A DNA stretch of 64,000 bases, from assembly GCA_963733035.1 (NCBI GenBank), contig CAVTBU010000005.1, positions 2,304,001 to 2,368,000 of the forward strand, in the 5' to 3' direction. Below the pieces are notes generated by a model that ran no database searches, had not been told where the DNA came from, and was given only the letters and a program-made list of their open reading frames with translations. Below are positions 1-64,000 of the stretch, piece after piece. Source of the stretch: Pirellulales bacterium (lineage in GTDB: Bacteria; Planctomycetota; Planctomycetia; Pirellulales; PALSA-1355). The position numbers and the translations under genes are program-made. Every line of letters starts with the position of its first letter. Position 1 is the stretch's first letter.

Positions 1-507
1 GACGCACTCGTTCTCGATCAGCTATTCGCCCGGCACTATGGCGAAGAGCGAGCGGTGCTGGAATCGCTCTGGTCGATTGCCGCCTCGCAGCACACCCTGG
101 CAACTTTCAACGGCAAGAGCTTCGACTGGCCGATGGTGCGCGACCGCAGCACGCGGCATCGGTTGGGCCAGCGCAAGGTGCGTTCGATCAGCCGGCAAAT
201 GCTCCGCGCCGACGGCGATCTGACGCACTGCGATCTGTTGCATCATGCCCGTCGACGTTGGAAGCGGGTCTTGCCAGACTGTAAACTGCAAACGCTCGAG
301 CGCTACGTCTGTCGCCGCGTACGGCAGGACGATCTGCCCGGCGCCGAAGTGCCGTCCGCCTATCACCAGTTCGTCCGGACGGGAGCCAGCGGACCAATCC
401 GTTCGATCCTGCACCACAACGCGCTCGACTTGCTTACACTCGTGCAGGTCACGTTGAAGCTGCTCGGCCTGCAGTGCCCGCCGGCAAACTTCTCCGCGGC
501 GAGTTGA
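1..507 (+). CDS. YprB-like RNase H-like (RNase_H_2) exonuclease, 5'-truncated by the window edge
   Basis: Frame is open from base 1. Motifs TFNGKSFDWP, HCDLLHHARR and HHNALDL are typical of the YprB/RNase_H_2 DEDD family. Confidence 0.8.
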   Translation, partial: DALVLDQLFARHYGEERAVLESLWSIAASQHTLATFNGKSFDWPMVRDRSTRHRLGQRKVRSISRQMLRADGDLTHCDLLHHARRRWKRVLPDCKLQTLERYVCRRVRQDDLPGAEVPSAYHQFVRTGASGPIRSILHHNALDLLTLVQVTLKLLGLQCPPANFSAAS

Positions 508-574
508 GATTGGTTTCGCATGGCTGGCATTGCCCCCCGTGCAAAGTTCACCAGCGCACAACGTCGGTGGCGAC

Positions 575-620
575 AAAAAACATTGGCCACGGCCCGCCCG
601 AAAGGACGTGGCCGTGGCCA
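575..620 (-). terminator. Intrinsic terminator-like hairpin
   Basis: TGGCCACGGCC...GGCCGTGGCCA stem, followed on the minus strand by a T6 run (AAAAAA at 575-580). Confidence 0.6.
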
Positions 621-627
621 GGTATAA

Positions 628-769
628 TCAAACCTCTAGCCCAATGCGACGGAGGAGTCGCTGCGAGAAGAGCGGGGCCAGACTGTGCTAGGCACTAGCC
701 TTTTGGTGGCCCAAGCTCACGCATTTAGTTAGGTCCTCCCGACGGTTTGAAGGCTATTCTGAGGTTTGA
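628..769. ncRNA. Candidate structured ncRNA (long irregular hairpin, 6S-like shape)
   Basis: Nested complementary blocks: TCAAACCTC/GAGGTTTGA, TAGCC/GGCTA, GGAGGA/TCCTCC, TGCG/CGCA, GAGC/GCTC, GGGCCA/TGGCCC. Lies in an intergenic region next to a terminator. Confidence 0.45.
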
Positions 770-1062
770 AGTTTCCGAGAGAATCGTTTTTCGGGCGCAC
801 CGAGCAAGTCATGGTCAGGACTTTACGGTGCCATGACATCGACGGCAGTCAGACTGCACAGTAGATCGGCAGTTTTGCGACGCCCCTTGGGCCGTTTTTG
901 AAAAACGCCCCTGGTTGTTCGCTCGTGTGAAATTATAGCTCGACCGCTCACCGAATGAAGGCGAAAAGAAGGCCAACTGGGCGCGAATAAATAACTCTTT
1001 CACCCAGGCATGAGATTTGCCTAGGCGGAAATGGGGCAGGGGGCGAGCAAGGAGATAATGGC

Positions 1063-1257
1063 TCAGCGGGGGAAGGATCTCGCCATGTCGGCCGGTGCCG
1101 GGCCACATTCGGCCTGAAGTTGATCCTGCTCGCTCCACAGGAACGCATCCACGGCCTCTTCCAGCATCTCCAGCGTCTCGTAGGTGCCGCTCGTGATCAG
1201 ACGCTTCAGTTCAGCGATCTTCGCTTCTCGTGCGATCGCTTCGGAAGATCGGGTCAT
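1063..1257 (-). CDS. Small FlgM-like anti-sigma-28 domain protein
   Basis: KIAELKRLITSGTYETLEMLEEAVDAFL resembles the FlgM C-terminal sigma-binding helix motif. GGAGG RBS upstream. Confidence 0.55.
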   Translation of the reverse strand: MTRSSEAIAREAKIAELKRLITSGTYETLEMLEEAVDAFLWSEQDQLQAECGPAPADMARSFPR

Positions 1258-1418
1258 CTTTTACCCTCCGTCGTATGCAACCACCGCCTACTCGTTTACG
1301 CCCCGGATCGGTGCGTTGGTGGATTCCAAGTTGCCACCATGCTAGCACATCAAACCGGAAATAAAACATGCCCGGCCAAGTGGCCTTCAGGCCCACCGCG
1401 CCAGGGAGCAAAAACGAC

Positions 1419-1458
1419 AAAACCTGCCGCAAATCACGCTGTTTTTGCGGCAGGTTTT
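1419..1458. terminator. Bidirectional hairpin terminator
   Basis: AAAACCTGCCGCAAA...TTTGCGGCAGGTTTT perfect inverted repeat downstream of the DUF1080 gene. Confidence 0.6.
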
Positions 1459-1545
1459 GAGGATTCCGGGTTGTGGATAAACTGTCGATTTCCGGCGTTC
1501 CCCGTTGGAAACGAACTCCCGACCCTCGACCGTCAAATCTTTCAG

Positions 1546-2532
1546 CTAAGATTTCTTTTCCACGACCCAGATGTTGCGATATTCCACTGGGTTGCCGTGG
1601 AACTGTAGCATCAGCGGGCCGCGTCCGGGCGATTCGTGCGGGGCTCCGCCGGGCGTCAGATGCGGTAGCTCGAAGTCGTCAAAAATAGTGACGCCGTTCT
1701 GCTTTACGGTCACACGCGCGTTCGAGGTTTTGTTCTCACCGTCGAACTTCGCACCCGTGAAGTCGAAATCATAGGTCTGCCAAGACAGGGGCGGCAGGCA
1801 CATGTTCACCGCCGGCTCCTTGATCTGATAGAAGCCGCCGCATTCGTTGTCCTTGCCTTCCAGTCCAAACGAATCGAGCACCTGGCACTCATAGCGGTTC
1901 TGTAGATAGACACCGCTGTTGCCTCGACCCTGCCCGCGCGCCGCCGGCATGTACGGCGTGCGGAATTCCAGGTGCAAGGTAAAGTCGCCGAACTCGTCCT
2001 TTGTGAGCGCACCAGCCTGCAGCAGGCCGTTCTTCACGCGGCTGACTTTCCAGGCATCGGCATTGCTACCGTCAAACAACACTTTCGCGCCCTCGGGCGG
2101 CGCGGCGCTCAGCGTCGGGCTCTTGCGTTCGACTTTTTGTAGCACTCCCATCTCTGCACCCGACAAATCCTGAATCGTCATCTTGCCGTCTTCAATGACG
2201 GCGGTGCCGGAGTCACCTTCGAACGTCACTTTGCCCTCTTCGCAGGTCGCATCCGCTTCCAGCTGCTGCATCCCGCGCTCCCAGCCGTCACCTGGCAATC
2301 CGCCGAAATAAAACACGCCATGAAACTTGTCGTCGCCCAGGGCAATTACCTGTGCGCCGAACTTGAGGGCCTCGTCTTGATCGGGTGCCTTGAGCTCGCC
2401 TTGATACTCGCCCTGAATGGCGAAGTCCGGACCTGCCTTGGCCGGATCGGTGATGGCCGGTCCCTCGGCCGCGAACCCGCGGCAAGCAAGCACCAACCCA
2501 AACAACGCCGCCAACATCAAACGCCTAAACAT
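1546..2532 (-). CDS. DUF1080 (3-keto-disaccharide hydrolase-like) secreted protein
   Basis: Signal peptide; LFDG, DFTLHLEF, GNSGVY and LQFHGNPVEYRNIW motifs. Confidence 0.9.
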   Translation of the reverse strand: MFRRLMLAALFGLVLACRGFAAEGPAITDPAKAGPDFAIQGEYQGELKAPDQDEALKFGAQVIALGDDKFHGVFYFGGLPGDGWERGMQQLEADATCEEGKVTFEGDSGTAVIEDGKMTIQDLSGAEMGVLQKVERKSPTLSAAPPEGAKVLFDGSNADAWKVSRVKNGLLQAGALTKDEFGDFTLHLEFRTPYMPAARGQGRGNSGVYLQNRYECQVLDSFGLEGKDNECGGFYQIKEPAVNMCLPPLSWQTYDFDFTGAKFDGENKTSNARVTVKQNGVTIFDDFELPHLTPGGAPHESPGRGPLMLQFHGNPVEYRNIWVVEKKS

Positions 2533-2850
2533 GGCATCAATCTCCTGGATGACTCAGAGGAAGTAGTACTTCAGGTGCGAACCCAATTCCGAAGCCAGTA
2601 TTGTGACTGGCGCACAAACGCGTCGCAAGCGATTGGCATCGCGCCCGCCAATCCAGTTGATTTCCGCCACGCGATTTTCACGCGTGCGAGCAAGAAACGA
2701 ACGATGAAACGGCTGCCGCAATCACCCGTGCCGCGGAACACCGCGGCCGATCGCAACCGCCGCCACTTGGCTCGGGGTCCGTTGCGCGAAAAAAGCGGGC
2801 TCGGTTTCGCTTGCCGAACCCGCGTTCGAATCCGTTTTCAGTCGACCCGC

Positions 2851-4335
2851 TCACGCAAACAGCTGCGTCACGACTTCCGCCTTTACCAACTCGCGCGGTT
2901 GGTTCAAGTGGTTGTAAACGACCGTCAGCGGGTTGATGCCAACCGCGTGGTAGACCGACGCGAGTAGTTCGATCGGGTGCACCGGGTTTTCCAGCGGGGC
3001 CGAGGCGGTCGCATCCGACTTGCCGTACACAAATCCGCGCTTGGCGCCCCCGCCGGCCACGATGCCGGTATAGCAGTAGGGCCAGTGATCGCGACCGTCG
3101 TCGCTGTTCGAGTTGCCCGAGGTGCTCACGCCGCGCTGCGGGCTGCGGCCGAACTCGCCGATCACCACGACCAGCGTATCGTCGAGCATGCCCCGCTCGT
3201 CCAGATCGGCAATCAGCGTTGAAATGCCGGCGTCAAACATCGGTGCCGATTGCGTCTTCATGCGGGTCGACAGACCGCTGTGATGATCCCACGAGTGATT
3301 GTCGGAGTTGGCGACCTTGGGCCATACGACTTCGACCACGCGGGTGCCGGCCTCGATCAAGCGGCGGGCAAGCATCAGGCTCTGGCCGAACGTGTTGCGG
3401 CCATATCGGTCGCGGGTGGCGTCGCTTTCGGCCTTGAGGTTGAAGGCGTCGAGCGCGCGGCCGGAACTGATCAGCCCCAACGCCTGGCCGTAGTATTCGT
3501 CCAGATCGTATTTGGCCACGGCCTTGTCGACCGCCGGCATGCCTTCGCTGATCAGGTCGCGCAAGCGAGCGCGCCGCTCGAGCCGGGCGCTGGTGACTTC
3601 CGGGCGCAGGCTCAGGTCGTCGACCTTGATATGCTCCATCTTGTTCATATCCATATCGTCGCCGGTCGGATACAGATAGTAAGGATCGTACGCCCGGCCG
3701 AGGAACCCGGCGGTGCCGCCTTTGCCCACCACGTTGCTCTCTTGCAGCGGGCGGGGAAGCATCACGAACGGCAGCATCGGCACCGTGGGCGGCTTCAGGC
3801 GAATGATGTTCGAGCCGAACGTGGGGAAGTCCTTCGGCGACGGCGGCTCGAGCTGTCCCGACGGGCTCACTTTGTCGGTCGTATAGCCGGTATGAATCTG
3901 ATAGATGGCCGCCGTGTGATTGAACAGCCCGTTGGGCGTGTAGCTCACCGAGCGGATCATCGTGAACTTGTCGTTTACCTGCGCGAGCTTCGGCAGATTT
4001 TCAGTGAACTGCACGCCGGGGATTTTGGTTGGGATCGGCTTGAAGATGCTCTTCACATTGTCCGGCACGTTTTCTTTCGGATCCCACAAGTCGAGGTGAC
4101 TCGGTCCGCCTTGCAGGTAGACCATGATCACGCTCTTGGCCTTGTTCCACCCAGGGCCGCTGCCGCTGAACGCCTCGGGCGAATTGGTGGCGGCCTGCGC
4201 CTGCTTGAGTTGCAGGATGTCGGCCAGGCTGAGGCCGAGCAGCGAGGCACCCCCAACGCGCAAGATGTCGCGCCGCGTGGGCCCCATGCCCCGATCGCAA
4301 TTGTCCTTGGCAAGCTGTCCGGGGATCCTGAGCAT
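2851..4335 (-). CDS. DUF1501 domain protein (Tat-type leader)
   Basis: TRRDILRVG leader; [32 protein letters not shown] and GRDHW motifs. Confidence 0.9.
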
Positions 4336-4871
4336 GCTCGCATACCTCCGGTAAACGGATGTTGGTGGGTTGTGCTGGGGGAAGGCAGGCAGAGCCCGAC
4401 CGCCGCATTGGCCAGCCAGACTCGACAGGGCATCCAGCCCAACTCTCGACAGGAATGCGAAGCGCGAAGCGCAGCCTCACCCCCGCCGGGAGCCGCCCGC
4501 AGTATAACGGCAGACTTTGATGGGTGTCAAATTTCAAGCGCGCCAGGCGGTTCCTCGGTGCCAGGACAACCACGATTCCGATCGTCCGACGGCCTTTGCG
4601 GCAACAAAGTGGCTCGGTTTCGATTTTCAAAGATTTCCGAGTGGCTCGATTTTCGAGCTGCACTTTTTGTGAAACTTTTCATTCCTAAGGGAGGCCGAAA
4701 AACCGAACAATTCACCTCCCCAAACCGTGCATTTGCCCTTGTTTGACCATCAAAAAAACCCCCGCAGACTCGGTCCATAATCTCTCGACCCTAAGCTAGG
4801 CGAAAGGCTGGCCCGATTGCTAGAGACAAACCCAGCTAAAGTCGCTGACGCGGGTGCGCGGCAGGAAGAAT

Positions 4872-4894
4872 GTAGGTCAGGCCCTGGCCTGACA
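4872..4894 (+). repeat. GTAG-type REP
   Basis: GTAG-GTCAGGCC-CT-GGCCTGAC-A palindrome upstream of the RAYT. Confidence 0.85.
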
Positions 4895-4998
4895 GACGGT
4901 GATGGACCCGGACGTTCGACCCCGCTTAAAAACTCCGCGCCCGCCCGTGGCCTCACGCTCTGTTGTTGCGGCCGCAGCACGCGTCTAAAATTGCTCTC

Positions 4999-5550
4999 AT
5001 GTCCGAATACCGGCGGTACTTCGTGGCGGGCGGAACGTACTTTTTTACCGTCGTGACAGACGCCCGCGCGCCGCGATTCGACGACGCGCTTGCCCGGCGT
5101 CTGCTTGGCAGCGTACTTCGTCGTTGCGTTTTGCGGGCGCCGCTGCGAGTGCTGGCGATTGTCCTACTTCCAGACCACCTGCATTGCCTTTGGACCTTGC
5201 CGCCGGGCGATAGCGACTATTCCGCGCGATGGAACTGGATTAAGGGAGAGTTCACACGACAATGGCTGCAACTCGGCGGCCGAGAAAGCCCGCCAACTCA
5301 GGCGCGACGTTCCCAGCGTCGTCGTGGCGTTTGGCAGCGCCGCTTCTGGGAACACACGATCCGCGATGAGAATGACCTTGAGCGTCACGCCGACTATATT
5401 CACTACAATCCCGTCCGGCACGGTTTGGCCACGCGCCCGCGAGACTGGCCCTGGTCGAGTTTCCATCGTTGGGTGCGTCTAGGTCACTATCCGGCCGATT
5501 GGGGCCGCGACGGAACAGAAATCGAGTTGGGCTATGAAGGCGCCGAGTAG
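4999..5550 (+). mobile_element. REP-associated tyrosine transposase (RAYT/TnpA-REP, HUH Y1)
   Basis: GGTYFFTVVT, LPDHLH (HUH), WQRRFWEHTIR, YIHYNPVRHG and WPWSS motifs; flanked by REPs. Confidence 0.92.
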
Positions 5551-5566
5551 ACCAGACCGCGGCCCG

Positions 5567-5632
5567 GTCGGTCAGGCCCTGGCCTGACAGGCAAGCGTTG
5601 TCGGGCATCTGTCAGGCCAGGGCCTGACCTAC
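5567..5632. repeat. REPIN (inverted REP doublet)
   Basis: REP at 5567-5589 (GTCG variant) and an exact reverse-complement REP at 5610-5632, with a 20-bp spacer. Confidence 0.85.
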
Positions 5633-5657
5633 AAGTCTTTCGAAAGCGAGGATTGAG

Positions 5658-6173
5658 ATGACTGTTCGAAGCCGAATCACACCGAGCGTCTTCACGAAAT
5701 CCGTGGTCACGAAAATCATGGTCGTCGTCGTGCTCTTCGCGCTGCTGGCCGTGCCGGCACTGGCGCCCGCGGCCAGGCCGGACGCTGCGTCGTCGTCCCC
5801 CTTTCCGCATACGGTGAAATTCGAGCCGGGGGAAACGCGCTTCGACAATGGCGATGTGATCACGATCGACGAAGTCGACGGTACCGCGGCTACGTTTACG
5901 CCGGGCAATATCTACTGGATCAAGGGAACGTACACGCTCGCCTCGCGCGACGAGGCCACGCTGGCTGCTTACGTCACGGCGGCGGATTCCCAAGACGCGC
6001 GCAGCTACTCGTTTGACGTCCAGACGCGCGATTGCAAGCGGGGGAGCGGCAAGTTCACGCTGCTGCTGCCGATGTCCTACCGCGGCTGGCCGCACGTGAG
6101 TTTCTACCCCGCCGCCGGCGGCCAAAGTTTTGGCGGCACCTATTTCGGAACCGGCGACTCCGTGCGGAAGTGA
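5658..6173 (+). CDS. Hypothetical exported beta-rich protein
   Basis: RBS (GAGG), hydrophobic N-terminal segment, typical codon usage. Confidence 0.6.
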   Translation: MTVRSRITPSVFTKSVVTKIMVVVVLFALLAVPALAPAARPDAASSSPFPHTVKFEPGETRFDNGDVITIDEVDGTAATFTPGNIYWIKGTYTLASRDEATLAAYVTAADSQDARSYSFDVQTRDCKRGSGKFTLLLPMSYRGWPHVSFYPAAGGQSFGGTYFGTGDSVRK

Positions 6174-6241
6174 TGGTGAGGGACTGCGCTGGAGAAAGAC
6201 CAACTGCGACACGACTGTTCCGAAAGTGCCGGAACAGGATG

Positions 6242-6275
6242 GCGTCCCGTTTAAGTCCCCCTTAATTCCCCTATT
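6242..6275 (-). repeat. Cassette-boundary A arm (TAAACGGGACGC) with degenerate tandem copies
   Basis: Minus strand reads TAGGGGAAT-TAAGGGGGACT-TAAACGGGACGC. Confidence 0.6.
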
Positions 6276-6399
6276 TGGCAGGCGAATTGCTTTTTGCTAG
6301 ATTCGCGCTGCTTTGCGGTGGCCGCCAGCGCATTGTTGACCCTCTACGACTTTCGGCACGTGGTGCCGAGCGGCTTGTTTATAAGGTGCTGAAATCGCC

Positions 6400-7035
6400 A
6401 TGCAGCGTGCCTTGTCGCGGTTTATTGAGCATGCCCGGGAGCGCGGGTTGGATCATGTAACGATCTTTTTGCTGCTGAAGTCGGTGGGCTGGAAGGAGCG
6501 GGAGATTTCTGGGGCGATTGCCGAGCGGGAGCTGGCGATGCCGATTCCCGAGCGGGCGGGGGTTGGCTCGCCTCGCGACGCCTTCTTTCACTTGCTGGCG
6601 TTCACCGCGCTGTATGCCTGGGCCATCAGCTTGATCTACGTCTGCTTTACGTACATCAACTTTACGTTTCCCGATCCGGCCAAGCCGACGCCGACGTATG
6701 TAGTCGAATCCGTGCTGTCGAGCGTTCGCGTGGCGCTGGCCGCGCTGTTGGTCGCCTACCCTTTGTTTCTCGGGACCTGGTGGTTCCTGCTTGGCGAAGT
6801 GCGGAAGTATCCCGACAAGTCAAAGAGTCCTCTACGCCGCTGGCTCACATCGCTGACGCTGTTCGTTGCCGCGAACGTGATCCTGGGGGACGCGATCACG
6901 GTGGTTTACTATTTCGTCGAGGGAGACCTGACGGTTCGGTTTCTGCTCAAGGTGTTGGTCCTGTTCGTCGCGACGGGGGCCCTGTTCATTTATCTCGCAC
7001 TGACGCTGCGGGGCGAGGCGGAGGCTGGCAAATGA
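6400..7035 (+). CDS. DUF5671-like membrane protein
   Basis: RDAFFHLLAF..LY, LRRWLTSLTLFVA and GDLTVRFLLKV motifs; about 4 TM helices. Confidence 0.7.
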   Translation: MQRALSRFIEHARERGLDHVTIFLLLKSVGWKEREISGAIAERELAMPIPERAGVGSPRDAFFHLLAFTALYAWAISLIYVCFTYINFTFPDPAKPTPTYVVESVLSSVRVALAALLVAYPLFLGTWWFLLGEVRKYPDKSKSPLRRWLTSLTLFVAANVILGDAITVVYYFVEGDLTVRFLLKVLVLFVATGALFIYLALTLRGEAEAGK

Positions 7036-7471
7036 CCGGACGTTTGCACGTGGTCTTTGGTGTCCTTTCGGCATGCACGGTGATGCTGGCCATCGGATTG
7101 GGCTTTTCGCTGGTCGGATCGCCGACGACCCGCCGCGCGGAGCGGTTCGACGAAGAGCGTTTGCGGGATCTGCAGGTGATCGTTCGCGAAGTTCACAACC
7201 TGGTCGTCGAGCCGGGACCGCCGCCCACGCTCAGGGGACCGCTGCCTAAAACGCTGGACGAGATCGCCGAAAAGGCGCGGCTGGAAAAGATTGTCACCCA
7301 CGATCCCGAAACGGGCGAAGCGTACCGCTACGTCGTCAAGGACGGAACGACTTTCGAACTGTGCGCCGCTTCACGCATGCCCGCAAGTCCACCGACAGCG
7401 TGTACTGGAATCACCCCGCCGGCCAGCACTGCTACACGGTCAAAGTGCTCGACCCACCACCGTTCTACTGA
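7032..7471 (+). CDS. Single-TM partner of DUF5671 (frameshift near 7368)
   Basis: ATGA overlap with the upstream gene. GSP...R..RFDE.RL.DL and DPETG..Y.Y....FELCA continue in another frame as F...WNHPAGQHCY. Confidence 0.6.
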
Positions 7472-7525
7472 CGGAAATTCGATCGCTAGGGGAGTAAAAT
7501 AAAGGGGAATCAGCAGGGGAGTTGC

Positions 7526-7554
7526 AAAGGGGGACGCGATTTGCATCCCCTTAA
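7526..7554. repeat. Two-armed junction site (A|A)
   Basis: AAAGGGGGACGC-GATTT-GCATCCCCTTAA, flanked by degenerate GGGGAGT..TAAAGGGGA copies (7487-7565). Confidence 0.7.
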
Positions 7555-7613
7555 ATTACTCCCCAGAGAATGGTGGTTGGGGATGGCGTGCTGATTGTGA
7601 ACGACAATTTGCC

Positions 7614-9077
7614 ATGGGCCGAGTCATGCCTGTCACATTAGATTCCTTGGTTCGATTTGTCTGCAGCGCTGCGGTGATTTTCTTGCTAGGGTCACTTGAA
7701 AGATGCGACGCACAAATGGAGCGTGCCGGCTCCGCAGCACAGGCTTCCAAGGGAGCGGCGAAACTTGCGGCGTCCGATCTACTGACCGATGACCAGATCC
7801 GGCCGCCCAGAGTGTTTCGTTCGGCGAGGCGAAGTGGATGGTCCGTCTCGAGTTGCCCTCCTTCGACAATGGTATACGACTTCCGGGTCGTCCAGAGCGG
7901 TTCGCCATTACCAACGGTTTCATCCACACTCCGTTCAAGACCGCATCATAAACCGGCACCTGGACGATGGCACGTATGGCCCCACAGCACGTCGGCGAGG
8001 CGGCATTATCGATCAGGTCGCATGTTCTCAGGCAGGCATTGCAGTGACATCTCGACCACCGACCGTGGCGAGTTGCCGGATGCCGGACGCTTCATCGTCA
8101 TGAAAAATTGGGCAGGCGACGGCATCCGCGAACTCAAAGGGCACGCCTGCATGCCGTGGCGCGTCTGGGCGTCACCGACGGCACGCGGGTTGCCTCCTGC
8201 GCCGATGACAAGACGATGCGTCTCTGGGATGCTGACAGCGGGCGCGAATTGGCCGCATTCCCGGGGTATGGATACGGCGGAAACTTAAGCACGCGGCGGG
8301 GTGAGTTCGTCTCGTTTTCGCCGGACGGCAAGTGGCTGGCGACAGCCTTTGAGCATCGCATATCGCTTCGCCGCCCGTCCGATGGAAAGGAGGTAGCGGT
8401 TTGGAACTTGGACCAGCAACTGGAGATGTTCGAGATTCTCCAAGGCATCCGCTTCTCTGCAGACAGCCAGTCCTTGCTCGCATTCCGTCCGATGACGTTT
8501 CAGCCGCACGACCGCCAGAAATTCTTTTGTGGAGCATCCACTCTGCGAAGCAAACCGTCTTCATCGGCGACCACGACGCGATTGATGGCCGACTTAGCGA
8601 GGACGGGGAGAACGTCTTTACTTGGAATAGCTCACCGGCGATTACTCTTTGGGCGTGCGCAGCAAGAACGTAGTGCGCACAGTCAACGTAGCTCCGAAGC
8701 ACCTGTGGGCCATCGCGTTTTCCAAAACGGCGAATATGATTGCGGCCGCGGGTGACGACGGTGAAGTGCGATTTTGGAACTTCACGACCTTCGAGAAGTG
8801 CAATCCGAAGCGATGCTACAAGCACAAGGGCATCCAAACCGTCCAGTTTAGTGAAGACGGCACGTATCTTGTGACGGCTGCCGCCGATGGCTCCCTCGCT
8901 GTGTGGGACAGCTTTCCCACGATTAGATGTGCCCGTTCCACGAACCTTTCAATTACCCACAAGTTCCTGTACCGCCGTTTTGCGGTACAGGCTAATCTTG
9001 TAGCAGCGGAGCTTTGTTTTCAATTCGTCAATTCGCTGAAGGTAAGGGGTGGTCAGGTCAATCCAGCCGATTTTTAA
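7614..9077 (+). pseudogene. WD40-repeat protein, multiply frameshifted
   Basis: WD40 fragments lie in different frames: ASCADDKTMRLWD, FSPDGKWLATA, AGDDGEVRFWN, FSEDGTYLVTAAADGSLAVWD. Confidence 0.7.
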
Positions 9078-9323
9078 GCTCGCGCAGTTTGCTCACGTGT
9101 TTGATCAACGGGAGGGCCTCGTAGACGGCCTTGCGATTCCGAAGCGTTACGCTGGCAACACGGCCACCGAGTCCGACGACACGCCCGTATTCCTTCGCGG
9201 CGGCGGTGGCTTTTTCACGCTTGCGTTCAACCATCACTGCAAGTGCGCCGCAGGCAATCAATAGACCCGTGGCGATAATCGCAGCTTTTCACCAGATGCT
9301 TGAGGCCTAGACATGGGAGTCAC

Positions 9324-9352
9324 TAAAGGGGATGCGAAGACGCGAACCTTTT
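9324..9352 (+). repeat. Two-armed junction site (A|B)
   Basis: TAAAGGGGATGC-GAAGA-CGCGAACCTTTT. Confidence 0.7.
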
Positions 9353-9418
9353 CGTGCACGACTCCGGGCCATGGTTTACGCGATAAGACTGCGGCGTCCG
9401 CACGCTGTTCCGCCAAAG
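9353..9418 (+). mobile_element. Short degenerate IS transposase 3' fragment
   Basis: Similar to 14341-14410 (shares TCGTGCA.GA.TC and TGCGGCGTCCGCA). Confidence 0.5.
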
Positions 9419-9955
9419 CATTTCAAAGAACAGCGCGTGTTAGCGGGGATTCATACAGTCATCTTGGATCACGCGCCGGCAATTACCGGCGTGTGATTGG
9501 TGCCGTCGGAAAAATTTCCGGATTTCTTGTCAGGAACCTGCGCACGGCGGTCCAAAGATTCATGACAGGTGGTGTCTCAGTATTCGGTATTAGGCTACAA
9601 ACTAAATCCAAAATCGCCCGCGGCCGGGGCAGTTTGCTTCAACAAGTTCGGTGCACGCGGGCAGTCCGCCCAACGCCACCAACGATAACGGGTACACGGC
9701 CGACGGCGGCGGTTTCGAGACGCCCAGCGGCCTGCCGAGAAAATTTGACCGCCGGCGCTTATTTGTGCTACCCTCATCCCAACATTTAGGCAGCGCCAAT
9801 GAGTCAACCTAACAATGAGCGTTTGTTGGCAACATGCTGTGATCTGTAGGCCTCGTGCCTGCGGATCGTAGCATTTTTTTTGCGGCAGAGAGCTGGCTGG
9901 CCGCGGTGGGGTCATTACGCGGAAATGTACCACACAACTGTTGAGGGAAACGCCG

Positions 9956-10987
9956 ATGAGACTTAGCAAACGACGAGCGGGCATGGCAGTGATCGCGATC
10001 ATTGGATGTGTGGTGACGCTGCCCGCACCGCCGGCCCGGGCGCTGACGATCACCGTGAACTACGAGGGGACCGTTCCGGCGGCCGCGAAGACCGCCTTTA
10101 ATACGGTCAAGTCGCTTTACGAGCATACGTTCGTCAACCCGATCGATGTCAAAATCGACGTTCGCTTCGGCACGGTAGCCCTGGGCGCGACGAGCAGCAA
10201 CTTCATCTCCATGTCGTACGCGGATTGGAAGACCGACATGAGCAACACGTCGGCCCTGTATCCGTTGAACACCTATCTGAACACCGCCAAGGGGACGCTG
10301 CCCGCGAACGATCCGATCGGCCTCGGCACCGGCAATGGAGTTGTGTATGTCCGGGCGGCCAATGCCAAGGCCATCGGCGTGACGGCAGGCCAGACGACTG
10401 GCACGTTTCCCAACTCCATCAACGGCGCCTATGACGCGGTGCTCACATTCACGGACGCGGCCAACACGTTCGAATACAACGGCGTGGGAGTCGCCGACAA
10501 ATACGATTTCATGGACGCTGCCTCGCACGAGCTCAACGAAGCGCTGGGCAGCGGATCGCAGTTGACTAATATCGCCAACAATGCGGTGCTGGGGGCCAAC
10601 ACGGCATTTGAACCGGAAGATTACTTCCGCTATGACGCCTCCGGCAGCCGCTCGATCACGACCGATCCGAACGCAGCCGTCTATTTCACTTACGATCCGT
10701 CGCTGGCGGTTTATCTCGACCGGTTCAATCAAGATAACAACAAGGGGGACCGTAACGACTGGATCTGGGGGAATTTTGGAGTGCCGGCGTCAACCATCGA
10801 AGTGCAAAGCGCGGTCATGTGGCAAAACCAAATCGCCCCCTTGCTCAGTCCCAGCCCGGCCACGCCCGAGTTCGTCGTGCTGAGCACGCTGGGCTACTCG
10901 GTCCCCGAGCCCTCGACCTACGCACTGGCATTCTGCGGCCTCGCCTCTCTCGCGCTGGCTCGACGGTGGACGAGAGGGAGGAACTAA
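9956..10987 (+). CDS. PEP-CTERM secreted zincin-like protein (NF038122-like)
   Basis: Signal peptide; RAANAKAIG, YDF...ASHELNEALG and DYFRY motifs; C-terminal VPEPST + TM + RR. The stop codon lies in an A arm. Confidence 0.8.
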   Translation: MRLSKRRAGMAVIAIIGCVVTLPAPPARALTITVNYEGTVPAAAKTAFNTVKSLYEHTFVNPIDVKIDVRFGTVALGATSSNFISMSYADWKTDMSNTSALYPLNTYLNTAKGTLPANDPIGLGTGNGVVYVRAANAKAIGVTAGQTTGTFPNSINGAYDAVLTFTDAANTFEYNGVGVADKYDFMDAASHELNEALGSGSQLTNIANNAVLGANTAFEPEDYFRYDASGSRSITTDPNAAVYFTYDPSLAVYLDRFNQDNNKGDRNDWIWGNFGVPASTIEVQSAVMWQNQIAPLLSPSPATPEFVVLSTLGYSVPEPSTYALAFCGLASLALARRWTRGRN

Positions 10988-11013
10988 AGGGTACGAGAAG
11001 ACGCAAACCTTGA
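10985..11013 (+). repeat. Two-armed junction site (A|B)
   Basis: TAAAGGGTACGA-GAAGA-CGCAAACCTTGA. Confidence 0.65.
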
Positions 11014-11019
11014 CGTTGG

Positions 11020-11218
11020 TGACTCGACTCTGAGGCCAATCATTGCTTCGCACGCCAGGAGTGCGGTTTCCGCACCCTGATCGCGGCCAAGCAGGGCCGT
11101 CCGACGGACAAGCCCGCGCGGCACCGATATCGACGGCTGATGCTGCCGAAATCTCCGCTTGATGGCGCTGACGCGTAACGTCATGATCCTGTTGCGCGGG
11201 GAGATTTTCTACTGAGCC
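11020..11218 (+). mobile_element. IS (DDE, IS4/IS5-like) 3' remnant with right IR
   Basis: Encodes DSEANHCFARQECG...GRPTDKPAR and LRLMALTRNVMILLR. Ends ATTTTCTACTGAGCC. Homologous to 14350-14646. Confidence 0.65.
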
Positions 11219-11246
11219 GCCCGTAAGCTATTTTCGACTGTGTGCC

Positions 11247-12041
11247 ATGCGCAAGCTTTTTCATCGAAGACGTCGCCCGTTGCTGTGCGCTTCCGTCGGC
11301 AGACGGACAATTTGCGAAATCAACCAAGCCCCCCACAAGGAATGGCCAATTGTTGAGTTTTCACAATTGAGCCCCGTGCTTCAACTTCTGGACGCGGACG
11401 GTAAAGCATACTGCCACGACCTGACGTCCATTGTGCAAGAGGGCATACGATGGGGCTATTTTTCGATCACAATCGGCAAAGGATTGACCTGCCAGGCCGA
11501 CGCAATATTGATGAAAAAGGAAGGTGACGCGCCAGAAGCATTCGCGGCGGGCAGGGCGGACGGTTTGAGGCTGCAACCGTTCTATCTACCAGGCTGTCAC
11601 AGCCGGCCTTCTGAGCTAGTTGGACGTGGCCTGTTTTTTCGCGGACTTCACTATAGCGGCACGGTTACACCCGGAAATGTCTCGCTGTCCTGTATTTGCG
11701 ATGTGTGCGACGCAGCTTTCGGGTGCAATCGTTCCACACAGGCTTCAGTGGATCGTCATATTTTTATTGCAGCAACGGACCGCATACGCTTGAGGTCAGC
11801 GCGACACACCGAGGGTGCTCCGCCCGCCTCAGGCAAGGCGGATCCTGAGAGCTTGGCCGCGCTTGAGACACGGTTACCTGCCTGCTCCCATTGCGGAGGC
11901 ACCTTCGCATATCTCAACTCTTTTCGTTGTCCGCATTGCGCCGCACCATACATCGACTTCGGGAGATTCCCATCCGAGCGGGAAATCGAGTACTACGGCA
12001 ACTACCTATACGGAGAGGAGTTGCAAAGATTCAGGCCGTAG
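11247..12041 (+). CDS. Hypothetical protein with CxxC Zn-ribbon motifs (possibly frameshift-damaged)
   Basis: CICDVC, CSHCGG and RCPHC motifs; lower GC than the core genome. Confidence 0.55.
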   Translation: MRKLFHRRRRPLLCASVGRRTICEINQAPHKEWPIVEFSQLSPVLQLLDADGKAYCHDLTSIVQEGIRWGYFSITIGKGLTCQADAILMKKEGDAPEAFAAGRADGLRLQPFYLPGCHSRPSELVGRGLFFRGLHYSGTVTPGNVSLSCICDVCDAAFGCNRSTQASVDRHIFIAATDRIRLRSARHTEGAPPASGKADPESLAALETRLPACSHCGGTFAYLNSFRCPHCAAPYIDFGRFPSEREIEYYGNYLYGEELQRFRP

Positions 12042-12065
12042 TGAGCGATTAAAGGAGGGCTAACC

Positions 12066-12094
12066 TAAAGGGGACGCAATTCTCGTCCTCTTCA
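12066..12094. repeat. Two-armed junction site (A|A')
   Basis: TAAAGGGGACGC-AATTC-TCGTCCTCTTCA. The right arm (TGAAGAGGACGA on the minus strand) contains the lipase stop codon. Confidence 0.65.
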
Positions 12095-13396
12095 ATCCGC
12101 AGGTGCAGAAGCGGGCGTTTTCGTGGAGAGTTCCGTAAACCACTTGAGGGCTTTGGGGACGGCTTGCAGCACGGAGGCATTGTGCGCGTAGGGGCCGACG
12201 GAGATCGCCTGCACGTCGGCTCCGCGCTGCTGCATTTCGGCCGCGGCGCGCTGGGCTTCCTCGGGCAATACGTCCTCGTCTTCTTCGCCGTAATAGATGC
12301 GGACCGGGACCTGCGGGGTCCAATCGGCGACGCTGTTCGCGGCGAGCGCGTCGAGAAACCAGTGCGGTTGACCCTTGTCGTACGCTTCGAGCAGTTCCGG
12401 CGTGAACAGCTCGCGTGGATTCTTGGGAAGCGCCGCCGCGATGCGTTCGGTCTGATGAGCGCCGTCGAACAGGGTGGGAACCTCTTTGGCATAGGGCTCG
12501 ACCAAGATCGAATCGAGCGGATGACCGTACGCCTGGGCATAGGCATTGGCCAGGTACGCCAGGTAGAACGCGTGCGAAGGGCTACGGCCGGTCAGCGCTT
12601 GTGGAAAACTCACGTCGCGCAGGTAGAACGGTCCGGCAATCGGCGCGGAGGCGACGACGTACAGATCCGGATCGGCATTCTGCTGGAGCGCCCGTTGCAC
12701 GGCGAACGTGGCATGGCCCCCTTGCGAGAAGCCGAGCAAGAACAATGATTTCGGCCAGGGCCGCTGCAAGTGCGTGACCAGTTTCTGGGCGGCGCGCATT
12801 AAGTCGATCGACGTGGAAGCGGTGACGCCGGCGAGCATGTAGGGGTGACGATCTTGGCTTTCTCCGAGGCCGATGTAGTCGGGTGCAACAAGCAGGTGTC
12901 CCGTACCGGCGACGGCGGCGGCCAACACCAGTCCTTCGCCTGCCCCCGATTGAGAAGGGGCCGTCCGCCGTTCGGCATTGGTGCCGTGAAAGTACGCCAG
13001 GACGTCATGCGGCGCGCTGTCATTTGGAAGTGCCACCAGCCCGGAGGCCGCGACCGGCAAACCGTCGATGCCTGTCGTTTGATAGCGCAGGCGGTAGAGC
13101 GTGATCCCGTGTTGCACGGCGATCGGCTCGGGCAGGTCGACGGTATCGAGCAGATACTGCGTTGCGAAGCGCGGATACTTCCCGATCCGCGAGACCGATA
13201 CCAGGTCGCCCGGCTCGTCTCCGCGCAGCGATTCGGGAACCGAGACGGCGAAGGTGCCGACCGCCCGATGCATGGCGATGCCACCTGCCAGCGAGAGCGT
13301 GGCAAGGATCGCAAATACGACCAGCGCAAAGCGTCGCCATCGGCTCGCCTTAGGACGCACCGTTGGATCGGGCAGAGACGTGGGTTGGTCGGTCAT
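12092..13396 (-). CDS. Secretory lipase-like alpha/beta hydrolase
   Basis: N-terminal TM; HGT, APDYIGLG and GFSQGG nucleophile elbow; C-terminal Asp/His. Confidence 0.85.
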   Translation of the reverse strand: MTDQPTSLPDPTVRPKASRWRRFALVVFAILATLSLAGGIAMHRAVGTFAVSVPESLRGDEPGDLVSVSRIGKYPRFATQYLLDTVDLPEPIAVQHGITLYRLRYQTTGIDGLPVAASGLVALPNDSAPHDVLAYFHGTNAERRTAPSQSGAGEGLVLAAAVAGTGHLLVAPDYIGLGESQDRHPYMLAGVTASTSIDLMRAAQKLVTHLQRPWPKSLFLLGFSQGGHATFAVQRALQQNADPDLYVVASAPIAGPFYLRDVSFPQALTGRSPSHAFYLAYLANAYAQAYGHPLDSILVEPYAKEVPTLFDGAHQTERIAAALPKNPRELFTPELLEAYDKGQPHWFLDALAANSVADWTPQVPVRIYYGEEDEDVLPEEAQRAAAEMQQRGADVQAISVGPYAHNASVLQAVPKALKWFTELSTKTPASAPAD

Positions 13397-13421
13397 GGCG
13401 TTGGCTCCACGAGGTACACGA

Positions 13422-13457
13422 GAGGTATCTAAAGGGGGAGGTATCTAAAGGGGACGC
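13422..13457 (+). repeat. A arm with perfect 16-bp tandem duplication
   Basis: GAGGTATCTAAAGGGG x2, then ACGC. Confidence 0.75.
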
Positions 13458-13629
13458 AAAGGCTCTGAAGAAAACTGCTCTGCTGTCTTAAGCTGCTAGC
13501 TCGGTTGGGTGCGTAGTGGGTTTGTGGCGCGCACCAGCAAATCTCCGAAGGCGGTGGCGCGGGCGGCGCTTGTGGCCGCTCAGCGGGTACTGCCGTTCTA
13601 CACGCATCCCAACAGCCCAAAGAAGAAGA

Positions 13630-13830
13630 AAAGGTGCCAGGAACCTATTTCTGGCTTTCTGGGGGTCAGACCAACGCGGGCGCGCCACGATGGCTCGCCC
13701 AGGGGGCTGCCGCGCTGCACACTGCGGCGAATCGCTTCCAACTCCGCGTCGCTTTGCGGGGCGTTGACCCAAGCGGTCCGGCCACGCCGTCGCGGCAGCG
13801 GGCAGACCGCCAGCAACGACTTGTCCTCGG
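13630..13830 (-). pseudogene. C-terminal fragment of a second Y1/HUH (RAYT-like) transposase
   Basis: WVNAPQSDAELEAIRRSVQRGSPLGEPSW resembles the C-terminus of this clade; followed by GGTTCCTGGCACCTTTT. Confidence 0.55.
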
Positions 13831-13863
13831 GCGATCCCCGCCCAGCAGTATGACCATTTTGCT

Positions 13864-14211
13864 TTACGTGGGCGCACCACTGTCCGTCTGCCTTGGAGGA
13901 TGTAAGGGCAGCTTTGTCTGTGGAATATCCCTGTCAAGCCAGTGGCGCAGCTTGGCATAGAATTCGCCCGAGGTTTCACCGTCTCCTCGTTTGCAAGCTC
14001 CGAACGATTTGCATCGACGTTTGATTTCGGCGGCTCCTTCGGGAGTTCGTTCCAATTTGGCAACAAAGTCGAGCAATTGGGTCAGCTTGTCCTCGATAAG
14101 TTCGCTATCGAGCAGCTTCTCTTGCGGACTTTTATATTGGAAGGTCTTCTCGTGGCCTGCACGATTTGCCCTTCGGCTGCGGTCCACATTCGTTCTCCGT
14201 TGGTATTCCAA
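13864..14211 (-). CDS. Hypothetical protein
   Basis: 115-aa ORF with protein-like composition in a lower-GC insert. The start is uncertain. Confidence 0.45.
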   Translation of the reverse strand: MEYQRRTNVDRSRRANRAGHEKTFQYKSPQEKLLDSELIEDKLTQLLDFVAKLERTPEGAAEIKRRCKSFGACKRGDGETSGEFYAKLRHWLDRDIPQTKLPLHPPRQTDSGAPT

Positions 14212-14672
14212 ATTCCTGCTGATGACATCATAGCAGTTTATGCGCCGTCAAAGTTTGCTTCGTGAACTCGAGTCCCAGCTTTGTTGGTGCTGGGAGCGGT
14301 TTGTACTGCGGCAGTCATTAGAGGCGTACGCGAACCTTTTTCGTGCATGATTCGGGGGCCATTGCTTCGCGCGCAGGAGTGCGGCGTCCGCAGGCTGGTC
14401 GCGACCACGTATTGTCGCCCGACGGACAAGCCCGCGCGAGAACACCATCGGCAGATGCAAACGCGTATCACGAAAGGAAGTACCACCGCCGCGGCCAAGT
14501 GCAAACGGCGAACTCAACGATCAAACGCCACCAAGGCGATTACGCCCCGAGCCGAACCGTCCAAGCCCAATGCCGAGATCTCCGCTTGATGGCGCTAAAG
14601 CACCAGGCCATGATTCTGTTGCGCGTGAACGTTTTCTAACTGAGCCCGACGCGAACCTTTGTCTCCCACTTG

Positions 14673-14702
14673 AAAAGGTTTGCGTCAGTTGCGTCCCCTT
14701 TA
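14673..14702 (-). repeat. Two-armed junction site (A|B) with adjacent tandem duplication
   Basis: Minus strand GGATTAAATAAAG x2, then TAAAGGGGACGC-AACTGA-CGCAAACCTTTT. Confidence 0.75.
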
Positions 14703-14712
14703 TTTAATCCCT

Positions 14713-15546
14713 TTATTTAATCCGACGCCGCTGCCGAAGCGTGGTGACCACCATGGCCAGCACGGCGGCTTGTGCCAACAGCCAGCCGCTGGCGGGCTCC
14801 GGTACCAGAAACGGGTCGAGAGAAAAGTTGTCGACGGCGTGGGCCCCGTTGCCCGTAACAACAAAGCCGGGATACAGCGAGGCGTCGGCCGCGAAGCCTT
14901 GCGTGTCGGGCGTTTGCGTTACGTGCTTGAAAACTGTGCCGAGGAAGTTCAAACCATCCAGGCCGTAATCGTCGATCCGGACACCGTATTGGATCTGTCC
15001 GCCGAGATTCGTGAAGGCGACTTGAAAATCGTACCAGTGATCGGCACGGATCGTTCCCTTGGTGAAGTTGAACGTAAAGCCCGGAAACGAACCTCCGCCG
15101 GCTTGGAGCGTTCCGCCTTCGATCCGATCGACGCTCGAAGTTGATTCGAGCGAGACAAACAGATGCGCGTCGTAGTTGCCGAACTCGCTCGCCGTATGCA
15201 CCAGATAGGTTTCGTGATAGGTGCCGAAGAAGCCGGGCATCAGTCCCGACAAGTCCCCCGCGTGAAAGAACTGCGAGATGTAGATCGTATCGCCGGGATG
15301 ATTGAACGCCCGCGAGGAAGTCAGCGTGCTTGCGTGCGCCGTGCTCGTCACAAGCGATCCCGAGGGACCGATGCCGTAGCCCGGGCTCCAGGCAATCGGC
15401 GAGTACGAGCCATAATTCTGCCGCGAAAAGTAGAACAAGTCGGTCGAGCTGTTGTAGTCGATCGTCGTTGCCTGGCAGGTTCGCCCGGCAGCCACAAAAA
15501 GTGGGATCACCGTCGTCGCGGCAACCAATACCGACAGTGCACGCAT
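14713..15546 (-). CDS. PEP-CTERM secreted protein
   Basis: Signal peptide MRALSVLVAA...; C-terminal VPEPAS + TM + RQRRR. Confidence 0.8.
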   Translation of the reverse strand: MRALSVLVAATTVIPLFVAAGRTCQATTIDYNSSTDLFYFSRQNYGSYSPIAWSPGYGIGPSGSLVTSTAHASTLTSSRAFNHPGDTIYISQFFHAGDLSGLMPGFFGTYHETYLVHTASEFGNYDAHLFVSLESTSSVDRIEGGTLQAGGGSFPGFTFNFTKGTIRADHWYDFQVAFTNLGGQIQYGVRIDDYGLDGLNFLGTVFKHVTQTPDTQGFAADASLYPGFVVTGNGAHAVDNFSLDPFLVPEPASGWLLAQAAVLAMVVTTLRQRRRIK

Positions 15547-15876
15547 GCGAAGTCCTCGACCGTTCGGATGAGTTGGCTCCCCGTACCCCGAGACGACATC
15601 CGCCACGCGACCAGCTTCTCACTACTTCGGGGTATATATAATGCCCCACATTATTGATGAGCGCTCGAAAAACGTCAAACAGATTCGACTTGCTCGCACG
15701 GAAATAGCTAGTTCTAAACTGCACATTAACGCGCTCCCGCTCGTGATCGTGGCGGCTGTGGAAAAGGGCGGCCGGTTCCAGCCACCTTCCATCGGTCGGG
15801 TGCTTTCGCCGCGGCGGCCCAAGCGGTTCAATGTTGGAAACGACCGCAGCCGCTGGACCGTGGGAGGACGCCCGAG

Positions 15877-16131
15877 ATGGACGAAATCAAGCGCATGCAA
15901 CACGGACTGCGCATGCTCGAAGCGCTCCGCGAATTGTTGCAGAGTGGCGACTTGAGCGCCGAGGAGTGCGATCGCGCCGAGCGGATTATCGAGTTCGACG
16001 AAAGCCTTCGGGCCCCCGGTGCCGGCGACGAGAAGATTCTGGGCGTCAGCATGAACTTGTTGAGCAACGCGCACTTCGACCTGATCGAAGCCTTCCTAGC
16101 AGAACACGGCGTGACCGTTCCCGCGGAATGA
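15877..16131 (+). CDS. Hypothetical small acidic protein
   Basis: GGAGG RBS; helical, protein-like composition. Confidence 0.5.
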   Translation: MDEIKRMQHGLRMLEALRELLQSGDLSAEECDRAERIIEFDESLRAPGAGDEKILGVSMNLLSNAHFDLIEAFLAEHGVTVPAE

Positions 16132-16152
16132 CCGCCACCGGCCGCCACACAT

Positions 16153-16184
16153 TAACCCGAAGCCCGCGCTCGCGCGTCGGGTTA
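16153..16184. terminator. Hairpin between convergent genes
   Basis: TAACCCGA...TCGGGTTA inverted repeat. Confidence 0.4.
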
Positions 16185-16218
16185 GTAGACGGCGGTCCAA
16201 CGACCGCGTTCGCCCGCT

Positions 16219-17654
16219 CTACGCAATCAGCTCTTTCACCACGCGGCCGTGGACGTCGGTGAGGCGGAAGTCGCGGCCGGCGTAGCGGTAGGTGAACTTC
16301 TCGTGGTCGAAGCCCATCAGGTGCAGGATCGTGGCGTGCAGGTCGTGCATGTGGACGCGGTTTTCGACGGCGGCGAAGCCGAACTCGTCGGTCGCGCCGT
16401 GCACGTAGCCGCCGCGGACGCCGCCGCCGGCCATCCACATCGTGTAACCGTGATGGTTGTGGTCGCGGCCGTTGATCTTGCCGGCATTCGCTCCCTTCTT
16501 CGGCAGCTCGACCGTCGGCGTGCGGCCAAACTCCCCGCCCCAGATGACCAGCGTTTCGTCGAGCAGCCCGCGGGCTTTGAGGTCTTTGAGCAGCGCGCCG
16601 ATGGCTTGGTCGCACTGCTGGGCCAGGCGGCGGTGATTCACTTCGATGTCGTCGTGGCTGTCCCAGGGTTGTCCTTGCCCGTGCCAGACCTGGACGAATC
16701 GCACGCCGCGCTCGACCAGCCGGCGGGCAATCAGGATCTGCCGCGCTTGCGTTCCTTCGCCATACATGTCGAGGATGTGCTGCGGTTCGCGGCTGACGTC
16801 AAACGCGTCGGTCGCTTCGCTCTGCATGCGGTAAGCCAGCTCGAACGACTGGATCCGCGATTCGAGCTGTTCATCGCCGCGGCGATCTTCCAGGTGCAGC
16901 GCGTTAAGCTGGCCGAGCAAGTCGAGCTGGCGGCGCTGCTGCTCGCGGCCGATGGCCTTGTTCTCGATGTTCTCGATCAGCCGGGCGATTTCCTGGTGCT
17001 TGGTGTCGATGTAGGTGCCCTGGAAGACGCCCGGAAGGAAGCCTGACTGCCAGTTCTGCGACTCTTGAATCGGATAGCCGCCGGGGCACATCGAGATGAA
17101 GCCGGGCAGGTTCTGGTTGTCGGTGCCCAGGCCATAGGTGAGCCAGCTCCCCATGCTGGGGCGGATTTGCCGCGGCTCGCCGCAGTTGGTGAGCAGCAGT
17201 TGCATCTCGTGGCTGGGCGCGTCGCCGTACATCGAACGGATCACGGCGATGTCGTCAATGCACGCGGCCGTGTGCGGGAAGATCTCGCTGACCTCGATCC
17301 CGCTTTCGCCGTACTTCTGGAACTTGTACGGAGAGGCGAAGGCCGCGCCGGTTTTGCGCTCGGTCTTGAGGTTGAACGGCAACTCCTGGCCGCTGCGTTT
17401 GGTGAGCTCGGGCTTGGGATCGAACGTGTCGACGTGCGAGGGTCCGCCGTTCATGAACAGGTGAATGATGTGCTTGGCCTTGGCCGGAAACTGCGGCATC
17501 CTGGCGCGAGCGGCCGGATCGAATCGGCCGCCGCCGGCGCGAGCAAGCCCTGGCCGCCCAGCAACTGGCCGAGTGCCAGCGAGCCGAAGCCGAGCCCGGT
17601 TCGACGGAGCAAGTCGCGGCGCGTCAGGCTGCAGGAGTGGTCGCTGGCGGTCAT
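16219..17654 (-). CDS. DUF1501 domain protein (frameshift near 17500)
   Basis: The Tat leader TRRDLLRR is in a different frame from the GGPSHVDTFDPK...GEFGRTP...GRDHN body. Confidence 0.85.
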
Positions 17655-17667
17655 GGGTGTTCTCCGG

Positions 17668-19824
17668 TCAATCGACGAACATGAACTCGTTCGAAAGCAG
17701 CATGGTCTGCACGTAACGCTCCCAGGGCGACGGCTGTGCCGCGGCGCCTTCGGCCGGCTTGTCGGCAGGTTCGGCGGCCGCTTGTTCGCCGGTCAGGAAT
17801 GCCTCGCCGAGGGCGAGCTCCTGCTCGCTGGGCTGGCGGGCGAACGTCACTTCATAGAGTCGACGGATTTTGTCGGCCGGGCCGGCGGCATCGTCAAACT
17901 CCGCTCGCGCGGCCAGGTGATGCGCCTGGGCGAGCACGAACGGACTGTTGAGCAGGTAGAGTGCCTGCTGCGGCACGGTGGTGGTGAACCGCTGCGGGCT
18001 GTGCGTGTCGGGGCTGGCAAAGTCAAACGTTCGGAAAAGGTTTGGCAGGTTCTGGCGATCGATGCGGCCGTAGATCGTGCGCCGCGTGGGCCAGGGCTCG
18101 GCGAGCAGATCGACCGACGCCCCGCCGACCGATTCGTCGAGCTGTCCAGACGCGGCCAGCAGTGCGTCGCGCATCGACTCGAAGTCGAGCCGCTTGCGAT
18201 TCATCCGATACAGCAGGCGGTTTTCGGGGTCGAGCTTGCGACCGTCGGGCCGCTCGGCACTCGATTGCTGATAGGTAGCCGAGGTGAGGATCAGCCGGTG
18301 CACGCTCTTGAGCGACCAGTTGTTTTCGATCAGCGCGCTGGCCAGGTAGTCGAGCAACTCGGGATGCGTGGGTGCGCCGCTCCGCAGGCCGAAGTCGCTG
18401 GGCGTTTCGACCAGGGGTTGCTCAAAGTAGTGCATCCAGATGCGGTTGACGATTACGCGGGCGGTGAGCGGATTGTCGGCACTGGCGATGGCCTGGGCCA
18501 ACTCGAGGCGGCCGCTGCCGTTTTGGAATGGTTGGCGATCCTCGCCCGCCACCACGGAGAGAAACTGCCGCGGCACTTCCTCGCCCGGGTTGCCGGAGTT
18601 GCCGCGAACGAAGACGTGCGGCGCGACCGGTTGCGGGGCATCGGCCAGGGTCATCACGTCGGCCGGTTGTTCCGGTTCGACGCTGCTGGCCAGCACGCCG
18701 TAAAGCGAATAGTAGTCCTTGGTCGGAATCGGATCGTACTTGTGATCGTGGCAGCGGGCGCAGGTGACCGTCAGCCCCATCGTGCCGCGGGTGAGCACGT
18801 CGATGCGGTCGTCGATGATATCGTGCATGTTGTTGAGGAAACGGCGACCGACAAGCAGAAAGCCCATCGCGGCCAGCGGGCTCTTGTCGTCACCCAGCGG
18901 CAGACGATCAGCGGCGATCTGTTGAATGAGAAATTGGTCGTACGGCAAGTCGTTGTTCAGCGCCTGCACGACCCAGTCCCGATATTTATAGGCGTTCGGA
19001 TAGTTGCGATCGGCGGTGAAAACGTAGCCCTTGCTGTCGGCATAGCGTGCCACATCGAGCCAATGGCGTGCCCAGCGCTCGCCATAATGGGGCGAGCCGA
19101 GCAGCGTCTCCAGGGCGCGGTCGAGGGCCTGCGGGTCGGTGTCGGCTTCGAGTTGTTGGACAACCGCGGCCTCGGGCGGCAAACCAGTGACGTCGAAGCT
19201 GGCGCGGCGGAAGATCGTGCGGCGGTCTGCCGGGGGCGAAGGTTTGAGGCCGGTCGCTTCCAGCTTGGACAAGATAAAGTTGTCAATTGGCGAAGTGGGC
19301 CAGTCGGATTGTTGGACGGTTGGCAGCGCGGGTTTGACGATCGGCTGGAAGGCCCAGTGCGTCTTGGCCGCTTCGTTCTGGTCGGGCGACTTGGGAACCG
19401 GCGCTTCGCTGGTCGGCGCGGGAGCGCCCATTTGGATCCAGGCTTCGAGCTTGGCGATCTCTTCGTCAGTGAGTTTGCCTTCGGGAGGCATCTTGGGTTC
19501 GGCGTTGTAACGCACGGCCACCATCAAGCGGCTTTCGGCCGGATTGCCGGGCACGATCGACGGCCCGTTGTCGCTGCCGGCCAGCATCGCGGCGCGGGAG
19601 TCGAGCTGCAGGCCGCCCTGCTTGTCTTCGCCGTGACATTCGAGGCAATGCGTGACGAACAGCGGCCGAATGTGCTTTTCAAAGAATTCCATCGCGTCGG
19701 GCGAGGGGGCCGCAGCATCGGCAGGCGGCGGAGCCGCGGAGGCTCGCAGGCAGATGCCGGCGGCAAGGATCGCCAGAGCGGCGATTCGTAGTGCGCACCA
19801 GGAAGTCTCTGATCGAAACCGCAT
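17668..19824 (-). CDS. Planctomycete cytochrome c / DUF1549 / DUF1553 (PSD1) protein
   Basis: CLECH, HWAFQP, YGERWARHWLD, CARCHDHKYDP and NPLTARV motifs. Confidence 0.9.
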   Translation of the reverse strand: MRFRSETSWCALRIAALAILAAGICLRASAAPPPADAAAPSPDAMEFFEKHIRPLFVTHCLECHGEDKQGGLQLDSRAAMLAGSDNGPSIVPGNPAESRLMVAVRYNAEPKMPPEGKLTDEEIAKLEAWIQMGAPAPTSEAPVPKSPDQNEAAKTHWAFQPIVKPALPTVQQSDWPTSPIDNFILSKLEATGLKPSPPADRRTIFRRASFDVTGLPPEAAVVQQLEADTDPQALDRALETLLGSPHYGERWARHWLDVARYADSKGYVFTADRNYPNAYKYRDWVVQALNNDLPYDQFLIQQIAADRLPLGDDKSPLAAMGFLLVGRRFLNNMHDIIDDRIDVLTRGTMGLTVTCARCHDHKYDPIPTKDYYSLYGVLASSVEPEQPADVMTLADAPQPVAPHVFVRGNSGNPGEEVPRQFLSVVAGEDRQPFQNGSGRLELAQAIASADNPLTARVIVNRIWMHYFEQPLVETPSDFGLRSGAPTHPELLDYLASALIENNWSLKSVHRLILTSATYQQSSAERPDGRKLDPENRLLYRMNRKRLDFESMRDALLAASGQLDESVGGASVDLLAEPWPTRRTIYGRIDRQNLPNLFRTFDFASPDTHSPQRFTTTVPQQALYLLNSPFVLAQAHHLAARAEFDDAAGPADKIRRLYEVTFARQPSEQELALGEAFLTGEQAAAEPADKPAEGAAAQPSPWERYVQTMLLSNEFMFVD

Positions 19825-19965
19825 GGGTCGAAGTTCCGCGAGCGAGGGTGGGCTGTTTTTTGGTGGGGCAAGCGGCGGGGCGAACGATTCGCTGGGGCCG
19901 AATCGCCGTGCCGTCATTATAATCGCCTGAGTAGCGCGACGCCAACCCGCGAGGAGTGCAACCTT

Positions 19966-21537
19966 TTGATTTCCGCCGCCGAAGCCTTGAAGCTGGCCGA
20001 GCAAGCCATGCAGTCGGCAGACCTTGCGCGGGCGGAGTTTATCTACCAACAGATCCTGGCCGCCGCGCCAGAAGAACCGCAATCGCTCTTCGGATTGGGG
20101 ACGCTGGCGCTTCGGGCCGGACACTTTGACAAGGCCGAAGCGTTTTTTCGACGGGCGCTGGCCACGGCTCCCGACGAGCCAATGTTGCACAACAGCTTGC
20201 ACTTGGCGCTGCTTGGCGAGGGACGCACCGCCGAGGCGGTTGCAAGCTGCCGCCGCGCGATAGAGCTTGCGCCGCACGCGCCCGAAATGCATAACAATCT
20301 GGCCCTGGCACGAAAGCAGGCCGGGGATTTAGAGGAAGCCCGTGCGGGCTTCGAGCGGGCGATTGAACTTCGACCCGAGTATGCCGACGCGCACTACAAT
20401 CTGGCCAATGTGCTGGTGCAGTTGCGCCGATTGCCCGAGGCGGAGCGTTCGTTTCGCCGCGCGATGGAGCTCGATCCGGAGGATTGGCAGTCGCACAACA
20501 ACCTGGGCAACATTCTTCAGCTGCAAGGGCGATTTGACGAGGCCGGAGTTTGCTTCGACGCGGCCGTGCAGCGCAATCCGCAAGCGGCCGAAGCCCATCG
20601 CAACCGAGCCCTGTTGCGACTGCTGCTGGGCGACTTCGCGGGCGGTTGGCCGGAGTATGAGTGGCGCTGGCGGATGCCGCAGCATTCGCCGCCCAATCGG
20701 GCTCAACCGCGCTGGCAAGGCGAGCCGCTCGCGGGCGACACGGTCCTCGTCTGCGCCGAACAAGGGCTGGGCGACACGATTCAATTCATCCGCTACGCGC
20801 CGTTGGTGCAGAAGCTGGGCGCGCGAGTCGTCGTTGAATGCCCCGCTTCGCTGCACGCGCTATTGACCGGGGTCGCTGGTGTCGATCGCCTGGTTGCTCC
20901 CGGCGATGCGGCGGAGCCGATTGATTATTGCGTCCCGCTACTGAGCCTGCCTGGCCTGCTCCACACCGCCTTGGAAACGATTCCCGCGGACGTGCCATAT
21001 ATTGTTGCCGATCCGGCGCACATGGAACGTTGGCGCCATGAGTTGGCTCGGCTGGCCGGTTTCAAGATCGGCATCGCATGGCAGGGCAACCCCAAGTTTA
21101 CGGGCGACTACTATCGCTCGATTCCGCTGGCTGAGTTCGCGCCGCTTGCCGATTGCGCCGGCGTCACGCTGGTCAGCCTGCAGCAAGGTTTCGGTCGCGA
21201 ACAGCTTGCGGCGCTTGGAGATCGTGTGCCTGTTGTGGATTTGGCCGATCGACTCGATCAGGACGGGGCGGCGTTTGTCGATACCGCGGCCGCGATGATG
21301 CATCTCGACCTGGTAGTCACTTCCGACACGGCGATTGCTCACCTGGCCGGAGCGCTGGGGGTGCCGGTGTGGGTGGCGCTGCAATTTGCACCCAATTGGC
21401 GGTGGCTCGTCGGCCGGGGCGATAGTCCGTGGTATCCTTCTATGCGGCTGTTCCGGCAGTCGCGATTTGGCCAGTGGGGCGACGTGTTTGCAGACATGGC
21501 CGCGCGGCTGGCGTCGCTTCCATCGCGGACTGGGTGA
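19966..21537 (+). CDS. TPR-repeat protein with C-terminal glycosyltransferase (GT9-like) domain
   Basis: TPRs; GWPEYEWR, EQGLGDTIQF, DTAIAHLAGALG and SPWYP motifs. Confidence 0.85.
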   Translation: MISAAEALKLAEQAMQSADLARAEFIYQQILAAAPEEPQSLFGLGTLALRAGHFDKAEAFFRRALATAPDEPMLHNSLHLALLGEGRTAEAVASCRRAIELAPHAPEMHNNLALARKQAGDLEEARAGFERAIELRPEYADAHYNLANVLVQLRRLPEAERSFRRAMELDPEDWQSHNNLGNILQLQGRFDEAGVCFDAAVQRNPQAAEAHRNRALLRLLLGDFAGGWPEYEWRWRMPQHSPPNRAQPRWQGEPLAGDTVLVCAEQGLGDTIQFIRYAPLVQKLGARVVVECPASLHALLTGVAGVDRLVAPGDAAEPIDYCVPLLSLPGLLHTALETIPADVPYIVADPAHMERWRHELARLAGFKIGIAWQGNPKFTGDYYRSIPLAEFAPLADCAGVTLVSLQQGFGREQLAALGDRVPVVDLADRLDQDGAAFVDTAAAMMHLDLVVTSDTAIAHLAGALGVPVWVALQFAPNWRWLVGRGDSPWYPSMRLFRQSRFGQWGDVFADMAARLASLPSRTG

Positions 21538-21543
21538 GACTAC

Positions 21544-23639
21544 ATGCCGACGATCGTCGAACTGCTCAACCATGCCATTGTGTTGCACCGTCAGGGTGAA
21601 TTGAATCAGGCCGAGGCCCTGTATCGGCAGATTCTGGAAGCCAACGCGCGGCAGCCCGATGCCTGGCATCTGCTGGGGCTGGTGGCGCATGCCCGGGGCG
21701 ATCAGCAGGCGGCCGTGGAGTACATCGGCCGGGCGATCAAACTCGACGGCGGTCAGCCGAGCTTTCACCATCACCTGGCCGAAGTTTATCGCACGCTGGG
21801 CCAGTGGGAGACCGCCGAGCAAAGCTGCCAGCAAGCCTTACGGATGCAGCCAAATTTGGCGCCGGCGCACAATACGTTGGGGGTGATTTACCAACAGCAA
21901 GGGCGCCTGGAAGAGGCCGCCGACTGTTACCGCCGGGCGACGCAACTTGATCCTCGCTTTGCGCCGGCTTTCGGCAACCTGGGCGCGACGCTGCACGCGC
22001 TGGGGCGATTGGAAGAGGCCGCCGCGGCATGCCGGCAAGCGCTGGAACTTGACGGGCGGCTCGTTTCCGCCGCGCTCGACCTGGGGAGGATATTGCGCGA
22101 TGCGGGCAATTTGCCCGCCGCGGTGGTTGCGACGAAACAGGCCCTGGAGATCGATCCGGGCAATGCCGAGGCCGAATGCAACCTGGGCACGTTGTGGCAA
22201 TTGCGAAAACGCCCGACCGAAGCCGTCGAATGCTTTCGCCGCGCGATCGCCCGCCGGCCGCGCTATGCCGCCGCTCAATGCAACCTGGGAAGCGCGCTGC
22301 GCGAGCTGGGCCAAACCGATGCCGCGGCGGCCGCCTATCAACGGGCGATTGGAATCGACCCCGACCTGGCGGAAGCCCATTTCAACCTGGGCATGCTCTG
22401 GCAAAGTCTGGGGCGCGACGCCCTGGCCCGTTCGGCATATCAACGGGCAATCGCCGCCCGCGACGACTACGCACAGGCATACAACAATTTGGGAACGCTC
22501 TACAAGGCGGTTGGCGATTTCGAGCGAGCCGCGAATTGCTATGCGAAGGCCCTGGAACATCGGCCCAACTCGGCCGAAGCGCTCAACAATCTCGGCAACC
22601 TGTTAAAAGTGCAAGGTCGTTTGAGCGAAGCGGCCGTCTGCTATGACCAGACCCTGAAGATCGCCCCCGACTACGCGCAGGCTCACTACAATCGCGGGCT
22701 GATGCAACTGGCCGAAGGTCATTTTGCGGCGGGCTGGCCCGAGTACGAATGGCGCTGCCGCTGCCCGGAGTTCGAACAGCGCGGTTTCCAGCAGCCGCGC
22801 TGGTACGGCGAGCCGCTGCCCGAGGGCACGGTACTGGTGCACGCCGAACAGGGGTTGGGCGATACGTTGCATTTCGTCCGCTACCTGCCGCTGGTTGCCG
22901 AGCGAGTCGGTCGCGTGATGTTTGAAGTGCAGCCGGCACTCGTGCCGCTACTGGAACAGTCGGGGTATGGAGACGTTGCCAGCCTTGTGCCCCGGGGAAC
23001 AGAGCTGGGGGAGTTCGATGCTTATGTGCCCCTGCTGAGCTTGCCGGGAGTTTTCGCAACCAGGCTCGACAAGATTCCCTCGCCCGGCGATTATCTGCGG
23101 GCCAGTTCGGGTCGCGTGCGGCATTGGCGCGAGGCGCTCGGCGCGCACGACAAGCTGCGCGTGGGAATCGCCTGGCAGGGGACGCCGACTTATCCGGGAG
23201 ATCGCGAGCGCTCGATTCCGCTGGCCCAGTTCGCGCCGTTGGCGCTGCCGGGCGTCGAATTCGTCAGCTTGCAAAAAGGCTTCGGCGTCGAGCAGATCGC
23301 CAAGGTGGCCGATCGATTTTTCGTGCGCGAGCTCGGACCGGAATTTGACAGCGGCGGCGGCGCATTTCTCGATACGGCCGCGGTGATCGAGACTCTCGAC
23401 CTGGTGATTACCTCCGACACGGCCATCGTGCATCTGGCCGGCGCGCTGGCGCCGAAACCTGGCTGGCTCTGACGCTTGTGCCCGACTGGCGGTGGATGCT
23501 TGCCCGTTCGGACAGCCCGTGGTATGCCAGCGTGCGTTTGTTTCGTCAGACGCGGCAGGGAGATTGGGCCGAGGTATTTGACCGCCTGGCAAAAGCGCTG
23601 AGCGAGCGCGCCGAGCAGCGCAAGCGCAACCGTCGCTAG
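21544..23639 (+). CDS. TPR-repeat glycosyltransferase paralogue (frameshift near 23450)
   Basis: Same motifs as the upstream gene. The C-terminus PDWRW...SPWY..VRLFRQ continues in a shifted frame to TAG at 23639. Confidence 0.85.
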
Positions 23640-23750
23640 ACGCCCCTGCACGCGGACGAAGATCCATCCAAGAGAACAGCGCGGCGCGACGGCGTTTTTC
23701 TTGTATGATTCATCCTTCCTCCTGCTGACTTCCTCCTTTCGAGGTTCCAC

Positions 23751-24803
23751 ATGGCGACGGGCGATCGAGTATTTCGGGTGGCGTATACCGGTGACTTTCG
23801 GCGGGCCGACGGAAGCCCTTTATATAAGGACATCGGCGAAGGCGTGCTGGCGGCGGACCCTGGGATTCGTTTCCGACACTTCGTCGAACACAAGGGCGAG
23901 ATTGCGCCGGAGCAGATCGACGACTCGCAAGCGATCGTCGTGCTTTCGCCGCGGACGACGCCCAGCAGCCTTTCGCGGGCCGACGAACTATTGGCCATTT
24001 GCCGCTTTGGCGTGGGGTACGACTCGGTCGATGTGCCGGCCTGCACGGCTGCCGACGTGGCGCTCATCACGGCGGTCGGGTCGGTCGATCGCTCGGTGGC
24101 CGAGGCGACGGTCGGTTGGATGCTGGCGCTCACGCATCAGATGCGCACCAAGGACCGCCTCGTGCGCGAAGCCCGCTGGGGCGAGCGGAGCGATTTCATG
24201 GGGCGCGAACTGCGTGATCGCACGCTGGGCGTGGTGGGTATGGGGGGCATCGGCCGCGCGCTGGTGGGCTTGCTGGCCGGCTTTGGCATGCGGCCGCCGC
24301 TGGCGTTTGATCCGTATCTGTCGCCCGAGCGAGCCGCCGAAATCGGCGTCACGCTGGTGCCGCTCGACGAACTGCTTTCCACCTGCGATTTCGTGTCGGT
24401 GCACTGCCCGCTCAACGACTCGACGCGCGACCTGATCGGGCGGCGCGAACTGGCACGGATGCGGCCCGACGCCTACCTGATCAACACGGCGCGCGGCGGC
24501 ATCATCAACGAGGACGCGCTCGACGAGGTGCTGGCCGAGGGGCGGATTGCCGGCGCGGCGATTGACTGCTTCGTGGGCGAGCCACTTACGGCGCCACCTC
24601 GCTTCGGGCAGTACGAAAACGTGCTGCTGGCGCCGCATTCGATTGCCTGGACCGACGAGATGTTTCGTGACATGGGGCATACGATCTGCCGCGCGATCGT
24701 CGAGTTGGCCCACGGCCGACGCCCGCCGGGAGTCGTTAACGCGGAGGTGCTCGACCGGCCCGGCTTTCAGGCAAAGTGGGAGCGGCATCGGCTGGAAGGA
24801 TGA
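23751..24803 (+). CDS. D-isomer-specific 2-hydroxyacid dehydrogenase
   Basis: GVGYD, GMGGIG, HCPL, INTARG and LLAPH motifs. Confidence 0.9.
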   Translation: MATGDRVFRVAYTGDFRRADGSPLYKDIGEGVLAADPGIRFRHFVEHKGEIAPEQIDDSQAIVVLSPRTTPSSLSRADELLAICRFGVGYDSVDVPACTAADVALITAVGSVDRSVAEATVGWMLALTHQMRTKDRLVREARWGERSDFMGRELRDRTLGVVGMGGIGRALVGLLAGFGMRPPLAFDPYLSPERAAEIGVTLVPLDELLSTCDFVSVHCPLNDSTRDLIGRRELARMRPDAYLINTARGGIINEDALDEVLAEGRIAGAAIDCFVGEPLTAPPRFGQYENVLLAPHSIAWTDEMFRDMGHTICRAIVELAHGRRPPGVVNAEVLDRPGFQAKWERHRLEG

Positions 24804-25041
24804 AGCCAGGCGGACCGCCGCAGTCGGAAGCTGTCGTGTGCGCGGCAAAGCGGTTTTACGTGCCGCACGATTGGAGCCGGCCTGCGTCTATTTCTCATCC
24901 ATCATCCTACGGCCTTCATCCTTTCCCGCTCCCCAGCCTATCTCTGAATATTTCGCTTGCGATCCGGTTTCTTAGAGTCGACAATCCACGGCCGTGGCAG
25001 GTCTCTTCTGGGTGCGGTACGCAGGTCAAAGGGCGGTTTCC

Positions 25042-26418
25042 ATGAGCAAAGGCAAGGTGTGGTTTGCGCTGGCGGTATTGTTTGGCATCAACATGCTCAA
25101 CTTCTACGACCGCCTGATCCTGGGCGCCGTGGGGGAAGCGGTTCGCAAGGATTGGGAATTGTCGGATACCGAACTGGGCATCCTGGGCACGATGTTCATC
25201 TTGCTCTATGCGGCTGTGGGCGTGCCGCTGGGACGCTGGGCCGACCGCGGCAACCGCTCGCTGATTCTCACCGGCGGAGTCACCATCTGGAGCTTGCTCA
25301 CCGCGGCGTCGGGCATGGCCGCCAATATTTGGCAAATGGGTGCTTTGCGATTGGCCGTGGGCGTCGGCGAAGCCACCTGCGCGCCGGCTTCCAATTCACT
25401 TATCGGCGATTTGTTTCCCGCGCGCACGCGCGCCCGCGCCCTCTCTGTGTTCATGCTGGGTCTGCCGATCGGCAATGCGCTGTGCTTCCTGGTCAGCGGT
25501 TATTTGGCATACAACTACAGTTGGCGATATGCGTTCTACGTGGCGCTGGTTCCCGGGTTGCTTTGTGCTTTGGGCGCGTTCTTGATCCACGAGCCCGAGC
25601 GCGGCGGCACGGAAACCATGAAGATCGGTTCGCGGCGGCGCGAAGGAAACCCGTTCTGGCTCGTGCTGTCGACGCCGACAATGTTATGGATCATCGTTTC
25701 GGGCGCGCTGCACAACTTCAACATGTATGCCATTGGCGGCTTTCTCACTCCGTTCACGATGCGGGTGCACGGCAAGGACGTGCAGTTCGCCGGCTACGTG
25801 TCGATGTCGGTGTACGGGCTGGCGGGCATCCCGGGCATGATTCTGGGCGGGCTGCTGGGTGACTTCGTGATTCGTCGCTGGAGCAACGGTCGGATGCTGG
25901 TGGCCGCGGTGGCGATCGCCATTTCGGTGCCGGTGTTTTATTTCGCGATCGGTCAATCGGAGTGGTTCGCGTTCGGCATGATGTTCGGCTTCGGCTGCAT
26001 GATGCTCTATATGTACTACGGTACCGTGTACTCGACGATTCAAGACGTGATCGAGCCGTCGCTACGGGCCACGGCCATGGCACTGTATTTCTGCGCGATG
26101 TACGCTTTCGGCGGGGCGCTGGGACCGATCGCCACGGGCTTTCTGAGCGAGCACTTCACGAATCGGGCCGCGACGATCGCCGGCGTCGAGCTCGACGGGC
26201 TGGAAGAAAGCGTCCGCTATGCCGCGATCGAACCGTATCGGGCCGAAGGGATCAGCACGGCGATGTACGTCTTGCCGGCCGTCGGCAGTGCGCTGGCATT
26301 GAGTCTGTTTGCCGGTGCGATGACGGTGCGCCGCGATGTCGACCGGCTGCACGCTTGGATGCGCGAGGCCAGCGAAGCCGAAGCGGCGATGCCGCAGCCT
26401 GAGAAAGTGACGACGTGA
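25042..26418 (+). CDS. MFS transporter (spinster-like)
   Basis: NFYDR, GRWADRGNR and GVGEA motifs; 12 TM helices. Confidence 0.9.
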   Translation: MSKGKVWFALAVLFGINMLNFYDRLILGAVGEAVRKDWELSDTELGILGTMFILLYAAVGVPLGRWADRGNRSLILTGGVTIWSLLTAASGMAANIWQMGALRLAVGVGEATCAPASNSLIGDLFPARTRARALSVFMLGLPIGNALCFLVSGYLAYNYSWRYAFYVALVPGLLCALGAFLIHEPERGGTETMKIGSRRREGNPFWLVLSTPTMLWIIVSGALHNFNMYAIGGFLTPFTMRVHGKDVQFAGYVSMSVYGLAGIPGMILGGLLGDFVIRRWSNGRMLVAAVAIAISVPVFYFAIGQSEWFAFGMMFGFGCMMLYMYYGTVYSTIQDVIEPSLRATAMALYFCAMYAFGGALGPIATGFLSEHFTNRAATIAGVELDGLEESVRYAAIEPYRAEGISTAMYVLPAVGSALALSLFAGAMTVRRDVDRLHAWMREASEAEAAMPQPEKVTT

Positions 26419-26448
26419 AGCCGGTACGGCCCGTCGGACTAGGTCACC

Positions 26449-29115
26449 TTATTGATTTGGATCCGCCTGTCGAATCCCTGCTTCAACGAGTGACTTGATT
26501 TCATGCAGCGGCGGGTCGATGGCCACGATCTTTCCTTCACCGTCCAACAGGAACGACCGCGGGACGGAACTGACGCCGAGCCGGCGTGCCAGCGGATGGT
26601 GCATGCCGGCCGTTTCCGGCGTGGCGCCGTGGAGCACTGACCAAGGGATGGACTGGTTCCTGACGAACGACTTCAAGTCGGTGTCGGCTTCGTCGAGGCT
26701 GACGCCGACGACTTCAAAACCGTGCTCGTGCAGGTCGTGATAGAGGCTCTTGAGTTCCGGCAGCTCGGCGACGCAGGGCTGGCACCAGGTGGCCCAGAAC
26801 GACACCAGCGTGACTTTGCCATGATACGCCGCCGGGTCGAGCGGCTGGCCGTCGACCTTCGTGCCGGCCAGTTCGAGTGTTTGGCCGACTTCGGGAGGCG
26901 GCGCGAGTTCGCCGGGCGGCACGGTCATATCCCACAGCGGCACGGCGCCCTCGCCGCCGGTGGCTAGCGTCTTGCCGTCGGGACTGTAGGCGATCGACAT
27001 CTGAAACGACTGCGGCGCGATCATCGTTTCGAGCACCTTGCCGCTGGCAACGTCGATGAGTTGGATCCGCGGCTGCTCGAGTTCCGAGGCCTTTAGATTC
27101 CGCCGGACTTGCTTGGGATAAATCGCTTCGGCGGTGGCCAGGTTCCGGCCCGATGGCTCGAATGCGAAGCCGGTAACCCATGTATTCGGCCCGAGTGCGG
27201 TCTCTCGCACTTGCCAGGTGACGAGATCGACCAGGAGTAAACGCGAGTCGCGCGTCTCCCCGTCGAAACCGGCGAGGGCAAGCACGCCGCCATCGGGCGA
27301 CACCCCCGGGAACAAAAAGGCTTCACGCGGCGACTGAGGTTCAATCGCCAGCAGCTCCTTGCCACTGGACACCTCCCAGATCTTCAATTCCTGCCGGCTA
27401 TGTTTAAAATCGTCGCGCTTGGGCATGGTGATGACCACTCCGATGGCGACCTGCCCTTCTTTGGCAAAGTTGGTCACAAACGCCCGCTGTAAATCAACCA
27501 GCGGAACTCGCGTGGTGGGTTGCCAATCGGGTAGCGTGTAAAACACGATCGCCTCGGTGTAGTTCGTTTCGCCAGGAATCGGCACAGCAACGCCCGCCAG
27601 CGTGCTATCGTCGTTGACGGCATGTACCGAGATCCAACCTTTTGCCACTTCGCGAAACGTGCCGGTTTGTACGTCGAGCAGGCTGAGCGCGCGCGGCCGT
27701 GAACCGGTGACCTCGCCGGGGGTTTCTTCCTGCACGAACATATGTTTGCCATCGGGCAGTAGTTCGGTGTGGACGACTCGGCGCGGCGGATCTTGTTGCC
27801 AGGCGTGCAAGTGATGGCCTGTCACGGCGTCCCAGGCATTTACCACGTCCGAGTATGCGACGCGCGAGATACGCTTGCCGTCGCGTTCGATGTGATCGAG
27901 GCGGCCACGCTCGCGACTGTGCGTATAGACCTGCTGCCAATCGGGCGAGATGTGAAAGTAATTGTGGGAGCCGCGCAGTCCCTCGCCCGCGTCGACCGAG
28001 ATTACCCTTTCGCCGGTGGCGAGATTCCAAATGTGCACCAGGCCGCCCGGGTAGTCGCCGGCGATCAGTTTTTGGCCATCGGGCGAAAAATGGATGTCGC
28101 AAATCTCGCCATCGGGGTGCAGGTGCTCGAGCTTGCTGACAAGGCGCCGGCTCACCGGAAGGATTTGAGGACCGGGCAGCGCCGGCAGAAGCTCCAAGTC
28201 GAAAGTCGAGGGAGCGACGTTTCCTTCGGGCCAGCTTGCGAGCGAGAACGTGACCCTGGCCATTCCCGGTGTCACTTCGTCAGGAATCACGACATCGTCG
28301 TACAAGTTATAGGTGCAACACCGTCGGTCGAAGTTGTAGGTTCGCACCAGGGTTTCGCCGCCGGCTTTGGGAAATTGAAACTCCACACGCGGACGCACCT
28401 CGGCCGGAATCACGCCGGCATAAGCGGTTGAGATGGTCGAGCCGGGACCGATGCCTGGCGTCCCCATTTCCAGGGAGATCTCGTTGTTGCGCCCGAGTCT
28501 CAGCTTGCCTTTGCCCGTGGGCAACAGCGTCCACGGTCCGCCGAAGTGTAGAATTGGCGCTTCGGCGGGCGATTGCGCGAAGTCGAGCAGGCCGTACACG
28601 TCGCCGATGGAGAGGTGCTGGACCACGCGGCCGTCAATTCCCTGACCACGATAACCGGGCAGTTCCACGTCGCAGGCGATTGACACCGCGCGAAAGTTTG
28701 GATCCTGTTCTAGCCGCTCCGTAACGTCGGCATATTTTCCTAGCAGGTGATCGACGTTGATCCAATGTACGCGTAGGGCCTTGTGCAGGAGTTGTCCGTC
28801 GGGGATATCGCCAGCAAGGAACGACGGGCTGCCGCCGCGAGAGTCGCTCGCCTCGTCACGCATCGCAATGCGTTCACCTTCGTCGGTGAGATCTCCGTTG
28901 CCGTTGCGGTCGACGTAGAGCACGTCGCCGTCGCGCACCAGCCAGACGCGCGTCTTCGCCTCGGGCCCGAACACCAGCAGGCAATACAGCGGCTGATCGC
29001 TCTTCAACTCCGGAAGCTTGTCGATCTGGCGAGGAATGTTTTCCAAATCGATCGCGCTGGTGCGCGCGGCAATCAGCACCGTGCCCGTTAGCAGCAACAA
29101 CGTCGCAAGTCGCAT
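26449..29115 (-). CDS. Secreted WD40 beta-propeller + C-terminal TlpA/thioredoxin-like domain protein
   Basis: Signal peptide; FSPDG repeats; FWATWCQPC. Confidence 0.8.
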   Translation of the reverse strand: MRLATLLLLTGTVLIAARTSAIDLENIPRQIDKLPELKSDQPLYCLLVFGPEAKTRVWLVRDGDVLYVDRNGNGDLTDEGERIAMRDEASDSRGGSPSFLAGDIPDGQLLHKALRVHWINVDHLLGKYADVTERLEQDPNFRAVSIACDVELPGYRGQGIDGRVVQHLSIGDVYGLLDFAQSPAEAPILHFGGPWTLLPTGKGKLRLGRNNEISLEMGTPGIGPGSTISTAYAGVIPAEVRPRVEFQFPKAGGETLVRTYNFDRRCCTYNLYDDVVIPDEVTPGMARVTFSLASWPEGNVAPSTFDLELLPALPGPQILPVSRRLVSKLEHLHPDGEICDIHFSPDGQKLIAGDYPGGLVHIWNLATGERVISVDAGEGLRGSHNYFHISPDWQQVYTHSRERGRLDHIERDGKRISRVAYSDVVNAWDAVTGHHLHAWQQDPPRRVVHTELLPDGKHMFVQEETPGEVTGSRPRALSLLDVQTGTFREVAKGWISVHAVNDDSTLAGVAVPIPGETNYTEAIVFYTLPDWQPTTRVPLVDLQRAFVTNFAKEGQVAIGVVITMPKRDDFKHSRQELKIWEVSSGKELLAIEPQSPREAFLFPGVSPDGGVLALAGFDGETRDSRLLLVDLVTWQVRETALGPNTWVTGFAFEPSGRNLATAEAIYPKQVRRNLKASELEQPRIQLIDVASGKVLETMIAPQSFQMSIAYSPDGKTLATGGEGAVPLWDMTVPPGELAPPPEVGQTLELAGTKVDGQPLDPAAYHGKVTLVSFWATWCQPCVAELPELKSLYHDLHEHGFEVVGVSLDEADTDLKSFVRNQSIPWSVLHGATPETAGMHHPLARRLGVSSVPRSFLLDGEGKIVAIDPPLHEIKSLVEAGIRQADPNQ

Positions 29116-29491
29116 GACAGCCTCCTTCATCGGAGTGTGCACTTGGGGGCGGTTCCGCGCGCTCGAGCATCATCGTAACACGGGCGAAGCGTTGAGCCCA
29201 ACAATCGGGGGGCATCGCGGGATTGGAAAAGCTTGGCGCATGGGTCTTCAGTGCGTTATCATATGGGCGCGGATTGATGGATGCGGAGGCGGCCGATGTT
29301 CCACATCGCGCTCCCGCCGGCAAGCCGCGCCCGCGATCGACCTACCTTGAAATCCTACCTATTTGCCGCGTTTGGTTCTGGCGCCGGCCAGAGCGAAGCG
29401 CTGCCGGGAATACGTTTCCGGGACTTTGTGGAATCGTGTTCGGTGCACGCTCGGTTCTGACAAAGTCGAGAGCATCGCCGGGAGAGACGAT

Positions 29492-32077
29492 ATGCCTCGC
29501 GAGACGACCTTCCGCGCTACAGCGACTTTCCGGTGGCAGCACGCAACCGCCGTTGCGCTGGCTGCCGCGTTGTTGCAGATGGTCGCGATGGGCGTGGCCG
29601 ACGAGCCAGCAGCCCCCCCGGCCGCTGAGAAACCGCTCCACCAACGAATCGACGAGTTGATCGAGGCCGCGTCGCCAGGGCCCGCCGCCGCGCCCGCCTC
29701 CGACGCCGAGTTTCTCCGCCGGGTCTATCTGGATCTAAACGGCACGATTCCCGATGCGGACACGGCCCGGGCGTTCTTGGACGACGCCGACCCGAACAAG
29801 CGGGCTGCGCTCGTCGACCGGTTGCTGGCCGCGCCGCGGTTTGCTCGGCACATGATGCATACGTTCGACGTGATGTGGACCGAACGGCGGCGAGAGACGC
29901 GTCTGGGCAAGGGGGTGGCCGACGCGGAGTGGAACGCGTATCTCTACCAGAGCTTTGCCGAAAATAAACCGCTCGATCAACTCATTCGCGAAATTCTTTC
30001 GGCCGACGGCGCCGATCCGGCGCTGCGGCCGGCCGCTAAGTTCTATCTCGACCGCGACGGTGAACCGAATTTGCTGGCCCGAGATGTCGGACGGTTGTTC
30101 TTTGGCCGCGACCTGCAATGTGCCCAGTGTCACGACCATCCGCTGGTCGAGGACTACTTGCAGTCGGAATACTATGGACTGATGGCGTTTGTCAACCGCG
30201 GCACGGTGTTCACCGACGCCAAAGATGAAAACAAGTTGTACTACGCCGAGTTGGCCGACGGCGAAGTGAATTTCAAGTCGGTGTTCACGGGCAACGCGCG
30301 CGACAAAGTCTTGCCGGAACTGCCGCGGGAAGAACCGGTCAGCGAACCACAGCTGAGCAAGGAAGAACAGTACGTGGTGGCGCCGGACAAGGACAAGAAG
30401 GTGCGACCGGTGCCGAAGTACAGCCGCCGCGCGCAACTCGCGTCGCTGGCCACTAGCGGAACCAGCGAAGCATTTAATCGCAATCTGGCCAATCGGCTGT
30501 GGGCGCACATGCTGGGGCGCGGCATCGTGCATCCTTTGGACATGCAGCACAGCGACAATCCGCCGGTCCAGTCGGAGTTGCTTGGTTTGCTGGCCGACGA
30601 GCTAGTACGGGCGAAATACGACCTGAAGTCGATCTTGCGCGAGATCGCGCTTTCGCGAACCTATCAGCGATCGAGCGTGGAGCCGAATCCTGCTGAGATG
30701 CAGATCGACGCCGATGCGGTGGCCTCGACGTTGGCCGCCTGGGCCGCCGAGGCCGAGCGGTTGGCCGCCGAGCTACCTAAGCTAGAAGAAGCCGCGGCAA
30801 ACGCCGACGGCGCCCAGGGAGAAGCCTACGAAAAACTCGCGGCGGCCAAAGAGGCGCAGGGTGCGGCCCAAAAGGCGCACGACGAGGCCAAAAAGGCCAG
30901 CGACGAACTCGCGGCCGCGCTAGCCGCTGCCATTAAAGACGTCGAAACGAAAGAGGACGTGCTCAAGTCGCTCGTCGCCGCGCGCACCGCGGCCGATGCG
31001 GCGGCCGCGAAGTTGCCCGAGGATAAGCCGTTGGCCGACGCCGCGGCGACCATCAAGACTCGTGCCGGCGAGATCGACACGGCCCTGGTTGCCGCCCGGG
31101 CCACGATCAAGGAGAAGCAGCCGCAGGTGCAAGCCGCCTCGCTCAAGTTGGCCGACCTCGACAAGCAATTGCAGGCCGCGACGACCGCGCAGTCGGCGGC
31201 CGGTTTGGCGCTGGCGGACGCAGAGGCCAAGACGCGGCATGCGAACTGGGAATCTCGCTCGGCCAAGGCCAAACACAACGAGCTGACCGCGCGCATTGCC
31301 GATACGCAACGCGCGCTTGACTATCGGGCAATGCGCGAGTCGGCGCTCGCATCGCAGGCCGCGGCCGAAACGGCCGGGAAGCAATTGGCGGCGCTCGAAA
31401 CGCAAGAATCGATCACGGCCGACACGATGGCCATGGCCCGTGCCGCGCTCAATGCGGCGAAGGAAAAAACGACCGCCGACGTCATGGCCGCTGAGCAGGC
31501 CTGGACAGGGTTGCTAACCTCGTCGGAGATTCGATTCACGCTGGCGCCGCTCAAGCCGCTTTCGCCCGAGCAACTGACCTGGGCCACGATGCAGGCCGTC
31601 GGCATGGTCGACGCGCAGCGTGCGGCTCAAGAGGCCGAAGCGAAGAAGCAGGCGGAAGCAGCCGGCGAAATGCCGCCCGAAGCACGCGAACACCTTACCG
31701 CCCGCAAGCTCGAGGAGTTGGTCGACACGAAATTGGCCGGCAACATCAAGCAGTTCGTCGAACTTTTTGGACAGCAGCCTGGCCAGGCGCCGTCGTTTCA
31801 GGCCACGGTGCACCAGGCGCTGTTCCTGGCCAACGGCGGATTGCTGGCCGGCTGGATCAATCCAAGCGGAGGCAATCTGACCGAGCGACTGTCGAAGCTG
31901 GAGGATCCGCAGACCGTGGCCGAGCAGTTGTATTTGAGCGTCTTCACGCGGCGGCCAGAGCCGGACGAAGCGGCTCGGGTGGCCGAGTACTGGAAGGCAG
32001 CGGACGACCATCCCGCGGCGGCGCGGGAGATGGTCTGGTCGCTACTCACCAGTAGCGAGTTCCGATTCAATCACTAG
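29492..32077 (+). CDS. DUF1549/DUF1553 protein with long coiled-coil insertion
   Basis: DAEFLRRVYLDL, CAQCHDHP, NRLWAHMLGRG, Ala/Glu/Lys-rich heptads and SEFRFNH. Confidence 0.85.
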   Translation: MPRETTFRATATFRWQHATAVALAAALLQMVAMGVADEPAAPPAAEKPLHQRIDELIEAASPGPAAAPASDAEFLRRVYLDLNGTIPDADTARAFLDDADPNKRAALVDRLLAAPRFARHMMHTFDVMWTERRRETRLGKGVADAEWNAYLYQSFAENKPLDQLIREILSADGADPALRPAAKFYLDRDGEPNLLARDVGRLFFGRDLQCAQCHDHPLVEDYLQSEYYGLMAFVNRGTVFTDAKDENKLYYAELADGEVNFKSVFTGNARDKVLPELPREEPVSEPQLSKEEQYVVAPDKDKKVRPVPKYSRRAQLASLATSGTSEAFNRNLANRLWAHMLGRGIVHPLDMQHSDNPPVQSELLGLLADELVRAKYDLKSILREIALSRTYQRSSVEPNPAEMQIDADAVASTLAAWAAEAERLAAELPKLEEAAANADGAQGEAYEKLAAAKEAQGAAQKAHDEAKKASDELAAALAAAIKDVETKEDVLKSLVAARTAADAAAAKLPEDKPLADAAATIKTRAGEIDTALVAARATIKEKQPQVQAASLKLADLDKQLQAATTAQSAAGLALADAEAKTRHANWESRSAKAKHNELTARIADTQRALDYRAMRESALASQAAAETAGKQLAALETQESITADTMAMARAALNAAKEKTTADVMAAEQAWTGLLTSSEIRFTLAPLKPLSPEQLTWATMQAVGMVDAQRAAQEAEAKKQAEAAGEMPPEAREHLTARKLEELVDTKLAGNIKQFVELFGQQPGQAPSFQATVHQALFLANGGLLAGWINPSGGNLTERLSKLEDPQTVAEQLYLSVFTRRPEPDEAARVAEYWKAADDHPAAAREMVWSLLTSSEFRFNH

Positions 32078-32189
32078 CGAACAAACGGTTGCCGACGGTC
32101 AGGATGTCGGTGGAAGTAGAAATCGAACAACAGGCGCGATCGTGGGCGACCGCTCCGATCGACGTTGCCGTCAAAACGAGGACCTTGCC

Positions 32190-33474
32190 ATGAAATGCCA
32201 CTACGCCTGCCGCTCTGGAGAGCATTTGATCGAGCGGCGTAAGTTCCTGGGCACGCTGGCCGGGGTGGCCGGCGCGGCGACGTTTGGCGCGCCCAGCATG
32301 GTCCGGGCGGCAATGCCACAGCTGACTGCAGGCAATAAGCACATTCTCATGGTCTGGCTGGCCGGCGGAGTGAGCCAATTGGAGACCTGGGACCCCAAGC
32401 CCAAGACGGACACGGGCGGACCGTTTCGCGCGATTCCCACGTCGGTGCCCGGCATTCACATTTGCGAACTGCTCCCGTACACCGCCAAGCAGATGCACCA
32501 CTTAGCGCTGGTGCGGAGTATAAACACCAAGGAAAACGATCACGGCAAAGGGGCCTACTGCATGACCACCGGTCGCAGGCAGGAGCCGGTGGCCGACTAT
32601 CCGCACTTGGGAGCCGTCGGCGCGAAGCTGCTCGCGCCGGCCGATTCGCCGCTGCCTGGTCACATTCACGTGGCGGCGGGGGGCACCGGCGGCAGCCGCG
32701 ACGACGCCGCGTTTCTCGGCCCGCGCTACGCCAGCATCTCGCTGGGCGACGGCAACCCGCCCCGCAACACGGCGCTGCCCGAGGGTATGACTCCGGCGGC
32801 CGACGACAAGCGATATGCCTTCCGCGCAAGTGAACGATCACTTTGCCCGGCGGCGCCGTTCGGCCGAGAGCGACGCGTTTCTGTCGTCGTTCGACCAGGC
32901 CCGGCAATTGATGGAAAGGCGCGAGGTGTTCGACGTCAGCAAGGAAGCGGCGGCCGATAAAGAGCGCTACGGCAACAGCGAGTTTGGCAAGCAGTGCCTG
33001 CTCGCCCGGCGACTCATCGAAAAAGGGGTCAGTTGCGTGCAGGTGACGCACACCAACTACGATACGCACCACGAAAACTTCAATTTCCACATCGAGCAAC
33101 TCGGCGAGTTCGATCAGCCGTTTGCCACGCTGGTGGCCGACCTGGTCGATCGTGGCCTGTGGGACAGCACGCTATTGGTGGTGATGTCGGAGTTCGGCCG
33201 CACGCCGCGGATCAACAATCGCTTTGGCCGCGATCACTGGGGCATGGCTTGGAGCGTGGCCCTGGGGGGCTGCGGCATTCAGCCCGGCGCGGTCATCGGC
33301 AAGACCAACGCCAACGGCACCGAAGTGGCCGATCGCGAGGTCAATCATGGCCACTTGTTCCACACGTACCTGAGCGCGGTGGGGGTCGATTCGTCGGGCA
33401 AATTCGACGCCGGCGGCCGCAGCATTCCCATGGCCGACCCGGCCGCGGCCCCCATTTCGGAGCTCTTGGCATGA
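32190..33474 (+). CDS. DUF1501 domain protein (frameshift near 32825)
   Basis: ERRKFLG leader and GGVSQLETWDPK; LARRLIE, SEFGRTP and GRDHW lie in a second frame. Confidence 0.85.
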
Positions 33475-34496
33475 ACGACCCGCAAGCCGCCGCCGATCCG
33501 AACCGGGTCGATCCGCAAAAGACGCACGCCGTGGGCGAGTGGAAGTACACCAGCCCCTTGCTCGCCTGCCGGTTCGATCCGAGCGGGCAGTTCGTGTTTT
33601 GTTCGGCGCAGGACAACACCGTGCAGCGGTGGAACATCGCCAGCGGCGCAGCCGTGCCGATGGAAGGTCACGACAGCTGGGTCCGCGGCATCGCCTGCCA
33701 CCCCTCGGGCAGTCATGTTTACACCGGCGGCTACGACGGGCAGTTGATTGCCTGGGAAGCGTCGGCCGAAGCGCCCAAGCCGGTGTATACGATCGAAGCG
33801 CACGACGGATGGATTCGCTCGGTCGCCGTCAGCGCCGACGGCAAGCTGCTGGCCACGGGCGGCAACGACCACCAGGTCAAATTGTGGGATCCGCTCGACG
33901 GGCGGCTCATCGACGTGCTCGAAGGACACCCGTGCCACGTCTACAGCGTGCTGTTCCATCCCGACGGCAAACGGCTCGTCTCGGGCGATCTCAAGGGCGA
34001 AGTGCGCGAGTGGGACCTGGCCACCACCGAGCAACTGCGGACGCTCGACGGCTCGGCCCTGTGGAAATACGACGGCGGGTTCCGGGCCGATATCGGCGGC
34101 GTGCGCGGCATCGGCTTCAACGCCGACGCCACGCTGTTGGCTTGCGGCGGCATCACCGAAGTGAGCAACGCGTTCGCGGGCATTGGCAATCCGCTAGTTG
34201 TGGTGTTCGACTATGTCACCGGCGAGAAGAAGCAATCGCAAGTTTCGTCGAAGAAGCCGCGCGGCACGGTATGGAACGTTCATTTCCATCCCGAAGGTTT
34301 TTTGATGGGCGTTTCCAGCGGCCACGACGGCGGCCACCTGCTGTTCTGGAAAGTTGCCGAGCCGAACGAGTTCTTCGACTTCAAACTCCCCAACCTGGCC
34401 TACGACTCCGATCTGCACCCCGACAAGCTGCGCGTGGTCACGGCGCACGAGGACAACACGCTACGCCTGTGGCGCATGACGGCGCCGGCGGGATAG
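33471..34496 (+). CDS. WD40-repeat protein
   Basis: GH..W / H..W repeats, LWD and REWD; ATGA overlap with the DUF1501 gene. Confidence 0.85.
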   Translation: MNDPQAAADPNRVDPQKTHAVGEWKYTSPLLACRFDPSGQFVFCSAQDNTVQRWNIASGAAVPMEGHDSWVRGIACHPSGSHVYTGGYDGQLIAWEASAEAPKPVYTIEAHDGWIRSVAVSADGKLLATGGNDHQVKLWDPLDGRLIDVLEGHPCHVYSVLFHPDGKRLVSGDLKGEVREWDLATTEQLRTLDGSALWKYDGGFRADIGGVRGIGFNADATLLACGGITEVSNAFAGIGNPLVVVFDYVTGEKKQSQVSSKKPRGTVWNVHFHPEGFLMGVSSGHDGGHLLFWKVAEPNEFFDFKLPNLAYDSDLHPDKLRVVTAHEDNTLRLWRMTAPAG

Positions 34497-34649
34497 GGTG
34501 CAGTTCACACGGGCAAAGTCGCGCGTTCTGCAACTGAGATGGGCGTTGACTCTCGCGCCCAAATATCGGTTTGTGCAGTTGTCCATCCGTAGTGCCGGAT
34601 CGTGTTGTATATCTGGAGATACTGGCGGGCCTCTGGAGATACGTGGCAC

Positions 34650-35312
34650 GTGAAGGTCAAGTGCCCCAACTGTCAGCGCGAGATTCCGGCCGAACAGATC
34701 AACGTCGGCAGTGACGTGGCCTATTGCCCGCGGTGTGAAAACGCATTTGCGCTTTCATCGCTTGTCGCCGCAGGCGCGACAGATGATGTCGAGCTTGGCG
34801 AGCCGCCCCCGGGATGTTGGATGCGCGTTGGATTTGACGACTGGGAGGTCGGTGCCACAACGCGTTCCTTTGCGGCGCTGTTCGTTATTCCCTTCATGTG
34901 TGTCTGGTCGGGGTTTTCGCTGGGTGGCATCTACGGCAGCCAAATCGCCAAGGGCGAGTTCAACCTGTTCCAATCGCTGTTTGGAATTCCGTTCCTATTC
35001 GGCACGGTTATGTTGGCTGCGATCGCCGCCATGACCGTAGCGGGCAAAGTCACCTTGAGTGTTCGCGACGATCGAGCCGAGTCGTTTATTGGCGTCGGTT
35101 CTCTCGGTTGGCGCCGCCGGTTCGATTGGTCGGGCATCGCCCGCGTGGTTGAAGGGCCCGCGGCAAACTCGCTTTACGGAAAGGACAGCGGTTGGATCGT
35201 TCTCGAAGGAGCCGGTACGGCGATCCGATTCGGGTACGGCGTCAAGTTCGAGCGACGTGCCTACTTGATGCGGGCCTTGCGGAAGATGCTCGTCAAGACG
35301 AAGCGATCGTGA
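34650..35312 (+). CDS. Zn-ribbon membrane protein, hypothetical
   Basis: CPNC...CPRC followed by two TM helices. The start is uncertain. Confidence 0.6.
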   Translation: MKVKCPNCQREIPAEQINVGSDVAYCPRCENAFALSSLVAAGATDDVELGEPPPGCWMRVGFDDWEVGATTRSFAALFVIPFMCVWSGFSLGGIYGSQIAKGEFNLFQSLFGIPFLFGTVMLAAIAAMTVAGKVTLSVRDDRAESFIGVGSLGWRRRFDWSGIARVVEGPAANSLYGKDSGWIVLEGAGTAIRFGYGVKFERRAYLMRALRKMLVKTKRS

Positions 35313-35626
35313 TTCCGTCGGAACGACTTTCGCTGCCAACGCGCGAACGACGCGGACGCTTGGTCGGTCCAACGCGGCAAACCGCCCAGCGTTGGCACAT
35401 TATCGACGAATCGGCAAACGCAAGCTTGAGCTCTGCTGCCGAAAGACGGTAATATGCCGCTGCGGTCGTACCTGCGAGCAGACGGAGAGGTCGGCGCGAC
35501 GGCACGTGAACCGAACAGGCCGCTGGGATTGTTCGCCGGAAGGTGCGACGCCAGGCTTTCGAGAGTCGCGTACCGCTTGCCCGGTGCGGCTAGTGCCAGA
35601 TCGCTGAAAGCCAAGAGGAGCTGATC

Positions 35627-36088
35627 GTGATGCACGACATGGACGCATTGAGATCGAGCATCAAGCGCTGGACGTTGATTCTGGGCGTGCTGCAAATCAC
35701 CGTCGGTTGTAGTGTGGGTTTCATCCCTCCGTCGGCCGTCCAGTGGTACCGAGGGCTCGTCATGAGCCACATCGAGTACACGGCCAACGGCGTGTTGATG
35801 ATCGCCTTCGGATTCTTGGTGCACGAGTTGAGCCTCGGACCCACGGCGCTGAAGATCTGGTTCGCGATGCTGCAAGTGGGAACGTGGACCAATGGAACGG
35901 CCGGGCTCGTCGGCGCCTTCATTGGCTACGCGTCATTGCTGATGCCCAGCTTGAACGAGAAATTTCCGGCCCCACATGGTCCGGATCACCCGGCCGTTAC
36001 CAGTTTGCTTCAGCTTTGTGGCGTGACGATCATGGTGGCCCTGGTGCTCACCTTGTACGGACTGTTGCGCCGCAAGCCAGACGGTTGA
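35627..36088 (+). CDS. 4-TM membrane protein, possibly styrene-oxide-isomerase (StyC)-like
   Basis: Four hydrophobic segments; H....NG motif; GAGGAG RBS. Confidence 0.5.
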   Translation: MMHDMDALRSSIKRWTLILGVLQITVGCSVGFIPPSAVQWYRGLVMSHIEYTANGVLMIAFGFLVHELSLGPTALKIWFAMLQVGTWTNGTAGLVGAFIGYASLLMPSLNEKFPAPHGPDHPAVTSLLQLCGVTIMVALVLTLYGLLRRKPDG

Positions 36089-36429
36089 TCTCGGCGCTCG
36101 CGTGCCGTACTTGCTCGTCGAACTTGGTCCACAAATCGGCCCACCACGGTAGAGCCGCGGCGCTCATCGGCGGTGGTCGCGGTGAAGGTCAATCCGTCGT
36201 ACGCGTGCACACTCCCTTCGCTCGCCGGGCCGGCACGGACGCGAGCACGTCGAGCTCACGTCACAAATTGCCAGATTCCGCGGGAATTTTCTCGACCGTT
36301 GGTTGTTTCGCTTGGCGCTGCGGCCGATACTGACGCTCGACCGACAATCCATTCCGCATTCTGCGCTAAAACTCCGACGCGGGTTTTTCCTTGCGCAGAG
36401 CCACTCCAAATCCGAATGAGGTGACGCTG

Positions 36430-37101
36430 ATGACCACGACACGACGATTCATTTCTTGCGCCGCGGCCACGCTGACCATTTTCTCCACCAGCGTTCTGCG
36501 GGCCGGCGAGATCACCGGCTTCAGTTGGTTTTCGGGCGTCGCGTCGGTGGCCGGCACGACGATCTCTCCCCCCTCCGACCCCAACAACGACGACGTCGTC
36601 GGCCCGTCACCCAACGGCGTCTTCGTTACGCAAAAAAACTACGTCGGCATCGGTCCGGTGGACTTGCAGTTTGACGTGAGCGACACCGGCGGCGTAACCG
36701 AGTACTTGATCACCGAGGGCGTTGCGAACAACACGGGCCTCGACTGGAGCAGTTATCACATCGAACTGGGGTTCGGCCACGAGGCCGGCTACGTCAAATC
36801 GACCTTGGGCGACGGGCTGGACTTTGACGCCCCCGATTACAATTCAACCTTCTTTTTCAATCCCTCGCCCGGCTTTTTTCCCACCTACTCGGTTAGCGAG
36901 GATGATGTCTACGCCACTGGCGGCGTGATGCCGAATTCGACCTTCGCGGGATACTTCCAATTCACCATCGACGTGCCCGACGGCATCACGTCGTTCACGA
37001 TCCGGCAGTCGCCAATCCCCGCGCCCGAGCCGTCCACCTGGGCCTTGGCCTGCATCGGTTGCATTGCCTTGTGGACACTCGGCCGTCAACGGAAGTCCTA
37101 G
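36430..37101 (+). CDS. PEP-CTERM secreted protein
   Basis: Signal peptide; APEPSTW + TM + RQRK. Confidence 0.8.
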   Translation: MTTTRRFISCAAATLTIFSTSVLRAGEITGFSWFSGVASVAGTTISPPSDPNNDDVVGPSPNGVFVTQKNYVGIGPVDLQFDVSDTGGVTEYLITEGVANNTGLDWSSYHIELGFGHEAGYVKSTLGDGLDFDAPDYNSTFFFNPSPGFFPTYSVSEDDVYATGGVMPNSTFAGYFQFTIDVPDGITSFTIRQSPIPAPEPSTWALACIGCIALWTLGRQRKS

Positions 37102-37246
37102 CGGCACAAAGGCGCCGGCGGACGCGCGTGCGCTTTACTGGAGTTGACCTGTTCCGGCCTCGCGGGCAAAGTGAGGCCCGGGACCGTGGCAAGGCTGCGC
37201 GCGGTGTCGCGAGGCGAGAGTTTATCTTCACGCAGGAAGGGATCGA

Positions 37247-37909
37247 ATGCTGACGCTCGTCGGGCTGCTGCTGTTGCCGCTGGCAGTGATCCTCGTGCAG
37301 ATCTCGATTGGTGCGACGGGTTGGATCGGCAACGCCTGCTACAAGTCGGCGTTCATCGTTCCGCCGTTGATCTACTGCCGCGTGCACGGCATTCGCATCG
37401 GCCGCGAAATATTTCGCTGGCAGAATTGGCGGAATGACTTGCGCCTGTCGCTGGCGATGGGTGTCGGCGCGGCCTTGCTGTTTTGGGGATTCTACGCCAC
37501 CGCCGGGAGCTTGCTGGTCGACAAGGGGGTGATTGCCGCCAAGATTCACGAGCAGTTCAGCGTCACCGCCGGCACGGTGCTGCTGATCGCGCCGTTCACG
37601 ATCCTGATCAACTCGCTCATCGAGGAGTTTTTCTACCGTGGTTTTGCGTTCGGCCTGATCGCTACGCGCCGGCCAGTGCTGGGCACGCTATTGCCGGCGG
37701 CCGTGTTCACGGTGCAACATCTGCTATTCGCCTATCATTGGGTGGGTCCGGGCACGGTGGCAATCGGCGTGGTGGTGCTGTTCATGTTCTCGCTGGTGAC
37801 GCAGGCCATGTACGCCAAGGCCGACTCGATTGTCGCCCCGTGGGTCATCCACATTTGCGGCGACCTGGCTATGATGACGATCGCCGTGGAGTTGATTTAT
37901 CGCGGATAG
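37247..37909 (+). CDS. CPBP (CAAX/Abi) intramembrane metalloprotease
   Basis: EEFFYRG, F...H and H...D motifs. Confidence 0.85.
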   Translation: MLTLVGLLLLPLAVILVQISIGATGWIGNACYKSAFIVPPLIYCRVHGIRIGREIFRWQNWRNDLRLSLAMGVGAALLFWGFYATAGSLLVDKGVIAAKIHEQFSVTAGTVLLIAPFTILINSLIEEFFYRGFAFGLIATRRPVLGTLLPAAVFTVQHLLFAYHWVGPGTVAIGVVVLFMFSLVTQAMYAKADSIVAPWVIHICGDLAMMTIAVELIYRG

Positions 37910-38041
37910 GGCTTGCCCTGGGCAAACGGCAGTCCTGCCTGGTTCCAAGAATTGCCCAGCCGGGACGAATAATAGAGGAATAGAGGTCGACGTGTTCTAT
38001 ATTTCATCCGCAAATCGATCGGACCGTGACGCTTTCTGGCC

Positions 38042-40465
38042 ATGCCTGATGACTTAACCATGCCTCGGGCCAAGAGACCGCACCCCGTCCAATTCCTGGC
38101 GCTGGGGGTCATTGCGCTGGCCGCCGCGGTTGGGCTGTACGACCTGTTGGTGGAAGCCCCGCCCCAGCCGTCCGACGAAACCGTCGAGTGGGAATCCTAC
38201 GGACGCGACCCCGGCGGGAGCCGCTATTCGCCGCTTACCCAGATCAATCGCGACAACGTGCGGCAGCTCGAAGTCGCCTGGGTCTATCGCACGGGCGACT
38301 GGTCCGACGGCACGGGCGGCCGACCGAAGACCGCGTTCGAATGCACACCGATCGTCGTCGACGGCACGATGTACGTCAGCACGATTCATGGCCGCGTGAT
38401 CGCGCTCGAACCGGAGACGGGGCAGGAGCGCTGGACGTTCGACGCAAAAGTCGATCGGACCGTTCATCGCTCGGAGATCGGCAACCGTGGCGTGGCAACC
38501 TGGCTTGACGCGAACTTATCCCAAGACGCGCCGGCTCGTCGGCGAATCTTCGTGGCGACCATCGATGCCCGGCTGATCGCATTGGACGCAGACACCGGGC
38601 GAAAGTGTACCGATTTCGGCGATCAGGGAGAAATCGATCTGACGCGCGGCGTCGACTTGGGCGACCACCTTGTGGATAAAGAGGACTACGGCGTGACCTC
38701 CGCTCCGGCCATCCTGGGCGACCTGGTAGTCGTCGGATCGGCGATCGGCGACAACCGCGCCGTGACGGTTGAACGCGGACTGGTGCGCGCCTTCGACGTG
38801 CGGAGCGGCGAGTTGCGCTGGTTTTTCGATCCCATCCCGCGCGACGCGTCCGATCCGGCCCAAGCAACGTGGGAAGACGACAGCGCCACGCGCACCGGTG
38901 CGAGCAACGTTTGGGCGCCGATCTCCGTCGACACCGAGAGAGACCTGGTGTTTGTGCCCACGAGCAGCCCCAGCCCCGACTATTACGGCGGCGACCGACC
39001 GGGCGCGAACGAGTATTCCAATTCGGTCGTTGCGCTGCGCGGTGCGACGGGGGAGGTCGCGTGGCACTATCAGATCGTGCACCATGATCTGTGGGATTAT
39101 GATCTGCCGGCACAGCCGACGCTGATCACGGTTCGCAAAGACGGCCGCGAGATTCCGGCCGTGGCACAAGCCACGAAGATGGGCTTTCTGTTCCTGCTCG
39201 ATCGCGAAACGGGCGAGCCGATTTACCCGGTCGAAGAGCGCGCGGTGCCCAAGTCGGACGTACCCGGCGAGAGCAGTTGGCCCACCCAGCGGTTTCCCAC
39301 CGGCCCGCCCCCACTGGCTACGGCGCGGGCGACGCCCGACGACGCCTGGGGGCTCACGCCCTGGGACCGTGCACAATCGCGCGAATTGCTCGAGCGCTAT
39401 CGCTACGAAGGCATTTACACGCCGCCCAGTTTCAAGGGCTCGATTGAATTCCCGGGTATTGCCGGCGGAACGAACTGGGGTGGCGTTTCGTTCGAGCCGC
39501 GGCGAGGACTGGTCGTGCTGAACATGACCCACCTGCCGTTTTTGATCAAACTCTTTCCGCGCGACCAGTTCGATATCGAAAAAGCAAGGCAAACCTGGCA
39601 GGCCGAGTACGCCCGGCAACAAGGAACCCCGTACATCATGGGCCGCGCGCCGCTGTTTTCGCCGCTGCGCTTACCGGCAACGAAGCCGCCCTGGGGCACA
39701 TTGGCGGCCGTCGACGTGAACACCGGCAAGTTGAAGTGGGAAGTCCCGCTGGGAACCACGCGCGATATCGCGCCGGTGCCCTTGCCGCTTCGTGTCGGCG
39801 TGCCCAGCATGGGCGGCTCGGCGTGCACCGCCGGCGACCTGGTGCTGATCGGTGCCGCGGTCGACAATTATATTCGGGCGTTCGATATCGATACCGGCGC
39901 GGAATTGTGGAAACGCCGCTTGCCCGCGGGGGGTCAGGCCACGCCGATGACCTACCAACTGCAACCACCCTCTGGCAGCGGCAAACAGTTCGTCGTCATC
40001 GCGGCCGGCGGGCACGGAAAACTGAACACGACCATCGGCGACTACGTCGTGGCGTTTACGCTGCGAAGCCGCGGAGCGATCATCACGCTGTGGCTACTCA
40101 GCACGCTGCTGGCCGCGGCGTCCGTGTTCGTCGCGACGCGATGGTTGTGGCTGAAACCTCCCGAAGAGGGCAAGAAACATTCGCGGCTTCGTCGCCTGGG
40201 CCGCGGAATCGTGCGCCTGTTTGGCGTGCTTTTTCTTCTCGCGGCGGTCGGGCTCGTCTTGCCCTGGCTGCTTGGCGGCGCCACCTGGCTGGTGCCGCTG
40301 TCGGCGTTGGTACTATGGAGCGGAATGCTGCTTACGACGCTCGCGGTGGTTGTGCGTGGTCGGGTTCGACTCGTACTCCCTGCGATTGCACTGCTGGCCC
40401 TGGCTACCGTGACGGCCTACCTGCAAATGAGCGAGTTGTTCTGGGTCGGCGCCATGCCCTGGTGA
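38042..40465 (+). CDS. PQQ-dependent glucose/quinate-type dehydrogenase with C-terminal TM extension
   Basis: RYSPLTQIN, HHDLWDYD, GGTNWGG, PPWG, LPAGGQATPMTY and AGGH motifs. Confidence 0.9.
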   Translation: MPDDLTMPRAKRPHPVQFLALGVIALAAAVGLYDLLVEAPPQPSDETVEWESYGRDPGGSRYSPLTQINRDNVRQLEVAWVYRTGDWSDGTGGRPKTAFECTPIVVDGTMYVSTIHGRVIALEPETGQERWTFDAKVDRTVHRSEIGNRGVATWLDANLSQDAPARRRIFVATIDARLIALDADTGRKCTDFGDQGEIDLTRGVDLGDHLVDKEDYGVTSAPAILGDLVVVGSAIGDNRAVTVERGLVRAFDVRSGELRWFFDPIPRDASDPAQATWEDDSATRTGASNVWAPISVDTERDLVFVPTSSPSPDYYGGDRPGANEYSNSVVALRGATGEVAWHYQIVHHDLWDYDLPAQPTLITVRKDGREIPAVAQATKMGFLFLLDRETGEPIYPVEERAVPKSDVPGESSWPTQRFPTGPPPLATARATPDDAWGLTPWDRAQSRELLERYRYEGIYTPPSFKGSIEFPGIAGGTNWGGVSFEPRRGLVVLNMTHLPFLIKLFPRDQFDIEKARQTWQAEYARQQGTPYIMGRAPLFSPLRLPATKPPWGTLAAVDVNTGKLKWEVPLGTTRDIAPVPLPLRVGVPSMGGSACTAGDLVLIGAAVDNYIRAFDIDTGAELWKRRLPAGGQATPMTYQLQPPSGSGKQFVVIAAGGHGKLNTTIGDYVVAFTLRSRGAIITLWLLSTLLAAASVFVATRWLWLKPPEEGKKHSRLRRLGRGIVRLFGVLFLLAAVGLVLPWLLGGATWLVPLSALVLWSGMLLTTLAVVVRGRVRLVLPAIALLALATVTAYLQMSELFWVGAMPW

Positions 40466-40523
40466 TCCGGCGTGGTTGAGCGTTTTGTCTTCTCGCTGTT
40501 GACGCAGGGGACGTACCTGTTTT

Positions 40524-42059
40524 TTACCGTCGCCCGACAGGGCCCACGTCGCGGGGCTGTACGCAGTATTCCAAAATCGTCAGCGCGTCGGCGCCGACAG
40601 GCACTCCGTCCAATTCGCGAGCCGTTTTGATCAGGTGATCGGTCAGCAGACCGGTGAGCCGCTCGACGACTTCCGCGTTCTTAGAATCGGCATAAACGTT
40701 GTGCATTTCGTCGGGATCGCTGTGCAGGTCGTACAGGCGGAACAGGTTTGGCGTGAGGGGCCGCTCGGTGTCGTAGCCGTCAGTGCGGCGGCGGGCATTG
40801 CGCTCATAGACTAACTTCCAGTAGTCGTCGCGGACCATGATTTCGTCGTTCTGCGCGTACTCGACGATCACGTGGTCGCGGTGCTTTGTTGTCTTGCCGT
40901 CGAGCAGTTGGATCATGCTCTTGCCTTGCAGCGGAGCGGTCGTCTGGTAGTCGCACAGGTTGTAGATCGTGGGCACCAGGTCGACCAGTTCCACAAACGC
41001 GTGGGTCAGCCGCCCGCCGGCGATGCGTTTGGGATAGCGAATCACCAGCGGCACCCGGACCGCCTGTTCGTAGCTGCAGTGCTTCTCGAAGCGGCCGTGC
41101 TGTCCGAGCATGTAGCCGTGGTCTCCCAGGTAGACGACGATCGTGTCTTTGGCCTGCCCCGATCGCTCCAGCGCGTCGAGCACGAGGCCAACGTTCTGGT
41201 CCATGTATTCGACCGACGTGTAGTACGCGGCATTAATGCCCTGCTTCTCGGCGTCGGTCAGGTCGCGAAATTCGGCCGGAATCTGATCGTCGTCTTCCGG
41301 TCCCACCGGCGGCACGTCGAACGACTCCGGCTGATATCGCCCGCGAAATTCCAGCGGAAAGCGAAAGGGCGAGTGCGGCTCGTAGAAGCTGACCATCAAG
41401 AAATACGGCTTCTCGTGCGGCGCTTCGATGTACTCGGCCGCCTGCTGGGCGAAATAGGTGGCGTCGGTCTGCGCATCAACGGTATCCACCGGCCGGCATT
41501 CGGCATTGAGCCAAATGCGCGCCGGGTCTTTGAACGGATGCCAGGGCGGTTGCACGAGCACGCCCTCGGGCGTTGGCGGCCGCTTCTGCTCGCGCAGCCA
41601 GCGGCGGTACTCACCCATGTCGACGCGCAGATCGAACCCGTGCGAGAGATTGCTGTTGAAGTGCATCTTGCCGATCGACGCCGTGTCGAAACCAGCCAGT
41701 CGCAATGTCTCGGCCATCGTGACTTCGCTCTCAGGCAGCGGCGTCTGCAGCAGCGTCACGCCGATCGACCGCGGATACCGGCCACACAAGAACGACTGCC
41801 GCGAGGCCGTGCAGACCGGCGAATTGCAGTATGCCCGCAGAAAATGGATGCCGCCGGCGGCCAGGCGGTCGATGTTCGGGGTGCGAATCTGTGGGTTGCC
41901 GTACACGCCGGTGACGTAGGCCGCGTGATCGTCGGAGCAAATCACCAGTACGTTCGGCGGCCGGCCGTCGCGGGCGATGGCGCTCCGAGGAATCATCGGC
42001 AGGCAAACGATTGCCAGGAAAAAAACGGCTCGGGCGCGGTATCGAAAGTTGCCTGTCAT
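40524..42059 (-). CDS. Sulfatase (Cys-type FGly)
   Basis: DDH, CTASR..LCGRY, GKMH, DHG and EKH motifs. Confidence 0.9.
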   Translation of the reverse strand: MTGNFRYRARAVFFLAIVCLPMIPRSAIARDGRPPNVLVICSDDHAAYVTGVYGNPQIRTPNIDRLAAGGIHFLRAYCNSPVCTASRQSFLCGRYPRSIGVTLLQTPLPESEVTMAETLRLAGFDTASIGKMHFNSNLSHGFDLRVDMGEYRRWLREQKRPPTPEGVLVQPPWHPFKDPARIWLNAECRPVDTVDAQTDATYFAQQAAEYIEAPHEKPYFLMVSFYEPHSPFRFPLEFRGRYQPESFDVPPVGPEDDDQIPAEFRDLTDAEKQGINAAYYTSVEYMDQNVGLVLDALERSGQAKDTIVVYLGDHGYMLGQHGRFEKHCSYEQAVRVPLVIRYPKRIAGGRLTHAFVELVDLVPTIYNLCDYQTTAPLQGKSMIQLLDGKTTKHRDHVIVEYAQNDEIMVRDDYWKLVYERNARRRTDGYDTERPLTPNLFRLYDLHSDPDEMHNVYADSKNAEVVERLTGLLTDHLIKTARELDGVPVGADALTILEYCVQPRDVGPVGRR

Positions 42060-42703
42060 GCGGGTTTCCTCAGTGCAAGTTGTTCGACGATCGCCGGCGA
42101 CGGCGCGAAGCCGGCCTCGGCCAGCGCGGACAGGTAATCGGCCGGGGCATTCAGGTTTCTCAGGGTATCGAGCCGCGGATCGACGTCGCGCAGTTCGACT
42201 TCGCTCACGCGCCGGGTCGGCACGCAATCGAAAAGGTCTGCCGGCCGCATGCGATCGGCCGCCAATAGTTCGTCAATCACGTCGACAAGACTCGTACGAT
42301 ACACGGCGGCCAGCGATTGCAAGTAACCGCCGCTCACGGGCACCGCCGCCGCATCTTCGCCCAACAGCGCGAACATTCGCCGCACGAAGTTGGGCACCAG
42401 CAGTGGCACGTCGCAGCCGGTGGCATAAGACGCTCGCACATCCTCGGGCATCGCCCGCAAGCCGGCTGCAAGTCCTTCCAAAGGCCCGCGATCGGGCTGG
42501 CGATCGTACGCGACGATTACCGGCCGATTCAACGGCGGCAACTCCTGACCGGTCGCCGCCACGACGACGACCGGTTCGCACGCCTCGCCAACCAACCGCA
42601 CAATGCGCTGGAGCATCGTCTCGGGGCCAAACGGCAGGGACGCTTTCGGCACGCCCATCCGCGTGCTGTGTCCGCCGCAGAGAATGATCGCGCCGTGGGT
42701 CAT
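42056..42703 (-). CDS. mobA: Molybdenum cofactor guanylyltransferase
   Basis: ILCGG.STRMG.PKA, GPLEGL, CDVP and NLN.P.D motifs. Confidence 0.85.
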   Translation of the reverse strand: MTHGAIILCGGHSTRMGVPKASLPFGPETMLQRIVRLVGEACEPVVVVAATGQELPPLNRPVIVAYDRQPDRGPLEGLAAGLRAMPEDVRASYATGCDVPLLVPNFVRRMFALLGEDAAAVPVSGGYLQSLAAVYRTSLVDVIDELLAADRMRPADLFDCVPTRRVSEVELRDVDPRLDTLRNLNAPADYLSALAEAGFAPSPAIVEQLALRKPA

Positions 42704-42854
42704 GAGAACCTATCGAACGTGAGTACCAGTATTGCGTCGCCCGTTTCTGCTTCTCGTTCCATACAAGAACTTCGATTATACTCCGGCAACATGGCCTGTT
42801 GATCCGACTTTGACGTGCGAATCTACCGACGACTGCAGACAATACGGTGCATCC

Positions 42855-43160
42855 ATGAGCGATCGGCCCGATTGGCTTCCCGAGCCCGTGCGTCCGTCCG
42901 GCCCACCGCTCAGCGAACGCTTGCATGTCGGGGCTGCCAGCGTCGCGTCCTTGCTGCTGGGAGTACTCGGCACCGTGATGCTTGGAACGGCTCTGTTCAT
43001 GACCATCGCCGGGTTCACAGGTTTTAACCGCCACGTCGACTTCCGCGTGGTGGTGTCGTATGTCGTGCCCGGCCTGTTTATGACGACGCTGGCGTACTTG
43101 CTGCGTTGGTGTTTGCGCCGTGTTCGACCTCAAGTGTACAAGCCACGCCCACCCGCCTGA
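42855..43160 (+). CDS. Small 2-TM hypothetical protein
   Basis: Two hydrophobic helices; directly upstream of fhcC. Confidence 0.5.
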   Translation: MSDRPDWLPEPVRPSGPPLSERLHVGAASVASLLLGVLGTVMLGTALFMTIAGFTGFNRHVDFRVVVSYVVPGLFMTTLAYLLRWCLRRVRPQVYKPRPPA

Positions 43161-43181
43161 ACCATTCGATCAACCTTTCTC

Positions 43182-43997
43182 ATGCCCTTGCGTCTAAAGT
43201 ACAAACAGCCGCAGTCCGTGCCCGTCGAAGTCGAGGGGCTGCTCCCCGAAGCCGTATGCGCACTCTCTGTGCCCGAAATCGAACAGTTTGAAATCTTTCG
43301 CGGCAACCAAAAGCTGCCGCTGGCCGAGTTGTTCGACGTCAGCGGTGATGCGAGCGACTTGCAAATGGAGTTCGAGGGGGATCTGTCGGGCGTGCACTGG
43401 ATCGGCGCCAAGATGGCCGCCGGCTCGGTTCGCATCAACGGCCCCGCGGGCCGGCACGTCGGCAGCGAGATGTCGGCCGGTACGATCCACGTGCACGGCG
43501 ACGCCGGCGATTGGGTCGGGGGCGAACTGCACGGCGGATTGATTCATATTCACGGCCGAGCCGGCAACTTGATCGGCGCGGCCTATCGCGGCAGCAAGCG
43601 CGGCATGACGGGTGGCACGATCCTCGTCGAAGGACCGGTCGGCGACGAAATCGGCCACACCCTGCGCCGCGGCCTGATCGCGGTCGGCGGCGCGGGAGAC
43701 TTCGCCGGCATCAACATGATCGCCGGCACGCTTCTGATCTTTGGCCCCGTGGGCGTGCGCACCGGAGCCGGCATGCGCCGCGGCACCATCGGTTTGCTGG
43801 GCGGCGGCCCGCCCTCCCTCCTGCCGACGTTCCGCCGCGGCGGCAGCGACAAGCTGCTGATCCAGAAGCTCGTGCTCCGCGAGCTACAGCACCTGGGCTA
43901 CCCCTTCGACCCCGCCCTGCTGGAAGCCAGCTACCAGCTGTACCACGGCGACGAAGTGACGGTCGGCCGTGGGGAGTTGTTGGTGCCGGTGGGTTAG
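43182..43997 (+). CDS. fhcC: Formylmethanofuran dehydrogenase / formyltransferase-hydrolase complex subunit C
   Basis: GXGXG beta-helix repeats (G..M..G.I.V.G), GMTGG and GMRRG. Confidence 0.85.
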   Translation: MPLRLKYKQPQSVPVEVEGLLPEAVCALSVPEIEQFEIFRGNQKLPLAELFDVSGDASDLQMEFEGDLSGVHWIGAKMAAGSVRINGPAGRHVGSEMSAGTIHVHGDAGDWVGGELHGGLIHIHGRAGNLIGAAYRGSKRGMTGGTILVEGPVGDEIGHTLRRGLIAVGGAGDFAGINMIAGTLLIFGPVGVRTGAGMRRGTIGLLGGGPPSLLPTFRRGGSDKLLIQKLVLRELQHLGYPFDPALLEASYQLYHGDEVTVGRGELLVPVG

Positions 43998-44112
43998 GCT
44001 ACTCGCTGCTACTTTCACTAGGTTAGCGGACGAAATCCACGTTAGCACACTGCCGCATGCCGTGCCTCCAGCATCGTTGCACGGATCTGCGGGAAGCCGC
44101 GACGCGAATCGC

Positions 44113-44166
44113 TTGACACCTCAGATACTTTGTCTTAGAATCCACGTCAGACGTGTTATCTGAGGT
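44113..44166 (+). promoter_or_regulatory. Sigma70-type promoter with overlapping inverted-repeat operator
   Basis: TTGACA-17 bp-TAGAAT; ACCTCAGATA (44118-27) / TATCTGAGGT (44157-66) inverted repeat. Confidence 0.7.
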
Positions 44167-44207
44167 TTGTTGGTTTTCCACCCGGTCCTGCGGATCGCTA
44201 CGATACG

Positions 44208-44606
44208 ATGGCCCAAATTCGCCTCACCGATGCGGAATTTGCCGTGCTTGAACCGCTGTGGCATGACGGGCCGCGGACGATTCGGCAGTTGACAGCGCGG
44301 CTCTATCCGGGGCAGTCGACCTCGGACTATGCGACCGTGCAAAAACTGCTCGAACGGCTGGAGGCAAAAGGTTGCGTCCGGCGCGATCGCTCGGCGCTGG
44401 CGCATGTGTTTCGGGCCACGATTGCCCGCGAGCAGCTCATCGACGAGCAATTGCGGCAGATTGCCGATCGGCTGTGCGACGGATCGCTGGTGCCGGTATT
44501 GAATCAACTGGTCCGCCAGGTGCCGCTCTCGCGCGACGAACTGGCCGACTTGAAGAAGCTGCTGGATACGCACGCCAAACGTCCCCGCTCCGAACGCAAA
44601 TCATGA
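44208..44606 (+). CDS. BlaI/MecI/CopY family repressor
   Basis: LTDAEFAVL..LW, TVQKLLERLEAKG.V.R and LS.DEL..L motifs. Confidence 0.9.
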   Translation: MAQIRLTDAEFAVLEPLWHDGPRTIRQLTARLYPGQSTSDYATVQKLLERLEAKGCVRRDRSALAHVFRATIAREQLIDEQLRQIADRLCDGSLVPVLNQLVRQVPLSRDELADLKKLLDTHAKRPRSERKS

Positions 44607-46177
44607 ACGCCTGGCTCGAAATCGGATTGTCGAACGCGGTGGTGGCCACGGCACTGGCCGCGCTGGTGTGGTGCCTGACGCGCATCGTGCGGCGCCCGAA
44701 GTTCGCCTTCGTGCTGTGGTCGCTGGTGCTGGTCAAGTTGCTCGTGCCCGGCGTGGGCGCCGGCTGGACGACGTATCGGATGACGATTCCGCGGAGCGAG
44801 CCAGCCCTGGTTTCGCAAGTTGCGGATGAGCCCGCGACTCAGATGCCCGTTGCGGCAAGCAAAATGGCGCCCATCGTTCGTAAGGATTCGGTCGAACCGG
44901 CTGCGATGCCACAGGCGACCGATGCGGTCGCCGAGCGGATCAATCCAGTTGAGACGAAGCAACTTGCCGAAACGCCGCCGTCCGAGCCGTGGGACATCTC
45001 TTGGACCAGTCTTGTCGGCATCGCCTGGCTCGCGGGCTCGGTCCTGTGGCTGCTGGTGGCGGTTTTTCGCTTGCTCCGATTTCAACGCCTGTTGGCGCGG
45101 GCGCCGCTGGCTGGCGAGGCGCTCACGGCTGAAGTTGCCGGGCTCTGCCGACGACTGAAGATCAAAACGATTCCGACCGTGCGGGTAACGATCGCCGCCG
45201 TGACTCCGTTGGTGTGGTCCACCTTGGGACGCTCGACCGTGCTGCTGCCGCAAGTACTCGTCGACCGCCTGGATGACGATGAGCGCACGACGCTGATCGC
45301 GCACGAATTGGCCCACGTGGCGCGCCACGACGGCTGGGTGCGGTGGCTGGAACTGGCGGCCGTCGGCGTCTACTGGTGGCATCCGGTCGCCTGGTGGGCA
45401 CGACGCAACGTCGCGCGGGCCGGAGAACTGTGTTGCGACGCGACGGTTGTCGACCTGCTGCCGGAGATGGCGCACGCCTATGCCCGCACGCTGTTGGCGG
45501 CGGTTGAGTTTTGTGGTGGAGCTCGGTCGGCGCTACCCGCCGGATCGAGTGGATTTTCGCAAGCCAGCACTCTTAAAAGGAGGATGGAAATGATTCTGGC
45601 ACATCGGCAAACGCAACGTCTTGGCTGGCCGCTACGACTGGCCATGGTCGGTTTGGCAGCCGTGGTGCTGCCGGCGTCGATCGGCGCGGTCGCGGCCCCG
45701 CCTGACAGCTCGCCGGCCGCAGCGAAAGCGGCCTCGTCAGCGGCCAAGCCGGGCCGTTCGGTCGAGGAGCGGCTGGACCGGCTCGAAAAAATGATCGAAG
45801 CCTTGACGCGGGAAGTTCGCGCCATGCGGTCGGCGGAGATCGCCAACGCCGAGCCGGCGGTGATCAAAACCGTTCCGGAAAACGGCGCCGAGGACGTCGA
45901 TCCAAACCTCGCCGAGATTCGTGTCACGTTCAACAAGGACATGCAAGACGGCACGTGGTCGTGGACGCAGCGCTCGGACGACACGTTTCCGGAAGTCACG
46001 GGCAAGATCCACTACCTCGACGACCACCGCACTTGCGTGCTGCCAGTCAAACTGCAGCCGGGCAAGACCTATTACCTGAGCATCAACTCCGCGCGGTTCC
46101 GCAACTTCCAGGACACCAGCCGGCGGCCCGCGGTGCCGTATCCCATCGCGTTCAAAACCAAGGGGGCCGCGGAGTAG
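44603..46177 (+). CDS. BlaR1/M56 peptidase with C-terminal Ig-like domain
   Basis: HELAH, WWHP and ELCCD motifs; C-terminal TVPENGA.DV...VTFNKDM...LQPGKTY. Confidence 0.85.
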   Translation: MNAWLEIGLSNAVVATALAALVWCLTRIVRRPKFAFVLWSLVLVKLLVPGVGAGWTTYRMTIPRSEPALVSQVADEPATQMPVAASKMAPIVRKDSVEPAAMPQATDAVAERINPVETKQLAETPPSEPWDISWTSLVGIAWLAGSVLWLLVAVFRLLRFQRLLARAPLAGEALTAEVAGLCRRLKIKTIPTVRVTIAAVTPLVWSTLGRSTVLLPQVLVDRLDDDERTTLIAHELAHVARHDGWVRWLELAAVGVYWWHPVAWWARRNVARAGELCCDATVVDLLPEMAHAYARTLLAAVEFCGGARSALPAGSSGFSQASTLKRRMEMILAHRQTQRLGWPLRLAMVGLAAVVLPASIGAVAAPPDSSPAAAKAASSAAKPGRSVEERLDRLEKMIEALTREVRAMRSAEIANAEPAVIKTVPENGAEDVDPNLAEIRVTFNKDMQDGTWSWTQRSDDTFPEVTGKIHYLDDHRTCVLPVKLQPGKTYYLSINSARFRNFQDTSRRPAVPYPIAFKTKGAAE

Positions 46178-46318
46178 TTACGCAATCCGTTCGAGCAAGC
46201 CGATTCAGGCTCCGTGCGCACTTATTGAGGGTGGAGTTCTTGCGCATTCAAAAGTGCTCGAATTCGGAGGGGGAACGCGTTAAGATACGTGCGCTCGTGC
46301 CTCCTTGGAGTCCATGTC

Positions 46319-46591
46319 ATGTCGGATGAGCAAACTCGGCTATTGCAACAGATCCTCGACGTTTCGAAAGAACAGTTGGCCTTTGTAAAACAGCAACGCG
46401 AGGAATTGATGGCCATGCAGCGCACCGCGCTGCAAGGTCAAAAATCAAGCCTGCGGATGTCGCGATTCGTGATCGCATTCATGTTAATCGCGGTGGCCCT
46501 GCTTATTGCGGTCTCCGTGCTGTCGTCACGCAACGAGGATGTAAAGCAGCCCACTGAACAGGCAGGCTTTATGGACGAAGCAGAACTCTGA
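46319..46591 (+). CDS. Small coiled-coil single-TM protein
   Basis: GGAG RBS; coiled coil followed by a TM helix. Confidence 0.55.
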   Translation: MSDEQTRLLQQILDVSKEQLAFVKQQREELMAMQRTALQGQKSSLRMSRFVIAFMLIAVALLIAVSVLSSRNEDVKQPTEQAGFMDEAEL

Positions 46592-46705
46592 CTGCCGATT
46601 GGCCCACGTGCGAAAAGAGCATCGCCGGCTTGGCGATGCTCGGCCGGGGCGTCATAATGGGCTGCCATCCACCCTGCCCAATTGGCCCACCCCGGAGCTG
46701 CCGCC

Positions 46706-47134
46706 ATGAAGTGTCGCCTGTCCATCGTTCTTGGCCTGTTGATCGTCGCCACGACTCTGCTAACGCGCAGCCGCGGCGCTGGCGCGGAGGATGCCCAGCC
46801 AACCCGCTTGTTCGAACTGCGCACCTATACCACGAACGACGGCAAGCTCGACGAGCTGCACAAGCGGTTTCGCGAGCACACGAACAAGTTATTTGTGAAG
46901 CACGGCATGGAACTCGTCGGCTATTGGACGCCGGCCGAAGGTCCGGAAGCCGACAACACGCTGGTCTACATGCTGGCCTATCCGAGCCGTGAAGCCCGCG
47001 ACGCATCGTGGAAGGCGTTCCTGGCCGATCCCGATTGGCAGGCGGCCTACAAGGCATCGCACGCCAATGGACCGCTGGTGAAGAAAGTGGATAGCAAGTT
47101 TTTGAACCCCACCGACTACTCGCCGATCAAGTAG
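46706..47134 (+). CDS. NIPSNAP family protein
   Basis: FELRTY, LVYMLAY, W.AF..DP.W and PTDYSP motifs. Confidence 0.9.
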   Translation: MKCRLSIVLGLLIVATTLLTRSRGAGAEDAQPTRLFELRTYTTNDGKLDELHKRFREHTNKLFVKHGMELVGYWTPAEGPEADNTLVYMLAYPSREARDASWKAFLADPDWQAAYKASHANGPLVKKVDSKFLNPTDYSPIK

Positions 47135-47223
47135 TTTCGCAGATCGCTGCAAATCGCTCGCGCGTCGTTGCGTGGGATTCGATCGGCTGGCGGCGGGTAA
47201 ATCTGTTTAGGAGTAGAAGCAAG

Positions 47224-47817
47224 ATGACCGACCGCGAACGCTGGACGGTTTACCCGTTGTTGTTTTTGGCCCTGGGCGTTTCCCTCAAGGACAAGCTGAC
47301 CCAGTCGATCACCACCAATGAGGTTCGCTGCAAAGCGATGATCTGCAACGAGCTATTGGTCGCCAACGCCGCCGGAACCGACCGCCTGCAAGCCGTCGGT
47401 GGAAACTTGCAGGCCAACAGCCTGATCGTCGGTGAAAAGAAGGACCAGCGTGTGGCCCTGTCCGACGGCACCGTGCGGGCGCCGAAGCTGTTTTGTGGCG
47501 CGCTCGTGGTGGCCAATGCGGAAGGAAAGGAAACGGCTGCGATCTCGACCAACGAATTCGGCGGCTTCGTGCGAGTGACGGGAATTCCGAGCGGCACGGT
47601 CACCCTGTTGGGCAATACCGATCAAGTCGCCGGACTGTTCTTCATCGATCCGCGCGGCGCAGTGCATGCCGGCCCGATCTTCGCCTCGCCGATCTCCACC
47701 AAAAGGCCGGCCGAAAGCAAATCCACCCCGCCCGTGAAGGCCAGTCCCATGACAGAGTCGGAGACGCAGGACGACAACGAACCGGCCGAAGCGGCACCGG
47801 CGGCGAAACCCAAGTAA
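47224..47817 (+). CDS. Hypothetical protein
   Basis: AGGAG RBS; N-terminal hydrophobic segment. Confidence 0.6.
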   Translation: MTDRERWTVYPLLFLALGVSLKDKLTQSITTNEVRCKAMICNELLVANAAGTDRLQAVGGNLQANSLIVGEKKDQRVALSDGTVRAPKLFCGALVVANAEGKETAAISTNEFGGFVRVTGIPSGTVTLLGNTDQVAGLFFIDPRGAVHAGPIFASPISTKRPAESKSTPPVKASPMTESETQDDNEPAEAAPAAKPK

Positions 47818-47866
47818 CTTGCTGCACCGCATCGACCGGCTGAATTGGCCGCGGCTGCTCGCGCGA

Positions 47867-48148
47867 TTACTTGGGCGCGAACCGGAAGCGAATGTGCTCG
47901 ACGAGCACACGACGATACTCTTCGGCGTCGACGTCGCGCTCGCTGCACACCAAAAACAGCGATCCGTCGTCGCGGAAGTTGTCGTCCCAGGCTATCAACT
48001 GCTCGTCACTCCAGGTCGGATCGTACTCGGCCAGCTTCTCGTCCGACATGCGGCTGAAATACGCCCGCAGGTTGATGTCGGTTTCGTCCATGGCCATGCC
48101 GGCCGGCATGCGTTCGTAATTGATTTCGTCCGCGTTCGGATTGCTCAT
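47867..48148 (-). CDS. Hypothetical acidic protein
   Basis: Strong GC3 codon bias and protein-like composition. Confidence 0.6.
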   Translation of the reverse strand: MSNPNADEINYERMPAGMAMDETDINLRAYFSRMSDEKLAEYDPTWSDEQLIAWDDNFRDDGSLFLVCSERDVDAEEYRRVLVEHIRFRFAPK

Positions 48149-48279
48149 TGCCACAGATCTCACTGGAAAGGATCGAAGGAAGTGACTCGCCGACGAACTT
48201 CATTGTACCCGGAGGCCGGGGCGGAAAACACTTCTCCGACCGTTTCTCGCCGCGCCGCCCCTTGCCAGACTGATCCTGG

Positions 48280-48681
48280 CTACGGCCCGAACTCCACCTT
48301 GTCGGCCAGGTCGCGTACGACGTTGAGTGGAATGCCGTCGCGCTCGAGGTCTTGCAAGTTTCGATACGGCCGGCCGGCGAAAATGTGGGCGGCCATCGAC
48401 GAATTGATGCCCGGCAGGCTCTGAATCTGGAAGAACGACGCCGAGTTGATATCCACCTTGCGCGGCACGTAGGGGGCAATCAGCGGCCGCGTCGGCTCGC
48501 TGGGTGCTGGGCTTGGCTCGGCGGGCTTGAGCGGCGTGGGCCGATGCGAGCGAAACAGGGGCCACAGCCTGAGCAATAGCTCGGGTGGCGGCTGGATATT
48601 GCCGTAACTTGCCGGCGCCGCAACCCATAGCGCCGCCAGCATCACGATCGTTCCGCCACAGATTCTTCGCAACCCTGGCAT
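48280..48681 (-). CDS. Exported helix-hairpin-helix (ComEA-like) protein
   Basis: KVDINSAS...LPGI...RPY...DL; signal peptide; GGAGGAG RBS. Confidence 0.7.
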   Translation of the reverse strand: MPGLRRICGGTIVMLAALWVAAPASYGNIQPPPELLLRLWPLFRSHRPTPLKPAEPSPAPSEPTRPLIAPYVPRKVDINSASFFQIQSLPGINSSMAAHIFAGRPYRNLQDLERDGIPLNVVRDLADKVEFGP

Positions 48682-48885
48682 ATTCGCTCCTCCTCGCTTG
48701 GGAATGCCGAAGTCCGGCGGCCTTCCCCGCGTCAATTGTACAACATAATTGAGGGAACTCGCGGCACGACTCGCACGGCCGGCAATTGCTGGACAACCGG
48801 GCAACTCGCTCGCGACAATGCGGCGAAACGGTGCCTTGCGGCAACTCGCACAATCATCGGACTTTCCGCACCTCGGAGCGACACC

Positions 48886-49853
48886 ATGGAGCGACGCGAA
48901 TTTCTCGGCGGCACGCTGTCCGCCACCTTCTTGGCGCAGAAGCGAAGCAGAAATCGAAACCGGCCACGCCGCCGCAATTGGCCGGCGACGTGACTCAAGT
49001 TCCGCGGCCGCTGATCGAACGGGCCGCCTCCGGCCAGCCGCATCGGGGCAAAGTGCTGGCCACCATCGCCCCGCATTCCGACGATCACTCGATCCTGGCA
49101 GGCGGCACGATCGCCAAGCTGATCGCCGAGGGCTACACCGGCTACCTGATCCGAACCAGCAACGACGAAATGGACTCCTACGATCTGTCAAAGGGCGAGA
49201 CGGTGGCGGCCAACGAATCCGACAACCAGCGGATGGCCCAGGTGCTGGGCATCAAGCAGGTATTCGATTTGAACTACCGCAATCACTCGATGGACGACGT
49301 CTCGCGCGTCGAGTTTCGCAGCCGATTGATCTTTCTGATTCGCCTGCTGAAGATCGACACCATTTTCAGTTACGACCCCTGGGGGCACTACGAAGAGAAC
49401 CCCGACCACTACGTCACGGCCCAGTGCGTCGAGGCCGCCTGCTGGATGGCCGCCGGTCATCTTGACTTTCCGGAACATTTCGCCGCCGGGCTGAAGCCGC
49501 ATGCCGTGCGCGAAAAATACTACTACGCCCGCGGCCCGCAACTCGTCAATCGCGTGGTCGACATCTCCGGCACGATCGAACAGAAACTGGCGGCGATTCG
49601 CGCCAACCGCACGATGATCGCGCACATGGTCGGCGAATTTCGCGACGAACTGGCGACGCGCAATCTCAAATTACCGGAACTGGAGGGAGGCACCGACGCG
49701 GCCATTGCGGCTTATGTCGACCTGCGGTTCCGCAGCGGGTTTGCCAAACGCGGCGAACCGTACGGACTGGCCTACGCCGAGCAGTTCCACTACATCGGCC
49801 CCGATACGTCGCTGGACGACTACATCGAAAAGCACGCCGTGCCAATCAAGTGA
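48886..49853 (+). CDS. PIG-L family deacetylase, Tat-exported (frameshift near 48940)
   Basis: The MERREFLG leader is in one frame; PHSDD and NPDH are in another. Confidence 0.8.
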
Positions 49854-49890
49854 GGCGTTGCAATTGGAATGACGCGACAAACGCGTAAGG

Positions 49891-51114
49891 CTACTTGCCA
49901 ATTGCGATCAGGTGCTTCTCGCCGCGGAAGATGAGTTGGCCGTGGCTGATGGCCGGCGAGGCGTAGGAGTATTCGCCGAGATCGTTTTCGGCGAACACTT
50001 CGAGCTTTTCGCCGGGGCGGACGATCGTGGTATGCCCCTCGTCGGAAGTGAAGTACACGAGGCCTCCGGCCGAGACCAGCGAACTGGAGTAGTGCGTGCC
50101 GATTCGCTCCATCCAGAGCCGCTTGCCGGTCTGGGCCTGAAAGCAACTGGCCACGCCGCCGTCGGAGACGACCAGAAAATAATCGCCCGCCGCGATCGGC
50201 GAAGGGACGTAGCTGGCCCCCTTTTTGGTGCGCCAGGCGATGTGCGTATCGGTGACGTTGCCGTGTCCGTCCGGGCGGATGGCCAGCATGTGCAACTCGG
50301 GAAAACCGGCCGTCAGGAACAAGAGATCGCCGTTGTAGACCATCGAGGCCACGAACTGCTCGGTCGGTCCGTCGATGATCCAGTGCCGCGAACCATCGTG
50401 CGGATCGTAACTGGCAACGCACTTGGAGCCCGAGAGAATCATTTGCGTGCGGCCATCGATTTGGCGGATGATGGGCGTGACGTAGCTGCGGGTTTTGTTT
50501 TCGCGATTGGTTTTCCAGCGCAACAGGCCGGTGGCCTTGTCGAGAGCCACGATGTAGGCGTCGCCGTCGTGATCTCCGTTGACAATCACTTCGTCCTCGA
50601 ACAGGACGGGGCAACTGCAATAGCCGTGCTTGCTGGAGAAGCCGCCGGGGCGAACCAGCCACCGCTGGCGGCCGTCGAAGTCGTAGGCGGCCACGACCAT
50701 TTCGGTTCGGTCGAGAAAGGTGACGTAGACCAGCTCGCCGTCGGTGGTCGGGGTGCTCGAAGCGAAGCTGTTGAGCTGATGCTTGTCTTCCAGCGGCGAT
50801 TCGAGCACAAGCTGTTGCCAAAGCTGCTGGCCGCTGGTGCGATCGTAGCAGACGAGGAGTCGCTGTCGGGCTTCTTCCAAACACGAGGCCACAAAGATCC
50901 GGTCGTCCCAGACGATTGGCGAGGCATGCCCCTTGCCGGGCACTTCGACCTTCCAGGCGACGTTTTGCTCGGGGCCCCAGGCCGTTGGGATGCCGGTTTC
51001 CGTGCTGGTGCCATCGCCACGCGGCCCGCGCCACTGGGGCCAATTTTCGGCGGCGGCCGAACCTGCCAGGGCCAGCCAACATCCAAGCAGGCAGAGTGTG
51101 CGGAAGGGCTTCAT
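49891..51114 (-). CDS. PQQ-binding-like (BamB-like) beta-propeller protein
   Basis: ENWPQWRGP, ASPIV and SYVPSP motifs. Confidence 0.85.
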   Translation of the reverse strand: MKPFRTLCLLGCWLALAGSAAAENWPQWRGPRGDGTSTETGIPTAWGPEQNVAWKVEVPGKGHASPIVWDDRIFVASCLEEARQRLLVCYDRTSGQQLWQQLVLESPLEDKHQLNSFASSTPTTDGELVYVTFLDRTEMVVAAYDFDGRQRWLVRPGGFSSKHGYCSCPVLFEDEVIVNGDHDGDAYIVALDKATGLLRWKTNRENKTRSYVTPIIRQIDGRTQMILSGSKCVASYDPHDGSRHWIIDGPTEQFVASMVYNGDLLFLTAGFPELHMLAIRPDGHGNVTDTHIAWRTKKGASYVPSPIAAGDYFLVVSDGGVASCFQAQTGKRLWMERIGTHYSSSLVSAGGLVYFTSDEGHTTIVRPGEKLEVFAENDLGEYSYASPAISHGQLIFRGEKHLIAIGK

Positions 51115-51312
51115 CGAGGCGGGCTCCAGGGGGCGTGGGGGAGGACGGGTGCGGGAATCTCCCGATTTTAGCACCTCGGCCACCTCGAAGCACCTGCCAC
51201 CTCCGACCCCCCGCGTATCAGGCGCTCTTTGCGGAACACCGCCCCAGAGTTAATCTGGTTCGATCGGCCAAACAATTTTTTCTCATTGGTGCGGTCTTAC
51301 GCGCTTCGCTTG

Positions 51313-53117
51313 ATGTATCTGCTCGCACTTGCCTTGGCCGATCTCTCCATCACACCAGCCCAGTTCACGCTCGGCGTGGTCGCCCTGGTATTCGTGATGC
51401 TGGCTTTCAGCCGGCTGACGCCCGACGTGATCCTGGTCGGCGCGGTCGTGCTGCTATTGCTCAGCGGCGTGATCAACGCCAAGCAGGCGCTGGGCGGTTT
51501 TTCGAACGAGGGCATGATCACGATCGGCGTTTTGTTCATCGTTGGCACGGCCGTGCGCGAAACGGGGGCGGTCGACTTCATTACGGCGCGGCTGTTCGGC
51601 CGACCCAAGACTCCCGAAGCGGCCATCACGCGGATGGTGTTTCCGACGATGGGACTGAGCGCGCTGATGAACAATACGCCGCTGGTGGCGATGATGATTC
51701 CAGCCGTGAGCGATTGGGCTCGCACCAATCGTTTTCCGGTTTCAAAGCTGATGATCCCGCTCAGTTACGCCGCTATCCTCGGCGGCACCTGCACGCTGAT
51801 CGGCACGAGCACCAATCTGATCGTTCGCGCCATGCTGATCGACGCCGTGCCCGGTGGACCCAGCATCGGCATGTTCGATATATCTTGGGTGGGTATTCCC
51901 GCGGCTCTGGCCGGCGGGCTGTTCATTATTCTCACCAGCCGCTGGCTACTGCCGGACCGCCGCCCGGCAATCAGCACCACCGACGACCCGCGCGAGTACA
52001 CGGTCGAAATGCAGGTGGCGCCCGAGGGCCCACTGATCGGAAAAACGATCGAGGACGCCGGACTGCGTCACTTGCCGGGCGTGTACCTGGCCGAGATCGA
52101 CCGCAACGGCAGCGTCATTCCGGCCGTATCGCCGCGGGAAGTCTTGCGAGCCAACGACCGCTTGCTGTTCGTGGGCATCGTCGAGTCGGTGGTCGATTTG
52201 CAGCGGATTCGCGGCCTGTTGCCGGCAACTGATCAGGTGGCCAAGCTCAGCGCGCCCCGGCCGCAACGCTGCCTGATCGAGGCCGTGGTGTCGAACAGTT
52301 GTCCGCTGGTGGGCAAGACAATTCGCGACGGGCGATTTCGCAATGTGTATAACGCCGTGGTGGTGGCCGTGGCCCGCAACGGCGAGCGGTTGCAGAAGAA
52401 GATTGGCGACATCGTGTTGCGCACGGCGATACGCTGCTAGTCGAGGCGCATCCGTCGTTTGCCGACCAGCAGCGCAACAGCCGCGACTTCTTTCTCGTCA
52501 GCCGCCTGGAAGGAACCAACCCTCCACGGCACGATCGGGCCTGGATCGCAATCGCGATTCTGGTGGGGATGGTGGCCGCGGTGACACTCGAGTGGCTGCC
52601 AATGCTGCAGGCGGCGCTGCTGGCCGCGGCTCTGATGCTGGTAACCCGCTGCGTCACCGTGGAAGCGGCGCGGCGGAGCATCGACTGGGAGGTCCTGTTG
52701 GCGATTGCGGCGTCGCTGTCATTGGGCGTGGCGCTGGAAACCACCAAGGCCGCCGAGCAAATCACACAGGAGATGATTGCGCTGGCTGGCGGCAGCCCCT
52801 GGATCGCCCTGGTGATGATTTACGCAATCACGCTGATTGTCACCGAACTGGTCACTAATAATGCGGCGGCCGCGCTGATGTTCCCATTCGCGCTCACCAC
52901 GGCCGAGGGTTTGAACGTCAACTACATGCCCTACATGATTGCCGTGATGATGGGCGCCAGCGCCGGCTTTGCCACCCCGATCGGCTACCAAACCAACCTG
53001 ATGGTCTACGGTCCCGGCGGCTACCGATTCAGCGACTACATGAAGATTGGCGTGCCGCTGGATATCCTGGTGATGATCATCACGGTGATTCTGGCGCCGC
53101 TGGTTTGGCCGTTTTAA
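51313..53117 (+). CDS. SLC13/DASS permease with TrkA-C domains (frameshift near 52425)
   Basis: NNTP, GGTCTLIGTSTN, TNNAAA and TPIGYQTNLMVYGPGGY motifs. Confidence 0.9.
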
Positions 53118-53185
53118 CTGGCCGGCGAGAAGGGTAGGCCGCGGAGCAGGCCGAGCGAGTTTGAATTCTCGATTGGTTGACAGTC

Positions 53186-53359
53186 ATGAAGGCTCGTCAA
53201 TTTGGCCTGGGCAGTCTGTTTGGCGCGGCAGTGATTGCCGGTATCTATCTGGCAACATGGCAATACATGCACCGTGCGCCCGCATTGGCAACCGTGCTGC
53301 TAGTGGCCGCGCTTTCATTGGTGGTATGGGTCGGATGGAGCTGGTTGGATCGCCATTGA
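53186..53359 (+). CDS. Small 2-TM protein
   Basis: Two hydrophobic helices. Confidence 0.4.
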   Translation: MKARQFGLGSLFGAAVIAGIYLATWQYMHRAPALATVLLVAALSLVVWVGWSWLDRH

Positions 53360-53547
53360 AGATTCAACGAGCCGTCGTACGCGAGCCGAGGGCCTTGGCG
53401 GACAAGCAATCTGGCAACGGCCGCACAAAACGTGGCCACACACTTACTGCACTTGGGGCGGTCTCGGGTAAGATGAGGACGTGGCCGGACCATTCTCCAA
53501 GCAGCGGATGCCGACGACAAGTTTCCTCGTTTGCAGAGATACCTACC

Positions 53548-53847
53548 ATGTCGAATCGACTGCAAGATAAGGAGGCTCTGGTCACTGGCGTTAGTCGCGG
53601 CCTTGGAGCCGGCATCGCCAGGCGGCTGGCCAGCGAGGGCGCCGACATGGCGCTCACCTACGTCAGCAAGTCCGATCAGGCCAAGGCGACCGCCGAGGCC
53701 GCGCGCGCTCGGTGCCAAGTCGGTTGCGATTCACGCGCGCAACGGCACGGTCGACGCGATCGGGCGCTGGTTGCCTATCTCCCCCGCCCCGAGGCCGGTT
53801 TCGTCACAGGTGCCAGCCTTCATCTGCATGGCACCATCCGCGATTAG
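53548..53847 (+). pseudogene. SDR oxidoreductase remnant (internal deletion)
   Basis: The TGVSRGLG N-terminus is joined almost directly to the C-terminal FVTGASL; no YxxxK. Confidence 0.75.
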
Positions 53848-53862
53848 CATAAGGAAACGGAG

Positions 53863-54279
53863 ATGAAGCACTTCTACTTACTGTTCGCGATCGCAATTCT
53901 GACGGGTGCCCTCGGGCTGTCCCATGTGGCGAGTGCCCAAGAGCATCTCGAATTTGATCGCAAAATCATGAATGAACTTCTCTCGCCCTCGCGAGTCGAG
54001 TTTCACCTGGTACCGCTGGAGGCTTGCGTCGAGTATCTGGCCGACTATCACGGCATTCCGATTGTGCTGGACCTCGAAGAGTTGCGCCGGGAGGAAATCA
54101 GCCCCCAGGTTCCCATCACCGGGAAGCTCGAGAACAAGCGTCTCGAAGATGTCCTCCAGCAGATCCTATTGCCCCAACAGCTCAATTTCATGATCGAAAA
54201 GCAAAAGCTGCTGATCACCACTCGAGACAAGGCGCTCCACTGGCAGCAGCAGTATGCCAAGGAGACGGGGCGCCAGTAG
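53863..54279 (+). CDS. Exported STN-like domain protein
   Basis: Signal peptide; PL....YLADYHGIPIVLD and L..IL...L.F......LLITT. Confidence 0.6.
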   Translation: MKHFYLLFAIAILTGALGLSHVASAQEHLEFDRKIMNELLSPSRVEFHLVPLEACVEYLADYHGIPIVLDLEELRREEISPQVPITGKLENKRLEDVLQQILLPQQLNFMIEKQKLLITTRDKALHWQQQYAKETGRQ

Positions 54280-54448
54280 ACAGCGACTCCGTTTCCAGCT
54301 TGCCCTTGGATCTCGCAGGCGGGAACGCTGCCGCCGCTCAGATCAGCGCCGCTCCAATCGCTGGATGCTTGACTTGCTCCGCCCGGAGGTGCAGACTGAC
54401 CGCGCCCCCAAATCCGCTCAAAAAAAACCATCACCGAGGACACCCGTC

Positions 54449-56916
54449 ATGCGTCCCGCGCTGCAACTTCTGGCGATTGCCGCCGTACTGTGTGGCACTG
54501 GCCTTATCGCCGACGAAGCTCGTTTTCCCGGCCGTAAGGACAACGGCTTTCTGCTTCCCAACGGCTGGACCATCACGCCTGCCGGGGAGCAGATGATTCT
54601 CAAGGATCTCCCGCTCAATATCCTGCCGCTCGCCGATGGTCGGCGGGTCCTGGTCGCAACCAGCGGCTACAACGCCCACGAGCTGACGCTGATCGATTTC
54701 GAGGCCAAACAGGTTCTACAGACCGAAACCGTGCACCAAAGCTGGTTCGGACTCGTCGCGACTCCCAAACAAGATCGCTTGTGGTGGTCGGGCGGCGGCG
54801 GAGCCGCGCTCCACGAATTCACGCTCGCCGACGGCAAACTGGCCAGAACCGACGACGGAGATCCCACCGCGGCATTTGGCCGAGGCGATAACAAAACGAA
54901 CTTCAAGAGCGGGCTGGTGCTGGATGCCAAGCGCAACGTGCTGTACTCGCTCGATATCGATGAGGGGAGCCTCTCGGCCCTGGATCTCACCGACAAGCAG
55001 CCACCACGCAAGTTGTCGATCGGCGGACGGCCCTACGACGTCGTGCTCGCGAGAAATGGTTCCCGACTGTATGTCTCGGATTGGGCCGGACGTGCCGTGT
55101 TGGCCATCGATCCGGTGGACTTGCGCGTCGTGGCCAAGATCGGCGTTGGCGAGCATCCCAATCAGATTGCGGTACACCCGCACGATGATCGATTGTTCGT
55201 GGCTTGCGCTTCGAGCAACGAGGTTTCGGTAATCGACACGAGCCGCGGCGTCGTCACCGAAACGATCTTCACCGCGTTGTTTCCCGGCGCGCCCGAGGGA
55301 AGCACGCCCGATGCCTTGGCGGTGGCGCCCGACGGCGAAAAGCTGTACGTGGCCAATGCCGACAACAACTGCGTGGCCGTCGTGGATATCGAAGAGCCAA
55401 GTCGCAGCCAGGTGCAGGGGTTCATTCCCACCGGCTGGTATCCGACCGCCGTGGCCGTCGGTCCCGACGGCAAGACGCTGCTGGTGGGCGTCGGCAAGGG
55501 GAACCAAACCTCCGCGAACCCCATTCCCAAAGATCCCGAGGACGTCAAGAAGAACGAGGCGCGCCGGCGCGGCCGGCCCTATCCCTACATCGGCACCACG
55601 CTTTCGGGCGCGCTGTCGATCGTGCCGATTCCCGACGAAGACGAGCTGGCGGCGTACACCGAGACCGTGTATCGCAACTGCCCCTACTCCAATAAATTGC
55701 TCACCGCCGCCCCGCACGGACAGAAGACCGCGATTCCGAACAAAGTCGGCGACCCGTCGCCGATCAAGCACGTGATTTACATCATCAAGGAGAATCGCAC
55801 GTACGATCAGGTGCTCGGCGATATCGGCCGAGGCAATTGCGATCCGGATCTGGTGATGTTTGGCCAGGACGTCACGCCGAACCATCACAAATTGGCTAAT
55901 GAATTCGTATTGCTGGACAACCTGTATTGCAATGGTCACGTTTCGGCCGACGGGCATCCCTGGTCGACCATGGCCTACAACACCGACTACGTTGCCCGCA
56001 ACTGGGCGCTCACCTACTCGAATCGCGAGGGGATCGACGATGACGATGAGGGCGACTTGCAAAAAGCGCCCTCCGGCTACCTGTGGGACGCCTGCGCCCG
56101 TCACAATCTGACCTACCGCAGCTACGGCGAATACGGCGGACGCGTGAGCCAGCCCGACGGTTCGCTGAAGATGGAAGGTCGCGTGCCCGGTTTGGTCGGA
56201 CACATGTGTCCCGACTACGGCATTGCCAAGGAGCAGGACCAGCGCCGCGCGATACCGACAACGTGGAGGTCTTTCTGCGCGAGTTTCACGAGTATGAAAA
56301 GAACGGCAACCTGCCGCGGTTCATCGTGATGAGCATGGGCGAGGATCACACCAGCGGCACGCGTCCTGGCGCCTATACGCCACAGGCTTGCGTGGCCAGC
56401 AACGACCTGGCGCTAGGCCGCCTGGTCGAAGCGGTGAGCAACAGCAAGTACTGGCCCGAGACGGCCATTTTTGTAATCGAAGACGACGCGCAAAACGGAC
56501 CCGATCATGTCGACGCGCACCGCACGGTCGGCCTGGTGATCAGCCCCTACGCCAAACGCAAAGTGCTCGACAGCACGCAATACACAACCGTCAGCATGAT
56601 CCGCACGATGGAACTGATCTTGGGGTTGGAACCGCTCAGCCAGTATGACGCGGCCGCCAACCCCATGTTTGCATGCTTTACCGACACGCCCGACCTGACG
56701 ACCTACAAGGCCGAAAACGCGCGGATCGACCTGAAGGCGAAAAACGGTTCGCTGGCCTACGGCGCGGAACGCTCGCTGAAGATGGACTTCAGCGAGTACG
56801 ACAAGATCGACGACTTCGAGCTCAACGAGATTCTGTGGCGCTCGATCAAGGGCGCTGACGCCCCGCTGCCACCGGCCGTTCGACGCGCGATCGCCTATCG
56901 GATAAACAAGCGGTGA
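54449..56916 (+). CDS. YVTN/YncE beta-propeller + phosphoesterase (alkaline-phosphatase-superfamily) protein (frameshift near 56245)
   Basis: GSTPDALA, IPTGWYP, IKENRTYD, SADGH and EDDAQNGPDHVDAHR motifs. Confidence 0.88.
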
Positions 56917-56965
56917 CCGTTCGCACGAAACGAACGGTCCTGTCCCAAGAAGATCGGCGCGAGCA

Positions 56966-57571
56966 GTGACTGTGCACGACGAAACGTCAGAGAAACCGTG
57001 CCCGACGCTACCGCCGATGCGTTCGCCAACGCAGGAGCGTTACTTCGGGCAAATCCAGGCCCAGCGGCAGGAGATCTATGATCGCATCGCTCCGTTGCCG
57101 GCCGCGACGATCTGGCGGCGACCGGGCGACGGCCATTGGTCGGTTGGTCAGAACTTGGAGCACGTCAACAAACTCTTGCGTCTGTTTCGCTGGTTATTTC
57201 TGATTTACTTGCCCGTTGCCGTTCCCATTGCCCGCGTGCGCCGCCATCGCCCCTTTGCGATCGACAAGGAAGACATCTACCAACACGACACGCAACGACC
57301 TCCGGGCGTCAAACCCAAAGACCGCTCGAAAAACCCATTTCGATACGAAGCGTTGCGGGAAGCGATGGACGCCGAACTTGCGCGGACCAGCCGCGCATTG
57401 CAGAACTTGCCCGAGGACGTTGCCGGCAATGTCTACTATTGGGATTGGGTCACCGGGCTGGTCAACTTGCACCAGATGATCTTGCTGGACTACTATCACG
57501 AACGGCGGCACTTCGGCTTCGCACATCGACTGCTCGACCGCTGGCTGAGCGAAGCCGGTTCCGAAAGTTAG
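56966..57571 (+). CDS. DinB-like family protein
   Basis: WSVGQNLEH and HERRH motifs. The start may be 57017. Confidence 0.75.
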   Translation: MTVHDETSEKPCPTLPPMRSPTQERYFGQIQAQRQEIYDRIAPLPAATIWRRPGDGHWSVGQNLEHVNKLLRLFRWLFLIYLPVAVPIARVRRHRPFAIDKEDIYQHDTQRPPGVKPKDRSKNPFRYEALREAMDAELARTSRALQNLPEDVAGNVYYWDWVTGLVNLHQMILLDYYHERRHFGFAHRLLDRWLSEAGSES

Positions 57572-57696
57572 CCGGACCGAGCGGCGGGAAGGCTCGCCAA
57601 GATTTGTTCTCTGGTGGCGAATGATAGTGTGGAACCACGACGGCCAGCAGCCGGCGGCGTGCCCCGCTGCGTGACAAATCACACGGAGTACATGCC

Positions 57697-59775
57697 ATGG
57701 CGCCAGGCGGAAGCGAAATTGCAATCGTGTCGCGTGTTCGAACGCGAAGCTGGAGCGTCTTTCCCGTCGCCATCTGCCTGGCCATTCTGCTGTTGGCCGC
57801 GGCACCGCTAGCGGCGAGAACCGACGAGCCGGCGAAGGAAGAAAGTGCCGCACCGCCGGCGCCGCAGCAGTCCGCCGAGTCACCCGCGGCCGCCGCGACG
57901 CCTGCCGACCGCAACGGGCCCAGCGATCGGGTTGAGCTCGAAGCGTTCATCGATGGGCTGATGGCAATCCAACTCAAGGACAAGCACATCGCCGGGGCGA
58001 CGGTCTCGGTGGTGGTCGATGGAAAACCGCTGTTTGCCAAGGGCTACGGCTATGCCGACGTGGCCGCCAAAACGCCGGTCAGCGCCGAGGAAACGATGTT
58101 TCGCATCGGTTCGGTTTCAAAATTGTTCACCTGGACCGCCGTCATGCAGCTTGCCGAGCAAGGCAAGCTCGATCTCGACGCCGACGTGAACATCTATCTG
58201 AAGGACTTCAAGCTGCCCAGCACCTATCCGCAACCGGTCACGCTCAAGCACCTGCTGGCGCACACGGCCGGTTTTGAAGACCATGTGTTGGGACTGTTCG
58301 CCCACGAGGCCTCGGACCTTGAGCCACTGGGCGTGGTACTGGCTCGCGAAATGCCCAGCCGCGTGCGCCCGGCGGGCGAGCTGGCTTCTTACAGCAATCA
58401 CGGCACGGCGCTGGCCGGCCATATCGTGTCGCAGGTGTCGGGCATGCCCTGGGAAGACTACCTCGAGCAACACCTGCTACAGCCGCTGGCCATGACCCAT
58501 ACATTATTGCGGCAGCCGCCCCAGGAGGAATTGCCCGCGACGATGTCGAAGGGCTACAAATTCGTCAACGGGAAGTACGAGGAGCAGGGTTTCGAATACG
58601 TGTCGATTCCGCCGGCCGGGTCGTTCAGCTCGTCGGCCGAAGACATGTCGCATTTCTTGATCGCCCACCTCCAGGACGGCCGCTACGGCGACGTGCAAAT
58701 TCTCAAGCCCGAGACGGCCCGCCAGATGCGCGAGCTGTTGTTCACCCACGATCCCACGCTGTCCGGCATGGCCTACGGTTTCATGCGGATGAGCTACAAC
58801 GGCCAAAAGATCATCGAACACGGCGGCGACACGGGATGGTTTCATTCGCATTTCGTGATGCTGCCGGCCGACAAGACGGGCTATTTCATCTCTTATAACA
58901 CCGAAAGCGCGGGGGGCGTGCGCAGCCAGGTTCTTGAGGCGTTTTTGGACCGCTATTATCCGGCAGCCGACGAGCCGCCGGTGCAGCCCGCCGCAGAGTT
59001 GCACGATTCCTTGGCGCGCTATGCCGGCAGCTATGGCGCCATTCGGCATTCGTACACGACGGTCACCAAGCTCGGCGCGCTGATGGCCGTGATCCGGGTG
59101 TCGGCCGACGGCGACGAGCTGGTGCTTCACGGCGGCCCGGGCGGGCGGCGCTACGTCGAAGTAGAGCCACGCGTTTTTCGCGAAGTCGACGGCCAGACCA
59201 GTCTGGCATTTCGCGAGGACGCCGGTGGTCGAATCGCCTATCTGTTTCACAGCAGTAGTCCGGCTGTGGCGCTGGAGCGGTTGCCGATGTTGGAGACGCC
59301 ACGGTTCAACGCGGCGCTGTTGGTGATTTGCGTCGCGCTGTGGGCGTCGGCGCTGATCGGTTGGCCCGTCGTGGCTTTCGTAACGCGCGAGCAGCGGCAC
59401 TCGGCGGCAGCCGCCAGTTCGGATCAAAAAACCACGACCCGCGCCGATGGTGCCCGTTTCAAGGGCGCGCCGCTGACAAGTTGCATCGGCTGGCTGACGT
59501 CGCTGGTCGCCTTGGGCTTATTGAGTCTGAGCATGATTCCATTCGCCAAAGCCGAAGAATTCGGCTACGGCGTGCCGGCATTCTTCGCCGCCCTGCTATG
59601 GATGACACCCGTGGTAATGGGCCTGACGGTGGTGATGATGTTGGCCGCCGCGATCGCCTGGTTCAAGGGCTACTGGCGCTTCTCGGGCCGCCTGCACTAC
59701 ACCTGCGTCGCCCTGGGCTCGGTGGCGTTCGTCTGGTTCCTCAGCCATTGGAACCTGCTGTACTTCGGCGCGTGA
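57697..59775 (+). CDS. Serine hydrolase (class C beta-lactamase-like) with C-terminal TM helices
   Basis: SVSK, YSN and HGG motifs; 4 C-terminal TM helices. Confidence 0.88.
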   Translation: MAPGGSEIAIVSRVRTRSWSVFPVAICLAILLLAAAPLAARTDEPAKEESAAPPAPQQSAESPAAAATPADRNGPSDRVELEAFIDGLMAIQLKDKHIAGATVSVVVDGKPLFAKGYGYADVAAKTPVSAEETMFRIGSVSKLFTWTAVMQLAEQGKLDLDADVNIYLKDFKLPSTYPQPVTLKHLLAHTAGFEDHVLGLFAHEASDLEPLGVVLAREMPSRVRPAGELASYSNHGTALAGHIVSQVSGMPWEDYLEQHLLQPLAMTHTLLRQPPQEELPATMSKGYKFVNGKYEEQGFEYVSIPPAGSFSSSAEDMSHFLIAHLQDGRYGDVQILKPETARQMRELLFTHDPTLSGMAYGFMRMSYNGQKIIEHGGDTGWFHSHFVMLPADKTGYFISYNTESAGGVRSQVLEAFLDRYYPAADEPPVQPAAELHDSLARYAGSYGAIRHSYTTVTKLGALMAVIRVSADGDELVLHGGPGGRRYVEVEPRVFREVDGQTSLAFREDAGGRIAYLFHSSSPAVALERLPMLETPRFNAALLVICVALWASALIGWPVVAFVTREQRHSAAAASSDQKTTTRADGARFKGAPLTSCIGWLTSLVALGLLSLSMIPFAKAEEFGYGVPAFFAALLWMTPVVMGLTVVMMLAAAIAWFKGYWRFSGRLHYTCVALGSVAFVWFLSHWNLLYFGA

Positions 59776-59916
59776 GCCAAACGAGCGAGCCCGCGGATAC
59801 CTTGCCGACGACGAACATGCGGGCAGCGCGAGGTATGCCGACGTCGGACCGGCGATACATTTCGCCGGCGATCTCCAGGGAAGATTTTCCCGTCACCGAT
59901 AGCTCGTCCCCTTGCC

Positions 59917-59964
59917 TTGAACATTACGGGATCGTAATATAAAAAATAACTAATTCGTAATGTT
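59917..59964 (+). promoter_or_regulatory. AT-rich promoter region with ATTACG/CGTAAT repeats
   Basis: ATTACG-GGAT-CGTAAT palindrome, plus AACATTACG...CGTAATGTT. Confidence 0.45.
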
Positions 59965-60025
59965 TAGACTCCGAGAATGCCGATAATGTCGGTTAGGATA
60001 CCCAAGATCACCCGAGGATATAACG

Positions 60026-60271
60026 ATGCAAGGTCTTCGTCAGTTTGAACTTATAAACGATTTAGAACCCCGCAGCAGTGCCAAGGCCACCCTCCTGCGC
60101 TGGGATGGCCAACGTTACGTCCGCACGACAGAAATCATCGAACTGCACGAGTTTGTGGGCATTCACGGCTTGAAAGGCGACCGGGGCTTCTGCTTTTTGT
60201 CGCCAGATTCTGGTCGTTGGGAAGCGGCCAGCGGGCTGTATCAACAGGTGCCGCAGTACTCCCATGCGTAG
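60026..60271 (+). CDS. Hypothetical small protein
   Basis: GAGGA RBS; AT-rich upstream region. Confidence 0.6.
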   Translation: MQGLRQFELINDLEPRSSAKATLLRWDGQRYVRTTEIIELHEFVGIHGLKGDRGFCFLSPDSGRWEAASGLYQQVPQYSHA

Positions 60272-60870
60272 TCAGCGCAGGGCGGCTGACACCTCAGAGG
60301 TCCAGGTGATATGCCAGCCGCGCTTTATAGCTCGTATGTCTGTCGATGATCCGCGTCGCCATGCGGGCAGGCATCTTTGCCCACTAGGAACTCGTAGAAA
60401 AAAATCGATGGAAACGACGTTCCTCTCCGTCGTTTCCCCTTGCTCGATGTCGCGGGAGGCCAAGCGGACGCGACCCCGCCACGTCTCGATTTTCGCGACA
60501 TTAGCTCGCCAAGCTTCGGCAACAATCGGCAGCGCGCAAGACCGCCGAAGAGCTCGCCCCTTGCCCGGCCAGCGAAGAACAGCAGTCCGCTTTGACATAC
60601 CAGGTCGGTAACGGCGTATGTGTCATAGGGCGACAATCGCACGAACTGGCGCCCTTCACGCGCACGGTCTACGTCTTAGATGCCCCATCGATTGTCAGGC
60701 CGCTGCGACTGCGGCCTAAGTCGCACAGGAGACGCTTTCAAATTCGTGGGGTCACCTTCAACGGTGAGGCGGAATTACTCTCGCCGTCCGGGGCATATGC
60801 AACGTGTCCCATCCTTTCGCCAGGGGCTCACGCCGCTGGCTCTTGTCTGTCGCCGCGTTGCTGCATGTTT

Positions 60871-60937
60871 GTAGGTCCGGTCTGGGCCTGACATGCGAGC
60901 ATTCGAGCGGCATCCGTCAGGCCCCGGCCCGACCTAC
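60871..60937. repeat. Degenerate REPIN related to the RAYT-flanking REPs
   Basis: GTAGGTCCGGTCTGGGCCTGACA and inverted GTAGGTCGGGCCGGGGCCTGACG. The spacer ends GGCATC, as at 5590-5609. Confidence 0.75.
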
Positions 60938-61032
60938 GAATACAAAATCCTCCGCTTGTCCGCCGCCATGCAATCCGGGTAGCATCGTGCACGGGCTGCA
61001 AACCGCCACTCTCCATCCGCACGGGGCGATGC

Positions 61033-62098
61033 ATGACGACGAACCAATCCGAACTGCGGATCAGCGGACCGGTGCTGCTTTCTTGCGCGGCGATGGTGGT
61101 GATCGTGGCGGGGCTGCGCGGCACAGCCGATCGTCGTACCGCTGGTCGTCGCGGCGTTTTTGACGATGATCTGCTTGCCGCCACTCAATTGGCTGCAGGA
61201 AAAAGGGCTGCCCAAGTGGGCCGCTCTGCTGACGATCGCCACTGGCACCGTGCTGCTCGGGCTGTCGGTCGTGGCGGTCGTGGGCACGTCGGTCAATCAG
61301 ATGCGCGAGCAATTGCCCGAGTATCAAGAGCGAGTGGCCGACGTGCAGGCCGACGTCGTCGCCTGGCTCAAGCGGCACGACATCGACGTCGGCGCCAAAC
61401 TCGAGCAGGAAACGCTCAACCCTCGGCGGGCCGTGTCGCTGTTTGGCGACCTGCTGGTGGCCCTCGGTTCGGTGCTGAGCGACGCGCTGGTGATCGTGTT
61501 CACGCTCTTGTTCATGATCTTCGAGGCGGCCGAACTACCGGCCAAGCTACGCGCGATCTCTGGCGGCGACAACTCGCTGGCGGCGCGATGGGAAACGATT
61601 CAGGCCAGCGTGCGCCGCTACGTCACCATCAAGACCCAACTCAGCCTGCTGACCGCCGTGCTGGCCACCATCTGGCTATGGTGGCTGGGCGTCGATTATC
61701 CGCTGCTGTGGGGTCTGCTCGCCTTTTTGTTCAACTACGTGCCGACCATCGGCTCGATCATTGCCGCCGTGCCGCCCGTGGTGCTCGCGCTGTTGCAGTC
61801 GGGCGTAAGCTCGGCCGTCTACGTGGCCGCCGGCTACCTGGCCATCAACGGCGTCATCGGCAACGTCGTCGAGCCGCGGCTGATGGGGCGTGGGCTGGGG
61901 CTTTCGCCGCTGGTCGTGTTCCTGTCGTTGATCTTCTGGGGTTGGGTGCTGGGGCCGATCGGCATGTTGTTCTCCGTGCCGCTGACGATGATCGTCAAAA
62001 TCGCGCTCGACCACAGCGAAGACATGAAGTGGCTGGGCATTCTGCTCGGCGCCGAGGTGCCGCAGGCGGCTGCCGCGGCCGGAAGCAAAGGAAAGTAG
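61033..62098 (+). CDS. AI-2E family transporter (frameshift near 61125)
   Basis: FNYVPTIG, EPRLMGRGLGLS and FWGWVLGPIG motifs. Confidence 0.88.
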
Positions 62099-62242
62099 CG
62101 CCCGGAAGACAAATCGCGTCAAGCATTTACACGAAGCCGCGTCACGGCGCGCGGCAAAATTTGCCGGCCTCGCAAAGCGCGGTAAAATGCCCGGGAATAG
62201 AAGCGCCCGATCTCGACGATTTTTCTTCGGGAGGTGGCAATC

Positions 62243-62887
62243 ATGCGAATCTCGAGGCTGACCCTGATCGCCCTGGCGATCTCCTGTTGGGCGGCGGTCG
62301 CCCGTGCTCAAAGCGGCGCGAACATCACGCTGCAGTTGCCAAGTTTTCATTCCTTCGGCGTCAACACATCGGTGCTTGTTCCCGATGGCGGACGCGCGCA
62401 ACTGGCCAGCCAGCGGCAGGCGTTTTACGAGCGCACCATGTACGGCGGCTTGCCAACGCAGCGCACGCTCGGAATCGCCCGCGGCACATCGGCGGTGCAA
62501 GTGACGGCGCAAATTCATGATCCCCGCGCCGCCGAAGCTGAACTGATCCGCGAAGCGCGCGAACGACGCGCTACCTGGACGCGCGGCAGCGTTGAACCGC
62601 ATGGCTTGCCCCAGCGGGTCGCCAACGATCAGGCCGCGCTCCGCAGCCTGGCCGACATCGAGCGCCAGCGCGCCGCCCAAGCCGCGGCCCGCGCACGCGA
62701 GGCGCAGCAGTTCCTGATGCAGGCTCGCAAATCGTACAACGCGGGCAAGCCAGGCGTGGCCGCTGTTTACTACGGCATGGCCGCCAACCGCAGCGACGCC
62801 GAGCAGAAGCAGGCCATCGAAGACGAAGCCCGCCGAGCCAAGGCAGCGGCTTCCGAAGCCGACCAAACGGCAGGCGCAACGCCTTAG
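62243..62887 (+). CDS. Exported hypothetical protein with a secretin-C-terminal-like short motif
   Basis: Signal peptide; TLQLP.F..F.V.TSV.VPDGG; GGAGG RBS. Confidence 0.6.
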   Translation: MRISRLTLIALAISCWAAVARAQSGANITLQLPSFHSFGVNTSVLVPDGGRAQLASQRQAFYERTMYGGLPTQRTLGIARGTSAVQVTAQIHDPRAAEAELIREARERRATWTRGSVEPHGLPQRVANDQAALRSLADIERQRAAQAAARAREAQQFLMQARKSYNAGKPGVAAVYYGMAANRSDAEQKQAIEDEARRAKAAASEADQTAGATP

Positions 62888-62912
62888 CCAGTGTGGTCGC
62901 GCCGGCCGACTA

Positions 62913-63650
62913 CTATGCGCGGTGCTCACGGTTGAAGTCCGTGGTAAAATCTTTCACCCGCCAGGGGTTCAGACTCCGATCCTGTGGTTGCTTTCGTTCC
63001 ATCAGCAAACCAAACATGATCGTCTTCTTTCGTCCGTCGTCGTCGACAAACGTGACCGTGTACCAGTAGTCGACGAGTCCCACGGTGCGCCCGGCCGCCA
63101 CTTTGTTCGTCTTGTAAAAGCGAATGTCGGCCCGATCTCCCAGGGCCAACAGCATACGAATCGCCGGTTTGTCGACAAACATGCGCAGGTCTTGTTGCGA
63201 CTCGGCATCATTGCGATAGAACGACCACAAGCCGTCGTCGTTCGGCGGGCGGCGATCGGGGACCATGGTCAGCAGCAAGGCCTGCTGGGGATTGCGCTCG
63301 CGGAGATCCTTTACGAACTCATCGGCCACCGGGCGCGCTTGCCGCGCGAGCAGCCAATTGGCCGACGTGTAGTGCGCCAGCGGCACCATCAGAAACAATG
63401 CCGATAGCGCCATGCCCGCCAGAGCCGCCCGTCGGCCCGGCCGCAACGGATCGCCGCTGATCCGGCTCAGGGCCACCAGCGCCGCCAGCAGTCCAATCAC
63501 CGGGACGAGGCTCAGCAGTGGGTCGACGAGCGCCAGCGGCGACGCCAACCCAAGCAGCAGGGCAACGATTGCCCAGGCTTCCACGGGCCGATACTCGAGC
63601 GCGTCGTCCTCGCTGACGTCCGGCAATGCGCTGAATGAGGAATCGGGCAT
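62913..63650 (-). CDS. Hypothetical membrane protein (DUF4190-like N-terminus)
   Basis: YRPV..WAI.ALLLG followed by 3 TM helices. Confidence 0.65.
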   Translation of the reverse strand: MPDSSFSALPDVSEDDALEYRPVEAWAIVALLLGLASPLALVDPLLSLVPVIGLLAALVALSRISGDPLRPGRRAALAGMALSALFLMVPLAHYTSANWLLARQARPVADEFVKDLRERNPQQALLLTMVPDRRPPNDDGLWSFYRNDAESQQDLRMFVDKPAIRMLLALGDRADIRFYKTNKVAAGRTVGLVDYWYTVTFVDDDGRKKTIMFGLLMERKQPQDRSLNPWRVKDFTTDFNREHRA

Positions 63651-64000
63651 GCGACGTGCCGTGGGCTAAAGATGCTGGAAAAATCGTGCGAAACTCGGCT
63701 ACTCTTGCGATGCTAACCGCCTCGGGTCGAACCGGCAAGGCAGGCTCGACAACCCGGCCCACACGAAACCACCGCCAGACAATAAATCCCCTCAGCCAAA
63801 CGACATGCACAGTGCACACAGGCTTGCCTCGCCGCCCGGAACGACTCCTGGTGCGGTGACATTCAAGCGGAACTTCCTAGGCCCGCGTTAGATCGTCGCT
63901 CTTGGACGAACTGCTGGCAAGTTTCTGCGGCAAAAGCCCGTTTAACTTGCGATTCCGTTAGCTGGCGAACAATTCTGCTTGAGCCGCGTTACGACACTTG

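Follow-up and report, generated by a model that had tools for sequence, protein, structure and literature searches.

Genes for RAYT-like transposases that lie between long terminal inverted repeats (TIRs), some of which share the motif GGGGWSAS, were described by Di Nocera, De Gregorio & Rocco (2013, PMC3733652), whose survey, in the sections drawn on here, presents TIR families as moderately abundant, occurring as singles, dimers or groups, with R. baltica rich in them. Quentin et al. (2018, PMC6006769) place the corresponding enzymes, TIRYTs, in subclass 2.1 of the Y1 transposases, and the consulted portions of both papers give GGGGWSAS as common to many, not all, described TIRs. IS elements that insert into REPs are also on record, for example ISPpu9 in Pseudomonas putida (PMC8450116, in the part relevant here).

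The window analysed here, a stretch of 64,000 nucleotides (C5:2304001-2368000), holds an array of unrelated genes separated by a short recurring site. We propose, with a probability of about 0.72, that this site is the end repeat of a TIR-flanked transposase unit ('TIRtron'), whose copies persist singly, in pairs or in broken form among the genes of a strain-specific island. The original prediction had taken it for an undescribed site of tyrosine-recombinase architecture; as the TIR of a TIRYT, it would instead belong to a class described in 2013.

Results

A recurring, non-random site between unrelated genes

The original prediction listed seven sites built from two arms, A and B, and 7/7 read in the window sequence as written, marking, as it held, junctions in a patchwork of unrelated genes. 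The arms are real and non-random. With up to two mismatches, the A arm matches the window 13 times versus 6.97 expected, a count of at least 13 being reached in 2/100 shuffles, and 11/13 of these matches fall within 6242-14702; those at 8135 and 10287, inside genes within the array, are probably due to chance, and the two beyond the array, at 28458 and 37126, carry two mismatches each. Genome-wide, the exact A arm TAAAGGGGACGC occurs 11 times versus 0-3 for eight shuffled 12-mers; at one mismatch it occurs 22 times, within the shuffle range of 4-68 and therefore not unusual, and the B arm alone is not enriched in the window at up to two mismatches (15 versus 12.3 expected, equalled by 33/100 shuffles). 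A profile search of the 6.65-Mb genome returned 38 matches at E<=10, dimers and clusters among them; the strong ones all fell into some 10 loci, with 8 of them inside the window's 8.5-kb array stretch. Because the 29 sites that went into the profile are among those it recovered, the E-values cannot be treated as independent. The features of the array and its left border are as follows:

4871-5633: classical REPtron, using a different repeat from the TIR array
5658..6173, plus: 171-aa ORF without a family match, its start resembling a signal peptide; between the REPtron and the first TIR
6203..6262, minus: RE-type TIR; A arm at 6242-6253 with one mismatch; ~40-nt TIRYT-gene 3' remnant on the inner side
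To ~6280: two partial outer arm copies after this TIR
6400-7035, plus: DUF5671 gene (family match)
Ending at 7502, plus: ORF after the DUF5671 gene, no family match
7500..7511, plus: partial outer A-arm copy, 2 mismatches; provides the stop codon region for the ORF that ends at 7502
7517..7563, no strand: TIR dimer arranged head to head (A, 5 nt, A'), B arms lacking; stable DNA hairpin, -12 kcal/mol, z -3.7
7614..9077, plus: WD40 repeat pseudogene, pieces in different frames
9315..9355, plus: single LE-type TIR, long form; 8-nt tandem duplication between A and B; z -1.8
9356..9420, plus: short homologue of IS5-like debris, matching 11015-11082 and 14338-14400 (repeat families D3, D10)
9941..10987, plus: NF038122-family metalloprotease with PEP-CTERM tail (family match)
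10976..11014, plus: degenerate long-form TIR, single and LE-type; the metalloprotease gene takes its stop codon from the TAA here; z -0.4
11015..11220, plus: piece from the 3' end of an IS5-like (DDE_Tnp_1) transposase gene, covering residues ~113-151 and 194-215
11247..12041, plus: ORF, 264 aa (earlier 'Zn-ribbon ORF'), no family match; low GC3, 0.58
12050..12099, no strand: partial outer copy beside a head-to-head dimer in degenerate form (A, 5 nt, A' decayed; family D5); -7.3 kcal/mol, z -2.5
12092..13396, minus: secretory lipase / alpha-beta hydrolase gene (family match)
13430..13457, plus: partial outer copy and TIR A half, left half of an IS5-like-split dimer (family D5)
13459..14646, plus: rearranged IS5-like debris; LE end at 13459, N-terminal 34-38 codons at 13509-13625, B-arm copy at 14329-14342, C-terminal ~54 codons at 14475-14636, RE end at 14631-14646
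14647..14720, no strand: remainder of the split dimer; B, 12-nt loop, B', 9-nt duplication, A' (14691-14702); -11.7 kcal/mol, z -4.3; a partial outer copy at its end overlaps the stop of the 14713-15606 gene
14713..15606, minus: ORF, 297 aa; PEP-CTERM-like C-terminus by eye, no family match at E<=0.01

The earlier gene calls held for the DUF5671 gene, the WD40 fragments, the lipase and the PEP-CTERM metalloprotease, but the second 'DUF5671' gene, the Zn-ribbon call and the ORF at 14716-15606 are without a family match. Within 8.5 kb the array packs about six independent sites, all of them at gene boundaries and four co-directional, a density that is unusual beside that of the metagenome loci and that counts against the debris interpretation we favour. 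Most of the array sites lie at gene 3' ends, and four supply or overlap a stop codon, including that of the lipase, which the right arm of the 12050..12099 dimer overlaps.

A and B as parts of one terminal inverted repeat

The two arms had been described as standing head to head, whereas they are adjacent, co-directional parts of one ~26-bp TIR, in which a purine-rich outer part is followed by TAAAGGGGACG and then YGAACCTTT; in other copies, the short form, A and B are fused without a spacer. The 'A-5nt-B' sites are single TIRs with an 8-9-nt tandem duplication, GACGCRAA. In this long form, two similar 8-9-nt units directly follow TAAAGGG, at six sites in the host genome (G000) and one in its relative G007, and 9 nt at 14680 are missing in a metagenome contig (run X2) otherwise identical to the window. 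It is this duplication inside the TIR that keeps A and B 5-6 nt apart, so that the near-constant distance originally noted is not a true spacer.

The 'A-A' sites, in turn, are head-to-head TIR dimers, that is, REPIN/MITE-like hairpins. In the relatives G257, G279 and G252 there are dimers whose two arms each contain A and B, and these fold with z down to -9.4; folding is weak at the A-B sites (z -1.8 and -0.4, with ~3-30% of shuffles folding as well), and a TIR on its own shows no more of it than shuffles do (z 0.25). Many TIR sites are bordered by partial outer copies (X-TAAAGGG-X-TAAAGGGGACGC), and site length is polymorphic between near-identical strains, the loop of the 7517..7563 dimer being 26 nt longer in a ~96% identical metagenome strain. 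The repeats of the window occur in four states: single, single with duplication, head-to-head dimer and IS5-like-split dimer. To the last belong the lone arms at 13446 and 14691, which are one dimer split by IS5-like debris. The junctions counted as separate in the original prediction are so only in part: at several of them an IS5-like element appears to have split or duplicated a single repeat.

The repeat flanks a putative Y1/HUH transposase unit

Sequence comparison shows that the TIR flanks an IS-like unit of ~0.8 kb encoding a RAYT-like Y1/HUH transposase, in other words a TIRtron with its TIRYT. In G007, this unit measures 792 bp, is present in three complete copies at 96.7-100% identity and four partial ones, and consists, in order, of a 26-bp perfect TIR, a promoter-like TTGACA-17-TACGAT site, a 229-aa ORF and the inverted TIR; TIR-flanked TIRYT genes are also found in loci L025, L044, L053, L064, L094, L099 and L104. 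The ORF matches Pfam Y1_Tnp and reaches 58-67 bits against NCBIfam REP_Tyr_transpos (NF047646), under the 80-bit cut-off. Its sole PDB sequence match is E. coli TnpA-REP (4er8, E=0.002), to whose HMH motif and Y align the HWH motif and the tyrosine of RYVERNP, both invariant in a four-protein TIRYT alignment. A conserved C-terminal extension of ~80 aa continues past the Y1 core; in Y1 subclass 2.1 such an extension is HTH-like, and the G000 copies have no Pfam HTH match in it at E<=0.001.

The window contains no TIRYT gene, only TIR repeats, although the inner flank of the 6203..6262 TIR is homologous to TIRYT 3' ends at C5 2527807, C5 2532225 and C6 840964-841058. The host genome's own TIRYT copy (C6 841005-841741) is 75% identical in DNA, with a TIR ~45 nt upstream of its ATG; in G000, 5' pieces of such genes follow six sites and 3' pieces follow three. 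No intact TIRYT with two TIRs was found in G000, its one close copy being without an RE TIR, and any recent mobility would therefore need help in trans or is over.

The proposed tie between the motif and an HUH (Y1) transposase was thus confirmed in relatives and in other phyla. TIRYT homology accompanies the exact 20-nt TIR at 14 of 30 genome-collection loci and 16 of 55 metagenome loci (tblastn), and complete TIR units in records titled Binatia share 51-54% protein identity, the same TIR being kept across phyla. The RAYT gene adjacent to the array, to which the site had been linked, is not cognate: encoded at 4963-5550, it is a classical RayT (193 bits against NF047646, cut-off 80) with its own GTAG REPs.

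The unit resembles described TIRtrons in its RAYT-like Y1/HUH gene between long inverted repeats without GTAG REPs, in its C-terminal extension past the Y1 core, in its GGGG-containing motif, in its extra repeats, which occur in moderate numbers as singles, dimers and groups, and in its planctomycete host (cf. R. baltica). GGGGACGC/T fits GGGGWSAS at only 7/8 positions, with G instead of A, as that consensus is given in the relevant sections of PMC3733652 and PMC6006769, and this mismatch counts against the TIRtron reading. The unit differs in that the several identical full units of G007 behave like an active IS and in that the repeats are here confined to few islands; neither this TIR sequence nor its conservation across phyla appears in the portions of the PMC3733652 and PMC6006769 text considered, and a cargo-bearing TIR-led module and IS5-like targeting go beyond the described TIRtrons. 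With REP/REPIN-RAYT systems, as they are characterised in the parts of Nunvar (2010, PMC2817692) and Bertels & Rainey (2011, PMC3337134) used here, the unit shares a Y1/HUH gene with inverted short-repeat copies, non-autonomous doublets with long hairpins and a location after genes; its TIR, however, has no GTAG, forms no hairpin as a single copy and numbers tens, not hundreds, of copies. Identity with a classical REP-RAYT (REPtron) was rejected on the missing GTAG, the single-copy z of 0.25 and the sub-threshold NF047646 scores. An IS200/IS605 identity, which would imply an absence of TIRs and, on one strand, subterminal hairpins that differ between LE and RE, is ruled out by the perfect TIRs and by the IS200 transposase model NF033573, which has no TIRYT match at E<=0.01.

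IS5-like elements at a fixed position in the repeat

A second element, of the DDE_Tnp_1 family with scores below NCBIfam cut-offs, is recurrently associated with the TIR. It sits directly after GGGGACGC(AA), one fixed TIR position, in at least five places, and among the credible IS5-like ends listed 5/10 abut an A arm. The insert in the window has GACGC on both sides (13453-13457 and 14648-14652), and a 'TIR + truncated IS5-like' module, to one copy of which 9356..9420 belongs, is present three times. The TIR repeats serve here as IS landing pads, as REPs do for ISPpu9; in this case, however, the element is IS5-like and lands in a TIRYT repeat instead of a GTAG REP.

Distribution and island setting

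Among 401 genomes of the order, at least eight arms are present in only five, all of one family (G000 15, G007 18, G257 12, G279 10, G252 8), and the others have at most 4, counts to be read against the 0-6 per genome of a reversed-pattern control; three same-genus genomes have none. The TIR is of low copy number and patchy, clustered distribution. The 55 metagenome loci never have more than three TIR sites each, many of those contigs being short.

The array lies in a strain-specific island at a synteny break. Between 4.5 and 16.2 kb of the window, no DNA match was found in G001-G003 or G007 except 5802-6181 and the lipase gene, the latter a 67% match in G002, a genome without the arm, and the two flanks of the array are on different contigs in all four. 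A second TIR cluster (L001) is strain-specific too. No empty site was found in the relatives, where the regions tried do not align, same-genus genomes being only ~70-83% DNA-identical in matching flanking genes.

Alternative readings

The reading that survives best beside our own treats a single TIR and its inner-side DNA as one mobile unit that a TIRYT moves through one-ended, rolling-circle-like copying; we consider this unlikely yet deserving of serious weight. Units would land just outside an existing TIR and build head-to-tail arrays of TIR plus cargo, such as the co-directional run at 9324, 10985, 12066 and 13446. ISCR/IS91 enzymes, the model for such copying, are Y2 HUH proteins whose elements have distinct ori and ter ends and no TIRs. 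An HUH enzyme and a single active end, shared with ISCR/IS91, could explain variable TIR-led units and adjacent deletions, and nothing in the present data shows rolling-circle copying. The main evidence is a ~640-nt metagenome module of a TIR and two small toxin-antitoxin-like ORFs (79 and 71 aa, the latter with weak matches to MqsA-type Zn-ribbon antitoxins, E 1e-4), which is 95-97% identical in L103, L090 and the same-locus group L076/L081/L066/L102 in otherwise unrelated surroundings. Its homology sets in precisely at the TIR's outer end and breaks off ~10 nt past the second stop codon, and a degenerate co-directional TIR-like sequence follows 20-90 nt downstream in L103, L090, L076 and L081, but not in L102. 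Members of the same-locus group differ by 0.7 and 1.1 kb in the DNA next to the outer edge of the TIR: in one the module cuts a gene, in another it comes after the stop codon of that gene, and in a third the two are separated by an extra gene. That a TIR-led module carries non-transposase genes in several contexts indicates that TIRs can lead cargo, a further observation counting against debris.

Also consistent with accretion, the 'TIR + truncated IS5-like' module heads two different genes (9315, 10976), units of a TIR and a 5' gene fragment (~90-150 nt) recur in G000 and G257, and partial outer copies flank many sites as though old copies had been entered by new ones. Against it, no cargo gene of the window was observed behind a TIR elsewhere; for the metalloprotease, compared as a gene alone, the five TIR-bearing genomes contain a single 35% relative. 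The toxin-antitoxin-like module is the sole non-transposase interior in more than one context among 85 loci, and two window units are either encoded on the other strand from their 'leading' TIR, as the lipase is, or pseudogenes. Many transposons leave adjacent deletions and nested insertions as common by-products, and these do not require cassette logic. Finally, metagenome contigs aligned to the window, a type of data poor at revealing them, contained no joints or circles. The dedicated cassette-accretion system of the original prediction is not shown for the window and persists as a minority reading, on the evidence of the metagenome loci.

Far less probable is a service to the host, in which selection would keep the palindromic copies at gene ends as mRNA stabilisers or terminators at the ends of transcripts, and their origin in a transposon would be incidental. 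The position of most sites at gene 3' ends and stop codons, the stable folding of the dimers and the report, in the relevant part of PMC3733652, that REPs lie mainly downstream of coding regions all suit this idea. Single TIRs, however, are unfolded, no T-run follows the hairpins, and the ~30 copies are island-confined and absent from same-genus genomes.

Integron cassettes and pdif modules are unrelated, often promoter-less genes, each followed by a short imperfect palindrome, and include toxin-antitoxin cargo. An attC site spans 57-141 bp as R''-L''...L'-R', with extrahelical bases and GTTRRRY/RYYYAAC boxes, and dif/pdif sites join two inverted ~11-bp arms across a 6-bp spacer for a Xer recombinase. 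That a Xer-like or integron-type integrase inserts and excises the modules at a site of this kind is barely credible: the 12 + 5-6 + 12 lengths, the unrelated genes, the toxin-antitoxin-like cargo and the true palindromes among some A-A sites do recall such systems, but A and B are not inverted partners, being contiguous in the short form and folding poorly; this sequence also serves as TIR in a Y1 transposase unit; the spacer length is accounted for by a strain-polymorphic duplication; the sites, at 26-47 bp, show by eye neither attC boxes nor XerC/D half-sites; the genome (92% complete) has no integron integrase, its best TIGR02249 match scoring 81 bits versus a cut-off of 265; and none of its 19 tyrosine-recombinase-like matches lies in the window.

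Discussion

Under the TIRtron reading, TIRYT enzymes would spread TIRs by acting on single-stranded DNA, the presumed route by which RAYTs spread REPs, and existing copies may be the preferred targets of both new TIR copies and IS5-like elements. Such a preference would pile copies up in a dispensable, strain-specific island, and the 8-nt duplications, judging from one occupied site and their position, may represent target duplications from IS5-like insertion and loss. Most genes between the TIRs would then be plain island genes with repeats in their intergenic gaps. We therefore regard the site as mostly ordinary, with the qualification that such ends may sometimes carry neighbouring genes along.

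The array repeat is a rare, clustered terminal inverted repeat

All seven repeat sites proposed for the 6242-15606 array read in the window sequence exactly as originally given, and their A arm, the first of two motifs originally taken for recombination arms, yields 13 window matches at up to two mismatches against 7 expected, with at least 13 reached in 2 of 100 shuffles. Eleven of these matches fall within 6242-14702 and the other two, with two mismatches each, lie outside; the second motif, the B arm, is not by itself enriched in the window (15 matches versus 12.3 expected). In the whole assembly of the host genome (G000; 6.65 Mb, 10 contigs, 60% G+C), TAAAGGGGACGC occurs exactly 11 times, against 0-3 occurrences for eight shuffled 12-mers, and a profile made from 29 copies, which is not independent of the sites it finds since it was built from them, returns 38 matches at E ≤ 10, the strong ones all within about ten loci and eight of them in the window array. 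Together, the shuffle, 12-mer and profile counts define a real, rare and strongly clustered repeat.

Alignment of all copies places the start of homology at a purine-rich GGGAG-like stretch 5' of TAAAGG, and in many copies A joins B with no spacer. The proposed recombinase-site architecture, two arms around a 5-6-bp spacer, is not supported: the apparent two-arm layout stems from a small duplication, and the 'spacer' is an 8-9-nt duplication within one ~26-bp terminal inverted repeat (TIR), of which A and B are adjacent, co-directional parts. The window sites comprise long-form TIRs, which carry the tandem 8-9-nt unit, and dimers, in which two TIRs stand head to head; short-form TIRs run from A directly into B.

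Repeat sites of the window
7517-7563: head-to-head dimer, outer half only; fold z -3.7
9315-9355: single long-form TIR; TAAAGGG followed at once by a tandem pair of similar 8-9-nt units (GACGCRAA)
10976-11014: single long-form TIR; tandem 8-9-nt units (GACGCRAA) directly after TAAAGGG
12057-12099: head-to-head dimer, outer half only; fold z -2.5
14673-14702: right arm, long form; tandem 8-9-nt units (GACGCRAA) directly after TAAAGGG
9315, 10976 and 14329: module of long-form TIR plus truncated IS5-like gene, present three times

The A-B long-form sites form only weak folds (z -1.8 and -0.4). Three DNA sequencing runs were compared with the window, as contigs only and at shares of 0.09-0.13; the source organisms of runs X2 and X3 look about 100% identical over their matching pieces. 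A metagenome contig otherwise identical to the window lacks the nine extra bases at 14680 (low-depth contigs), which indicates that long and short forms interconvert among near-identical strains, and in a ~96% identical strain the first dimer (7517-7563) has 26 more bases in its loop. Many sites, in the window as in the same-family genome G007, have their outermost 10-14 nt partly repeated on the outside, as if new copies had entered older ones. Same-genus comparison for empty sites at two isolated dimers gave no match for L006:5000-7600 and, for L007:5000-7400, about 225 nt of one gene and nothing more.

The repeat terminates a RAYT-like transposase unit

The original link of the motif to an HUH transposase is confirmed, as the motif is the TIR of a unit encoding a Y1_Tnp/RAYT-like protein. 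On the inner flank of six G000 copies, about 45 nt on, a gene for such a protein begins (MPRTAR), and three further copies, including that at 6242 of the window, are flanked by the reverse complement of such a gene's end. The whole 792-bp unit is present in G007, which belongs to another genus of the same family, as three complete copies of 96.7-100% identity and four partial ones, so that full units look currently active in this one genome.

Components of the complete G007 unit
Ends: 26-bp perfect TIRs (A+B)
Just inside the left end: sigma-70-like promoter
Interior: 229-aa ORF

The encoded protein (TIRYT), which has 243 aa in G000, keeps both the HUH motif and the tyrosine in alignment; its sole match in a sequence search of solved structures is E. 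coli TnpA-REP, and on the NCBI RayT model it scores 58-67 bits, below the cut-off of 80. In the relevant sections of Di Nocera et al. (2013, PMC3733652), RAYT-like genes with long flanking TIRs are named TIRtrons and their products TIRYTs, the GGGGWSAS motif is common to some of the TIRs, TIR families of moderate abundance are found singly, as dimers or in groups, and R. baltica is listed with the hosts in which these genes and repeats abound; the corresponding part of Quentin et al. (2018, PMC6006769) assigns the majority of TIRYTs, which carry a C-terminal extension, to Y1 subclass 2.1. With its Y1 enzyme, long TIRs, repeat family and seven of the eight GGGGWSAS positions, the present repeat fits the TIRtron/TIRYT class as those sections define it, and the novelty originally proposed is not supported. 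A term search retrieved almost no TIRYT or TIRtron follow-up since 2013.

Within the order, only five of 401 genomes, all of one family, hold at least eight A arms. The remaining genomes have at most four each, against 0-6 for a reversed-pattern control, and the arm is missing from the three genomes that share the window's genus.

A-arm copies per genome
G000 (the window's genome): 15
G007: 18
G257: 12
G279: 10
G252: 8

G257, G279 and G252 carry the repeat most often as a hairpin dimer, each arm of which contains A and B, around an 8-12-nt loop, accompanied by one complete unit; such dimers are read as non-autonomous offspring of the TIRYT unit. The exact 20-nt TIR core was found at 30 loci of a species-genome collection, 14 of them with TIRYT homology, and at 55 metagenome loci, 16 of them with TIRYT homology by tblastn. 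The metagenome loci include five units with two inverted TIRs, spaced about 740-770 bp apart in four and about 310 bp in one, as well as four dimers, the remainder being single TIRs. Complete units among the species-genome loci, in records titled Binatia, encode proteins only 51-54% identical, and because the TIR stays constant while the protein falls to about 52% identity, it is best read as the enzyme's substrate.

A breakpoint recurs right after TAAAGGG in the A arm (for example at window 9330/9331, 13452/13453 and 14694/14695), where the 8-9-nt duplications and the putative IS5-like target duplication start and nested partial outer copies end; this position may be the TIRYT nick site. At C7 540619-544625 of G000 (L002:12619-16625) and in G257 (L022:7619-7960), units of a TIR plus the first ~90-150 nt of a TIRYT gene recur co-directionally in tandem, two to three times over a span of between some hundreds of bases and a few kb. 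These could reflect abortive copying or the duplication of one truncated unit.

IS5-like debris and a strain-specific island

The arms at 13446 and 14691 belong together, with about 1.2 kb of rearranged IS5-like debris between them, whose ends at 13459 and 14646 resemble those of full IS5-like copies elsewhere in G000. GACGC lies on either side of the insert, and the debris is followed by B, a 12-nt loop and B' (fold z -4.3). Among the matches listed, five of ten credible IS5-like ends abut the A arm at the same position, which indicates that the repeat serves the element as a landing site. At its target the element would duplicate the very eight bases found twice in long-form sites, and the long form may be what remains once the element is lost. 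The B arm itself was considered as a TIR of the IS5-like element, full copies of which end in GGCTCTGTCGAAAA-type repeats, and rejected.

The window's gene content is planctomycete-like (DUF1501, PSD1 and PSCyt genes). No DNA match to the 4.5-16.2 kb segment exists in any of the three same-genus genomes or in G007, save a 67% lipase match and 5802-6181, and the conserved sequences on either side of it fall on separate contigs in each of these four genomes. A second cluster (L001) is likewise strain-specific, and other G000 clusters are rich in IS256, IS3 and IS5-like genes, RAYT-like fragments and accessory genes. No tRNA or tmRNA that might anchor the island was found in the window. The island also contains a WD40-repeat pseudogene (7614-9077), fragmented into pieces across two or more reading frames (8108-8752 and 8649-9074 each match WD40). 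Elsewhere in G000, an AHH-family nuclease toxin gene and an Imm11 immunity gene (L008:3376-5383; C5 2645376-2647383) lie about 1.3 kb from a TIR site, a further pair of accessory genes in DNA marked by the repeat.

The gene beside the array (4963-5550) encodes a classical RayT (NF047646, 193 bits); on either side of it stands a 26-nt GTAG-tagged REP, the two being perfectly complementary.

REPtron adjacent to the array
4871-5633: whole REPtron
4871-4896 and 5608-5633: flanking REPs
5567-5590: third REP copy, giving a hairpin doublet

The REP core differs from the TIR and is low-copy in G000 (6 exact copies, 9 at up to one mismatch), and three copies fall inside the TIR cluster at C7 538-541 kb. 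At gathering score, Rfam returned no family in the whole window or in the TIR loci L002, L003 and L010; at E ≤ 1, the 4000-17000 segment gave only miRNA-model matches on the REP palindrome (5561-5638), taken as artefacts of the long hairpin. A further repeat, X, of ~520-620 nt and apparently non-coding, is present in 16 copies in G000 (e.g. L010:14066-14696; C7 388066-388696), upstream of unrelated genes such as rpsO, a glutathione peroxidase gene and a TIM-barrel gene. Four of the 16 start with an A+B TIR, and the rest are truncated there and have the opposite end in common. X has no Rfam match, and a class C (hairpin-targeting) group II intron or attC origin of its 5'-cut copies was dropped because there was neither an Rfam intron match nor a GTGYG start.

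Cargo accretion and other readings

We consider the window feature to be a group of clustered TIRYT end repeats, together with IS5-like debris, set in an island specific to the strain, a reading to which we assign a probability of roughly 0.7. The principal alternative holds that one TIRYT end mobilizes adjoining DNA, each new TIR with its cargo landing just outside an existing TIR to give head-to-tail arrays of unrelated genes. Its support comes from the only recurrent non-transposase interior among the metagenome loci, a toxin-antitoxin-like module of a TIR and two small ORFs (79 and 71 aa), the second with weak matches to MqsA/YgiT-type zinc-ribbon antitoxins. The module spans about 640 nt and occurs in at least three mutually unrelated contexts; its copies in L103, L090 and the L076/L081/L066/L102 group share 95-97% identity.

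TIR-led module in metagenome loci
L103: 3996-4637
L090: 1233-1866
L076: 3388-4026
Also in L081, L066/L102 and L092

Homology extends from the exact outer TIR end to about 10 nt past the second stop codon; a degenerate, co-directional TIR-like sequence follows 20-90 nt after the module in L103, L090, L076 and L081, and none was seen in L102. The four group loci represent the same place in related organisms, and the DNA at their outer TIR edge differs by 0.7 and 1.1 kb (L081:2176-3991 versus L076 and L102): in L076 a 257-aa ORF is cut off by the module about 20 codons in, in L102 the module comes after that ORF's stop codon, and in L081 the two are separated by an inverted A-like arm and a 258-aa membrane-protein ORF. 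These differences and the recurrence of the module show active breakage at the outer TIR edge and the ability of a TIR to lead cargo. A second short repeat with GGGTCAGGAGCCTTTTCTT, which resembles the TIR of another family, flanks the module in L090 (1153-1225 and 2297-2352) and stands downstream of it in L103 (~4795-4867).

The module demonstrates that cargo is possible, but not that the window genes arrived in this way. None of them was found TIR-led elsewhere, a metalloprotease search of TIR-bearing relatives gave only one 35% relative, and the metagenome contigs compared with the window contain no joints; adjacent deletions are common transposon by-products. Two sub-threshold junction rows (5105 to 16281 and 13130 to 12240) were set aside, since at 90% likeness they probably reflect paralogues. 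The accretion reading survives as an unlikely, minority one, kept alive by the metagenome loci. If true, it would amount to gene accretion of an integron-like sort, in which an HUH single-strand transposase takes the place of an integrase, a second, integrase-free route for bacteria to stack accessory genes, of which the window would be the densest example known so far.

A purely host-serving role of the hairpins is highly improbable. An Xer/integron-type recombinase site merits still less credence, as the G000 assembly contains no integron integrase and none of its 19 tyrosine-recombinase-like matches lies within the window.

Reading the apparent new cassette site as a transposon end removes a tempting false lead. 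One TIRYT family is now usably described, with a cross-phylum 26-bp TIR, full units, hairpin dimers and a landing pad for an IS5-like element.
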